From positions 15,438,001-15,502,000 of the forward strand of contig JBHGNT010000004.1 of the NCBI GenBank assembly GCA_043228905.1: a DNA stretch of 64,000 nucleotides, given 5' to 3'. The notes below the pieces were generated by a model that did no database searches, had not been told where the DNA came from, and saw nothing but the letters and a program-made list of their open reading frames with translations. Within the stretch, counting starts at the first letter, position 1, and the number at the start of each line of letters is the position of its first letter. Positions 1 to 64,000 of the stretch are shown in pieces. The translations under genes were made by a program, and so were the position numbers. The DNA comes from Azolla caroliniana. Taxonomy: Eukaryota; Plantae; Polypodiophyta.

Positions 1-3000
1 ATACCTCCACCTGTAGATCCTTAAGTAGCCGCTTCAACCATAAGGCTTCCCATGTCGCGACAACCGCTCCTCTATACTTGGCTTCGGTGCTCGACAACGC
101 AACTGTCAGTTGCTTCTTACTACTCCACGCGATCGCGGCACTCCCAAGAGAGAACGCGAAACCGGACGTGGATTGGCGATCGCCGGCATTTCCGGCCCAA
201 TCAGCATCGGTGTAACTGACCAACTGCGCAGCAGTATCGGCCCGATATAGTAGCCCCTGGTCCTTAGTGCCACTGAAGTACCGGAGTACGTGTTGTGCGC
301 ACTGAAGGTGCTCCTCGGTCGGTCATGCCATGAACTGACTGATCATCCCGACCGGGTAGTTGAGATCTGGTCGGGTGATGGTCAAGTATATAAGGCTTCT
401 GACTATCTGTCGGAACCTCGTCGGGTCGCATACCTTTCCAGAATCGGGTCGAAGCTTGACGGTTCTATCCAGAGGAGTCGAGACGGACTTACAATCGGCC
501 ATCCCGAATTTGAAGAGCATATTCAGCGTGTAATGACATTGGCTGATCAAGATGCCTTCAGGGGTATGGATCACTTCGATCCCGAGGAAGTAGTGAAGGT
601 TCCCCAGATCCTTCATGTCAAATGATGCCGCGAGTTGGAACTTTACGCGGTCAATTTCACCAAGGTCGGCGCCGGTGATGACGAAATCATCAACATAAAG
701 TAAGATAATAACCGGCCCGAGTCGATCTCTCCGAATGAATAGTGAGGAGTCCGATTTTGACGTTGTAAAGCCCAATCGACGCAATCGTTGCGTGATCTTC
801 ACGTTCCAGGCACGCGGGGCTTGCTTTAGTTCATAAAGGGACTTCTTCAATCGGCACACTGCCGAAGTGTTCGTTCCGGAGTGAAATCCGGGGGGTTGTA
901 CCATGTACACCTGTTCCTCAAGCTCACCTCAGGAATGCATTCCTTACATCCATCTGATGTAAGTGCCACCCCTTTGCCGCAGCTACCGCGAGCAAAACAC
1001 GGACGATCGTCATCTTCGCGACCGGCGCGAACGTTTCATCGTAGTCGATGCCGTGTTTCTGCGCGTAACCTTTCACTACTAACCGGGCCTTGTATCGGTT
1101 GACCGAGCCATCGGTGTTGTACTTGACCTTGTACACCCACTTGCCTCCGATCGACTTCACACCTTTTGGTGCATCAACCAGGTCCTAGGTTTCATTCTCC
1201 GCTAATGCGCGCATCTCTTCCTCCATTGCGGCACGCTAATTCGCGTCCTTCGCCACTTCTGCGTAGCTCTCCGGGTCACGCACTTCCGCTACACACGTCA
1301 TGTACGCATAGTGATGCGCCATGTACTTGTTGTAACCGAACCGCACAACAAGGTTCTTCTGGCGGGTAGATCGGCGTAGTTGCTCATTAGCCGAAGTTGA
1401 GGCTTCCTTGGCCGACACGGACTTCGCTCCCGAAGACCTGTCATCACTTCCCTCGGAGTCGGACTTGCGTCGATCCGACTCGTTCCTATCTGTGCCGTAA
1501 TCCGACACCTTCTTCTTCCCTTTTTCTTTGCGTGTAAGCCGTCTCCTCGGCTTCCTGCGCGGGGAATGTACGGCCGAGTCTCCACTACTCGTTGTCTCCT
1601 CATCGGACTGGTCGAACCGATTTAGTTGTCTATTCGGTCCGCTTAACCAAAACGAAATCAGACTCTCTTCGCAGGTCCCGATTTCATGCTCATCCAGAGG
1701 CATCTCGGCTTCACTGACCTCATCGTCAGAACTCGGATTTGAGGTGAGGTTCGGAGTCAGAGGCAAGTACCAGGACGCGGACTCGTCAAACACAACGTCA
1801 CGGCTCACGCGCGCTTGTTTGGTGCGAGGGTTATAACACTTATAACCCTTCTGCTCCTCCGAGTAGCCAACCAAGATACACTTCTCGGTTTCGTGTCCAA
1901 CTTCCTCCGTTTCTCCTTTGGCACATGCACATACGCAATGCTACCGAAAATTCTCAAGTGTTGTAGATTCGGCTTCCTTCCGAAATACAGCTCATGCGCT
2001 GACACTTTTTCTCCGATCTGATTCTGGATGTATACCGCGGTTCGTACCGCCTCCACCCAATAGAACTTGGGCAAGCTCTTTTCCTCCAGGATTGCCCGTG
2101 CCGCTTCCACAATCGACCGATTTTTCCTCTCGGCCACGCTGTTTTGCTCCGGCATGTATCTACAACTGAATTCGCGCCGAATTCCCATCTGTTGCAGATA
2201 GCCGTTGAATTGACCGGAAAAGTACTCTTTTCCGCCATCCGACCGCAAGCACTTGATCTTTCATCCTGTTTCTGTTTCCACGAACCCTTTGAGGTCCCGG
2301 AAATAGTCGAAGACTTCACTCTTCTTCTCGATGAGGTAGATCCATGTGTGGGGCATATAGTCGTTGATGAAGGAGACAAAATATCGACTCCCGCCAAGAC
2401 TAACGTTCTGTGCCGGCCCCCATACATCGGAATGTATCAAGTTGAGCTTGTTCCGGCTTCGGTTACACTCGTTTGGGAAAGGAAGTCAGTGTTGCTTCCC
2501 TAGCTGGCAGGCTTCACAAATTTGTGCCTTTCGGCCACTAAATTTGGGCAATCCGAACACCACCTATTTCGATTGCAGGTCCTGAAGCCATTGATAGTTG
2601 ACATGGCCTATCCGCTTGTGCCATAAGTGGATTCCGAGTCGACTTTTTGTCCTTTCGCGAACATTGAGGTGCCACCGTCACTAGAGTCGAGGATAAACAT
2701 CCTCCCATCTCTACGCCCTTGCGCAATAACTCGGCCTTCTTCCTCGATGAAGCATCTAAGATTCGTGAACTGGACTTGCATATCTTGGTCAAATCTGCCT
2801 GACCGACACCAGATTCTTCGTCATTGTTGGGACGTGTAACATGTTCATGAGTTTCCCTTTCTGCCCGACATGGCTCAAGGGAACTTCACAAACACTCGTG
2901 ATCGGATGCGGAGTGTCGTCTCCGGTTGCAACTACTCCTAGTTGTATCGGTTTTTCTAGGTACGAGAATCACTCCTTGCGGCACGTCATGTTGTTTGACG

Positions 3001-4020
3001 CGCCGTAGTCGACGTACCACACCTCATCCGATTTCGGGGTGGACTTCTTCATCGAGTTCGCTTCGTGTCTCATCATGAAGGCTGACCCTTTTCCTGATCC
3101 TTCGGCGTAGTGCGATCGCTGCCGATTACCCTTGTCGGTCTGTCCGGAACCTAATCCGGACCCGGTTTTCTCCGAATCGGCGCGCTTTTTCCAGCACTCG
3201 CTCTCCCTGTGGCCTTTCTTGCCACAGTACCAGCATTCCGTGGCGGATTTTCCTTGCCGGTCTCATCGCCTTGACTCCCCCTATTTCCGGAGGGTTCAGA
3301 GTTGCTGTCAGCATCACTTCGGTGCCTTCTTCCTTGGTCCCGTCGGCCGCCTCCGTTGCGCACCGACTCGTCTCATCCGCCACGACCACGGGGCCTATCT
3401 CCCTCTGTGTACAACATCTTGTTGTCATCATGCGTGCTCATCGATGCACCCGCGTGGTTCTCCTCTATAAGGAGCATCGACTGTAAGTCGAAAAACGACG
3501 GTGTATTCTCTCGTGTACACGCAGCAGTTCGGAATGCTCCGAACTTCGACGCCAATCCCCCGAGACAGATCTGCACCATCTCGCCTTCCTCCACGTTCAC
3601 ATCAATGTAGGCTAAAGAGTCACATATATCTTTAATCTTCGAGGTGTAATCGGCCACCAACAAGTCGCGTTCTCGTAGGTTGCTCAGCTCCTATCGGAGT
3701 TGAAGCTTGCTAGCTATAGTGCTTGCGGCAAAAATCTTCTTCAGATTTCCCCAAGAATCTTCGGCGTTTTCGCATCCCGAATGTAGCTTAGGAGCAGTTC
3801 GCCCACACAAGACGCGAAGCAATACAGTACTCTGCTTGCTGACTGTTCCCACACCGGGAAATCTTTGTGTGTCGACTCGGGTGCTGTGTCATTTGCTCCG
3901 TCGACGTAACTCCAGTAATCGTGCCCGAGCAGGTTACTGGTGCATCTTGTAGGACCAAGATGCGTAGTTGTTTCTGTCAAGCTTCTCCGTCGGAAGCGAG
4001 CTAGCCATGCCTCTATCCAT
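1..4020 (-). pseudogene. Copia gag-pol pseudogene
   Basis: Starts MDRGMASSLPTEKLD; many stops and frameshifts; collinear with 11779-16412. Confidence 0.9.
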
Positions 4021-4090
4021 CGGTTTTACCTGTTCTTCTTGGTTGGTTTTTCTTTTCAAGCTATGTCGGCTGCAGAGGTTCTCAACCCTC

Positions 4091-4104
4091 GCGCTCTGAT
4101 ACCA
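4091..4104 (-). promoter_or_regulatory. Primer binding site, tRNA-iMet
   Basis: TGGTATCAGAGC directly after the LTR end. Confidence 0.9.
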
Positions 4105-4207
4105 TGTTAAAAAGGAATAGCGTGCGGAAGCAAGTAGGAAACCGAACACCGAGAATATGCAGGTTTAATGGAGAGCTGGTATATGCACAGTACACGGGAG
4201 AGACAGA

Positions 4208-7200
4208 TGTTATTGCTAGGGCTGGACAACAGCCTAACACAGGGTGTCCACTCAAGACACGTCACCAAAGGGTGGTATGGCAGAATGACTTAGGGCACAT
4301 CGCTTAATTAGACCTTAATCGATTACTTAGCCATCCATAATTAACACGCATAAGATATGACAATAATTAAAGAACGGTAATCAACACTTAAAGATTAAGA
4401 CCATAAGCTTTATTAATTATCCGCTCTTGATTACATTGTAACCGGGCCTTTATATAGGTCTCCAGTGCGAAATACAAAACGGTGCCAACCGGCACCTTTA
4501 CGGTATCGTTCCGGATCCGGATCGGCATACCGATTCCGGTCCGTCCGTCCACATAATAATATGTATATATTAAGACTACCAATTCCAACAGTTCCCGAAT
4601 AACTATTCCTTTCACACTCTGGTTTGGACCTCCTTTAGCCTTCTTTGTCGGCCGGTAACACATGGCACGCCCGTGGGACAGTACCTTGTACGTCGAACCC
4701 ATTATCCGGCCCCTTTTATGCTTCGTCCAAAATGTCCAGAATGCTTTGCTCCAAAATTTCCAATGGCTCGTCGGGAATCTGTTGTTGCTGTTGTTGTTTC
4801 GTTTGTGGCTGTGGCTGCTGCTCCGTTTGTGGCTCTGGCACCGGTGTTTCCGTCCTTGGTTCCTTCGTCGGAGTTGTCTGCGGCCGACTGACCCCGGCCT
4901 GTTCCCCCTCCAGTCTTTGCACCGGCGACGGTTCCTCATCACTAAGGTTGACCGTTGCCGCCTTTCGCGCTTTTTCTTCCCGGAGCCGGGACCGCTCATA
5001 GCTTTCGAACTGGATTTGAGCCTCTAGTCGATCATCGTCTAGTTGAGGTACGAGCTACCGGACCTGCACCAATTGTTCATCCGCCAGGGCTGTGAAATCT
5101 TCCGCCAGCTCGTCCTTGATGGTGGTGAAGTCCTCCGAGGTCAACATATAACAGTCGTCGCCCTCCTTTCGTCGATTTTCAACGTCCGCCCTAAGCAATT
5201 GTAGTTCCGTGGTATTCTGCGCCCATTTTGCCCACCAACGCACAGAGCTGTCATCAATCAAGCTTTTGGTTTTAGTGAGCCATGACCGGAGGATGCACTG
5301 GATCCGTTCGGCTCCCATTTGTGATTTATTTTCTACGGCTTGTCGCTCTTCCTTCAACTGCTTGATGCTCCGAACCGTGTCCGCCTCTTGCTCCCTATAA
5401 TGCGACAATTGAGTTTGATAGGTTGTTTGCAACCTCTGTAGTACCATTGTCGCTCTTTCCTTGTCTTCATGGTTCTGTTTGTGGAGCTCCATCCGGGCAT
5501 TCGCCGCTTCCTCCAATAGCCTGGAACTTTCCGCTCGTTCTTCGGCGAGTGCCGTTGTGGCCTTATCAACCTCTTGCCGGAGCTCGGCCATCCGTTGCTG
5601 ATGCTCCGTCTCCAGTTGCTTGTAGTCCCGATGCAGATGATCGAAATCATCGGTCTTCTGCTTCAGCCTTTGGTTTATCTGACGGCGCGCGCGGTCCTCC
5701 CGGAGCTCTTCCTTCAGCCACTCGATTTCCGTTTCCGCCATCCGTCGCAGCTTGTCTTTTTCCTGCAACACTTTCTCTTTTTCCTCCTTCAGCTGGTCGT
5801 AAGCATGATGTTCTTTACGCAGGTTTTCCTCTGCACGGCGAAGGTTCTCAGCAGTCTTTCTTAATTCTTCTTCGGCTGCCTTCTTCAAGTCACATCCGCG
5901 GCTCCGTAATGCTTCTTGTGCGGCTAGCTCATCTCGTAATACCGCAAGCTCTCGGGCTTGCGTCGCCTCTTTCTCCGGGACCGTTTGTGTCTTCGGGGTC
6001 TTATTCTTCTGTACATCAACCGGAGTCACCGGTGCTTGGACTTGTGTTGTGGTTAAGGCCATTTTGGCCATATCTCCTGTGATCCGATCCAAGTCTTGTT
6101 CCAGGCACCGGATCCTTGACCGGGCAGTCTCCAGTTCATCAGTTGTGACGAGAAACCATTCTGTTTGCGCTCTTTCCTCCGCCTCTATGCATCTGACTAC
6201 TCCGGCAATTTGGTCTCCTATCCACTGGAGCCATTGGTTGGTGCACTATTGTTGCGCTTGCACGGAGAGTTGGCTGATGGGTTCACTTGCTGGTGGCTGG
6301 TCCCGCATTTCTGCGTCTAGTTGCGCTTCTGGTTCTGCCAGCTGACCACTTTGCCGTTCCGGCTCTGAGTGTATTTCGTCTGGTCGCCCCTTGTCTGCTT
6401 GTTCTTGGATGGCTCGGGCGGTTGGCCTTTGTATCTCCGGCTATTGGGTGACGGGGCTTGCCGGTGCTGCCTGTTGTGCTGGGACTTCTGTGACCGGTTC
6501 CGGTGCCTCCCTTGGCGTGGGTTGCTCAGCGTGAGTTGCGGGTGTTCCATCCTTCTGTGGGTCCGAACGTTTCCCGGCTGATTCTGCGGTGCTCTTCACC
6601 GGCCGCCGCTAGAGGTTCTCCGTGGGTTCTTCCTCCATCTCTTCCGCTTGAGTCCCGACATTCATTCTTGCCGCCAAGGTGTCCGTTTCCTGTTGCGCCA
6701 ATCGGTTGAGTGGGCTCTTCATGGCCCGTGCCGATGTCTCCTCGTGCGTGTCCATCGGTCGCTTCCGGCTGGCGCGCTCCTTCGCCGCCTTCTCTGCTTC
6801 GGCAGTCTTCCCCTTAGTGGCCTTGGAAGCCAACAGTTGTTGCCGTTTCGAAGCAGGTTTCGAGGTGCCGTCCGTTGTTCTTCCCCGCTTCTTGGTTTGG
6901 ATGGGCTTGACCGGTGGTGCCAACAGGGTGAGCCATTGTGTCACTGCATGCCATATTTTCCGGCCTTCCTTGCCGTCCTTTCCCCTTACTATATCAATGG
7001 CCGTACACAGCCCGTCGGCGATCAACACCGGCCAATCTACCTTGACCCCTTCGTACGTTGCGATGATCAAGCCTGCTCGGTTCTGAGGCATGACGGGGGG
7101 TCGAGGGTACACGTGGCCGAACTCGTGGAGCACACGGGCAATTTCTCGGAATAGCATATCTTCGTTGCCCTGTGTCCTATAGCCCTTGCTGGCTAGAGAG

Positions 7201-7443
7201 TACTCACCGAAATATTTGATGAGTTGTTCGGGGGTAGGATTGTCGATCGTGTAGATACAAAACGGTGCCAACCGGCACCTTTACGGTATCGTCCCGGATC
7301 CGGATCGGCATACCGATTCCGGTCCGTCCGTCCACATAATAATATGTATATATTAAGACTACCAATTCCAACAGTTCCCGAATAACTATTCCTTTCACAC
7401 TCTGGTTTGGACCTCCTTTAGCCTTCTTTGCCGACCGGTAACA
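4208..7443 (+). mobile_element. Non-autonomous LTR retroelement (Tat/Athila-like by inference) with antisense ORFs, inserted in the copia LTR
   Basis: TGTTA...TAACA termini; ACAGA TSD at 4203-4207 and 7444-7448. 5' LTR 4208-4660; partial 3' LTR ~7255-7443 matches ~4472-4660. PBS TGGCACGCCCGTGGGAC at 4663-4679 resembles the complement of the tRNA-Arg 3' end. Confidence 0.85.
4716..7271 (-). pseudogene. Fragmented antisense accessory ORF(s) of the LTR element: globular N-terminal part, low-complexity linker, long coiled coil
   Basis: ORFs 6609-7271 (...ATYEGVKVDWPVLIADGL), 5055-6092 (E/K/R/L-rich heptads) and 4716-4922 (Q/P-rich) are all on minus. Confidence 0.55.
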
Positions 7444-7753
7444 ACAGAGAGACAGAGAACACACAGAGAACTTAATTCAAAATAATACTCGATCTCTACA
7501 TACACCGTGCTCAGTGAGCACCTTTTATACAAGCCCTCGCAATAGGGCTGACACAAGTACTGACAGTACTTGACTGCTCATAAGTGAGCCTCAACACTTA
7601 CTCCCAAAATTATTCCTTACGAGGAATATCTCTCTAACGGCCTTCCGGTTTACGCACCGATACGGCCATGTTATGCGTACCGATTTACGCACCCAGTCTA
7701 CGCACTGGATTACGCATCGTGTTACGCACGAATGTTGAGCTTGTCTCTCAACA

Positions 7754-10301
7754 ATATCCCCTAAGAGAAAGGAGCCCCTCGCGAAGATTTCCGGATGAAG
7801 AGCGCATATTGGTAACTAATGAGGGGGAGCCGGAAAGCTTTGAAGAAGCTAAATTAGAAGATACCCACAACCGAAAGTGGTTGAGTGCCATGCAAGAGGA
7901 GATGGAATCCTTGCATGAGGACCACCCATATGAACTGACCGAACTACTAAGAGGAAAGAAGGCACTTCGGAATAAATGGGTATACAAGTTGAAATCGGGA
8001 GATGGCGGGAATCCACCTAGGTACAAAGCACGAATCATCGTGAAAGGCTTCCAATAGAAGAAGGGTGTCGATTTTGATGAAATATTTTCCCAGTTCGTAA
8101 AGATGACATCAATCCGAATTGTGCTAAGCATTGCGGCCAACATGGATCTCGAAGTCGAGCAATTGGATGTCAAGACGGCGTTTCTATACGGTGATCTTGA
8201 AGAGGAGATCTATATGGCACCAACCGAAAGGATTTGTGGAGAAAGGTAAAGAGAACCTAGTATGCCGATTGAGGAAGAGCTTGTATGGGTTGAAGTAAGC
8301 ACCTCGGCAATGGTACCAAATATTTGAATCCTTCATGACCGACAACGGGTACCACAAAAAGCAGGCCGATCACTGCGTATTTGTGAAGAAATTCGACGGA
8401 GGAGATTTCCTCATCCTTCTGTTGTACGTGGATGACATGTTGATTGTCAAACAGGACCATACGAAGATTCGAGTGCTGAAAAAGGCTTTGAACAAATCAT
8501 TCTCGATGAAGGATATGGGTCCAGCAAAGCAAATCCTAGGGATGCACATTGTTTGGGATCGAACAAAGAAACTATTGTGGCTGTCACAAGAAAAATACGT
8601 GACAAAGGTGCTCCAAAGATTCGGCATGGAAAGCGCGAAACCGGTCGGTTCGACCTAGAAATTCGAATCCTTCATAACCAACAACGAGTACCACAAAAAT
8701 CAGGCTGATCACTGCATATTTGTGAAGAAATTCGACGGAGGAGATTTCCTCATCCTTCTGTTGTACGTGGACGACATGCTGATTGTCAGACGGGACCATA
8801 CGAAGATCCGAGTGCTGAAAAAGGCTTTGAGCAAATCATTCTCGATGAAGGATATGGGTCCGGCAAAGCAAATCCTAGGGTTGCACATTGTTCTGGATCG
8901 AACAAAGAAACTGTTGTGGTTGTCACAAGAAAAATACGTGACAAAGGTGCTCCAAAGATTCGGCATGGAAAGCGCGAAACCGGTTGGCTCGACACTGCCG
9001 GCGAATTGCAAGCTAAGCAAAGAACAATGTTTGAAATCGAAAACCGAGAAAGACGAGATGTCAAAGCTTCCTTATGCCTCGGCAGTCGGAAGCTTGATGT
9101 ATGCGATAGTATATACTAGGCTGGTCATAGGATACGTAGTCGGCGTGGTTAGCTAATACATGAGCAACCCCGGAAGAGAGCATTGGGCTGTCGTGAAGTG
9201 GATTCTTTGGTACCTAAAAGGCACCTCGAATGTGTGTCTTCGTTTCGGTTCAGGTAACCCCACACTGGAAGGTTATACTGACTCCGACACGTCGTCTGAT
9301 GTGGATACCAGCCGATCCACGTCGGGTACGTAATGACTTATGTAGGGGTAGCCGTTTTGTGGTAGTCGAGGCTACAGAAGGCCATGGCGCTGTCAACCAC
9401 GGAAGCCGAATATATGGCCGTAGCGAAGGATTTTATCAGTGACCTGGGAATTCGACATGAGGAATTCGAACTCCATTGCGATAACTAGAGTGCCATCCTA
9501 CTTGCGAAAAATGCCGCCTACCACTCGAGAACCAAAGACATCCAAAGAAGATATCATTGGCTCCGAGCACGAGTAGAAGAAAAGGAATTTGTTCTAGTGA
9601 AGATCCACACAGTCGAAAATGGATCGGATATGCTGACGAAGGTGTTGTCCGTCGAAAAGCTAAACGCGTGCCGATAGAGAGTCGGTTTGATGAAGTACCC
9701 CATGCCGGAGTGAAGGGAGAGTTTGTTGGGAAACATGTCCCTCCGGATGGGAAGAGAAGGGTCATGTTGATGAGTATCTCGGTGGAGGCCAAAACAGAAA
9801 CCAAAACCAAAATCGTAATCCGAAACCAAAATCGAAATCGAAATCTTAATCGGAAACCGAAATCATTTAGGAAGACTATAATTGTAAATTGTCTAAAATG
9901 CCCTTGTGGGTTATACTTGTAAATAACCAAAAAGTTGTTTTTGTTTATAAGCAACTAGGGGAAACTTTAGTAAGCTGAAGAAGTTGATCATTATTGAAAA
10001 AGTTAGAATGAGGTAGTTGCCTCTGTAACCATGAGTGAGAGAGTGAGAGTGTAACTCTGTAGCCGTCTGTCAAACGAAGGAGAACTCGAGGTCGTTGCCT
10101 CCGAGTTCCGTATTTGTACTTCCTCTCTACTATAGTGATATGTTTTCTTGGGGTTTGTGGACCCCCGTGGTTTTTCCCATTTCAGGTTTTCCACGTAAAA
10201 TATCGGTGTCTCTGTGTCTGCACGTTTTTCTATCTGTGTACTACTTGTTTTCTACACACGAACACGAATGTGTAATCGGTTGTGGCCATTGATTTCTAGC
10301 A
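7754..10301 (+). mobile_element. 3' part of a Ty1/copia element (family 2): RT/RNase H, PPT and 3' LTR
   Basis: NKWVYKLK, LLLYVDDML and LSTTEAEY motifs; PPT gagtgaagggagag ~9708-9721; LTR TGTTGGGAAA at 9724 to ...TTTCTAGCA at 10301. Confidence 0.88.
8320..8995 (+). repeat. 339-bp tandem duplication inside the copia RT
   Basis: gaatccttcat at 8326 and 8665; the peptide KKFDGGDFLILLLYVDD...KPVGST occurs twice. Confidence 0.9.
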
Positions 10302-10539
10302 AATTTAACTTCATCGACAAGAACAAAGCATCATATCATCATAGCACCCTCTTTCCATATGTGAACATGTACAAAATTCAAGAAAATCTAGAACATGCAA
10401 CAAAGCCTAAAGTAAGAGGACACCCAGATTTCGTACCGGTTGCAGATGTTGTTGGAGAGGGGACATAACAAGTACAGGTTGCGAGCAAGGGAGGACACGA
10501 CGAGCAGAGAACGCTTGGAGGTTGCAGAGGGGTCACAAC

Positions 10540-11275
10540 CAAGGTTGTTAGGTACGTTAGATACGGTACGGATATCATACGTATATAACGTATTAATACG
10601 CATATAGTACCTCCCAATTTAAAAATACGTTAAATACGTTTTTTAATATGTTAAATACTTATAAAATACGTATTTTACATATAATACATTAAATACTTCT
10701 AGAATTTGTAATATTGTAACAAGCATCTATGTTTACACAATTTTGTGATGTACATTATAGTTCTACATCCTAAAATGCATATAAGACATTTGAACATTTC
10801 ACATCCTAAAATACTTATAATATGGATGTCGACATTCACTTATTCTATAAATCAGTGTAAGTGTGTATCACGATGTTCTATTTCAAATTGTAATTATGTA
10901 CAATGCCTTCATAGATTGAGGAACCGTCTACCATTATCACACTCAAGATAAGTTTCTCTCTTCTTTTCTCTCTTCTTCATCATCATCTTCTATCTTTTGT
11001 GATTATCACAATCAGAGTCAAGATAGGTTTTTGTCTTCTTTTCTCTCTTTTTCTTCTTCTTCTTCTTCTTCTTCGTCGTCGTCGTTGTGGTCGTCTCTTC
11101 TGTTCTTCTTTCTTCCTTCTTTTTGCTTCTTTATCAGTAAAATCTTTTTTTACTTTTCCTTTTTGTTGGGGTTTTACTTACATTTTTTTATAAATACGTA
11201 TTATACATGTTTTTTCAAATGTACGTTAAATACCGTATTGGACAAATGTACATGATATTTGACTGAGCAACATTG
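10540..11275. mobile_element. Possible decayed non-autonomous DNA transposon (hAT-like)
   Basis: Imperfect termini CAAGGTTGT / GCAACATTG and clustered AATACG-like subterminal motifs at both ends; no matching TSD. Confidence 0.3.
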
Positions 11276-11320
11276 AGGTATAGTACGTACTATACAAATG
11301 AAGAGGTACTATATGCATTT

Positions 11321-14300
11321 TGTTGAGAGACAAGCTCAACATCGGCCAGATCGGTTGAAGAAGCCGAGGACCGGATCGGTTGGGACCGATCGGTTAGGCC
11401 GAGTGCATAAACCGGGAGGCTGTTAGGAAAGATATTTCGTGAGGAATATATTTGGGAGTTAGTGTAGGAGCTCTTGATGAGCATTGAAGTACTGTTAGTA
11501 CTTCGGTCAGTCCTTCTAGGACTTGTATAAAAGTGCTCACTGAGCACGTCTTATGTACAGATTGAGTATTATTGTTGAATATAGTTTTTTGTGTTTCTCT
11601 CTCTGTCTCTCCCGAGTATACTGCGTAAGCTCAAGCTCTCCATTGAACCTGAGTTTCCTTCCTTCTGTTCGGTCTTCATACTTGCTTCCGCACGTTACTT
11701 TCTACATGGTATCAGAGCACGAGGGTTGAGAACCTCTCTGCAGCTGACACAGCTTGACAAAGAAGAACAAGAAGAACGATGGATAGAGGCATGGCGAGCT
11801 CGCTTCCAACAGAGAAGCTCGACAAAACCAACTACGCGTCTTGGTCCTACAAGATGCACCAATACCTACTCGGGCACGGCTACTGGAGTTATGTCGAAGG
11901 ACCTAATGACGCGGCACCCGAATCGACACACAGAGACTTTCCGTCGTGGGAGCAATCGGCGAGCAGGGTATTATACTGCTTCGCGTCGTGTGTGGGCGAA
12001 CAACTATTGAGCTATGTTCGGGATGCAAAGACATCGAAGGGTGCGTGGGAAAATCTGAAGAAGATCTTCACCGCGAGCACCACAGCCAGGAAGCTTCAGC
12101 TCCGACAGGAGTTGAGCAACCTACGACAACGCGACTTGTCGGTGGCAGACTATACCTCGAAGATCAAGGATATCTGCGACTCCCTCGCCTCCATAGAGGT
12201 GAACATCGAGGAGAGCGAGATGGTCCAGATCTATCTCGGAGGTTTGGCGTCGAAGTTCGGAGCGTTCCGAACGGCTGTGTGTACCCAGAAGAATACGCCG
12301 TCCTTTTTCGACTTACAGTCGATGCTCCTGGTAGAGGAGAACCACGTGGGTGCGTCTACAAGCACGCACACCGACAACAGAATGTTGTACATGGAGGGAG
12401 ATAGGCCCCGTGGACGTGGAGGACGAGGCGAGTCAGCACGCAATGGAGGCGGCCGACGAGATCAAGAAAGAAGGCACCGAAGTGATGCCGACAGCAACTC
12501 TGGACCCTCCTGAAACAGGGGGAGTCGAAGCGATGAGAACCGGCAAGGGAAGTCCATCGCGGAGTGCTAGTACTGTGGCAAGAAAGGCCACAAGGAAAGT
12601 GAGTGCTGGAAGAAGCGCGCCGATTCGGAGAGAACTGGTTCCGGGAACGGCTCCAGACATACCGACAAGGGAAATCGGCAGCGATCGCACTACGTCGAAG
12701 ACTCCGGGAGAGCCGGAGAAGGGACTGCCTTCGTGACGAGACACGAAGCAAACTCAATGAAGCAGACCATCCCGAGATCGGACGAGGTGTGGTACGTAGA
12801 CTCCGGCGCATCAAACCACATGAAGAGCCATAAGGAGTGGTTCTCGTACCTCGAAAAACTGATACAAGCTGGAGTAGTCGCATTAGGAGACGACACTCCG
12901 CATCCGATCGCGAATGTCGGAGAAGTTCCCCTTAGCCATGTCGGGCAGAAAGGGAAACTCATGAACGTGCTGCACGTTCTGACAATCATGAAAAACTTGG
13001 TCTCGGTCGGACAGATCGTCGACCAAGATATGGAGGTTCGGTTTACACACCTCAGGTGCTTCATTGAGGAAGAAGGCCGTGTGATTGCGCAAGGGCGCAG
13101 AGACGGGAGGATGTTCATCCTCGACTCCACTGACGGCGGCACCGCAATGTTCGCGAAGGGACAAAAGACCGAGTCGGACATTGACTTGTGGCACAAGCGG
13201 ATAGGCCACGTCAACCACCAACGGCTTCAAGATCTGCAATCGAAACAGGTAATATTCGGATTGCCCAAATTTAGTGGCCGAAAGGCACAAATTTGTGAAG
13301 CCTGCCAGCTCGGGAAGCAACACCTACTTCCCTTCCCCAACGAGCAAAAACGGAGCCGGAACAAACTCGACCTTATACACTCCGATGTGTGGGGGCCGGC
13401 ACAAAACGTTAGTCTTGGCGGGAGCTGATATTTCGTCTCCTTCATCGACGACCACACGCGGCACACGTGGATCTACCTCATTGAGAGGAAGAGCGAAGTC
13501 TTCGACTGTTTCCGGGACCTCAAAGGGTTCGTGGAAACCGAAATGGGACGAAAGATCAAGTGCCTGCGGTCGGATGGCAGGAAAGAGTACTTTTCTGATC
13601 AATTCAACGGTTACCTACAACAAATGGGAATTCGCCGTGAATTCAGTTGTAGATACACGCCGGAGCAGAACGGCGTGGCCGAGAGAAAGAATCGGTCGAT
13701 TGTGGAAGCGGCACAGGCAATGCTGGAGGAGAAGAGCTTGCCCAAGTTCTACTGGGCCGAGGCGGTAAGGACCGCGGTATACATCCAAAACCGGATCGAA
13801 GACAAAGTGTCGGCGCACGAGCTATATTTCGGAACGAAGCCGAACTTGCAACACTTGAGGGTGTTCGGTAGCATTGCGTATGTGCATGTACCGAAGGAGA
13901 AAAGGTGGAAGCTGGACGCAAAGGCCGAGAAGTGCATCTTGGTCGGTTACTCGGACGAGCAGAAGGGTTAAAAGTGCTATAACCCTTGCACCAAACAAGT
14001 GCGTGTCAGCCGCGACGTTGTGTTTGACGAGTCCGCGTCCTGGTACGTGCCCCGACTCGGAACCCTGCCCCCAATTCGAGCTCTAACGATGAGGTCAGCG
14101 AGGCCGAGATGCCTCCGAATGAGCCCGAAATCGAGACCTGCGAAGAGAGTCCGATTTCACTCTGGTTAAGTGGACCGATTGGGCGACTGGGTCTGTACGA
14201 CCAGTCCGATGAAGAGCCGGCGAGTAGTGGAGACTCAGTCGTGCATTCCCCGCGCAGGAAGCCGAGGAGACGGCTTACGCGCAAAGAAAAAGGGAAGAAG

Positions 14301-16978
14301 AAGGTGTCGGATTCCGGCACGGATAGGAACGAGTCAGACCGACGCGAGTCCGACTCCGAGGGAACCGGTGATGGGTCTTTAAAGGTGAAGACTGCGTCGA
14401 CCGAGAAGGCCTCGACATCGGCTAATGTGAGATTACGCCGATCTACCCGCCAGAAGAACCCAGTTGTGCGGTTCGGATACAACGAGTACATGGCGCATCA
14501 TTATGCGTACATGACCCGTGTAGCGGAAGTGCGTGACCCAGAGAGCTACGCAGAAGCGGCTAAAGACGCGAATTGGCATGCCGCGATGGAGGAAGAGATG
14601 CACGCATTGGTGGAGAACGAGACCTGGGACCTGGTTGACGCACCGAAGGGGGTAAAACCGATCGGGTGTAGGTGGGTGTACAAGGTCAAGTACAACACCG
14701 ATGGCTCGGTCAACCGGTACAAGGCTCGGCTAGTGGCAAAGGGCTACGTGCAGAAACACGGCATCGACTACGATGAGACATTTGCGCCGGTCGCGAAAAT
14801 GACGACCGTTCGTGTTTTGCTCACAGTAGTCGTGGCCAAGGGGTGGCACCTACATCAAATGGATGTAAAGAATGCATTCCTGCAAGGTGACCTTGAGGAA
14901 CAAGTGTACATGGTACAACCCCCCGGATTTCACTCCGGAACGAACTCCTCGACAGTATGCCGACTGAAGAAGTCCCTTTACGAACTGAAGCAAGCCCCGC
15001 GTGCCTGGAACGCGAAGATCACGCAACAACTGCGTCGGATGGGTTTCGTCACGTCAAAATCGGACTCTTCCCTATTCATCCGGAAAGGTCGACTCGGCCC
15101 GGTTAGTATTCTACTATATGTTGATGACTTGGTCATCACCGGCGCCGACCTAGGTGAAATCGACCACGTGAAGCTCCAGCTTGCGGCATTGTTCGACATG
15201 AAGGATCTAGGAAACCTTCATTACTTCCTCGGGATCGAAGTGATCCGTACCCCCGAAGGCATATTGATCAGCCAACGTCATTACGTGCTGAGTATGCTCT
15301 TCAAATTCGGGATGGCCGATTGTAAGTCCATCTCGACTCCTCTGGACAGAACCGTCAAGCTTCGTCCCGATACGGGAAAGGTATGCGACCCGACGAGGTT
15401 CCAACAAATTGTCGAAAGCCTTATATACTTGACCATCACCCGACCCGACCTCAGTTATCCGGTCGGGGTGATCAGTCAGTTCATGGCGCGACCTACCGAG
15501 GAGCACCTTCAATGTGCGCAACGTATACTTTGGTATGTCAACGACATTACGGACCGGGAACTGCTATATCGGACCGGTGCAGCCACGCGGTTAGTCGGCT
15601 ACACCGATGCTGATTGGGCTGGCAACGCCGCCGATCGTCGATCCACGTCTGGATACGCGTTCTCACTCGGGAGTGTTGCGATCGCGTGGAGCAGTAAGAA
15701 GCAACCGACAGTTGCACTGTCGAGCACCGAAGTCGATTACCGAGGAGCGGCTGTCGCGACATGCGAAGCCATATGGTTGAAGCGGCTACTTAAGGACCTG
15801 CGAGAGGAGGTGTCCGATCCAACGACGATCTACTGCGACAACCTCAGCAGCATCCAACTCGCGAAGAACCCCGTCTTCCACGCACGGACCAAGCACATTG
15901 AGGTGCACTACCATTTCGTCCGTGAGCGTGTCCTTTCCAGTGAAGTCGAACTTCAGTACGTTCCGACGGATCGGCAGATTGCCGACATCTTTGCCAAGCC
16001 TCTTGGTCTGGACAAGTTGCAGCAATTCTCAGGTGCGCTCGGATTGCGTCACCTCGACGTGCCAAACTTGAGGGGGAGAACAGTCCCAAACGACCAAGCA
16101 AAGCAGCAGGAAAGGAGCGGAGACCGCGACACCGAGTCGATTGTCGAGTTCGACTTCGGATTGGCTAAAGAAGCCGAGGGCGGACCTGCCGAAAAGTTCA
16201 AAAGCGGACAGAAGGGGAGCAACCGAAGGAGAGAGCCGAAGCCAACCACGCATGAGGAGGATGACGCCATCGAGGGCGAGAAGACCGAAGACGAGTTGGA
16301 GACAGCCAACTCGGACGAGAGCGAAGACCGATCGGAGGTAGCCGAGTCGGTTCGGATGTTTGATTCAGACACGCTGAATCAACTGAGGCCCAAGCAGAAG
16401 AAAAGGCAGTAGAAGAAGCGTCAACACCGCAACAACAGAAGAGCTGATGAGGGCCACATGAGTAGACAAGCCGACCGGAAGGGTCAAAGCGCGCGGAGTC
16501 GAATAGGTCGAGGAGCGCGAGCGAGGCGAGAAGCCAGGAGGAACCGGTGCTGTGAAGATCCCGAAGAGCCTCAAGTTGAGCTTGAGGGGGAGTGTTGACA
16601 GACAAGCTCAACATCGGTCGGATCGACTGAAGAAGCCGAGGACCGGATCGGTTGGGACCGATCGGTTAGGCCGAGTGCATAAACCAGGAGGCCGTTAGGA
16701 AAGATATTCCATGAGGAATATATTTGGGAGTTAGTGTAGGAGCTCTTGATGAGCATTGAAGTACTGTCAGTACTTCAGTCAGTCCTTCTAGGACTTGTAT
16801 AAAAGTGCTCACTGAGCACGTCTTATGTACAGATTGAGTATTATTGTTGAATATAGTTTTTTGTGTTTCTCTCTCTGTCTCTCCCGAGTATACTGCGTAA
16901 GCTCAAGCTCTCCATTGAACCTGAGTTTCCTTCCTTCTGTTCGGTCTTCATACTTGCTTCCGCACGTTACTTTCTACA
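11321..16978 (+). mobile_element. Full-length Ty1/copia LTR retrotransposon (family 1)
   Basis: 386-bp LTRs at 11321-11706 and 16593-16978 (about 11 differences); CATTT TSD; tRNA-Met PBS 11707-11718; PPT 16581-16592. Confidence 0.97.
11779..16412 (+). pseudogene. Copia gag-PR-INT-RT-RH polyprotein, disrupted
   Basis: Gag 11779-12513; WYVDSGAS protease; HHCC plus integrase core; RT YVDD and RNase H in 14109-16412; in-frame stops at ~12511, ~12568, ~13426, ~13969 and a frameshift near 14050. Confidence 0.93.
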
Positions 16979-17071
16979 CATTTAAACGTTAAATATGGGT
17001 ACGTAAACAACCATGGTCACAATGAGCAGAGTCAAGCAGAGAACGTGGGGAAACAACGAGCAAAAGGTGGA

Positions 17072-17074
<3 letters not shown>

Positions 17075-17149
<75 letters not shown>
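17075..17149. repeat. (AG)n microsatellite
   Basis: Directly visible. Confidence 0.97.
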
Positions 17150-17152
<3 letters not shown>

Positions 17153-17251
17153 GCAAGAAGTGTTGGGAATCAACGAGCAGAAGGTGGAAGGAAAGAGAGA
17201 GAGAGAGATTGTGTGAATTAAGAGATATATAAGAAGTATATAATAGAGAGG

Positions 17252-17322
17252 TGAGGAAGTTGGGTTTCGAACCTAGAACGTAGTGCTTGTAGTACTAAAA
17301 ACTTACCACTAGGGTAAGGTAA
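17252..17322 (-). other. Degenerate tRNA-like cassette (A-box/B-box)
   Basis: Minus strand reads CCCTAGTGGTAAG...TAGTACTACAAGCACTA...GGTTCGAAACC. Confidence 0.55.
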
Positions 17323-17869
17323 TTACGATAAAAAAAAGAGAGAGAGATTGAGTGAGAGAGACTGATTGACTAACTGAATAATTGACTGACAACTCGAGAT
17401 CTTATACAATTAGGTACTCCATACAACATTACCTAGGATTGTGAATTGACAACCTCAAATGAAATTGATTACACGAGGGACACTTAGACACAGACATAAC
17501 AGTGGAAGGATGTGCAATGTTTATTGTTATTTGAAATCCAAAATTCATTGAATGTGACTTTTAATTTTATAACAAGTGATGATCAACTGTTTAGACCCAT
17601 ATTGTATTATTGTCAAATTTTTATGTTTTTTCTCCTCATCAAATTAGTACTAGATTTTTGGCCAAAAGTTGGTACACAGTAGCTTGCTTTCACCCGCATC
17701 CTGTAATAGAACTGTTTGTTGATTGCTTACTCTGTCTCTCTCTCTCTCTCTCTCCCCCTTTTTGTGTACTCTGTGTTTTGTGTTAACAATCAGTTCATCT
17801 TTAGGATAACCGACTGACAATCGGTTCACAAGGTTCCGCATGTAAATCTTTTCAATCCTCTTCCGGCTC

Positions 17870-18190
17870 AATATTGCCAACTATGGAGGTGACTATCAAC
17901 AAGACAACAAACGTCGACAACGACCATGGCCAGATTTTCAAGTCCCCATGCATCCAAGAACCAACGTGAGACCCAAGGGACAGAAGGTGTCGAGGAGGAG
18001 CCAAAAGTCGAAACGAATACATGCGATGAAGAGAGAAGCATAATCAAAGCTTGCTAGATCAAGAGGGTCAATGGGTACGAGGTCCATGAGATTGAAGAGA
18101 TAGCCACGAAAAATGACATCGAGTCAGAGGTGGCTATTGAAGAATTAATGGCAGATGGCCGTGTCGAGGATTCCTTCACACAAGTTCCAG
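17870..18190 (+). mobile_element. Fragment of the gag-only gypsy-derived family
   Basis: Translates EVHEIEEIATKNDIESEVAIEE, similar to KVNVIEVVATRNDIESQMVMEE in ORF 21090-21653. Confidence 0.5.
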
Positions 18191-20030
18191 TGTCGTGAAG
18201 ATTTTCGGCAATGGTGTGAAAATTGCAAGGAATGTCCAAAATCGAGTGTGGTTCTTCACACAAGACATGAAACAATGATAGTGAAGATACTATTTTAGAT
18301 TAGCTTAATATCTTGGTACGGGAAGATGGAGGTCTTCAAGAGCTTCCGAATGTACTTTACTACATGTGAAATGGACAACTTAGTGTCAAGTTATGTGAAT
18401 GTGAAGTTTGAGAAGAAGAAGAGAAAAACAAAATTGTGAGATGTCCCACTAGATAGGACAACATCAGGATGTAAGAATATATAAGTAGAGCCATATATTT
18501 TATAATTCATCTAAGTGCTAGGAGCACAGAAGGGTTGGGTTGTATAACTTGGACGAATGGATGTGGCCAAGTTATTCAAATAGTCTCGGTTTTGGACGGA
18601 GCCGGAACCGGACGGACGGACGGCAACAGAGCCAGAACCGACACCGGCACCGGACGGCAACGGAACCGGAACCGGAACCGGATAGACCGGATCATCGAGT
18701 CGGATGCGGACCGGATAGACGAATCGATCGGATAAGTTGATCGCAAAGATTTCGGTGTGAAACGAACAAAATATCTAGACTAAAAAACCTAGTAAAAGTT
18801 TGTATATAAAGGGATGCAAGCAAAGCTTGAACCTTGCACCTCCAAGATAGGAGGCAATAGACTTACCACTAGGCTTAGTCATTTCCTTACAAATGTTTTT
18901 TCTATCATTATACTTTTACATGTAAATTCTCATATTAGAGCTTGATTGAGTGACATGGTTATCATGCATCACATGTAATACATGAGCGCCAAATGGCAAA
19001 CATGCATCACATGCATTCCATGCATTGTATGCATGTCTTGTACCCTCACATGCATCATATGCATGGGGGCATCTATAAAAGAGTGCATGAAGAAGAAAAA
19101 CGGGAGCGATGTATTAATCAAGAAATTAAAAGTAAGAAATTCGTTATCCAATTGATGTATCAATCTTGTTCTTCAAATCTAAAGTCAAGAGTTCAATCTT
19201 AATCTCTCTCAATCCAAAGTCAAGCGTTCTATCTTATCTCAATCTCTCTCTCTCTTTCAATCTATCTTAATTCCTTTCTCGCTAAAGCTATTGCAAACTT
19301 CGAGTCCTTCCGGTCCAGAACCCCAGCGGTTCCACCTCACGATCCGCACGTAGTGACGGATCTTCATGACATAATTAAGTGGTGAACCCGACGTGAAAGA
19401 GGCGGCAGGAAGGATCAAATCGAGGATCAACCGATACTTGGAGATGGCATTCTCAAGCAATCAAGCGAGAGAGTTCGAAAGGATGATGTTGATCGTCAAA
19501 CAAATGATGAGATCTCGAAACAACGATGCAAGCGTGGAGAAGGTTGTCGACTGTGTCGTTGAGCTCAAGGGTCAATTTGAAGGAAGGAAAATTACGAAGT
19601 TCCTTGATGCATACAAAAGGGAGATGAATCAGAGGGACGTGTCTCAAGCACGTCAAATCACAAGTTTCAAGAGAGTGGTCGCCAACAACATCCAAAGGTG
19701 CATCATCGAGCTTCAAGAAAGGAAGACAACGTGGCCGGAATTCGAGAAAGAGATATTAGCGGAGTTCGCAATGGAAGATTTGTCGAGGATGACTCGACAT
19801 GTCTTGATGAAGTGGATAGAGAAGAAGAATAAGAAGATGAGCGCTTCGAGGGTGTACGACAAGTTCGACCAGATGTATAGTCGACTCCCTGCCATAGACC
19901 AAGTGCTACTTCAGGAGGACAAAACTTTGTACTTCCTAAAGGCTGTGGATATGAAGGATAGACGAGAACTGGGTACTCTCCTTGAAGATGATACCCAAGT
20001 GAACGGGCTTGTGGCGGACTGGGTTGCAAA
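18191..20030 (+). mobile_element. 5'-half of a tRNA-Trp-primed Ty3/gypsy element (LTR, PBS, truncated gag)
   Basis: LTR TGTCGTGAAG at 18191 to TTCATGACA at 19371; PBS TGGTGAACCCGACGTGAA 19380-19397; gag ORF 19393-20058 closely matches 59259-61288. Confidence 0.9.
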
Positions 20031-22330
20031 GATGCGCGTGCGTGCGTGCTTCGTTTGAGCGGGACCACCGGGATCTCGGACCGGGGAGGACGTTCGCGAA
20101 ATTGTCGAAAAGATGACGATATGTATGTAGGAATCAAGGAAACTAATGTCACACTTGAGAAGATCAAAGATTTTACACTTGAGAAGAAGATAGATTTCAA
20201 GAAGATTATATTGATGGTGATGATAATGATATCACATATTGAGCCCCCCCTTTACACAAGCCTTACGAGGGTTTTTATAGGTCTATCCATGCACAAAACC
20301 ATGGGCTTGGAACATGGTTTTGTGCACACGGTTTTGTACAGTTGTTTTCCTATGCCTTTTGAATATGAAAAGAAATTTACATAACATTTACAGTACTTGG
20401 TAGTTTCCCTAATGGTAAGATAAATGTCTTCTAACTCGGAGGTGCAATGTTCAAATCTTGCTTGGACCCCTCTATATGCACTCGAATGCCACTAGGCCCT
20501 AGGATAATTTTCATATTTATAATCGTTTGTGTAATGTGCATTGAACTACACTATTTCACAATTTCTCCCAACTGCACATCCTCCGGCATGTGCCAAGAAG
20601 AAAAGAGTGATGTGGTGGACTCAAAGGTGGTTGGTCTTTGATTTCTTTCTTTCTTACGCATGGCCTACGTCGGCCTTTGTCCTCCATTTTGAGCACTTGC
20701 ATTCCTTCCACCCGAACCATCGTCGCCACCCAATCAACCATATCATTCGCTCGCCCTTCGCATTGCCATGACCACTTGGCATAGCCCCTTTTGCTCCTCC
20801 TGAGCGTAACCCTTCATGCATCGTACATGTGCCGCCTTCATCCCGACCATCTCCTTGGGCATCAAACTTCCTCCGATCGGCCTTTCTTGTCTCATGCTTG
20901 CCTTTCCTCATGCTCACTAGCCTCGACCGGGTGTCACGGCTCGTCTGCTTCAACCTACGGTTAGGTCGGCTGAACTTCTCGCTTGGTCAGCCTTCGTCCG
21001 GATTGGCATTCGGCCAAATCGGACTCAGATCAACGGCTTCCATCCGGGTCGGTTTCCGTCCAGGTCTCGGTTGGGTCAGGCCCAGTTGATCAGTTCCCGT
21101 TCGGGTCGGCTTCCATCATGGACTCTTCCATAACCATCTGCGACTCGATGTCGTTCCTCGTGGCTACCACCTCAATCACGTTGACCTTGCACTCTTTACA
21201 TCCCTTGATCACGCAAGCTTTCGTCATGCTTTCACCTTCATCACTTGATATTTCAGACACAACATGTGTTCTGCAATGCTCGTCCACTCTTAAAGCAGCA
21301 TTTCCCGCTCTCGAGTCTTCGGCCTTTGTCATGACCGTTGTTCCTCCATAAGTTGAGATGGTGGCTTGTTTCACACCTTCTCCCGTGGTACTATTGTACC
21401 AAACCTGGGCCTTCGTATTGGCCGCATCATTAGTCTGCATTTGTCGGGAGGTCTTCTCTTCGTCGATCACCAATTGCCTCGGTTTTGGCTCCATTCTAAG
21501 CTTCTCTTTGGCCTTGACTTGCACCTTTAAACTCTCATATGCCTCCTTTACGAAGGGTTCTATGTCGAGTACTGGCCTATCGTCCCACTTCGAGCTCTCT
21601 TCCTGTAGTGGTGGCGCATTGTTGCATGTCGTTCCTCTTCGATCTTCCCTCATGGGTCATGACAATGTCGACAAGATTCCCATCTTCCTCTTGTCATGTC
21701 TCCGGCATACTCTTTCAAATTCGGCCCAATTCTCGGTGAGTCCATTTGCTCCATTATCTTCTTCAAGTTGGATTCCAAGTGCCTTCCTTTCCTTTGGATC
21801 AACCGACTTTACGAACATAAGGACTTTACTCGCCCCCACCAATCCTTGATCCCTCTCCGAGAGTTGAGCAAAGCGACACTCAAACTCAACAAATGCATGC
21901 ATAGCACTCTGGTGGGTCTTCGTTTATGACACCCATTGGTCAAACTTGTATAGACCTCGTCCCTTTAGCTCTTCATAACCATATGCCTCTCGTAAAGCTT
22001 CCTCAAAGGACACCCATGAATCGTGAAGTTTTTGAAGCTCTTTCATCTCTTTGTAGATTGGTTTGGCCACCACTCGACAAAAGTACTCTAGCCTCATTGC
22101 TTCGTTCACACCTCTTGATTCCATCTCGGCATTGAACACCTTTAGAAAATTTTGTAGTTCGCCCCCGTTGAAACATCCAACTCGCTCGACCATGATTTCG
22201 ACAGCTTGTTGGGTTGCACCTCGTCTTTTCCCTTCCCTCGAAAATTCCATCATCATCTTTGACATTTCCTTCATGAGATATTCCTCGTTCATCTTCATCC
22301 ACCCCCAATAGAGAATGATTCTCATCGTAT
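20030..22330 (-). mobile_element. Gag-only non-autonomous gypsy derivative with a partial 3' LTR (~20030-20560)
   Basis: Gag-like ORFs 21924-22325, 21657-21902 and 21090-21653; no pol; family 3' hairpin at 20574-20593; tRNA-like cassette in the putative LTR. Confidence 0.7.
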
Positions 22331-22334
22331 ACAG

Positions 22335-24252
22335 CTAACGACTACGGCTACATGAAGATGGGGAATGACGAGGCATGAAGGATTGTGGGATCAGCGATGA
22401 TGTTTGCTGACATCAACAGGTTGTAGAATGGTACTCAACGATGTACACCACTGAATCTAATATCAGCCGGATGACTCGACGATGAAGGCTATTGTGGTAG
22501 CTTTTGAAATGGAAGTTGGAAATTCTATAGAGGGAACCTGATCGTGGCTCGGCCCAAGAAGCAAAATACATTGTATGTAATGCATGCACGATTGTGCCGA
22601 AGCGAGGTAAACGTGGCAGTCGACACAGCCGGTGAGCTATGGCATAAGAGGTTATGCCACATGAGTCAAAAGAGTATGCAAATGCTAGCTGAAAAAGAAC
22701 TCCTATCGGAGGTGAAGAATGTGCACCTGGATAAAGGTGCCAATTGCGTGGCCGGAAAATAGAACATGGCTACCTTTCGCCCTAGGCCTCTGATGAGGAG
22801 GAAGAACGACCTGGTACTTGTGCATATGGATGTGTGCCAAGTTGATGCAAAGTCACATGCCGGTGCACAATACTTTGTGACCTTCATAGATGACTATAAC
22901 CAAAAGTTGTGGGTTTCTGCGGTGAAGAAAAAGAACCAAGTGATGTCCGTCTTCAAAGAGTTCCAAACGAGAGCCAAAAGGGAATCCAAACAAAAGCTGA
23001 AAGTAGTCCGGACTGATAATGGAGGCGAATACAGAGGGTAGTTCGAAGAGTACTGCAGATCATAGGGTATCCACCTGGAATATATAGTGTTGAAGACGCC
23101 AAAGCTAAACGGGCTAGCCGAAAGAATGAACCGGACTATTATGGAAAGAGTTTGAAGTATGTTGGCACATGCAAAGCTGCCAAAGATATACTAGGCCGCG
23201 GAGTTGATGACAGTCATTTACATTATAAACAGGTCTCCCTCAGTGCCACTGGAAGGTGACATACCACAAAGGATGAGCCGCCGAATCGAACAGAAGTCGA
23301 TCCGACCAAAGTCGGATACGAACCAATCAGCTGAGTAGATAATCGGCATAGTCGAGAGACAACTGAGGAACAAGGGGAACCAGTCGAAAGAAGACAGTTA
23401 GCCGAACAAGGATCCGAATCTAATTCAAATGAAGAACAAACAGAAGAGGTCGAACAGGAACCGACTACTACAAATGAATATAGAAGATACCCTCTGAGAG
23501 AGAGAAGCCCCCCCCCCCCCCCCCCCCGGAGATTTCTGAATAGAGAATACGTATTGTTAACTGATGAGGGGGAGCCGAAATACTTCGAGGAAGCAAAGAG
23601 GGATACCCACAGTTGGAAATGGTTGAGTGCCATGCAAGACAAGATGGATTCCTTGCATGAGAACCACATGTATGAACTAACTGAGCTACCGAAAGGAAAG
23701 AAGGCACTCCGGAACAAGTGGGTATACAAATTGAAGCGAGGAGAAAGTGGGAATCCACCCATATACAAAGCTTGAATTGTTGTCAAAGGTTTTTAGCAGA
23801 AGAAGGGTGTGGATTTCGACGGCATATTTGGCCCGGTACTAAAGATGACGTCGATACAGACGGTGTTGAGCATAGTAGCCAACATGGATTTGGAAGTTGA
23901 GCTATTAGATGTTAAGACTGTCTTTCGGCATGGAGATATAGAGGAAGAGATCTACATGCAACAACTAGAAGGATTTGTAGAGAAAGGTAAAGAAAACCTA
24001 GTATACCGACTGAGGAAGAGCTTGTATGGGCTGAAACAAGCGCCCCAACAATGGTATCGGAAATTTGAATCCTTCATGGTGGATCACGGTTTCAACAAGG
24101 CACAACCTGATCATTGTGTCTTTGTCAAGAAATATGATGGAGGAGACTTTCTCATCCTCTTGTTGTATGTTGATGACATGGTAATTGTCGAACAGGACCT
24201 GAAGAAAATCGGAAGCTTGAAAAAGGCTTTGAACAAATCTTTTGCTATGAAG
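22335..24252 (+). mobile_element. Decayed Ty1/copia internal fragment (family 2): INT and RT
   Basis: LWHKRLCH, VRTDNGGEY, NKWVYKLK and LLLYVDDM motifs. Confidence 0.88.
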
Positions 24253-24750
24253 GTATGCCACAACTTGTCAGCTCTGTCAGCTACCACATTTACCTCGTTT
24301 CAGCACAACCATGCATGCATCACATACAATGTATTTTGCTTCCGAGCATGAGCCACAATCAGGTTTCTCCTACAGAATTTCCATGTGCAATTTTGAAATT
24401 TACCACTATAACCTTCATCATCCAGCCATCCGACTGATATTAGATTCAGCTTGATATCCACAACATGGCATACATCTTTTTGGATCATTCTATGGCCTCT
24501 TGAAGTAAGTAAACATACATCTCCAATTCCGACAATCTTGCATGCACCATCATTCCCCATCTTTACACAGTCGTGATCTCCGACCGTTTAGGATGAGAAA
24601 CATTCTCGTTTGGGGTTCAGGTGAAATGATGCACCGGAATCGACCACCCATGACAATTCATTGCTAGCGAGTTTTACTTCATTCTATTCACTAATGAACA
24701 GTTACAACTTGTCCTCACTCGTTGTGAGGGCTGAAGTGCTCTTACTTTCC
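24253..24750 (-). mobile_element. Copia protease/GAG-pre-integrase fragment, inverted relative to its neighbour
   Basis: SWVVDSGASFH on minus near 24620-24652; 24253-24565 is homologous to ~22350-22650. Confidence 0.8.
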
Positions 24751-24901
24751 TAACAAAATGGTTATGTAGATGAGTATACAAAAGACTCAAAGGCAACGAC
24801 CTTGAGCTCATCTTCACCTTATAGACAGATACACATGCACTCTTTCTTTTCTACAGTTAGTGATTACTCTCCTCTGCTCAGACAATGTCATATATACATA
24901 T

Positions 24902-24903
<2 letters not shown>

Positions 24904-24946
<43 letters not shown>

Positions 24947-24963
24947 GATATATATATATATAT
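24904..24963. repeat. (CT)n/(TA)n compound microsatellite
   Basis: Directly visible. Confidence 0.95.
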
Positions 24964-27069
24964 AGGTATTTACAAACGTAGCTACAAGCGGCTCGCCTCT
25001 GTTCGAATCGGCCAAGTCAGCTCCTAACTAAGCCAGTTCTCATACTAGTTTGGCTCACAACTGGATTGGCCAACTTCCATCAGGTTCTTAGCCGGATAGG
25101 TTCTCCTGCCATCAGGAGGGACCTCTTCCAAAAATTAAGATTCAAGCATCGTGGTGGTCATTACTCAATGGATGCATTCCTCTTCAGATTCAACATTTGT
25201 TATGTGCTCAACAATTGGTTAGGTCTTGGCAAGAGTCCTTATCTTTTTTTGAATGGACATCATCAATTAATCAAGAGCTTTGTGATTCATTACAAAATGA
25301 ATAACTCATTTCCTCTTGATTGTTGCATTGGTATGGAGAGGAGAAGTTACAATCTTACTTCAATTGTTTGTTTCGATTAAGAGATGTGGTTGATATTGAA
25401 TCTCCAAGGTTGTTGGAATTTGATGATGCTAAATGATGCTAAATGACTAGGGTCAAGTACATCGTTTGCACTAGTCCATTGGAAGACAATACATGTAGGT
25501 TCATCAAATGCCCTATAGCTCATATAATTTGGAAGTACTTATTAAAGATTTGGTTGTAGTTATCTCGTTGTTATTTGAGACCTCAACAATGTTATTCAGT
25601 ATGTTCAAATTGGTCCAAGTGATGAGTTGGAAATCTTGTTCCATTTCTTATGATATCACGGTTGCAACATAATTGAAATGTGCACAAAGTTTTCATGTTT
25701 GATGGTAGACATGGAGTAAAAGCATATGCTAAGAAGTTGAAAGACATGTGGATGTTTGAGCATGTGGGGATCATTTCCTCAAATGCGCTTTACAAGATGT
25801 TCCTCTACCTACATAGCTTGAGAAGGCTAAGACGTTATAATAGTAGTTTTTACATACAATTAATATAATTGTGTGCTTCTTACACACAATGATAGTGAGT
25901 TTATATATTAATGAATTATCCTTCTCCTTTCCATACATTATATAATGTTTTATAGGTTTCTTGGCATGTGCTTATATAGCTTCTTGGTGTGTTACATTGA
26001 CCTAACCTTCTATTTCGCTAGAGTTCAAATTAGAAGTTAGCTTGATATGACAAGGTCTTCACCTTGTCTTCATTTTGGAGCCCTTATTTAGATCAAAATT
26101 AAGACCCTAGCTAGGGTACTCCATGAAAATTCTTGCTTCAAAAATGGGTTACATCACAATAGTTAGAGGGTCAAACTTTATATGTTGGGTTGGATGTTTT
26201 TGACAAGTATATCAAGATAGGTGAGAGTCGAGACATGACTAGGAGCATCCCACCAAGGCTTGTCATAGGAGAAGGTAAATTTAGGATTTTGCATGAAATG
26301 AGGTGTGTGAATAGTAAACCAATATCAAAATTGTTGGTTGATGCGTGATCAATAAAGAAATATGAACACTATGGTGGTTGTTCACCCATGGGTTTAGATA
26401 TAGGGGCCTTGCGTGTCATGGGACCACCCCTATGACTCAAGGGTGGCAATAGTTGACTATGCTTGTATTTTTTCATTGTACAATGCAAGATAGAGAAGCA
26501 TATATATGTAGTACGTACAAGAATGATATATATATATATAGATATATATATAGGAAATTGGTAAATTCACAGTTTTTTCTGTATTTTCACAGTTTTTTTT
26601 TTTAGTTCAGAAATATGATTATTTGCACTACAAATGAATGTAAAAACTGTTTCAAAACAATTTATTAAGATTTGGAGCATGTTCTAGCATTGTGTCCAGG
26701 CTCTCCACACTTTGAGCACTTTCGCCCCTCTACATATTCAAAATGAGATTTGTCCCTTCTAATTGAAGCTCCCTTATTTTTGGCACCCATTGGTCTTCCT
26801 TTTTTGCGCTGAAGAGGTTGAATATCCTAAATTTCTTTGGTTGGATCATCCAAAACACTTTGAATATGATTAATAAATGATGATGAATGAGTTTGAGGAT
26901 TGTTGTACAACTCATTATGTAATCTCTCAATAAGATTTTTTCTTGGTGAAATATTTTGACTCAAACTAACATTGGTAATGGCTCTAGAAGATGCATTCAA
27001 CTCTAAGAGCCATTGAGAGTCAATATATGCATCAGTTAGTACTTGACCTTCGACCAGCTCCCTTATTGT

Positions 27070-28598
27070 GTGTTTGCAAGGTTACTCGATCTGTTGCTAT
27101 TGTTGAGAAATCAATGCGGAATAGATCACAATAAACGAACTACGCACTGAAATACGAATTACAAAAAATACACCAGAAAGACAAGATAAACAGATGTACA
27201 CAGATATTTACATGGAAGCCCTAAAACGGGGAAAACCACGGGAACAGATTCTTCACTATAAAAATAGTGGATATACAATAGCGAGAAGATTACAACAACA
27301 CTCTCCCATGAGTGCATCAGCCGCACAGGGCTCTTCGCATCTACTGTTACACACACAGCTATGGCGCGGCTCTTCCTTCTCTCACGTTCTCTGTCTCTAC
27401 AACTTCTGTGCTTACACAGTTCATCACTAAAAAGTTTGCCCTAGTTGCATATATACTTACGCAACTTTCTGGTTATTTACATACGTAGCCCTCATGGGGT
27501 GCACACTTAGACTATTTACAATTATAGTCTCCCGAGTTGGATATATACACGTTTCTGGTTTCGGCCAAGTCACTCATCAACTCGGCTCCTCTCTTTTTCC
27601 CATCTAGAGGGACATGTTTCCACACATCATCATTATTATTATTACTATAATAATAATAGTCGAATCTTCAAACAGTCGACTCATTGTTTTTGACTCTTCG
27701 ACTGTCGGCTTTCCTAACAGTCGGATCTTCCCTGTCATCGTCTATCGGCTTTCCAATCAATCGGTTCTTCCTCCCACTAGAGGGACATATTCCCAACAGC
27801 TATTACTCTTGGACTAACAATTGAGCTAAATTCCCTTAACGCCCATTTGTATGATTCTTCTTGCTCATCAGGAAGAACTGCAACAGCAACATTGAAAGTT
27901 TGATTCGTACACACAATTCCTACGAAATTTAGTAAGGGCATGCCAAATTTGTTAGTCTTGTATGTGCAGTCCAACAAGAAAACCCCATCAAATCTTTTAG
28001 CAAGCTTTACAACTTCATTGAACACCAAAAATAATCCATTAACTCTACCGCCGTCATCCAAGCGTAGCTTACTAGTGTATTCTGGGGACGCAATAATATT
28101 TGACAATGTTTCCAATGGAGATCTGCCCTCTAAAAAATCTCTTTTAACACCCTTTACGGCGTTGTATACTTCTTGGATTGAAGTATTACTTTGGGACTCT
28201 TTTTTCAAAGTACTAAGTATCTCCTTCGGTTCAACATTAGATTTGTACATCAATTGAACTTTTATCTTACTTTCACCATCTAATTTCCTATATTTCGAAT
28301 GGCCAACCAAACTATTAGGTATTTCATGGTTGTGATCACCCGAAATCTTTCGAACACACCAAACGCCTTTTTTGCACCCACAAATGATTTCAAATGTGCA
28401 ACATGTTAGCCTAGATCCCTTTTTCCTTTTCTGATCGCCATCACTAGTCTCCTTGACCTTTGGTTCTCCACCCAAATCACACTTCAACTCAACTCTATTA
28501 TAAGCAGATCTTTTTGTTGTTAAAACAATACCTTTTTGAACATATTCTGCTTTGAGAGCTTCGATCATAGCTTCTTTGGAAGAATAGCCAGATTCCAT
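27070..28598 (-). pseudogene. MULE (FAR1/Hop-like) transposase, interrupted and C-terminally deleted
   Basis: MESGYSSKE start; C..C/HNH zinc motif; LDCTYKTNKFGMPL; PRVIA|TDR is split by the solo LTR. Confidence 0.85.
27101..27798 (-). mobile_element. Solo LTR of copia family 2
   Basis: TG...CA ends; GCTAT TSD at 27096-27100 and 27799-27803; termini resemble LTR 9724-10301. Confidence 0.9.
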
Positions 28599-28610
28599 CC
28601 CCCATAAAAA

Positions 28611-28649
<39 letters not shown>

Positions 28650-28921
28650 GCATAATATGCAGGGAGGGAGGGAGGGAGGAGCGAGCGAGCAGTTACTTCT
28701 CTTCTCTTCTCTTCTCCCTTTCCATACCAAACTTGTGAGTGAGTGTGTGTGTGTGTGTATATAAACTGTGAGCGAGTAATTTTCGCGCCTCAGTTTAGAA
28801 AGGTTGTACATATTGTGAGTGAGCACACAAATTCATTTGTAGTGCAAATAATCATATTTTTGAATTAAAAAAAAAACTGTGAAAATACGGAAAAAACTGT
28901 GAATTTACCAATTTCCTATAT

Positions 28922-28959
<38 letters not shown>

Positions 28960-31044
28960 CAAATTTACATATAACAATGTATGTTTGCATAATTTATGCA
29001 CATAATATGTATTTTAAAATAGTGTATATATGCTCATACTTTAAATGCAACCAAGATTGAAATCCACCCACCTCCAATAATTGGAAGTGGATCCTTGGCA
29101 TATCTAGTTTTCATGAATAAATGCTAAATTGTTGACTTGTCACATAAATCCTTATTGCTTAACAATGAAAGGTAATGGGAGTTCCAAAAACTTACAACAT
29201 GGACAAAAAACATAGGCATCTTCTCTGTGAATTGTGTGCAAGTCTTATTATTTCTGAATTCCTCGTAAACATTAGCAAAGAGAAAAGGGAATAATTTGAC
29301 TTTGTAATTAGTCGAACGACATATGTAAATTAGCAAAAAAGGGAATTACTTGACAAACGAGTGCTCCTCCAAGGGAATAAGTGTAATTGTAACCTAAAGT
29401 GGGGAAAACTTCCGACCATGTAGGTAGAGACAACAAAAACTGTGTTCCAAGGGCATTGGATAAAAAAGGAAAACTAAGGTGAACGGGTTTTCCTGACTTG
29501 AAAGATGAGCTTCTCCATGCAAAGTTGCATAATGACAAACAAGCTCTCTTAGGAACAATTTCTTCATCAATCCCAAAGGTTCATGTGTTCTTTAAAGTTC
29601 CTTTATTAGAATATTGGTGTCTCTTCTCATGCTAAGATTAAAAAACATTTTCGTGCTTTTGCTTTATCAATATGGGTCAAAACATAATAGGTTTGATTTA
29701 CAATGTCAAGTAGAGTACAACACCCTAACATAATAGACAACCTTTCCTTAGAATTCAAAGTAGTTTGAAAGAACAAGCTATACATATCAAGAATAAGTTG
29801 ACCTATTGGTATACTTTGTTCAATTTAATGGATGAAGCTTTGCTTTCCATTAGTTTAGAGCAATGCATGTGAACGTATGCACTTAATGTTTGCAATACCT
29901 TGCAAGTCCAATGACCTATATGATCATTCAATTAGTGTCCAATCACCAAAAGCATGCGTTTCTTATTTCAATTCAAAATTACCACTAGAACACGAATGCT
30001 CTTAACAAAGGCATTGTGATTACTATTTGTATCTAGTTCATGTCTTGTTATCCAATATTTCTTAATATTCTTGCATCATATGGAGGTAGTATTTACAACA
30101 CATAATCTTCACTCATATGAGAACTTGCAAAGATATCAACTATTTGTGCAATCTTTCATAACATATGGGTACGATAATTAGTGGTTTTTAACTGTTTACA
30201 AGATATTATGGGCATGATAACATTAATGTTTTTTAAGTGTTTCAAATATCTTGCAAACCACCTTTATCTGTTTATAAATAACAAACATCAACTTCTCCCA
30301 ACACTTGAAGATTTGTATATAGCTCCGAAGTCCTCTACATAAACATAGAGCCATGCTTATAACAATGGTCACATAGATTAAGCACTTACCCATAAACATG
30401 ATGAAGTACACGCAATCTTCCCTAAAATAGAAGCAAGCACTTAACCCATGAAGTACTTAATGAGAAATTTTTTTAATGAAAATGCCAGGTTAGATCAACA
30501 AAACATAAACCTACATTTTTTTCATCCCCATACATACTATTACACAAACTTTTCATGCCAATAGGCTTAATGTCCTCTATATCACAAGGTCATGACAAAC
30601 AATCACATAGTTTGTCTTGATATACTTACAATAGGTAGCCATTCTCAAATGATATATATTTTTTATTGTTCTCGAGGTAAAATTATAGCGATCACCTTGA
30701 ATTTATCGTGCAGAAATAAATGCATTAAAGATACAATAGCATCAAAACTAGATTTGTGTACAACTAATAAACATTTGTATGTTTGAATATGATTAACACA
30801 CATGCACATTAGGTAACGGTAAAGATTGTTACAAAATGCGTCACTTTGACCATGCATACAATTTAGGTCCTAGAAAGATATCTAGCAAAAAATGGATAAT
30901 TCGCATGTGTGAAGAAATGACCAATCTAGACGATGAACATCAATGTACAATTATGCACAAAAACATGGGAGAACAAATAACTTACCATTTTACACCTGTA
31001 GTTTTCATAATGTTCAGTATCAAAGTGGAGAATGAAGGTATTGA

Positions 31045-32151
31045 CTAGCCAGGAGGAGACCTATGCCGGTGCCTTTGTTGTCTATAGGTAAGAGATGGCA
31101 TTCTAGCAACTTCTTCAGGATCATGCCCATCTCTTATATTGTTCTCGTTATCCCGACTATGTTGCAAAATCTCCCCCCATAGCCCTTGTCTTGTGCGAGA
31201 AGACCCTCGAAAACGCCTGAAGACACCTCTAAAAGGTAGAAATGGCCTTGAATGTGTGGATCCAAACACTTGGAATAGTAAGAAGACGGTTAAGAGATGG
31301 CCCTCATCATCATGAGTTGAGCCATTCCCAATAAAATTCATATAGTTTTCTTCTACATTACTATCGGTATCATCATCAATGGCATAATCACCGAGAATGG
31401 TCGAATGAGGCATAGCCGAGCGAATAACACTCCATACATCACCGATGTCTCGTTGACGTTGTAGTCGTGTCCACCGACGGACACGATTGGGGTCTAGCTC
31501 AGATGGCCGTGCAAAAGGATGCTCTCTTCGGGCATGCGCACGGAGTTCAACATAAGAACCCACAAAAGAGCAAGACTCACTGGCACAAACCCTAGTTTTC
31601 TTGTCCAGATAGTGTCGTGCTTTCTTCACCACTTCCCATCCTTGCACTTGACCACGACAGAGTGGACAAAGAAGACCTGACAAATCCCGACCATTTCTAG
31701 ACAAGGTCCTAGGGAAGCTCTCTGGGTGTTGCTCCGCTGAGTTCTCCCTTCCATATGGGTCTACATTGTTGTCATGCCCACTTGAAAAGCTGGATGAAGC
31801 CACATTACCATTATTATTAGACCTTTCATGCTCACCATCTACACAAACTTTGTGAGATGCTAAGTGAGCTTTACAATACTGATCGAGGCAATTCGAGTGG
31901 CGGTAACTTGTATCGCATACATAAGTCCGACATCCTTTCTCATACGAACTACAATGGAGTAGGATTGCATTATGTGGTGTCTCCATACAAACAGGACATG
32001 TTGTGTCTTCCCACTCATTTTTCGAGGTACTTCCACTACCATCATCGACGTAGTTATTTGATGATCCATTTCCATGCCTTGAGTAAGGTTTGCGTACGTG
32101 TTCGTTTGTCTTATGAGAGAAATTATGAGACTTTCCTTTGTCTTTTGGCAT
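31045..32151 (-). CDS. DUF1644 domain-containing plant protein (368 aa from the first ATG)
   Basis: WEDTTCPVCMETPHNAILLHCSSYEKGCRTYVCDTSYRHSNCLDQY, CPLCRGQVQGW and HARREHP motifs; uninterrupted ORF. Confidence 0.93.
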   Translation of the reverse strand: MPKDKGKSHNFSHKTNEHVRKPYSRHGNGSSNNYVDDGSGSTSKNEWEDTTCPVCMETPHNAILLHCSSYEKGCRTYVCDTSYRHSNCLDQYCKAHLASHKVCVDGEHERSNNNGNVASSSFSSGHDNNVDPYGRENSAEQHPESFPRTLSRNGRDLSGLLCPLCRGQVQGWEVVKKARHYLDKKTRVCASESCSFVGSYVELRAHARREHPFARPSELDPNRVRRWTRLQRQRDIGDVWSVIRSAMPHSTILGDYAIDDDTDSNVEENYMNFIGNGSTHDDEGHLLTVFLLFQVFGSTHSRPFLPFRGVFRRFRGSSRTRQGLWGEILQHSRDNENNIRDGHDPEEVARMPSLTYRQQRHRHRSPPG

Positions 32152-33886
32152 GTTTGAGTTCTCGTGCCTTGATTTCAACTATATATATGTATGAATATAT
32201 AGAAATATATACGCATATATATAAAAGAGAGAATAGGCACAAGTATTAGACAATGCATTGGAGTAATTAGTTGCATTGACATCTCCGTGAACATCATCGT
32301 ACCTTGTTAAAAAGATTACTTGATGTCTGATTTCTCAGTTATCCGCAACCAATAACCAATGTTTGTAAAACTATACCCAATAAAGAAAACATAAACACCA
32401 AAAAGACTGGTTAGTACCTCCAACTTAAAACAATTATATTGTCATTAGACTTATGGAGGTATTTTGGTTTCCAGAGGGTAAGAGAGAATAATATGATTCT
32501 AACATGTCATGAACAGTACAGGACCAATCCTCAACAAATCATACCATCATTCCCATCTTTTTTACATAATCACAAACAGATTTACTGGCAAGGAGAAAAA
32601 GCATCTCGACTCCAGAAATTAGCCATCAAACTAACAAAACCTAGGAATTACCTATGCACAAAAAGAACGATTTTCTTCACCAGGATTTACTTATGAATAT
32701 CAAAGATAATCAGGCTTTCTAACCTTTTTTACTACAGGAATCTATGTGCTTTTTACATCATGTGAATGTAGGTCTCTCAATCAACAATGCACTTGGTGGT
32801 GCAACCTTCAGGTTACGAAGATCGTGCTAGAGAAACAGGATCCCTCGTAAGCTTGATCATGATTCATGATAGGAATCCTCGTTGGGCGGACCTGCCATTG
32901 AGGATACATTTATCCAAGTCTATTTTTTTCTAAGAGACTCCATGAATGTACAACACCTCATGTGGACATAGGTTTCCCTATGAACTATACACCCAAAAGG
33001 AGAATGAAATGACAACCTCTCAAGATTGTGACGGAACATGTTTTAATTCTTACGTTCAGTAGATTAGCTCTTAAGCGTTTTTTCCTCGGGGAAGCTTCCA
33101 TGAATGCTTTAAAGACCAATGTGTGAATACGTCTACCTATCAACTAATCATGTGGAGGATCTTGAACCTCAAAGAGTCACTACGTTCAAAATAAATGCTT
33201 TAGTTTTTGGATAAACTCCCATGAATACACAATCAACCCATGGAGAAATAGGCTTATGTAAGAGTTATACAACTGACGAGATTGACGTCAAGGTTATTAC
33301 GCGAAAAGCAATTAACTGCAATTCACCCACCATTCTTCTTTTCATGGAAACTCCATGAATACACACCCTTGAATACGTAAGTCACCTATGAACCAAAGCA
33401 CACAAGATTTAACTTGTATACACCTTGGTATTAAGATTGTTTCTGTATAACCCTTGTTACTAAGACTTTTTCTTTGAACCCACCACCACCTTAAAGCTAT
33501 GAGGTCTCATGATTTCACCTGTCTAATCGTTTCTATTCAGATCTTTCCTTCAAATTCATGTAGCAAGATGCATACACAACCTTCTAACTTGTAGAACCCT
33601 TGTTTTAAAGCTTTGTGACCTTCAACTCATGACATGAGTTATAAAAACACAAGGTTTCATTCGTATAATTGTGTTATTTCAAAGTTCCCCTGAAAAAACC
33701 TATGTGGGTTTTTATTGCAGAGAACCAAATGCAACTACAAATCTTCATTCTCACAAAAGAGACTTGAGAAAGGGCAAAACATTGCTGAAAACAAAAGAAC
33801 AAAGGCTTTCAAAGGCAACACAAACCCTAGATCTCGCAGGAACAAAACAGAGAACCCACAGATGAAGAGAGAGGGGATACACAAAC

Positions 33887-34100
33887 CTGTCAGCAGCAGC
33901 AGCAGCAGAAGAAGAAGAAGAAGAAGAAGAAGCTATAGGATGCCATCGCTGGGTCTTCTTTGGATGGCGTGTTTCTCCGGAAGGCTAACCTGGCACGGTG
34001 CCAGCGTGGCGGCCACAGCAGTGCAAGTAACGCGCTTGAAAGAAGGGGAAGGAGGGGAGGGAAGGGAAAGGGGGGTGAATGACAGAGAAACGAGAGCAGC
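33887..34100 (-). promoter_or_regulatory. Probable first non-coding exon / 5' UTR of the DUF1644 gene
   Basis: CT-rich on minus; CAG|GTTTGT donor at 33886; AG acceptor at 32180-32179 just upstream of the ATG. Confidence 0.5.
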
Positions 34101-34104
34101 GTTT

Positions 34105-34290
34105 GGGTATACATACATACATATATGTATGTACGTACGTACGTACGTATGTATGTATGTATGTGTGTGTATGTATGATATATATGTTTGTAAATTGTAT
34201 TAATATGTACATATGTATGATATATATATGTATATGTATGTATACAATATATATATACGTATGCATGTTATGTATGTACAATACATATGT
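34105..34290. repeat. TA/TATG low-complexity repeat
   Basis: Directly visible. Confidence 0.9.
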
Positions 34291-34699
34291 ATCCTTGGGC
34301 GTTCCAAATCTCAATATAATTGCTCACACCTCCCTACCTTTGCTAGAGGACACTACTACTTTGCATTCAGTTTTGTGGGTGGCAAGTGTGGCCCATCCTC
34401 ACGCTCCTTATTCCAAATGCAAAACATAGATGTGTGTTAGGCAGGCAGGCGGTCAGGGGAGAGGTAAATCGTCGTCCCATTGTTCTGGGGCTTTGATGTT
34501 GTGTAGAATCTATGTATCGATGGAGTTAAACCCTCCTCGATGTCGTTTGCGGAGCTCGAACCGGTGTATACCCTTTTGATGACAAATCGGGTGGATATGG
34601 TTGTCGGACACCCCTGAACCTCACACTCACTTAACGATTAATTGATTATTAAGCATGATATCTCTCTCGCTCTCATAGACAATAAGAGTAATGAATATG

Positions 34700-36625
34700 T
34701 TTTTTTATTTTTTTATTTTATTTTCCCTTGAAAGATTTTCCTCATTAATATTAAGAAAAAACATGTGAATGCTACAATTTAAGCTTGTGTGCCCAAAAGC
34801 TTACAATGTTCCATGTACAATGATATACGATAATCCTAAGACCAAAGCTCGAACTTTGTAAAAGGTATAGAAATTTATTGTTGCACTCTATCGTGCTTCA
34901 CTGATATTCAAGAAAGGGTCCACGGAAGTTGACAGTCCCATTGAGGCCCTTGAGTTGACTCTGTAAACAGGGGTAACTTTTTCCATAAGTGAAGGAGCTT
35001 CTTCTTTCTCTTGTTCACAGTCTCTGGTGAACCCTGCATGTTGTCATACTGGCCGCGGACTACTGCCAGCAAGTTCTCCCATATCTCACACAAGACATTT
35101 GAGAGACTCTAATATGTCGCATCATAACGTCGGTTGCATCAACATTTCCATAATGCCCATAACGTTATTGTAGTCATTGTTTTCCATATCTGGACAGATC
35201 GCACCTGCTTTCGAGGTAGTTGAAAGGGGTTGGCCAATATCAATATTCTATTATGTACCATCATTGCCTCTTGAACATCGTTTGCCTCATATTGGAATGT
35301 AACACTCCCCACATTGATGATCCCCATGAAAATAGGCATCCGACATTGATTGTTACAAATAATGAACGAACTTTATTCCATACTTGTTGAGCCAAGGAAC
35401 ATGACCAAAGAGCATGCTTGGCAGTCTCCTGAGCTTCATGGCAAAAGTCACATTGTCGAAGATTGGGTGTTACATTCCCTTTCAATGAGTAACCAATTGG
35501 TAAGGCCATATGCACGAATAGCCATCTGAAGAGAATAAATTTAGTTGGCCCCTTGAATGACCAAATCCATCTCTAGTAGGTTTTCAAATGCAAAGCTGAG
35601 ACCCCCCAAGTGGTCCAATGTTTCTGAGCGGCTGGTATCCTTGCATTCCGAGAGAGCAATAGTGCTCTTTCAAGTTTTACTTAGTACTGAAAGAAAGGAA
35701 CCTTTATGATCTATTCCCCCAAGGAATGTGACCAAAACCAACCCCCTGGATCCCATCTTAATCTTGCAACCGGGTCTTTTGCATATAACCACAACATATC
35801 ACACATATGAGCAATTGAAGGATAAGGATCAAGCATCCATTTCTTTCCAAATTTAGCAACCACTCTGATTGGTGCACTTCGTAAGTGTTGTAGTTATCTA
35901 CACTCTAAGGTGTAAGGTTGTAATGTATGATTGTCTAGGACCTGAAAGTAAGCAGCACACCCGTTATGTGAAACACTTGACAACCATCAATGTGTCCTTT
36001 ATGAAGCATCTAAACCACATATGTTCCTTCCTGGGTTGAAAGGTTGTAGAAAACGAAGAATATGTTGATGATATACTAGCAGTCATTATCTTGGCACCAT
36101 GGACTGATTGTAATTGTGCAAGACGATCTTCTTGTGACATTTGTTGAAATTGATTCCATGTTCTTACAGATGCAGCTAGCCCATTATCCAATTTTCCCAG
36201 GCAAGGTGAGTTCTTAGGCCCAACACTTTTCCTGCATTATCCTGAAATAAAGAATTGGCAAGAAGAGGCTGATTAAGTAGTGCATCCCATATATAAGTCT
36301 TGTCCTTAAGCAAGAATGACTTAATCACACCCCATGCCCTTATGATTCCAAGCAAAAATCTATTGGATGCAAGATCCCGCCTTGGTGTTTGTACATCATT
36401 CAAGAATAACCATTTTAAAGAGGGTGACCAAACACCGCCCATCTTAGGACTTGACTGCATCAACTAATTTAGAAATATCCCTTTCCAAGATTCTGATCTT
36501 GGCAACAATCCTCTGATCACAAACTTAATCAAAAGAGCTCTTGACTACATTAAAGGATCTATCAAACCCAAACCTCCATTGCTTTTAGGTTGGATTAACA
36601 CATTCCACTTCATGTGAGGTCGCTC
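34700..36625 (-). mobile_element. L1-like LINE 3' fragment
   Basis: PKSNGGLGLIDP near 36555-36590; CDFCHEAQETAKHALWSC zf-RVT-like motif; LWALWK; A-rich tail (T-rich on plus) ~34700-34724. Confidence 0.8.
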
Positions 36626-37698
36626 CTATGACACACACATCCAACATCCCTCCCTCGATACATGGATACGATGCCACCATGAGATCATCATTACAGAAGG
36701 CATTTGTAATGACATAACCATGTGATGGGCCACGTGGGCCTATTACAAAAACATGGCTCATTTGGCTTGACCATTAGGTTGCACTTTTGTGTATGCCGTC
36801 GAATTATGAGACTTGAGGTTAGGTAACGTACCAACATAGTTTTGAAGTAAACGAGGGGGAAATAAGGACTTTCAACATATATGTTTTCTTTTAAAAAACA
36901 TATATGGGCAAATGCCTTTGTATATGTCTTATACACATAAAACATAAAACATTTAAAATGAGCAAACCAATTGGTTAGCTCAAGTGTTTAATGCATTTGT
37001 TCTCAAGGTCTCGAGTTCAAATATGACCAAGACAATACAACATTGTTGATACATATGCTTGTAACACATGTTTAGACTTTAGGTCTAAGTGCACTTTGGG
37101 GTCCTCGTAATAGGACTTAAAGAGCCGAAACCATATGTGTGGGCACAGAGACATAGTTTATTGTTAACATTTTTCGTGTTTAAACTATTCATGACGCAAA
37201 CATACATGGTTGAGCCTCGGGGAGCCGCCATGAAAAAATCGATATAGAGATTAGGGAAATACATTCATTTGTCAACCCCATGGTTTTTAAAACACCTTTG
37301 TGTTACCATAGTAACCTGATCTTGAACCTCATCTCATATGTGTATAGGGGTATTGACGTGAGATCATGATATCGATGAATGTTTGCCCATGATATGTTTA
37401 CATCATGACATAATGTTATGACTATTTGTCTGACCTTATCCTATTTCTTTGCTAGAAATTGTCATTCAATGGCTCATAATAACGACCCGATGTCATCTAC
37501 TCAAGCAGAAGGAATTCAAGGAAATCCTCCTGGGCCAATCCCCCTTGAGTCGTATTTGATACAAATACAAAATTTCCTTAATTCAACCGCGCATGTGATG
37601 TCCGAACTTCGGCAATCTCATAGTGCTCTCGAGGCATGTGTCATTAGTTTACAACGTGATACTAATAGACCCGATGAGCGTCAGGGTGAACCATCATT
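36626..37698. mobile_element. Probable LTR-like segment with a tRNA-like cassette, followed by a gag-like N-terminus
   Basis: Abrupt break in the LINE; TTAGCTCAAGTG...GAGTTCAAAT at ~36976-37022; CATGACA at 37410; short ORF from 37418. Confidence 0.3.
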
Positions 37699-39637
37699 TG
37701 TCGTAAAGCCATTTACGAGTGAAAAAATGGAAAGAACCCGCGATCTTTATCTCTCCGAATCCGACCTCCTCCTCGACCAGTCTTTATCCACAAGTTGAGA
37801 GGGCATCTTGCTCCACACCCTCTCCCGTGGTACTGTGGTACCGTCCTTTGGCCTCCGCATGGGCCACATCCGTCTTGTCCGGAAGGCCGACTAGCTCCGA
37901 GTCTCCGGACTCCGACCGCGTGCCAGATCTCTCCTCCTCTTCGAGCATCGCCTTCAGAGCCTCGTACACTTCCCGAACTAGGGCCTCGACGTCGAGCTTC
38001 GTTGGTCCTTCTTGTTGCGTGCCCACCTCCTGTTCTGATGACGCGTCGTCACGCGTTATCTTCCCTTGCCCTTTCGCGGACCGCTCCTCATCCAACCGCC
38101 GGCATACCCATTCGACTTCCGACCAGTCCTCAGTAAGGCCATTCGCTCCGTCGTCGTCTTCAAGCTCAATTCCGATGGCCTCCCGTTCCGCTCAGTCGAT
38201 CAACCTAACGAACAATAGGACTTTGTCCACCCCCACCAGTCTTTGTTCTCGCTTTGGGAGCTAAGTAAAGCGCCGCTCGAACTCCCGGAACGCCTTCGTT
38301 GCGCCCTGGTGGGTCTTCACCGATGCAATCCACTGGTCGAAGTCACGCCGTCCCCGACTCTTCGGCCGTCCACCGTATGCCTACAGGAGCGCCTCTTCGA
38401 AGGCCTCCCACGAACTATGAGCTTATCGAAGCTCCTTTACTTCCGCGTGCATATAGACGGCGACGGCCCAACAGAAGAATTCCAGCCTCAACGCCTCGTC
38501 CATGCCTCGCACATCCATTTCCGCGTTGTAGGCTTCCAAGTAGAATGGGACTTTGTCCCCGTTGAAACAGTTGACTCTTTCGACCACTCGCTCAATAACT
38601 TGTTGCGTCGCTTCTCGTCTCATCGTCACTAGTCCAAACTCCATCACCACTTTGGCCAACATCTCTGCGAAGTCTTCATCTTCCAACTCCATCTTCTCTT
38701 GCCGCCCTTCACGTCGGGTTCACTAAAGATATCGCGAAATCCGCGGGTACGTGTTGGATCTGGGTGGGACTACCGGGGTCTTGGACCGGGGAGAGATGGG
38801 TTTCCGGAAGGTCGAGCTCACTGGAGCCGGATATGCCGTCGAGACACCAGTCGGAGCAGTTTCGGATGCAACCTGGAGATAACCGATCCGGACGTGTCTT
38901 GGAATACGACCGAGACGCGTAGAGGGAGAGCACGCGCGTACACGCACCCACTGGCCCTTCGTAGCCGTGTTTATAGAAGGCCCGAAGGACTTAAGTCTAT
39001 ATATTTATACACATATTAATAAGTACACAGACTACAGTCCGGTTCACCGTGCTCACATGCACGCTCACACACACACACACACATATACACTAGGAAGAGG
39101 AAAACCCCGACACACCAAACCGAACACCAACGCTTTGCATAGAAAACACACAGAAGTTTATATATATATTCATACAAGACAAAGAAATACAACTCTGACC
39201 TCGAGCCAGAGTAAGGTAGATTAGGTTACAACAACGGTCTACTGCCAAGCCGCCGATCAGGGAGCTCTCGGGCTCGTCGCGCCGAGCGGGGTCTTGCATA
39301 GGAGATAGAGCAGAAGCGAAACCCACCCCTTAGGACATACGAGCTCCAAACCGGACTAAACCCTTGGACCTAAGTGGTATACCCTCCTAACTCAGAATGG
39401 GCAACCCCTCTACAAGGGACCCTCCCTTCCTTTTATAGCACAAGGAGGGAGGTGCGTAACAATGTGGGATAAATCCCGTATTGCATGGGATTCTCTGTCC
39501 CAACTTAACTCCTATTCGGCGCCATAAAGGCACCCCATTATCTTACACGTGTATACAAGGGTGAGTGCTCACCCCGCACCTCGCTGATATTCCCATTAGC
39601 CTTGGTTTTCTCACTATGGTCGTGAATCTCCACGACA
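37699..39637 (-). mobile_element. tRNA-Trp-primed gag-only gypsy derivative (5' LTR ~38730-39637, PBS, gag fragments)
   Basis: PBS ttcacgtcgggttcacta at 38708-38725; LTR ends CACGACA on plus; ORFs 38423-38692 and 37784-38095 are homologous to 21090-22325. Confidence 0.8.
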
Positions 39638-40827
39638 ACGTTATATCCAATTTTGGAGTTTGCTTATAACAACTCCAAGCATATGTCGACGGGATATAGT
39701 CCTTTTATGTTGATGTATGGTTTTTCAGCCACGAGCCCCAATTGATGTTAACATACATCATGATGAGTTGCGAAGTATGCAAAACATTCTTCGGGATATG
39801 CAAGATATTTTGCATATTGCACGAGATAATATAAAAACAGTTTAAGATAGAGTGTGTTTTTATGCCGATCATAATAGGCAACCTCGTGTATTCAACCCTG
39901 GGCAGAAAGTATTTCTACTTGTACCTCACAATTCTAAGACATTGTCTACGGGTAAGTACGCTAAGTTAGCCCCACAGTTTTGTGGAACTTTTACAGTTCT
40001 CAAACGCATTGGTTCATCAGCCTATCGTCTCACTCTTCTTGATGGTGTTGAAATCCATCCAGTTTTTCATGTAAGTCGTCTAAAAGAACTTCTAGGTTCT
40101 TGCGACAATACAATGACAACTGAAACTCTGGTTACTTTTGAAGAATTAGCTTCTAAACCACATGTACTAGAAAGAATTCTCGATGTTGTTAAAACAAAAA
40201 AATTGTGTTGTAAAATAATCTGAGAATTTAAAATAAAATGGATGAATAAGACTATAAAAGATGCCACATGGAAACACGAAAATACTCTTAGAACTAACTT
40301 CCTTAACTTTCCATTGCAAAAGTGCAATTTTTTAAAGAGGGGGAGTATGTTATGGACACATTATCGACTACATCGAGACTCAAGCACATTATCGACTACG
40401 TCGAGACACATTTGACACATTATAGACTACATCGAGACTCTGACATTGTGGTGGGTCAACTCTTGTAGCGAGCGCGCCAACACCAATAATGACTCGACGC
40501 CACGATGGTGGTATGGGATGCCGATCAAGGCTCAAGGTCGTCTCCATCCCTTCGCTTAGGGGTGGTCGGGTGGATCGGCACCCTTCTTTCTCTCTCTCCT
40601 TTCTATCTATCTATTATTGATATCCTTATCTCATGCTTACTTTAGATGTAAGCTCTAACAAAAGATGTAAGGTTCTTGGTATTTGAGTTGCATGGCCACG
40701 ATGGGTACTCGGTAGGTACATCGGGTGTTTTTGAACTCGTCTTGAATTACTGGGAAGCCACGACTGGCGTCAAGGCACTATGCGTGGAGGTGCTTGGTGA
40801 ATGGGGTGCATGCCATCTAATGTAACA
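39638..40827 (+). mobile_element. Chromovirus Ty3/gypsy 3' end: integrase C-terminus, chromodomain, PPT, LTR
   Basis: KLAPQFCGTF...IHPVFHVSRLK; ERILD...FKIKW...DATW; PPT aaagagggggag; LTR TGTTATGG at 40348 to TGTAACA at ~40827, containing three ~23-bp repeats. Confidence 0.85.
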
Positions 40828-41120
40828 CAACCTACAAAGATTAGTATAAAAATGTGCGTCTAGGGTAATAGTGGGTCTACACAGAAACTATGTGAACGTT
40901 CATTGGGTGTTTGAGTGAGCATGTCGCATGTGCATCGTGATTTGACGGTGGGTGTTCGACGAGTGTGGCATGGGACACTTAGGCTAAAAAATATTAACCT
41001 GTTTACAATTATTATTATTTATTTCTAATTTAATTTACTTTATTTAGTTTTTATTTTTGTAGTTATTGTCATAGACATATGCCACACCATAGTGGAAGGT
41101 AGGGATTGAACCCAAGACCT

Positions 41121-41454
41121 TGTTGGGAAGTCAGTCCCTCCGGATGGGATCCGATTAGGAATGAAGAGGACCTAGTAAGATCTGGAAATCGGTTTGGATG
41201 GACCCGGTGAGAACTGGAAGAAAAGACATGTTTGTAAATATGTTTTGAGTAAGCCTATTGAGGCTATATTTATAAATAGCCCTAAGTTCATATGAGTATA
41301 AATATGACCTAGGGCAATCACAGAAGGTGTGTTGTCATATTGTTGTATGTGTATAATTGTTGTATAGACTGAGAGAGAGAGAGCGAGAGAGTAGCTACGA
41401 GCACTTTCTGTTGTAACCGTCGTCTAGCAAAGATCGCGAGCACGAGGTTGTTGT
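41121..41454 (+). mobile_element. Partial copia family-2-like LTR
   Basis: Starts TGTTGGGAAG; 41370-41454 resembles 10035-10100. Confidence 0.55.
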
Positions 41455-44400
41455 TGTCATGATATGGCAAGACTCGAACCCATAACCTTAAGTTATATGG
41501 GTTGAGCTCTTGACCATTACATTATCTATTGTAATACATAAGATATTATTTTCATTTAAGTTTTACTATAGAAAATTATTGTATATTCCAGATTTCTCTG
41601 GAACATTCTAGAAGCTTAAGGACTATTCCTGAGAACATTATAAAAAGAGGCACAAGGCATTATTTCGAACCAAATTGGTTCAATGCCAGTCTTAAGCCTC
41701 ATAGCTATTTTGTACTTACTCTTCACATTATATATCATCTGGTATCATCATCCTCTCTCTCTCACCTTCGCTATCTCTCTCTTGTGAGTCTAACGCAGTC
41801 CATCCTCTTAGTACTAATAGTACTTCCCTTCTCTAGTACTAATTCTCTCTTTGTTTTAGTACTATTCCTGACGGTTTGAACCAAAATGTCCCTCTAGTCT
41901 TCTTTTCGGTTTCCCTCATCCTCTTACCCCTTTTTCCAATACTATGGCTACTGTTAGCGCCCAGGAATATCAATCCGTTTTTTCCGAGCTACAGTGTCTA
42001 AAAGAAAAATTCGTTGCATTGGAACAAGAAAACCAACGATTGTTAGGGGATCTTCAACAAATTGCTTTAGAAAAACAGCAAACGCAGCAACAACATGGGG
42101 AGTTAGCGTTACGCATACAACAACTCAAAGCAACCATCATAGCATTACAACAACAAGGATCCAGACCCCACGGACTTCATAAAGAGCCCAAGATTGGTCT
42201 TCTTGTGAAATTCGATGGAACACGCTCACAATTCAGAGGATTCCTTAATCAAGTACGCTTAGTCATGCAAATGCATCCTTCTCGATACCCCACTGATGCA
42301 TCCCGAGTAGGCCTAATAGGCACGTTGCTTAGCGGCTCAGCCTTGGCATGGTTCGCTCCGCTTTTGGAAAAACAATCTCCCTTGCTTAATAATTTTGAAG
42401 ACTTTATTAGCGAGTTTAAAGCCCACTTTGGAGATACTGACAACATCAGGATGACGATCAACAAAATCCAACGATTGCGTCAAGGCAATCGTCCCGCCTC
42501 TACCTACGCGGCAGATTTCCGTCTACTCGCCTCAGCTATCCCCTGGGATGATCAAGTACTAATGGAGCAGTTCCGCTACGGCCTGCGAAACGATGTCAAA
42601 GATTTACTTTTAACCTTTCCCAAAAAACCAAAATCTCTTATAGAGGCAATCAGTCGAGCGGTCCGATGTGACAACCGCCTTTTCGAACGACGTTCAGAAT
42701 GTCAATTTCAAATGCCACGGACTAGGCCAGAGCCCACGTACACCTCAGTCGTAGCTAAACCGGTTGCATGAGATGTATCTCAGGCAAATACTCTGACGTT
42801 GATGGAGATCGACACCATGCGTCGACGTGGCCTGTTATGGAAGAAAAAAAGCAACGACGATGTGCAAATCGATTATGTCTTTATTGTAGTGGACTAGGGC
42901 ATATTGCCATCAACTATCCCCATAGGCCAAGAAGACAGGTAAATCAAATCGTAGCCTGTACTAAACCTGAGTCAATTCCCTTAGGAGTGTCTGATAGTAT
43001 TAATAGTACTGATAGCCCAAGTATCTCAAACAAATTTGAAATCCTTAGTCAATTAGAGGAAGAGTTAAACGACTAAGTCCAGCCAAAATAGGAACCATTT
43101 GGTTGGACATCCCTAGATCTGTGCAGCCCATTAGTGGTTCCATTCCCTCTAAGCAAGTTAGCAATGTGTTCTTAGCCCAAGTCATGATTAGTACTAAAAG
43201 TACCCCTCCAGTACATGTCTTAGCACTTTTAGATTCCGGAGCCAATTCTTGTTTCATGGATTGGAATTTTGCCCAAGCTTCTTAGATATCCTTAAGAAAA
43301 CCTCCTTGCCCCGCATCTATAGTAGTCATTGATGGTCATCCCATTGCTTCTGGGAATATCGTAGAAGAGTCAGAACCCATTCAGGTTGTCCTAGATAGCT
43401 TTGTGTGTGTGGTATCATTTAATATAATTAGTAGTCTAGAGCATCCCATTGTCCTGGGATTACCTTGGTTTGAAGTACATAATCCAGACATAGATTGGAG
43501 AACAAGAGAAGTTCGGTATCGACAACCACGAGAATCTACTCATCGAGTTTTGACCATTTTGCTCCATCAATTACGTGAAGAAGGATGCAAGGAGTCAATG
43601 TTCCTATTTGCAATATCAATACATCCTTCCAGCACTATTAAAAAGGAATCCTTAGTTCAACTTCCTACGAAATATCATCCTTATGCCGATGTATTTGACA
43701 AGGTCAGAGCTAGTACTCTTCCTCATCATCATCCCTATGATTGTCCCATCGATTTACAACCAGGAATAGAGCCACCGTGGGGACCGATTTACAACTTGTC
43801 ACCAACCGAGTTGGAAGTCCTTCAAGCCTACATAGAAGAGAATTTGGCAAGCGGGTTTATTTGTCAATCGAAATCTCCGGCTGGTGCACCCATTTTCTTT
43901 GTCAAAAAGAAAGATGGATCCCTTCGTCTCGTCGTTGATTACCACAGCTTGAATAAGCTCACCATTCGAAATAGGTATGCACTTCCCCTTATATCAAGTC
44001 TATTAGAACGTGTAAATGGTGCCAAGTTTTTTACAAAAATCGACTTACAAGGAAGGAGTATATAACCCTGTGCAGATCTGATCGGGAGACAAATGGAAGA
44101 CCGCTTTTCGCACCCGATATGGGCACTTCGAGTATACTGTTATGTCGTTCGGTCTAACCAATGTGCCCGCAGTCTTCCAGCACATGGCAAGTGATAGATT
44201 CAGAGATCTCTTGGATATCTGTTTGATCATCTACCTGGATGATTTATAGATTTATTCGAAGACCCAAGAAGAGCATGATTCTCATGTACTATTAGTACTA
44301 AAACGACTCCGAGAGCATGGTCTTTATGCCAAACTAGAAAAATGTAGCTTTGATTGCAAGCAAGTGGAATTTCTAGGCTACGTCATCTCCTCAAAAGGCA

Positions 44401-45502
44401 TCTCCATGGATTCAACTAAAGTCCAAACTGTGCTAGAGTGGCAAACTCCATGTTCGTTATGAGATGTGCAATGTTTCTTAGGCTTTGCTAACTTCTACCG
44501 CAAGTTTATACAAGATTACTCGAAGATTATTTTACCTCTCACACAGCTTACCAAGAAGGGACAGTCATTTCTTTGGTCCAATGAAGCGGACATGGCTTTT
44601 ATGCATCTTAAGAAAGTCTTTACGTCAGCTCCTATTCTAGCTCATGTGGATGCAAACAAACCATTCATCATGGAGGCCGACACATCAGATTTCGCCCTCG
44701 GTAGCATCCTTTCACAACAAGGAGATAAAGAAAAGTTACATCCTGTGGCTTTCCACTCACGCAAATTTGATGCCGCGGAAATTAACTACGAGATACATGA
44801 CAAGGAGTTATTAGCTTCTTAAAGGGATCTCCTCATCGGGTCATTGTCTTCAGTGATCACAAAATCTTGCTTACTTCCAGAACGCTTGTGTACTAAATTG
44901 ACGACAAGCTCGGTAGGCCCAATTCCTCACACGTTTTGACTTCAAAATCACATATCGGCCGGGGAAGCAATAAGGAAAAGCAGATGCACTATCGCAACGT
45001 TCATATCTTGCACCTCGTTGGGGTGATCCAACATTTGATAATCAAAAGCAGGTAATCTTGGGACCAACACGTTTGCACATAACGCAGTTTTTTCACATCC
45101 ACTAGATTCCTGGATTATCGATGCCATACGTGCCAACTTGAAGACGGATAGTTTTGCTCAAGCCATTCTAGCACAAATTGATGCCTATCAGGCATCTTGT
45201 TCCGAGTCTCAACAACCAAGCATGGACTACCGACAATTCGAATATCATGATGGTTTATTATTCTTTAAAAAGCTTGTGTATGTTCCCGATTGCTCCTGTC
45301 ACCTTCAAATCGTCCAAAGTTGTCACGACACCCATACAATTGGACATTTTGATAGTACTAAGACGTTGGATCTAGTTCGACAAATTATCCTTTTGGTGGC
45401 CCCATATGCGACGTTTTGTCGACGACTATGTTTGGACCTGTGATGCTTGTTGCCGAGCAAAGATGCCACGACATCATCCATATGGATTGTTGGAATCCTT
45501 AC
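41455..45502 (+). mobile_element. Ty3/gypsy chromovirus (Tcn1/Tf1-like), 5' LTR to integrase N-terminus, interrupted by a copia
   Basis: LTR ~41455-41873; PEG10-like gag 41944-42771; LLDSGA protease; RT (YLDD); RNase H (EADTSD); HHCC. Confidence 0.9.
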
Positions 45503-47621
45503 TGTTGAAATGTATGTGCGGAAGCAATAGAAAACAAAAAATAGAAAACAGGTTTAATGGAGAGCTTTACAGTACGCGGGAGAGACAGAGAGAGTAGAAC
45601 GTTTTAATCTATTACGAAACAATAATAGTTCTCTGTACATGAAACGTGCTCAACATCACTATTTATACAAGTCCTGAGAGGACTAACAGAAGTACTGCGT
45701 ACTTCAATGCTCACTCGAGTGTCTGGCACTGACTACGAGACTATTAACTCCCAAGTAGTCTAACTGCTACTAGGCTTCCGGTTACTGATGGATCCAGCTA
45801 ACCGGCTCCCCAGCTCACCGGCTCACTTGCTCACTAGGTCACCGATCCGGCTCATCCTTCCGGATGCCAATCCGGCTCAGGCTTATTCAGCCGATCTGGA
45901 TCCGGTTGAGCTTGCCACTCAACACTCCCCCTCAAGCTCAACTTGAGGTCCGGTTGTAGTGTCAACGTATGTGGCAACCGGTCCTTCTACCCGGCTCCTT
46001 CTAGCGTCACTCCAGCTCGCTTGCGCTCCTAGTTCGGTCCGGTCCCATTTGCCGCGACCCTTCTGTTCCTGCGCACCTCGACCTCCTCGGTCGGCTTGTC
46101 TGCTCAACAGGCCCAATTAAGCTTCCTTGCTGTTGTGACTTCGACTCTTGCCGATTCGCCGATCCCTTCGTGTAGACTTTCGCTGCCTTCTTGTCCTCTT
46201 GGCCTTGAATTGATCCGGTTCTTCAGAATCCTTCTGTAGAACTGAATCGATTGTCTCTGATTCGTTCTAGCTCTTGTCCGAATCGGTTGCTCCCGATTCG
46301 TCTTCCGGTTCCAGGCCCTTCACCACATCGGACCATGTCCGGGTCTTGGCCTTCTTCTTCCGGTCGGCTCTGTCCTTCTTGACTCTGGCTCCGCTGCCGC
46401 TTGTTCCGACTTGTTCGGATGTGTCAAATTCCTTTGTCGACTTGGCTCCTTTCTTCTTCTTGTCTCTCCCCTTGTCGGTTCTTCCCTCATCAGCGCAGTC
46501 AACAGTCTCTTTGCCTTTGCTCGTTCCGGTGGTGTCTTTGCCCATTCTCCCCCTCAAGTGTGGCACGTTGAGATGCTGAACACCAAACATTTCGGTGAAG
46601 TGCTGCAACTTGTCCGATCTGAGTGGTTTGGTGAAGATGTCGGCAACTTGCCGATCCGTATGAACATGCCGAAGTTCGACTTCACCGCTCAGGACACGCT
46701 CACGCAAGAAGTGGTAGTGCAGTTCAATGTGCTTTGTGCGAGCATGGAATACAGGGTTCTTAGCGAGCTACATGCTACTTATGTTATCGCAATAGATTAG
46801 GATCGGGGTCGGCACCTCAATCCGCAGTTCTTGTAGCAGTCGCCGAAGCCAAATGGCTTCACAGGTGGCAATGGTAGCGCCCCGGTACTCAGCCTCAGTG
46901 CTCGAAAGGGCCACTGTTGGCTGCTTTTTGCTGCTCCACGCAACAGCCACGCTCCCAAGGGAAACATATAGCCGGAGGTGGATCGGCGATCCGATGCATC
47001 GCCGGCCCAGTCGACATTAGTGTAGCCAACTAGCTCTTCGGTTATACCGTGCCGGTATAACAGTCCCCGTTCCTTCGTGCCGCTCACATATTGCAAAATT
47101 CGATGCGCGCACTGAAGATGTTCTACTGTCGGCTTTTGCATGAATTGGCTAATCACACCGACCGGATAGCTGACGTTGTCGTGAAGATCCGTCACTACGC
47201 GCGGATCGTGAGGCGGAACCGCCGGGGTTCTGGACCGGAAGGATTCAAAGTTGATACAAGCTTTGGCGAGAAAGTACTTAAGATAGATTGGGAAAGAGAG
47301 AAGTTGAGATTAAACGATTGAGAAAGATTGATTGAACTTTTATCTTTGGATTTAAGAAACAAGTTACACCATCAATTTGATAACGAATTTCTTCTTCTTA
47401 ATTTCATAATAAAAACCGTTTTTTCTCTCCCCCCTTCCCTCTTTTATAGATGCTCTCATGCATATGATGCATGTGAGGGTACAAGACATGCATAAATTGC
47501 ATGTTTGCCATTTGGCGCTTAAGTATTACATGTGGTGCATGATAACCATGTCACTCATTTTAGCTCTCATGTATGAGAATTTACATGTAAAAGTACAATG
47601 ATAGAAATATAATTTCAACTA

Positions 47622-47693
47622 AATAGCATGGCTTAATGGTAAGCCAATTGACTCCTAACTTGGAGGTGCAAGGTTTGAATCCTTACTTGCCCT
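47622..47693 (+). other. tRNA-like cassette in LTR U3 (antisense to the element)
   Basis: TGGCTTAATGGTAAGCC D-arm/A-box; CTCCTAA loop; AAGG-TTTGAAT-CCTT T-arm/B-box. Second copy at 61779-61850. Confidence 0.65.
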
Positions 47694-48931
47694 CCTTGTA
47701 TATGTAAATATGTATATATATTTATATATTTATTTATCTAATCGCCGGACGCTAGTTCGCCGGATACCATCGTCGGTTACTGGTGCATCGCCGGTTACCG
47801 GTGCCGGATGCCATCGCCGGATCACCGGCTCCATCGCCGGTCCGGTTTTGGTTGGCCAAAACCCTTTACGAGTAGCTAGCCCACCTTCACTCTTAGTTCA
47901 AGTTACCTTGAACTCTCTATGCTCCACACATAGACACAAAGATAATATCTTTTGCTCCACCTTATATATGATGAGAGCTGTATTTGTCGTGCCTATGTGG
48001 GATATCTCACAATTTTCTCTTTTCCTTTCACAAACTTTATACCCTCATATCTTGACATTTAGTTGTCCGTTGTCGAGTTTTTACGCAAGTGCGTGTGGAA
48101 TCGAGGCGGGACCGCGGGGGTCTCGAACCGAAGAGCAAGCGAGGGAGGAGAAAGAGAGAGAACCGGCTACGCAGGACCGGGAATACACAGGGACACGGCC
48201 CTTCAGCACGGAGAACGCGAACGAACACCGACACAGACAGATGCGAATGACTAAATATATATATCAAGAATGGCTAACACGACTACAACCCTCGATGGGG
48301 CACAGGTTGGTTACAACCGAGCAGGCCGGCGAACAGATGCCGATGCCTGTTCACTTCGACGCACAAGGGGGTAGCCGGTCGGAGGTGCTGCCGGAAGCAC
48401 TCGGGCGTTCCTCGAGACAGCGCAAGCCTCCTCGGAACCCTGCACAGAAAGCTATGGAGCTCAAGAAGGAAGGAGACAGAGAGAGAAGCGTCCAGAAACG
48501 GTCCGGCAGCACTTCGTCCTCTCTGCGCCAGCCCCCGCAACAGCTCTTTCCCCGCTCTTATATAGTCCGACGAGCAGGCCTTCATGTCAGCTTTATTCCC
48601 TGTCCCTTTCGAACAGGGATCCGCTCCGTTCTTCACGCATCCGCGTAGTTACGCCGCCGACTCGTGCCGTCCTTTAGCTCGCGCGCGCGCTCGAAAGGAT
48701 TGTTCGCGCGGTCTTTGTCTCCACTTGTGTTAGGGCCCGTTCCCGCCGACTATCCTCCTAATTCGCTTCTACGTACAACTCGGAGCGTGCGCGCGTGAAG
48801 AACCGGTTCCCACGCCTTGGTGCGCCCGATTCCTCTTGTGGGCGGTTTTCTTCACGACATCCGCCCCCACCTAACCGCGCATCCACCGGCATGCGCCAAA
48901 TTAAGTTGGCACGGAGAAAACCGGCCCGCCT

Positions 48932-51900
48932 TTACTCTTCGCCTGCCGGCCCTTCCTCGGCCTCGGATCGGTCGTCGCTGCTGTCCAGGAGAATCGGGTC
49001 GGGTTCGTCGTCGTGCCGCTTCTTGAAAGCTTTGATCCTCTTCCCGGCCACGGGTATCGCTATTCTCGTACCGTCGAGTTCCGCCAGGTGATACGTCCCG
49101 TTGTCGTTGGCGCTCTGTACCGTGTACGGCCCGAACCATCTCCGTGCGAACTTCCTTGTTGCTCGGTGCTGGTTGTCGAGGCTGCTGTCGTAGACGAGCA
49201 CCCAGTCACCTTCGTCGATTTTCTTCGGTCGTAGCCGGTGCGTTCGGTCGAACCGGGCTTTGTTCTTCGTCCTCGCCACCCGGAGCTTCTCCGTAGCCAG
49301 TGCCACGTCCTCCGGTCTCCGCTCGAGCTGTCGTATACGTGCGGCCAACAACTCCTCCCGGCTCATCTCGTCCCGCCAGTCGACCGTTGCCCACGAGGAG
49401 ATCGTTCGTTCAATCGGCATGATCGGCTTCTGGCCGAACATGAGCTCCGTCGGCATGTACCCGGTTACCGAACTGTGCGTGGTCCGGTCTGCCCACAAAG
49501 CATAAGGTAGAAGTCGCGGCCAGTTGCCGACTTGGCCTCCGCATGCCCGAACCAGCGCCTTAACGATCGGCCCGTGTCCGCGCTCCACCTTTCCATTCGC
49601 CTCCGGGTTGTACGCTGTGGTGAGCGAGAGTTTGACTCCAAGCCGGTCGAACAGCTCCGCGGCCTCTTCGGCGTCCAACTCCCCTCGGTCAGCCACGATC
49701 TTCCCGACGCACCCGTACCGGCATATCACGTCCTCGACTAGGAACCGACACACGGCCGCGGTCGTCTTGTTCTGAAGGGCTCGGCCTTCCACCTGGTTCG
49801 TCAGGTCTTCCCGCGCTAGGACCAGATACCGCATCTGTCCTACCCCCATCGGCATCGTCACCAGATCTACCATCCATTTGAAGTGGATAGTCGGAGGGTA
49901 CGTAGGGTGAAGCCCGTCCCGGTGTCGGACTATCGAGTGCATCTGACAACTCTCGCAAGTTGACACGAACCGATGCACGTCCCGGTACAATCCCGGCCAC
50001 CAGTACTTTCCCTTCAGCTTCTCAAACGTCGCCCACGTTCCACGGTGTCCAGCCCAAGGGCCGTCGTGGTAGGCCGCCAGTAGCTCCTCCTGTACTTCCT
50101 TCATCGCCACCACTCGGAGCGGGACGCCGTCCCTCTTCTTCGGGTGCTTCCATAGATGCCCATCTCGGAGAAAGAATCGATATGCTTTCTTCCGGATCCG
50201 GTTGGCCTCGTCCTTCGTCCATGACGCATCGGGCGTCATTGTCTTCAAAAACCCGCCGATCTGCAGCCACTCCCCGTCGTACTTGCTCGCGTCGAACTCG
50301 TTAAGCGCCGGAGTGCTCATCCCGTCGGTCGTTATGTATGCCGCCTCGAAGAAATCCACGCCGACTTCTTCGTCTTCCGAAACCATGCCGCCCTCGTCGT
50401 CGAACCTCGCCCTCGAAAGCATGTCGGCCATGGCGTTGTCTTTCCCGGAAATGTGTCGTATTTCCGGGTCCAGGGACTTGATGTACGCTATCCACCTGAG
50501 CATCGCCAGGTCCGGAGTCGCGCATCCGGAAACCATACCGAGAATCGGCAGGCAATCCGTCTCGATGATCACTTCCGTCCCTATCAGGTAGTCTTTGTCG
50601 GCCTTAACCGCCGAAACAATACCCCAGAGTTCGCGTTTAACCTGGGCGTATCCTCGCTGCCGTTCACTGAGGACTTTCGCGCCGAATCGGATCGGAAACC
50701 GATTGCCGTCCTCGTCTTCCTGGTTCACGACCCATCCGATCCCGGTCGAACTGGTATCCACCGTTATGAATACCGGGGTACCCTTCCCGTAAACCGCCTT
50801 CCGGATTGCCGGTGCCGTTGCAAGGGCCTCTTTCAGCTTCCGGACCGATTCCGCGTGCTTGTCTAGCCATTCGAACCTTCGCCCCTTTTTCAGCAACCCG
50901 TACAGCGGCTCCGCGAGGTGTGCGTAATGCGGGATCCATATGTGGTAGAACGCGCATGCCCCCAGGAATCTCCGTACTTCCGTGACCGAGCTGCAGTCGG
51001 GCTTCATCGCGGAGATGGCTTCTACCTTTGCCGGAGACGGTTTCCGGCCATATGGTCCGCACAGGTGTCCGACCACCATGATTTCTGACTGCCCGAAGGC
51101 CGACTTCTCCCCGGAGAAGGTGAGTCTCGCATCCTCTAGCCTTTGCAGCACCTTCTCGCAGTCGTCGATGTGCGTCGCCACGAATCGCCGGCATCCGTCC
51201 GGCCCGATCGTCTCGTCCTTTTCTTCCACCGGGCATCCCTTGATCGGGATGTCGTCCAGAAACGGCATGGTGATGTCCGGGATACAGTCCCTCAGAACCT
51301 TGTTCATCGCATTCACCATGTGGGCCACCGAGTTGGTCCCTCCTTGCGGCAGTGTACACATCCGAACTAGGCCGAGGGGAGTTCGCATCGTCGTAATGTC
51401 TCTGCTCTCCACGGCTAGCTGGAACTGGTCGTACCCTGAGTATAGATCCCCGACCGAGTAAATTGACCTTCCGGCGAAGGCCTCCGCGAACTCGTCTATG
51501 GTCGGTCCGATCCCTGCGTTCCGAATGGTCACTCGATTGACCGGCTGCAGGTCCTGGATGAAGCGCAACGAACCGTTTTTCTTCGGTACCGTAAACCAGC
51601 GGTTTGAATACGGGGCGCTCGATGGCTCGAGAATGCCCATATCAACCTTCTGCCTCAGCAGCTCCATCAACTTCGGGATGTGAGCTCTCGGAACCGGGAT
51701 TGGCTTGAGATTCCATGGTACATGCGGTACCGTGAATATCACCATCGGCTCCACGATCCTCGGGTCAACGCACCCGATTTCCTCCGGCGAGAATGCGAAG
51801 GCTTTCCCGTGCCTTCCGAGCATTCTCCGAAACCGGTCTTCCTCCGCCGGCAGTAGGAACCCGCCCCCACCGATTTTGAGCTCTCGGAGCGTCCCGTCAG

Positions 51901-52160
51901 TGAAGGTGTGCCCTATGCAGGCCGGATCTCGTAGACTAGGGTCCGATGCAACCCCTTTGATTCTCGACGCGCTGTCCTCCGGTAAGGGTGCCGCTACTGG
52001 CCTTACCTTCCGGTCCACAGTCTTGTACTTGGTGTTTACGTGGGCCGTCCGAACTGACTCGAGCCCTCGACCGAAGTCCGCGATGACTTCGTACATCTCC
52101 TCGGAACACACCGGTATCGTCCGGTCTTCGTTAAGGCCTTCTTCGACTACCTTTCCCAGC
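48932..52160 (-). CDS. Gypsy Pol (RT-RNase H-integrase), open for >1050 codons
   Basis: LPQGG, FLDD, RNase H (TVDTS, ETDC), HHCC, ADRGE, GPY; no chromodomain. Confidence 0.92.
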
Positions 52161-52408
52161 TCCCAAGGTGTCGTCGAAGGAGACTGCCTCCACGGCTCCG
52201 TTGATCCCTTCGTCAGGGCCGAGAACTCCGCACGCCCGAAGTCTCCCCTCCGTCCTTGTTTTCTCTCGGCCGGTGATGCCGACCATCGTGCATGCTCCGC
52301 TGTCGGAGAAGCAAAATTTCCTACCTAGTGTACACGGTTTTATCGTACAGATGTGGGGTTTTTCCGGAGCATCCGGACTGTCGCGGCCCCACGCCTTGGC
52401 AGTCCTCT

Positions 52409-54535
52409 CTAAAAATCCTCTCGGTTTTCGGAACCGAGGGAATCGCGGTTACGTTCGTGGTTCGGCCTTACCGTCAGAAACTGGACCGAATGGCGCCCGT
52501 CTTGGCTTTTGACCCTAGCGTAGGCCGAACCATTGTCCAGCACTTTGGTCTCCATTCGCGCCGCCGTGATGTACGGCTCTCCCAGAATGACCGGATGCGA
52601 AGACGTCTCCTGCACGAAGAAGTGCTGGTCAATCTCGACGTCGCCAATCTTGACTCGCACATCCGGACAGGCCCCGTGCAGTTCCTCGGTGGCGCGCGTT
52701 GCTGCCCTTATTTTCCACCCGTGCTTGGTGTTGATCGGCCATTTGCCCTTCTTATAGAAGTCCATGGACATCAAATTGATCTCCGATCCGTGGTCCACCA
52801 AAGCTATCACCGGTTCCCGGACATCGCCGATCTTCACCGGGGTCTCCGTGGTCGCTCGGGCCCAGTGTGGTCTCGAATAGTGGCTTTCTGCCCACTCGTC
52901 TCCCAGCGCCATGTCGTCTAGGTGCGTCGTCCGCACTTCCACCGGTCTTTCCGGTTCTGTCTCCGTCGACAGCCTCTTCCGTTTCACCAAGTCCACGATG
53001 GAGTCGTGGAACTCCTTCTTGGCGATTCCCAGCACCTCTCGTAACGACAGCTCCACCTTGCTGTCGAGGATCCGTTCCTCCAGGACCTTTCGTAAGTCCG
53101 TGGTCCTTTCTATCTCCGTCCCCAGACGGTACCCGCCCTTCTGGGGTTTATCTTGCGTGCCGGCCCCGCCGGCTTCGTCCCGTCGTGGCCCGGACCGGGT
53201 CTCGTATCGTTGTGAGGGACCGGTCGTCCCAGGTCTCCCCACCCGCTTCTCTTCTACCAGAGCCTCGTAGTTCTGGCAAGCGGCTTCCACGAAGCCCGTC
53301 CTTTCCTCGACCGGGTCGCTCCACCCGGTCATCTCCCGTACCCGTTTCTCCGCACGGTCCGATTCCTCCCCTTTTAGCCTTGCACCGGCAAGGCCTTCCA
53401 GCATCGTCGGCCAGAATCCGGCTTTGCTTTCCCTTCGGGCCTCGCCACCCCCGACTCGAATGCCGGCCGACGCCGAGTAGTGGACGGTTTCCGCGTGCCG
53501 GGCCGCCGCCTCTTCCGTCAACCTTTTCATACCACCTTTTCCGTCGTTTCGGCTCAGGGCCCTTCGGGTGTCGCTGGCATGCACCCGTCCTTCCCACAGG
53601 TACACCACCCCGTTCCTCAGCGCCTCCGCGAAGTCGCCGCAGTCCTTCCGAATGTGGCCGACTTCATCGCACCACATGCACCTGTTTCCTGCCGCCGGCC
53701 GTCGGTCGCGAGCCGGTTCGCCTCCTTCCCTTCGGGCCTGCGCGATTTGGAGGTCCTTTATCGCCTTCGTCAATTCCTCCAGCGCCGCTCCTCCGGTTGA
53801 GCCTCTGACTACGCCGGTCGAAGCCGAACCGGTTTCCAACCACTCCCGGGTCTCTTCCTTGCGCACCTGTGGCGCTGGTTCGAGCTTCCTTGCTGCGACC
53901 GAGCCCGACCCGGTCGCCCCGTTATCCGCCCATTCTCGCCGTTTGTCGAAACGGCCACAGACTTTCTTGACAGCCGCCCAGTCGGTAGTGAGCCCGTCTT
54001 CAGTTTCCAGCAAGAGGCCCACGTGCTCCCGATCCCGCTCGTCGACCGACTTGACAAACAGCAAGACCCGGCTCGTGTCCAGGATGGTTCGGTCGAGCGC
54101 CGAAAGGCGCGCAAAGTTTTCCTCGAACTCCCGGAGGAGCGCCGACGCGTTTCTTCCCTTCCCCGGGGACTCCACCCATTCCATGAACCTTCGCTTCGAA
54201 AGCCGGAGCGCGTCGTCCAGCCCGTATTTCTCTAGGAGCCGACCTTCGAACTTCTCCCAGGTACGGCTCTCCGCCCGCACCTCGAGCACCTCCGCATGGA
54301 TGCTCGGCATTGCCACTCGGGGAAATCCGGCAAGACGCCTTTCTTCCGGAATGTCCCGCATCAGCATCTCTGCACCGTAGGACGCCAAATACTTCGTGGC
54401 ATGCTTCCCATCGAACCGGCCGATCGTGCCGACGACCGCCTCAATAGCTCTGTCGAGGGCACCGGTGCCCTCGCGCGCGTTTACAATCCGATCCACGGCC
54501 GAAGCCATGGCCTCCGCAAGATCCGACCCCCTCAT
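52409..54535 (-). CDS. Gypsy Gag-protease ORF
   Basis: CMWCDEVGHIRKDC zinc knuckle; ALVDHGSEIN protease-like motif; ILGEPY; ends EDF*. Confidence 0.9.
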   Translation of the reverse strand: MRGSDLAEAMASAVDRIVNAREGTGALDRAIEAVVGTIGRFDGKHATKYLASYGAEMLMRDIPEERRLAGFPRVAMPSIHAEVLEVRAESRTWEKFEGRLLEKYGLDDALRLSKRRFMEWVESPGKGRNASALLREFEENFARLSALDRTILDTSRVLLFVKSVDERDREHVGLLLETEDGLTTDWAAVKKVCGRFDKRREWADNGATGSGSVAARKLEPAPQVRKEETREWLETGSASTGVVRGSTGGAALEELTKAIKDLQIAQARREGGEPARDRRPAAGNRCMWCDEVGHIRKDCGDFAEALRNGVVYLWEGRVHASDTRRALSRNDGKGGMKRLTEEAAARHAETVHYSASAGIRVGGGEARRESKAGFWPTMLEGLAGARLKGEESDRAEKRVREMTGWSDPVEERTGFVEAACQNYEALVEEKRVGRPGTTGPSQRYETRSGPRRDEAGGAGTQDKPQKGGYRLGTEIERTTDLRKVLEERILDSKVELSLREVLGIAKKEFHDSIVDLVKRKRLSTETEPERPVEVRTTHLDDMALGDEWAESHYSRPHWARATTETPVKIGDVREPVIALVDHGSEINLMSMDFYKKGKWPINTKHGWKIRAATRATEELHGACPDVRVKIGDVEIDQHFFVQETSSHPVILGEPYITAARMETKVLDNGSAYARVKSQDGRHSVQFLTVRPNHERNRDSLGSENREDF

Positions 54536-55603
54536 CTTCTGCTCTTCTGCCGCCTCTTTCACGTCGGGTTCACCAAAGATGTCGAGTTTTTACGCAAGTG
54601 CGTGTGGAATCGAGGCGGGACCGCGGGGGTCTCGAACCGAAGAGCAAGCGAGGGAGGAGAAAGAGAGAGAACCGGCTACGCAGGACCGGGAATACACAGG
54701 GACACGGCCCTTCAGCACGGAGAACGCGAACGAACACCGACACAGACAGATGCGAATGACTAAATATATATATCAAGAATGGCTAACACGACTACAACCC
54801 TCGATGGGGCACAGGTTGGTTACAACCGAGCAGGCCGGCGAACAGATGCCGATGCCTGTTCACTTCGACGCACAAGGGGGTAGCCGGTCGGAGGTGCTGC
54901 CGGAAGCACTCGGGCGTTCCTCGAGACAGCGCAAGCCTCCTCGGAACCCTGCACAGAAAGCTATGGAGCTCAAGAAGGAAGGAGACAGAGAGAGAAGCGT
55001 CCAGAAACGGTCCGGCAGCACTTCGTCCTCTCTGCGCCAGCCCCCGCAACAGCTCTTTCCCCGCTCTTATATAGTCCGACGAGCAGGCCTTCATGTCAGC
55101 TTTATTCCCTGTCCCTTTCGAACAGGGATCCGCTCCGTTCTTCACGCATCCGCGTAGTTACGCCGCCGACTCGTGCCGTCCTTTAGCTCGCGCGCGCGCT
55201 CGAAAGGATTGTTCGCGCGGTCTTTGTCTCCACTTGTGTTAGGGCCCGTTCCCGCCGACTATCCTCCTAATTCGCTTCTACGTACAACTCGGAGCGTGCG
55301 CGCGTGAAGAACCGGTTCCCACGCCTTGGTGCGCCCGATTCCTCTTGTGGGCGGTTTTCTTCACGACACCGTTTCTCGTGTAATAAAGTGCATTCGAAAC
55401 CTCCATCATTTTGTACTTAGATATTAAATCTATTTAAAATGTTATCTTCACAATTATTGTACTATGTGATTCATACTCGATTTCGTACGTTTTATGGGAT
55501 TTTCACACTATTGCAGAAAATCTTCACGACATGCACCCCCACCAAACCGCACGTCCTCCGGTACGTGCCAAGAAGAGAAGAAGTGAGATTTTGGCTACGA
55601 TGA

Positions 55604-58600
55604 TCAATTAGATTCCTCCATGTCTTCATTTTCATCCGGCCTATTATGTTCATCGTCGAGGTAATCGAGGTCAGGATCCTTGTCTTGTCTTTTCTTGAAA
55701 AGCTTTACTCTTTTTCCCGCAATGGGTACGGCCAACCTTGATCCGTTTAGTTCCGCAAGGTGGTATGTGGCATTATCGTTGGCACTTGTCACCACATACG
55801 GCCCGAACCATCTTCTTGCGAACTTCCTTGTTGTACTGTGTTGATTGTCAAGGGTGCTGTCGTAAACCAAAACCCAATCCCCTTCTTCAATCTTCTTGGG
55901 ACGAAGTCGATGCGTGTTGTCGAACCGAACTTCGTTCTTTACTCGGGCTGCCTTCATCATCTTTCGCGCTTTTTCTAAATCTTCAGGTCTTCTTTCAAGT
56001 TGCCTTATCCGCGCCGCTAATAACTCTTCTCGGCTCATCTCGTTCTCCCACGGTATCGCTACCCATGAGGCGATCGTCCTTTCGATGGGCATAATCGGCT
56101 TTTGTCCATACATAAGCTCCGTCGGCATATACCTTGTCACCGAGCTATGTGTCGTTCTATCGGCCCATAAGGCATAGGGTAATAGTCGTGGCCAATTCCC
56201 GACTCGACCGTTGCATGCCCGTACGATGGCTTTAACGATAGGTCCATGCCCTCGCTCGATCTTCCCATTTGCTTCCGGATTGTAGGCAGTCGTGAGGGAG
56301 AGCTTCACGCCTAGTCTTTCGAAGAGCTCCGTCGCTTCGTGCGCATCCAACTCCCCTCGGTCGGCCACTATCTTCCCTACACATCCATATCGGCAAACAA
56401 CATCTTCAAGTAGAAATTTGCAAACGGCTGAAGTCGTCTTATTTGTCAAGGCTCGTCCTTCCACTTGATTTGTCAAGTCTTCCCTTGCCAACGCTAAGTA
56501 GTTCATTTGTCCCACTCCCATTGGCATCGAGACTAGATCCACCATCCATTTGAAGTGTATGGTGAGTGGGTATGTCGGCTTTAACTCATCACGATGACGT
56601 ATATTTGAATATACTTGGCAAGTTTCGCATGTGGACACGAAATGGAGTACATCTTTGTACATGCTTGGCCACCAGTACTTCTCCTTCAACTTTTCGAACG
56701 TTGCCCATGTTCCTCTATGACCTGCCCAAGCACTCTCGTGGAATTCGGTCATCAGCGTCTCTTGCTCTTCTTTCTTTACCACCACTCGTCGTGGTATTCC
56801 TGTCCTTCTTTTTGGATGTCGCCAAAGGAATCCTCCCTTCAAGAAGTATTGGTAAGCTTTCTTTCGGATTCATAGGGCCTCCTCCTTTGTCAATGAAGCA
56901 TCTGTCGTCAATGTTCTTAGGAATCTACCGATGAGTAACCACTCTCCTTCGTACTCGTTCTCGTTGAAGGCGTGGAGGGTTTGCGTGTCCTGGTCTTCCG
57001 CCGACAATCAAGCCATCTTGAAGAAGTCGAGGGCGACATCTTAATCTTCCGAAACCATGTTACTTCCGTTTGAAAATCTTGCCCTCGACAGCATGTCAGC
57101 CATGGCGTTCTTCTTCTCTGCAATGTGACGGATCTCTGGGTTTAAAGACTTGATGTAGGCGATCCACCTTAGCATAGCAAGATCTGGGGTCGCACATCCC
57201 GAGACCATTCCGAGAATTGGGAGACAATCTGTCTCTATTATCACTTCTGACCCGATCAAGTAATCTTTGTCCGTCTTCACTGCCGACACAATACCCCAAA
57301 GTTCCCGCTTGACTTGGGCATATCTTTGTTGCCGTTCGCTGAGAACCTTTGCTCCGAACCGGACGGCATATCGCGCATTATCTTCACCTTCTTGATTGAT
57401 GACCCACCTGATTCCGGTTGGGCTCGTATCTACAGTCACGTAAATTGGCTTCCCTTCGGCATAGTCGGCCTTCCTTAGTGCCGGAGCTTCAAGAAGCAGT
57501 TTCTTTAATCTTCGCATCGCCTTTGTGTGCTCGTCTCGCCATTTGAACTTTATTCTTTTCTTTAGTAGTCCATATAACGGTTCGACGACATGAGCGTAGT
57601 GAGGAATCCATATATGATAAAACGCGCACGCTCCAAGGAACCTTCGAACCACCGTTTGGTTTTTGCATTCTTCTTTCATGTCTTGGATTGCGTTCACTTT
57701 GGATGGCGAGGGCTTCCGGCCGTATGCTCCACACAAGTGACCTACCACCAAGATCTCCGGTTGCCGGAATGCGGATTTTTCTCCCGAAAATGTCAAATTC
57801 GCATCTTCGAGCCTTTGAAGCACCTTCTCGCAATCTTTCATATGATCCACAACGAACTTTCTACAACCTTCCTTATCTTTCGATTCATCTTTCTCCTCAT
57901 CCGAACATCCTTTTATTGGAATATCATCCAAGAATGGCATCGTGATGTCCGGAATGCAATCCTTCAAGACTTTATTCATGGCATTCACCATATGAGCCAC
58001 CGAGTTCGTTGCGCCTTGGGGTAAGGTACACATCCGCACAAGCCCGATCGGAGTCCTCATGGTTGTGATGTCCCGAATGTCGATCGCCAATTGGAATTGG
58101 TCATATCCGGAGTAGAGATCGCCAATGGAGTAGATGGACCGGCCCGCAAACGCTTCGGCAAATTCGTCCACGCTCGGACCGATTCCGGCATTTCGAATTG
58201 TCACCTTGTTGACGGGTTGAAGATCTTGGATGAATCGCAATGATCCATTCTTCTCCGGCACCGTGAACCACCTATTGGAATAAGGAGCATTCGACGGTTC
58301 TAGAATTCCCATACTCACCTTCTCCTTTAAGAGCTCGATCAGCTTCGGAAGGTGTGCTCTCGGTACCAGTATCGGTTTCAAATTCCAAGACACATGAGGC
58401 ACCGTGAAGATCACCATCGGCTCTATAACCTTTGGGTCGGCGCATCCGATTTCTCGTGGGAAGAATGCGAAAGCCTTCCCATGTCTCTCAAGCATATCGC
58501 GAAATATTCGCTCCTCTTCAGGGAGAAGGAAATCCTCCTTTCCAACTCGTAGCTTCCCCTTCGTCTCTTTGGTGAAGACATGACCTATCTTCTTCGGATC

Positions 58601-59092
58601 TCTTAAGCTTGGATCGTTAGCGACTTCCTTCATCTTTTGCCAGCTATCTTCTGGTAGCGGAACCGCAACTGGCTTGATCTTCTTATCCACCGTTTTATAT
58701 TTCGTGTTGATGTCAGCTTCCTTCATCGAGATGCCACGACGGTATTCATCGATGATAGCGTACATGTTGATGGAGTTAACCGAAATCACGCGTTGGTTGT
58801 GAAGATAGCTCAAGTCCAGGACGTCCTCGATTTCGCCGATGGTGTCGTTAAATGAGGCTTCTTCCATAATATGAGTCACGAACTCTCCTTCTTCTATTAT
58901 ATTCTCTTCTTTCAGCATCTTCTCGAATTCTTGTATCCGGCGCTTGTGCTTCTTGTCGGGTAGTACTAGTTTACATGCGCCACTAGGTGTGACACATGTT
59001 GCTTCTCCTTGCAATCCATGCACTCTTCTTTCTTGTGGGGTCTTGTGATTGCTCGGACTATTTGTGCCCCATGCTTCAATAGTCCGCTCTAA
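55604..59092 (-). pseudogene. Element B pol (RT-RH-INT), disrupted near 56850-57040
   Basis: ORFs 57041-59023 and 55604-56842 are highly similar to element A Pol. Confidence 0.9.
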
Positions 59093-61288
59093 AAATCCGA
59101 GGATTCGCCTCCGAGACTATCTCGATTCCTTTCATGATTGGCTCGCACTGTTAGGAATTGGACTGATCTTTGGTTGTCAAGACTCTTTATTCGTGCGAAG
59201 GCTGCTCCATTATCGAACACTTTGGTCTCCATCCGAGATGATGTGATATAAGGTTGCCCTAGGATGACAGGATGCGACGCCGATTCTTGTACGAAGAAGT
59301 GTTGATCCATCTCCACATCCCCGATCGTGACTTTGACATTGGGACAAGCTCCGTACAAATCCTCCGTAGACTTTTTGCCGCGCGAATCTTCCATCCGTGG
59401 TTTGTAATTGGCCATCTTCCTTTTTTGTAGAAGTCGGTTGACATGAGGTTGATCTCCGAGCCGTGGTCGATCAAGGCTACCACGGTTTCTTTCTTCTCCC
59501 CGATCTTCACCGGCGTCTCCGTTGTCGCTCGTGCCCAATGAGGTCGAGTGTAGTGGCTGTCCACCATATCTTCATCGATTTCGTCTCTTGCCATCGTTAT
59601 GACATTCGTTTTTGCTTTTTGCGGCTTCTCTTCTTCCTCGTCCGATTGTTGTCTCTTTCTCTTTACAAGGTCCACGATCGTGTCATGGAACTCCTTCTTC
59701 GTAATGCCAAGCAATTCCCTCAAGGACAAAGTTACGTGGCTATCAAGAACTCGTTCTTCGAGAATCTTCTTTAGGTCCGTCGTCTGCTCTATGTCTGACC
59801 TTAGCTTGTAGGTAGGTATAGTCCTTGTCCTCCGAGCGGGGTCTTCGACACCAACCTTCACGGGCCGAACCGTTTCTTCAACTCGTATGCTCGGCTCCCC
59901 TTTTCGGCTTGATTCTCGTTCCTCCGTTTGTAAAGGTCGACTCGTCTCCGCATCGTCCTTCTTTTTCGCATTCCTTGTTTCATGTCTTTTTGATGGCCCT
60001 TGCTCTTCTATTCTCTTTCTCTTTTCTTCGACGAACACCTCGTGGTTGTCGCACATCACCTCTACGAGTATGGTGTTGTCGTCCACCGGATCCGACCACC
60101 CGGTTATGCTTTGCATGCTTCGGTCCGCAAGCTCTACCTCGTTCGATGTGATTTTTCCCTTCTTCTCATATTCGAGAACGGAAGTCCAAAACTTTGCTCC
60201 CGCTCTAGCAGCTTCAGTCTTGTCTTTCCCGACTCTTATTCCGGCCGACGCAGCATAGTGCATCGCATCCACATGAGTCGCATCGACATCCTCCATAGAT
60301 TTCTTCATTCCTCCTCTTCCGAAATTCACCCGTAGGGGTCTTCTAGTCTCGCTTGAGCAGATCATGTTGTCCTCTATGTATACAATATTTTGTCGAATCG
60401 CCTCTCGAAGGCTCACACAATCCCTTCTCATGTGGTCCATGCTATCGCACCACACGCATCTAAAGGGTTCTTTTCCCTTAGGGCCCCGACGATTCATGTT
60501 GGCTAGTGTGACCTTCTCGAACTTCTTCGCTAGCTCTTCAATGATGTCGTCATCAATCTTCTTTTCTTCCACGTTACTTTCTCTTGGCGGCTCAGCTACT
60601 TTCGGCGGTCTTGCTTTCTCCGTGGTAGTCGGTCCCGTCAAGTCGGTGTCATCAACCCATTGGCGATGCTTGTCAAGCCCATTGCATGCCCACTTCACCG
60701 CGATCCAGTCCGCTACGAGCCCATTTGCTTGGGTATCATCTTCGAGAAGAGTCCCCAACTCCCGTCTATCCTTTATGTCCACGGCCTTCAAGAAGTACAA
60801 AGTCTTGTCCTCTTCAAGCAACACTTGGTCCGTGTTGGGGAGACGACTAAACATCTGGTCGAATTCGTCGTACACCCTCGAGACGCTCATCTTCTTATTC
60901 TTCTTCTCTATCCACTTCATCAGGGCATGTCGGGTCATCCTCGTTGAGTCTTCAGTCACGAACTCCACTAGTATCGTTTTCTCGAACTCGGACCATGTTG
61001 TCTTACCTTCTTGAAGCTCGATGACGCGTCTTTGGATGTTGTTGGCGACAACTCTCTTGAAGCTTGCGATTTGACGTGCCTCGGACACGTCCCTCTGATT
61101 CATCTCCCTTCTATATGCATCAAGGAACTTCGTAACGTTCCTTCCATCGAATTGGCGTCGAGCTCTACGACACGATCGACAACCTTCTCCACGCTCGCGT
61201 CATTGTCCCGAGATCTCATCATTTGCTCGACGATTAGCATCATCCTTTCGAGCTCTCCCGCTTGGTTGCTTGAGGACGCCATCTCCAA
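59089..61288 (-). pseudogene. Element B gag-protease with two frameshifts
   Basis: CVWCDSMDHMRRDC; ALIDHGSEIN; ends SDF*. Confidence 0.9.
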
Positions 61289-64000
61289 GTATTAATCTCG
61301 ACTTGATCCTTCCTACCGCCTCTTTCACGTCGGGTTCACCACTATATTATGTTGTGAAGATTCGTCACTACGCGCGGATCGTGAGGCAGAACCGCCGGGG
61401 TTCTGGACCGGAAGGATTCAAAGTTGATACAAGCTTTGGCGAGATTGGGAAAGAGAGAAGTTGAGATTAAACGATTGAGAAAGATTGATTGAACTTTTAT
61501 CTTTGGATTTAAGAAACAAGTTACACCATCAATTTGATAACGAATTTCTTCTTCTTAATTTCATAATAAAAACCGTTTTTTCTCTCCCCCCTTCCCTCTT
61601 TTATAGATGCTCTCATGCATATGATGCATGTGAGGGTACAAGACATGCATAAATTGCATGTTTGCCATTTGGCGCTTAAGTATTACATGTGGTGCATGAT
61701 AACCATGTCACTCATTTTAGCTCTCATGTATGAGAATTTACATGTAAAAGTACAATGATAGAAATATAATTTCAACTAAATAGCATGGCTTAATGGTAAG
61801 CCAATTGACTCCTAACTTGGAGGTGCAAGGTTTGAATCCTTACTTGCCCTCCTTGTATATGTAAATATGTATATATATTTATATATTTATTTATCTAATC
61901 GCCGGACGCTAGTTCGCCGGATACCATCGTCGGTTACTGGTGCATCGCCGGTTACCGGTGCCGGATGCCATCGCCGGATCACCGGCTCCATCGCCGGTCC
62001 GGTTTTGGTTGGCCAAAACCCTTTACGAGTAGCTAGCCCACCTTCACTCTTAGTTCAAGTTACCTTGAACTCTCTATGCTCCACACATAGACACAAAGAT
62101 AATATCTTTTGCTCCACCTTATATATGATGAGAGCTGTATTTGTCGTGCCTATGTGGGATATCTCACAATTTTCTCTTTTCCTTTCACAAACTTTATACC
62201 CTCATATCTTGACATTTAGTTGTCCGTTTCTCGTGTAATAAAGTGCATTCGAAACCTCCATCATTTTGTACTTAGATATTAAGTCTATTTAAAATGTTAT
62301 CTTCACAATTATTGTACTATGTGATTCATACTCGATTTCGTACGTTTTATGGGATTTTCACACTATTGCAGAAAATCTTCACGACAACGTCGGGTCGGGT
62401 GATGGTCAAATATATAAGGCTTCCGACAATTTGTTGGAACCGTTTCTCATCGCAGGCCGGTCCGGAGTTGGGACAAAGCTTCTTGTTTCGGTCCAAGGGT
62501 GTTGGGACAGGTCGGCATTCTGTCATGCCAAACTTGTACAGCATATTCAACACATAGTGTCTTTGTGAGAGCAATATGCCATCGGGGGTTCGGATCACCT
62601 CGATCCCAAGGAAATAGTGAAGGTCCCCTAGGTCCTTCATCTCAAATGCATCCAATAGCTGGGACATGACTCGACTGATTTCATCGAGTCCGAGTCCGGT
62701 GATGACCAGATCATCAACATACAACAAGATGCAAACCAGACCGTCTAGTCCTTGCCGGATGAACAATGAAGAGTCAGATTTGGAGGCCACAAACCCCATC
62801 TTACGCAACCGGTGCGTGCTCTTTGAATTCCAAGCTCGGGGGGCTTGCTTCAGGCCATAAAGTGACTTCTTCAGCCAACATATCGCCGACTTGTTCATCT
62901 CCGACTAAAAACCAAGGGGTTGGGTCATAAAGACCTCTTCTTTAAGATCACCTTGAAGAAATGTATTCTTCATGTCCATTTCATGAAGATGCCGCCCCCT
63001 TGCCGCAGCAACCGCTAGCACCACACGAACTGTCGTCATCTTCGCTACCGGAGCGAAGGTCTCGTCGTAGTTTATTCCGTGGGTTTGCGCGTATCCCTTC
63101 GCCACTAACCAAGCCTTGTATCGGTTAACTGAACCGTCGGCGTTGTACTTTACCTTGTACACGCACTTGCATCCGATCAGTTTCAGTGACGGGGAGGGTC
63201 AACCAGGTCCCATGTGTCGTTGGCATCAAGTGCCCGCATCTCTTCCTGCATAGCGGCATGCCAATTTGCGTCCCTTACCGCTTCTCTATAGCTCTCTGGT
63301 TCACGCACTTCCGCCACCTTGGTCATGTACGCATAGTGATGCACCATGTACTCATTGTACCCGTGCCGCTTAACATGTTCCTTTTGCCAGGTTGATCGGC
63401 ATAACCCATTGTTACCCGGTTTGGGGCCCTTCTTGGCCGGGTCAGTCTTTGTTGCTGAAGAACCACCATTTTCCTTTCCGGAGTCGGATCCGCTCCGATC
63501 TGACTCAACATTACCGGTTTCATAATCCGACATCTTCGTCTTCCCCTTCTCTTTGCACGTGAACCGTCTCCTCGGTTCCTTACACGGGGAGAGCAGGACA
63601 GAGTCTGCACTACTCGCTGGTTCCTCATCTGACTGGTCGGATTGACCCAGTCTCTCGTTCGGCTCACTCAACTGAAACGATTCCGGACTCTCTTCTTGAG
63701 TCCCGGATTCATCATCTTCTACTTGGGCCGGTTCAGGCTCACTAGCCTCATCTTCTGACATCGGGTTGGGGTCGGAAGTCGGAGTTGGTAAGGAATACCA
63801 TGATGCTGTTTCATTGAACTCGACATCGCGGCTAACTCAGATCTACTTCGTCTCGGGGTTATAACACTTATACCCCCTTTGCTCATGTGAGTAGCCGACG
63901 AGGATGCACTTCTCTGATTTTGCATCCAGCTTCCTCCGCTTCTCATCCGGCACATGCACATATGCTATGCTGCCGAATATCCGAAGGTGTCTCAGATTCG

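Follow-up and report, generated by a model that had tools for sequence, protein, structure and literature searches.

An LTR retrotransposon in the 64,000-nucleotide stretch of DNA analysed here (the window, part of a 523-Mb eukaryote assembly) carries Gag and protease in one ORF that closes before reverse transcriptase (RT), which raises the question of how its pol region is reached by ribosomes. This element, A, is the innermost of three nested levels, as it lies within the 3' LTR of a second element, B, and B lies within Ty1/copia-like sequence (46545-47176 and 62387-64000). The features of A and B are given in Table 1. The domain order Gag-PR-RT-RH-IN between the LTRs places A in Ty3/gypsy, and Pfam searches of A identified RVT_1, one RNase H region, Integrase_H2C2 and rve only, with no match to a chromodomain or an extra RNase H. 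Aspartyl-protease look-alike clusters were found for a homologue of ORF1, and close relatives of the protease are Physcomitrium proteins (approximately 65-71% identity).

Target-site duplications of the form NCGN flank A (ACGG), B (ACGT) and most of the fetched full-length relatives with an LTR pair, and a tRNA-Trp gene with the 3' end matching the primer binding site is present in the host genome. NCGN duplications and priming by tRNA-Trp are the marks listed for the Phygy clade (Neumann et al., 2019; PMC6317226, supplementary table 5), and A agrees with Phygy as characterized there in its 4-bp NCGN duplication, tRNA-Trp primer and lack of a chromodomain match; its interior is also filled by the coding region, as in Phygy. 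By target duplication, primer site and domain content, A is classified as a Phygy-type element. With 7.3 kb (7298 bp) A is shorter than the range of 7656-9968 bp given for Phygy, in a character that the same source considers of little value for classification (PMC6317226); B is approximately 7.9 kb and a sister family, described below, 7.9-8.0 kb long. RLG1 was rejected as a candidate for the counterpart in P. patens, as it has a chromodomain (PMC7466625).

Table 1. Positions of element A, its predicted frameshift cassette and element B in the window
Feature	Position	Strand	Remarks
Element B	47177-62386		ACGT duplication; A inserted in 3' LTR of B
Element A, Phygy-type Ty3/gypsy	48071-55368 (48067-55372 with target duplication)	-	7298 bp
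5' LTR of A	54580-55368	-	789 bp; 0 differences from 3' LTR
3' LTR of A	48071-48859	-	789 bp; same as 5' LTR
Target-site duplication ACGG (NCGN) of A	55369-55372; second copy 48067-48070	-	flanking sequence
Primer binding site of A	54558-54575	-	18 nt complementary to tRNA-Trp 3' end including CCA
ORF1 of A: Gag (CCHC-like motif, DUF4100 match) and protease (DHGS motif)	52409-54535	-	uninterrupted; ends Glu-Asp-Phe-stop
Slippery heptamer G_GAU_UUU of A (GGATTTT)	52412-52418	-	in frame with ORF1
Spacer	52406-52411	-	6 nt; starts with ORF1 stop codon; ungapped alignment A2
Stem 1, 5' strand (predicted)	52398-52405	-	contains GGACTG, 52405-52400
Stem 1, 3' strand (predicted)	52375-52382	-	contains CAGTCC, 52380-52375
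Stem 2, 5' strand GUGGGG (predicted)	52387-52392	-	in the loop
Stem 2, 3' strand CCCCAC (predicted)	52353-52358	-	
Competing hairpin UCCGGA/UCCGGA (predicted)	52363-52377	-	ViennaRNA minimum-energy fold; takes last 3 nt of stem 1
-1 frame of A	52131-52418	-	95 codons, then stop owing to gap
Private 2-nt gap	between 52161 and 52160	-	severs pol from frameshift in A
Remaining pol of A: linker end, RT, RNase H, integrase	48932-52160	-	no other break
Cassette homologue in element B	59033-59098	-	heptamer 59098-59092; heptamer and stop in 29/29 B siblings

The window holds several other features. Two inverted Ty1/copia copies, 85% alike, occupy 3-4207 and 11321-16978; the latter has LTRs of 386 bp that are 97% identical, and the sequence hosting B is approximately 72% like it. 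A MULE transposase fragment (27777-28832), a DUF1644 gene (31045-32178) and a Ty3-type gag of another lineage (41872-42771) are also present. RNA runs cover only small shares of the window. Element B is itself broken: compared to 29/29 siblings, 1 nt is missing near 59374 and 3 nt near 59406 (minus strand), and its pol is disrupted past RNase H (56870-57043, minus strand). A small hairpin precedes the 3' G-rich tract in A (48877-48896 and 48860-48876, minus strand), in B (near 55532-55570) and in L187, L204 and L206, and it varies in step between A (GCGCAU/AUGCGC), B (GCACGU/ACGUGC) and the sister family (GCACAU/AUGUGC). The tract contains several pyrimidines, and no copy of tRNA-Arg was apparent when inspected by eye.

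At the end of ORF1, a preliminary description of the locus had placed a slippery heptamer, a spacer, a stem and a loop motif complementary to a downstream segment, and all of these coordinates proved right in the sequence. The genome contains 1150 matches to GATTTTTAG-N2-5-GGAC versus 55 for a reversed control, and the motif is thus not a chance occurrence. The stem of 6 pairs proposed at first is correct in sequence and too short in extent, since stem 1 spans 8 pairs across the lineage; the loop of this stem is predicted to pair downstream, forming an H-type pseudoknot. The compensatory change described for A, with G-C where B has A-T, was recovered at columns 22:42 of alignment A2, where G-C occurs in 1/36 families, G-U in 3 and A-U in 29. 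Pair 8, C-G in A and U-A in B, is a second double change between the two elements, and pair 7 is a C-A mismatch in A.

In the nested minimum-energy fold of A, stem 2 and the competing hairpin, which lies in loop 3, form in place of stem 1 (-18.3 kcal/mol versus approximately -7.9 kcal/mol for stem 1 on its own; z = -0.6). This speaks against a simple picture of the cassette, in a comparison that covers nested folds only as pseudoknots are beyond ViennaRNA scoring. Arms related to those of the competing hairpin were recognized by eye in five relatives within the A subclade (L002, L064, L073, L075, and L078), with a double change in L073, and a two-state RNA element in this subclade is possible. 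Outside the cassette the divergence between A and B is as strong as had been noted: blastn aligned only 48992-51823 (70.6%) and 52518-52888 (72.8%), and neither the LTRs nor the linker gave a match at E 1e-10.

The -1 frame of A reads GFLERTAKAWGRDSP from the cassette and passes EAVSFDDTLG, remaining open for slightly longer than the roughly 90 codons first reported, after which the RT homology moves to frame 0. This had been attributed to a separate deletion of about 2 nt near 52162, and the gap was confirmed and its exact place identified: all 29 siblings (the closest fetched of 40 scored, from 2960 candidates) have 2 more nucleotides at this junction. Genome-wide counts of the exact junction gave 1 occurrence of the gapped form, A itself, versus 198 of the longer form. 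A frame shared between A and its siblings had been named beforehand as the result that would speak against a single -1 shift. None of the 29 siblings has the frame of A; in all of them the -1 frame is open from the heptamer and contains RT, and therefore no second mechanism is needed to explain how pol is reached. Either A is defective or the assembly is locally wrong; the gap itself is an ordinary one.

An error in the assembly, with the copy intact in the plant, is the less likely of these origins. The LTRs of A are identical (0/789), both of its ORFs are otherwise open, and the gapped junction was bridged by none of the contigs listed for four runs (28 of 64 pieces shown); because contigs drop rare variants, however, a contig survey that lacks the gapped junction cannot show its absence. 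On the other hand, the gap lies outside any homopolymer or dinucleotide repeat, and A has 7 private substitutions in 3.5 kb, 6 of which fall on the first or second base of a codon, the pattern to be expected when a copy is free of selection. The non-repetitive context and the private substitutions lean to a real defective copy, whereas the identical LTRs lean in the opposite direction.

To describe the frame layout across the lineage, a profile built from 33 proteins was used to collect 80 metagenome loci, to which 90 loci of the host genome were added, and the frames were scored. One assembly series accounts for 77 of the 80 loci from metagenomes, so that their hosts are not independent. RT was present in 67 of these loci (13 had no RT match) and in 61 of the 67 it was found in a -1 frame that is already open ahead of the heptamer; the other six consisted of two -1 loci with a stop or mis-call, two broken loci and two loci that were open in +1. 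In the host genome, RT was in an open -1 frame in 29/30 loci of family A, the single miss being A itself, in 28/30 of family B and in 29/30 of a third family. The three full-length siblings of A (3/3) have an ORF1 of at least 725 codons and 1157-1163 open -1 codons. In the overlapping layout, the -1 frame always starts upstream of the heptamer, in some families just 10 nt before the ORF1 stop.

Protease and RT are separated by a poorly conserved linker of 341-446 nt. Such a linker could be spliced out, as the region between protease and RT is in Ogre, which shares the split between Gag-protease and RT and has a proven intron (PMC6317226, section 13). The linker, however, is stop-free in the -1 frame in the 61/67 metagenome loci and rich in stops in the other two frames, with 176 and 277 stops in frames 0 and +1 in 28 families that were selected by their open -1 frame. 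Linker variants common to at least two copies favor the third codon position as read in the -1 frame (10 vs 3 and 4, 10 vs 4 and 4, and 26 vs 17 and 18 at the other positions). An open -1 frame with third-position bias does not agree with a non-coding intron of the Ogre type, and splicing would not require a heptamer that is in frame and keeps a set distance to a stem. Splicing is therefore highly improbable.

Internal initiation or re-initiation at an AUG of pol itself, with the conserved structure acting as an initiation or packaging element, was considered as well. A Met precedes RT in every long -1 frame, and a conserved structure could serve packaging or dimerisation. The first Met, however, occurs anywhere from codon 3 to codon 111, and neither the start of the -1 frame, invariably upstream of the heptamer, nor the fixed heptamer phase and spacer fits this explanation, which we consider highly improbable.

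Loci with the heptamer and enough flanking sequence were clustered at 88% identity into 36 families, which align ungapped through stem 1 (alignment A2). The heptamer of the 36 family representatives is GGATTTT in 30, GGATTTC in 2, GGGTTTT in 1, GGTTTTC in 1 and GGTTTTT in 2, and the spacer is 6 nt long in 34/36 families and 5 nt in the two families with pol in the +1/-2 frame. In stem 1, 95.8% of 288 cells are paired, compared to 23-45% in slid controls. The covariation looked for across the lineage since the preliminary description is found in this stem, with double changes at 6/8 pairs over the 36 families; 27 cells have double changes versus 7.6 in shuffles (0/500). The loop of stem 2 varies between 9 and 17 nt, and one column of the stem has U-A, C-G and G-C pairs. 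The strands of stem 2 paired better with their own partner than with swapped partners (16.3 vs 13.6; 0/20000 permutations) in a window picked after loop lengths were seen, and the shuffle and permutation tests on both stems ignore the relatedness of the families. Family by family, stem 2 reached p <= 0.05 in only 14/36 families in shuffles of the downstream 30 nt (A, p 0.25).

Mean pairwise identity is 0.93 in the heptamer, 0.73 and 0.77 in stem 1 and 0.69 in the 5' strand of stem 2, compared to 0.31 in the protease tail, 0.36-0.42 in the loops and 0.30 beyond the signal; as stems 1 and 2 overlap the pol frame, protein constraint adds to their conservation. The argument that retention of the signal means function is strong across the 36 families and weak for A taken alone, because A is young and may simply have inherited its signal. 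A search of Rfam matched no family on the cassette strand and gave one match on the opposite strand (E 3.2).

The conserved ending of ORF1 is also visible at protein level. Among 165 homologous proteins, 79 end with Asp-Phe-stop, 34 with Asp/Gly-Phe plus 5 residues, 3 with Gly/Asn-Phe and 2 with Val-Phe-X (118 in total); the remaining 47 lack an anchor, are truncated or run-on gene models, or fall into none of these groups. Those ending with Asp/Gly-Phe include named proteins of Physcomitrium, Riccia and Adiantum, so that the wider relatives proposed for comparison were reached for moss, liverwort and fern, at protein level only, and no lycophyte name occurs among the homologues. Distant representatives with an Asp/Asn/Gly-Phe ending (P0217, P0223, P0246, P0268, and P0275) were found among 33 listed. 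Atlas look-alike protein clusters are mostly from Basidiomycota, and no relatives were found in viral contigs. In one subclade (P0002, P0040, P0081, and P0113; L127, L128, and L135) ORF1 ends 5 residues past the slip site with Val/Met-Pro-Leu-stop, as the gag frame here continues through the 5' strand of stem 1.

A stop codon followed by a pseudoknot recalls gammaretroviral readthrough. Readthrough of the stop, or slippage of the polymerase on the U run, could join the frames without ribosomal frameshifting; the RT of A itself is in frame 0, and a single stop splits Gag-protease and RT in Retand (PMC6317226). Against readthrough, frame 0 of A stems from the private gap and has further stops, the RT of the siblings is in the -1 frame, and the stop is either variable (15 UAG, 9 UAA, and 5 UGA) or located further downstream (7/36 families). 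Against polymerase slippage, the families with G_GAU_UUC have a U run of only three. We regard both as extremely improbable.

We conclude, with a probability of about 0.9, that these Phygy-type elements encode Gag-protease and RT-RNase H-integrase in overlapping frames that are joined by -1 frameshifting at G_GAU_UUU, aided by the predicted pseudoknot. A has an accepted heptamer of the G_GA type in frame, a spacer of 6 nt, within the usual 5-9 nt (PMC7618472), and a predicted 3' structure; the downstream ORF overlapping in -1 is present in siblings and relatives and is broken in A. G_GA-type sites and G_GAU_UUU are known shift sites of plant viruses (PMC5009743), and a point against the proposed slip is that re-pairing of G_GAU in the P site is imperfect. 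From these sequences we infer the slip, its efficiency and the formation of the pseudoknot in vivo. The pseudoknot 6 nt ahead would stall a ribosome whose P and A sites hold GAU and UUU, and the slip to GGA UUU would result in the junction Asp-Phe-Leu-Glu-Arg. Most ribosomes would stop one codon later, after Asp-Phe, and release Gag-protease, whereas a minority would slip back one base and read through a linker of about 120-130 residues into RT. Capsid and protease would thereby exceed RT and integrase. Alpharetroviruses likewise have protease in the gag frame ahead of the shift, and the predicted pseudoknot resembles those of retroviruses.

Ogre and Retand of the Tat clade have their break between Gag-protease and RT-RH-IN, as A does, and differ in how it is crossed: Ogre uses an intron and Retand has a single in-frame stop, whereas here a -1 overlap is found with a slippery site and a predicted pseudoknot (PMC6317226). 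The heptamer G_GAU_UUU is shared with pea enation mosaic virus RNA 2, and umbra- and dianthoviruses combine G_GA sites with a nearby stop, a short spacer and a 3' structure as seen here; the stimulators described for these plant viruses consist of a stem-loop with long-range pairing, whereas a compact local pseudoknot is predicted in Phygy (PMC5009743). According to the same 2016 review, pol was in +1 in those plant elements with separate frames that were known at the time (PMC5009743). Neumann et al. (2019; PMC6317226) give ND for the ORF layout of Phygy and treat the clade as restricted to P. patens, and the REXdb table of that paper has no lineage with Gag-protease overlapping RT. No description of the cassette in Phygy was found in the open-access literature searched. 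The parts of the cassette are thus classical, while its setting at the Phygy protease-RT junction appears to be undescribed within the literature searched.

The two families with a 5-nt spacer represent a sister family with another layout. In these metagenome families (L112 and L121, approximately 80% identical to each other) pol is open in the +1 (= -2) frame for more than 800 codons, ORF1 ends with Gln-Val-Phe-Asp/Tyr at AG_GUU_UUU, and the predicted pseudoknot is kept 5 nt downstream. The sister family is also present in the host genome (L172-L203), where its motif has 99 matches versus 0 for the control. Among 15 copies, protease is in frame 0 in 15/15 and RT in +1/-2 in 12/15. Seventeen full-length stretches, 8 of them picked as open-looking or earlier high-scoring, include 9 with LTR pairs at 99.3-100% identity and 4 with both ORFs uninterrupted (739 and 1154 codons). 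The near-identical LTRs and intact ORFs indicate that the sister clade spread recently with the +1/-2 layout. In a midpoint-rooted RT tree of 22/36 families, L112 and L121 share a single branch (100/100), the other 20 families having the -1 layout, and the nearest neighbor of this branch (87/89) is a -1 family. The +1/-2 layout is therefore likely to be derived, as judged from this midpoint-rooted tree without an outgroup.

In the sister family, a -2 shift is more likely than +1. AG_GUU_UUU is identical to the -2/-1 site of PRRSV nsp2TF, and the -1 frame stops at once in most sister copies, as it does in PRRSV (PMC7618472, PMC5009743); the PRRSV site has no RNA structure and needs proteins, whereas the sister family keeps the predicted pseudoknot. 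A spacer shortened by 1-2 nt favored -2 in reporters (Lin, Gilbert and Brierley, 2012; PMC3458567), a rule demonstrated on a U6A heptamer, and the sister spacer is 1 nt shorter, in the -2 direction. A +1 shift at the stop would lack both re-pairing and a spacer; a +1 slip on UUU, or splicing at the preceding CAG/G, is a less likely alternative. Two successive -1 slips were rejected, as the -1 frame has a stop within 2 codons in 13/15 copies. We consider it somewhat more probable than the contrary that Phygy gates RT and integrase by pseudoknot-driven frameshifting after protease, and that a recently active clade switched from -1 to -2 when its gag frame moved by one base, with the same pseudoknot, AG_GUU_UUU and a spacer of 5 instead of 6 nt.

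For Phygy, the -1 cassette fills the 'not determined' entry for pol expression and is a candidate -1 signal of plant LTR retrotransposons that shows covariation across the lineage. For annotators it means that such two-ORF copies are not broken. The two layouts form a matched natural pair in one genome, in which one predicted pseudoknot is combined with a 6-nt spacer in one layout and a 5-nt spacer in the other, and the frame that is required differs. Natural cases of -2 frameshifting on record are few (phage Mu, arteriviruses, and Trichomonas virus 1). If the switch to -2 is true, the sister family would represent a natural -2 frameshift that is driven by RNA structure and required for replication of the element, and would offer a natural test of the spacer-tension model.

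Follow-up and report, generated by a model that had tools for sequence, protein, structure and literature searches.

A candidate pseudoknot-stimulated programmed -1 frameshift signal between protease and reverse transcriptase in Phygy-type Ty3/gypsy retrotransposons

A slippery heptamer, a closely following stop codon and a covarying two-stem structure are conserved between the Gag-protease (Gag-PR) ORF and the reverse transcriptase (RT), RNase H (RH) and integrase (IN) ORF of Phygy-type retrotransposons from Azolla caroliniana and related elements, and this signal very probably represents, as far as sequence comparison can tell, a pseudoknot-stimulated programmed -1 ribosomal frameshift. The canonical features of such sites, namely an in-phase heptamer of the X_XXY_YYZ type within an ORF overlap, a downstream ORF in the -1 frame and a 3' structure, are all present. 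A frameshift between protease and RT had been put forward as a candidate in the initial annotation and is supported by the frame of Pol, the in-phase heptamer and the covariation, from which we infer the slip itself.

The window, that is the whole 64,000-nt stretch of A. caroliniana DNA analyzed, contains on its minus strand the junction of a retrotransposon termed element B (Table 1). The heptamer, the stop, the 9-bp stem and the TGGGG/CCCCA complementarity were all found where the initial annotation had placed them, and the -1 frame, which it had described as open from the slip site into Pol, extends from 59116 to 57041 (691 codons, RT and RNase H), starting 25 nt ahead of the ORF1 stop. Over the 38 nt 3' of the heptamer, a folding window chosen after the fact, the lowest-energy structure is the stem-1 hairpin (-13.3 kcal/mol, z -4.35, 0 of 200 shuffles as good). 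Stem 2 of this copy, taken alone, is within chance (p 0.09), and its support comes from covariation among relatives rather than from the element B copy itself. The complementary segments for both stems of the H-type pseudoknot suggested for element B are present, but four unpaired bases (CACA) separate the two stems, so that the knot is less compact than textbook H-types. The whole signal spans ~70 nt and the local knot ~55 nt. An Rfam scan of 58800-59400 returned no frameshift family and one chance match (E 7.6).

It is proposed that most ribosomes would terminate after ...Asp-Phe, releasing Gag-PR, while a minority would pause at the knot 5-6 nt downstream of the heptamer, their P- and A-site tRNAs shifting from GAU UUU to GGA UUU, and would proceed as ...DFLERT... 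into Pol. An excess of Gag-PR over Pol would be set from one RNA, and the protease would release RT and integrase. That the heptamer belongs to known shift sites, as the initial annotation had stated, agrees with the available text of a review, in which the G_GA variant is listed, G_GA occurs in dianthoviruses and G_GAU_UUU in an umbravirus, and spacers of 5-9 nt are standard (PMC5009743). The nearby stop may itself help the shift, an adjacent stop having been reported to aid it at the umbravirus G_GAU_UUU site (PMC5009743).

Table 1. Features of elements A and B and of their junction signals in the window.
Feature	Position	Strand	Remarks
Element B	47177..62386	-	~7.9 kb without the insert
Element B LTRs	5' LTR 61350-62386; 3' LTR 47177-48070 plus 55373-55531	-	4 mismatches / ~1,040 aligned LTR bases
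Element B target duplication ACGT	47173-47176 and 62387-62390		
Element B primer-binding site	61324..61341	-	18 nt, complementary to tRNA-Trp(CCA) 3' end
Element B ORF1: Gag + retropepsin-type protease (predicted)	59089..61199	-	Frame changes inside protease
Element B ORF2, -1 frame	55604..59116	-	Linker, RT, RNase H 57041-59116; integrase 55604-56869; in-frame stop between
Slippery heptamer G_GAT_TTT	59092..59098	-	Codons Asp, Phe; ORF1 phase
Gag-protease stop TAG	59089..59091	-	First 3 bases of the 5-nt spacer
Spacer TAGAG, 5 nt	59091-59087	-	Between heptamer and stem 1
Stem 1 + 15-nt loop	59054..59086	-	Arms 59086-59078 / 59062-59054, perfect 9 bp
Stem 2, 5' arm TGGGG	59067..59071	-	Within stem-1 loop
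Stem 2, 3' arm CCCCA	59036..59040	-	Complementary to TGGGG, after 13-nt loop
Element A, younger relative nested in the 3' LTR of B	48071..55368	-	7.3 kb
Element A LTRs	48071-48859 and 54580-55368	-	Zero mismatches between LTRs; target duplication CCGT
Element A primer site	54558-54575	-	tRNA-Trp, same as B
Second signal copy, element A	52353..52418	-	Same heptamer 52418-52412; other stem-1 sequence; stem 2 GTGGGG/CCCCAC

Element B has the Gypsy order PR-RT-RH-IN. Pfam scans gave a DUF4100 match slightly below its cut-off in the Gag part of ORF1 and returned no chromodomain and no extra RNase H in the elements. The primer-site stretch is carried at the 3' end by 4 of 4 host tRNA-Trp(CCA) genes checked. 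The LTR end and the primer site are 8 nt apart in element B (61342-61349) and 4 nt apart in element A, the usual gap being 0-3 nt. The tRNA-Trp 3'-end pattern has 63 matches in the genome, with clusters at C8 17.80-17.82 Mb, C16 4.99-5.11 Mb and C5 10.11 Mb; the C8 cluster has a period of ~1.2 kb, and the four confirmed tRNA-Trp genes are elsewhere. In the available text of the 2019 classification by Neumann et al., Phygy is described by an NCGN 4-bp duplication, a tRNA-Trp primer, a size of 7.7-10 kb and an ORF organization given as 'ND' (PMC6317226). Elements A and B share the NCGN duplication (ACGT in B, CCGT in A), the tRNA-Trp primer site, a size of ~8 kb and homologues in Physcomitrium patens, element A with its 7.3 kb falling slightly below the Phygy size range (PMC6317226). 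By duplication, primer, size and domain content, elements A and B are Phygy-type Ty3/gypsy elements. Protein database searches returned many P. patens homologues at about 47-69% identity, and the named homologues are from Physcomitrium patens, Riccia sorocarpa and Adiantum nelumboides.

The Gag-PR-RT-RH-IN product envisaged by the initial annotation would hold for the family but not for the element B copy, which cannot make the fusion because ORF1 changes frame within the protease (ORFs 59259-61199 and 59089-59571), because RNase H and integrase are separated by an in-frame stop, and because a second element splits the 3' LTR. The window copy of that second element, A, is likewise broken, by a frame break between the junction and RT; a first impression that its junction runs in frame was discarded as the break of one copy, since nearly all family-A loci have RT in -1 (see below). 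Other LTR sequences occur in the window. A third, truncated relative of B (~85% identical; 18830-20030, plus strand) retains an LTR, a primer site (19380-19397) and the start of gag, with neither protease nor junction found. An LTR-end motif with an ACGT flank at 39631-39641 resembles the right end of B and possibly marks a solo LTR or another member of the family. A different LTR element, presumably copia-like by its RT motifs, is present in related copies at 62347-64000, 1-4000 and 12000-15800, in both orientations.

The assignment of the ORF1 end to a protease combines weak Pfam matches (16 of 34 members at E<=1, all under cut-off) with a fold search, for which the domain was folded from element A, homologous to B. 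The last 163 residues of element A ORF1 gave a predicted fold (mean pLDDT 79) resembling Ddi1 and retroviral proteases, with a best E of 1.6e-7 and 136 matches at E<=0.001; when solved structures were searched by sequence, using the ORF1 alignment, nothing significant emerged. On the predicted fold, ORF1 ends in a retropepsin-type protease, and the ORF break therefore falls at the PR|RT boundary. The active site reads D-H-G (ALIDHGSEIN; 59477-59448 and 52804-52775, minus strand), invariant in 34 of 34 aligned homologues, the usual motif being D-S/T-G.

The relative frames of protease and RT were compared in two sets of loci. In the best 30 family-B and best 30 family-A genomic loci, the -1 frame holds RT in 29/30 and 29/30, respectively; these loci were picked by likeness to the junction, which makes identity there circular and leaves only the frames as informative. 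Circularity is lower in the second set, obtained by protein-based searches (80 metagenome and 30 genomic loci). Altogether 112 loci were examined and the protease end was readable in 106, none of which runs in frame into RT, all stopping within 60 codons, so that a single PR-RT frame, which the initial annotation had named as refuting evidence, is not encountered. After removal of 25 of the 106 junctions, in which contig ends or decay leave no stop-free path to RT, 81 loci, chosen blind to the heptamer, comprise 79 in -1, 2 in -2/+1 and none in frame. Clustered at 85% identity, they form 30 families, with Pol in -1 for 28 and in -2/+1 for 2, although many metagenome families may stem from few host species. 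In families with a path to RT, the ORFs overlap by 10-121 nt. No relative was found in the viral contigs searched. Two short contigs in cyanobacterial and Streptomyces assemblies (L195, L196) encode the retrotransposon and are likely eukaryotic contamination; L195 belongs to a distant group and keeps the heptamer and a -1 frame of 818 codons.

Conservation of the heptamer, also called for, was observed as an in-phase G_G[A/G/U]U_UU[U/C] in 29 of 30 families, the exception being a copy with a deletion. Among related families, which are not independent trials, GAT is used at 24/24 Asp sites (69% background), the heptamer codons are preceded by G in 28/28 families (25% background), and TTT is used in 25/28 (42% background). 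The site stays slippery where the amino acids change (GF, VF). Judging by these codon choices, the heptamer is kept beyond protein-coding need. The stop after the heptamer is TAG, TAA or TGA among relatives. In several branches (L112, L127, L134, L136 and 25 database proteins), the ORF1 stop is 5 codons past the heptamer, within the stem-1 region, instead of directly behind the heptamer. The 120 database homologues divide into 70 ending [DGN]F, 25 ending [DGN]F plus five residues, 2 ending VF plus one residue, and 23 that are long-tailed gene models, truncated or unmatched.

Both stems covary on aligned relatives and on a protein tree, as the proposed check on stem conservation and covariation required. 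The alignment comprises 28 junction rows without internal gaps, leaving out L093 (stem deletion) and L143 (heptamer deleted), and 11 stem-1 and 6 stem-2 pairs were scored. Pairing occurs in 82.6% of cells, a value reached by 0 of 500 shuffles and compared with 39-44% for slid partners, over which the structure is favoured since it was read from the same sequences as tested. Both sides change in 14 of 17 pairs (5 of 6 in stem 2). Stem 1 starts 5-8 nt past the heptamer. On the protein tree, from which L093 and L117 were left out because their RT is too short, co-changes on the same branches number 17 for stem 1, against 5.7 +/- 2.1 for mismatched partners, and 13 for stem 2, against 6.1 +/- 1.3; neither count is reached by any of 2,000 sampled derangements, of which stem 2 has only 265 possible. 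With the tree ignored, stem 2 pairs better with its own partner than with swapped partners, examples being TGGGG/CCCCA, ATGAGGGT/ACCCTCAT, GCGAGA/TCTCGC, GCAGGGA/TCCTTGC and ACAGGG/CCCTGT. Stem 2 was scored in one fixed register, which penalizes rows whose last loop differs in length, and on its own attains p<0.05 in only 11 of the 28 rows. Of the 7 families that were folded, 3 have a stem 1 that is modest by itself (z -1.1 to -1.9).

The two families with Pol in the -2/+1 frame, L111 and L120, form a derived branch. Their ORF1 ends CAG GUU UUU (G/U)AC UAG, giving the site AG_GUU_UUU. Over at least 815 codons their Pol, comprising RT, RNase H and integrase, meets no stop; the -1 frame ends immediately in L111 and after no more than 6 codons in L120. 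The two are sisters (100/100 support, 87% protein identity), and the other 27 tree rows, the most distant included, are all -1 (midpoint root only); the AG_GUU_UUU branch is, on this tree, of one origin and derived from -1 ancestors. In the Azolla caroliniana genome, the L111 family has 113 pattern matches, against 7 for a control, and more than 80 copies, with the exact site in 81 of the 100 matches listed. In 20 copies fetched, RT is in -2/+1 in 15, in the 0 frame in 3 decayed copies (13-23 stops) and unscorable in 2, and the -1 frame is closed at once in all 20. Of the 19 variants among the matches listed, 12 belong to the family, with RT in -2/+1 in 7 of 11 scorable ones, and 7 are unrelated. 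Seven TAC variants retrieved by pattern, considered as a second -2 family in the genome, were rejected as variants of the first. Among the database members listed, the ending QVFD occurs in four further proteins and QVFY in one more. Behind the site lie a stem 1 of 10 bp and a stem 2 of 8 bp, and the conserved stem core is one base nearer the heptamer than in the -1 families. L135, with G_GUU_UUC at the usual spacing, has Pol in -1, which fits because its A-site codon cannot re-pair at -2.

The shift in the derived branch is probably by -2. A -2 and a +1 shift lead into the same frame and are therefore indistinguishable from DNA, and it is conceivable, if rather unlikely, that most families shift by -1 and that the AG_GUU_UUU branch relies on a +1 shift, on transcriptional slippage or on non-autonomous borrowing of Pol. 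P-site re-pairing is poor after -2, and one of the two families reads UUU_U, permitting +1 re-pairing; however, the larger family reads UUU_G, on which +1 re-pairing of tRNA-Phe is imperfect whereas -2 A-site re-pairing is perfect. Five consecutive U make a rather short run for slippage by a polymerase, which argues against a transcriptional origin, and the long open Pol frame in both families together with their protein identity indicates a Pol under selection, against a borrowed one. Further points against +1 are that the site equals that used for -2 shifting in arteriviruses, down to the immediate -1 stop (PMC4937337, PMC6675879), and that shorter spacers favour -2, as described in the available text for arterivirus and HIV sites (PMC4937337, PMC6675879, PMC5009743).

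For the lineage as a whole, splicing would join Gag-PR to Pol or yield a Pol mRNA in an Ogre-like manner, the U-run and AG serving as 3' splice site. The window junction TTTTTAG would make a good acceptor, but the AG is there in 11 of 28 families only, the rest having TAA, TGA or sense codons, and the ORFs overlap without an intron-sized spacer. As the homologue search could not show fused forms, longer proteins were searched, giving 14 hits with PR and RT in one predicted chain, all of them Riccia sorocarpa gene models (P0174-P0187). These models join both ORFs as splicing would; their joins, however, are scattered over many different points, none keeps the DF end, 7 are without the last protease strand motif, and PR and RT lie 156 to 268 residues apart. 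These fusions, which are the main counter-evidence, probably stem from introns that the gene finder placed across the shift. Splicing would also leave the fixed frame, the fixed phase and the two covarying stems without explanation, and is highly improbable. Just as improbable is expression of Pol by re-initiation or internal initiation past the ORF1 stop, with the structure serving that purpose, packaging or dimerization. Structures near stops can act in termination and re-initiation, and one structure may have several jobs, but the first Pol-frame Met is 0 to 109 codons off the junction at no common position, and neither a slippery heptamer nor a single fixed frame would be needed. Stop-codon readthrough of a Retand-like single stop, or chance decay of a single ORF, has a negligible probability: GAG-PROT:stop:RT is found in Retand and some Ogre elements (PMC6317226) and pseudoknots drive readthrough in MLV too (PMC5580714), but 4-16 stops interrupt the 0 frame within the following 100 codons in 28/28 families, RT is in -1 in nearly all family-A and family-B loci, and 0 of 81 stop-free paths is in the 0 frame, by which readthrough is refuted for the families seen.

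The frameshift reading can be set beside several known systems. The layout had been described as unlike typical plant LTR elements, which is true of the overlap with a slippery site but not of the break at PR|RT, as Ogre and Retand (Tat clade) also break GAG-PROT / RT-RH-INT at this domain boundary (PMC6317226); sharing the boundary implies Gag and protease made together in excess. Ogre has an intron-spliced spacer and Retand a single in-frame stop, whereas the Phygy-type elements have an out-of-frame overlap, a slippery site and a pseudoknot (PMC6317226); neither an intron-sized spacer with a conserved acceptor nor a Retand-type single stop was found at their junctions. The table of 2019, in its available form, gives overlaps at GAG/PROT only (Tcn1, Selgy, SIRE), PROT/RT breaks only as spacer or stop (Ogre, Retand), and no lineage with GAG-PROT overlapping RT-RH-INT as prevailing layout (PMC6317226). 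Plant LTR elements appear in the available text of reviews mostly as single ORFs, with splicing and a few unexplained two-frame +1 cases (PMC5009743, PMC5580714, PMC12786077).

In alpharetroviruses, the protease is encoded with Gag. Rous sarcoma virus, an alpharetrovirus, likewise uses a -1 shift at a heptamer near the ORF1 end (PMC5009743); it differs in heptamer and structure, and no descent is claimed for the plant retrotransposon. The heptamer G_GAU_UUU is shared with pea enation mosaic virus RNA 2, an umbravirus, and plant ribosomes and a stop close behind the site with umbra- and dianthoviruses, whereas pea enation mosaic virus RNA 2, like red clover necrotic mosaic virus, uses a stem-loop with a partner kilobases off rather than a local knot (PMC5009743). 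The derived branch resembles the arterivirus nsp2TF -2/-1 site G_GUU_UUU in the site, a productive -2 frame, an immediate -1 stop and re-pairing in the A site only; stimulation at the arterivirus site comes from a protein complex on a C-rich motif and involves no RNA structure, whereas the derived branch has a predicted pseudoknot inherited from -1 ancestors (PMC4937337, PMC6675879). Its product is an essential polymerase, unlike nsp2TF. By analogy, the branch would at most work like the arterivirus site and is no member of that class, sharing site and frame but not the protein stimulation. Dictyostelium Skipper reportedly has a pro/pol frameshift. Skipper is described with two ORFs and PR in ORF2 in the available text (PMC5006619). 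Related elements use either -2 or -1 for the same job among Trichomonas vaginalis viruses (virus 1 as against viruses 2-4) and among tail-chaperone genes of phages, so that there is precedent for one family changing direction; these are not retroelements, and the available text makes no statement of one pseudoknot kept across the switch (PMC5009743). The -2 cases in that text are phage Mu, arteriviruses and Trichomonas virus 1, with no retroelement (PMC5009743).

A literature search found no report of a frameshift signal in Phygy or moss retrotransposons among the sources accessible, although subscription papers, notes in Repbase, the survey by Gao et al. (2003) and per-element supplements to the 2019 classification could mention one; the word 'frameshift' is absent from the P. 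patens TE paper. The comparisons thus point to a genuine recoding signal, of a known kind and present across the lineage, at a position and in a lineage for which no description was found, with an apparent natural frame change in one branch. Little is established about the ways in which plant LTR retrotransposons produce an excess of Gag over Pol, and the 'ND' of Phygy may now be filled with a specified ~70-nt signal. For bryophyte gene models, false introns are suggested across this junction. The -1 and -2/+1 sister families would provide matched cassettes from nature, in which two outcomes go with one pseudoknot, for relating spacer length to shift direction on plant ribosomes. On balance, we favour the view that an ancient lineage of non-seed plants (moss, liverwort and fern relatives) uses a knot-driven PR/RT frameshift and that one branch passed from -1 to -2 via a one-base-closer pseudoknot and AG_GUU_UUU. 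If true, this would be a natural -2 frameshift, driven by a pseudoknot, through which a retroelement makes an essential polymerase, and evolution would have replayed the rule on spacer length that engineered constructs had revealed.
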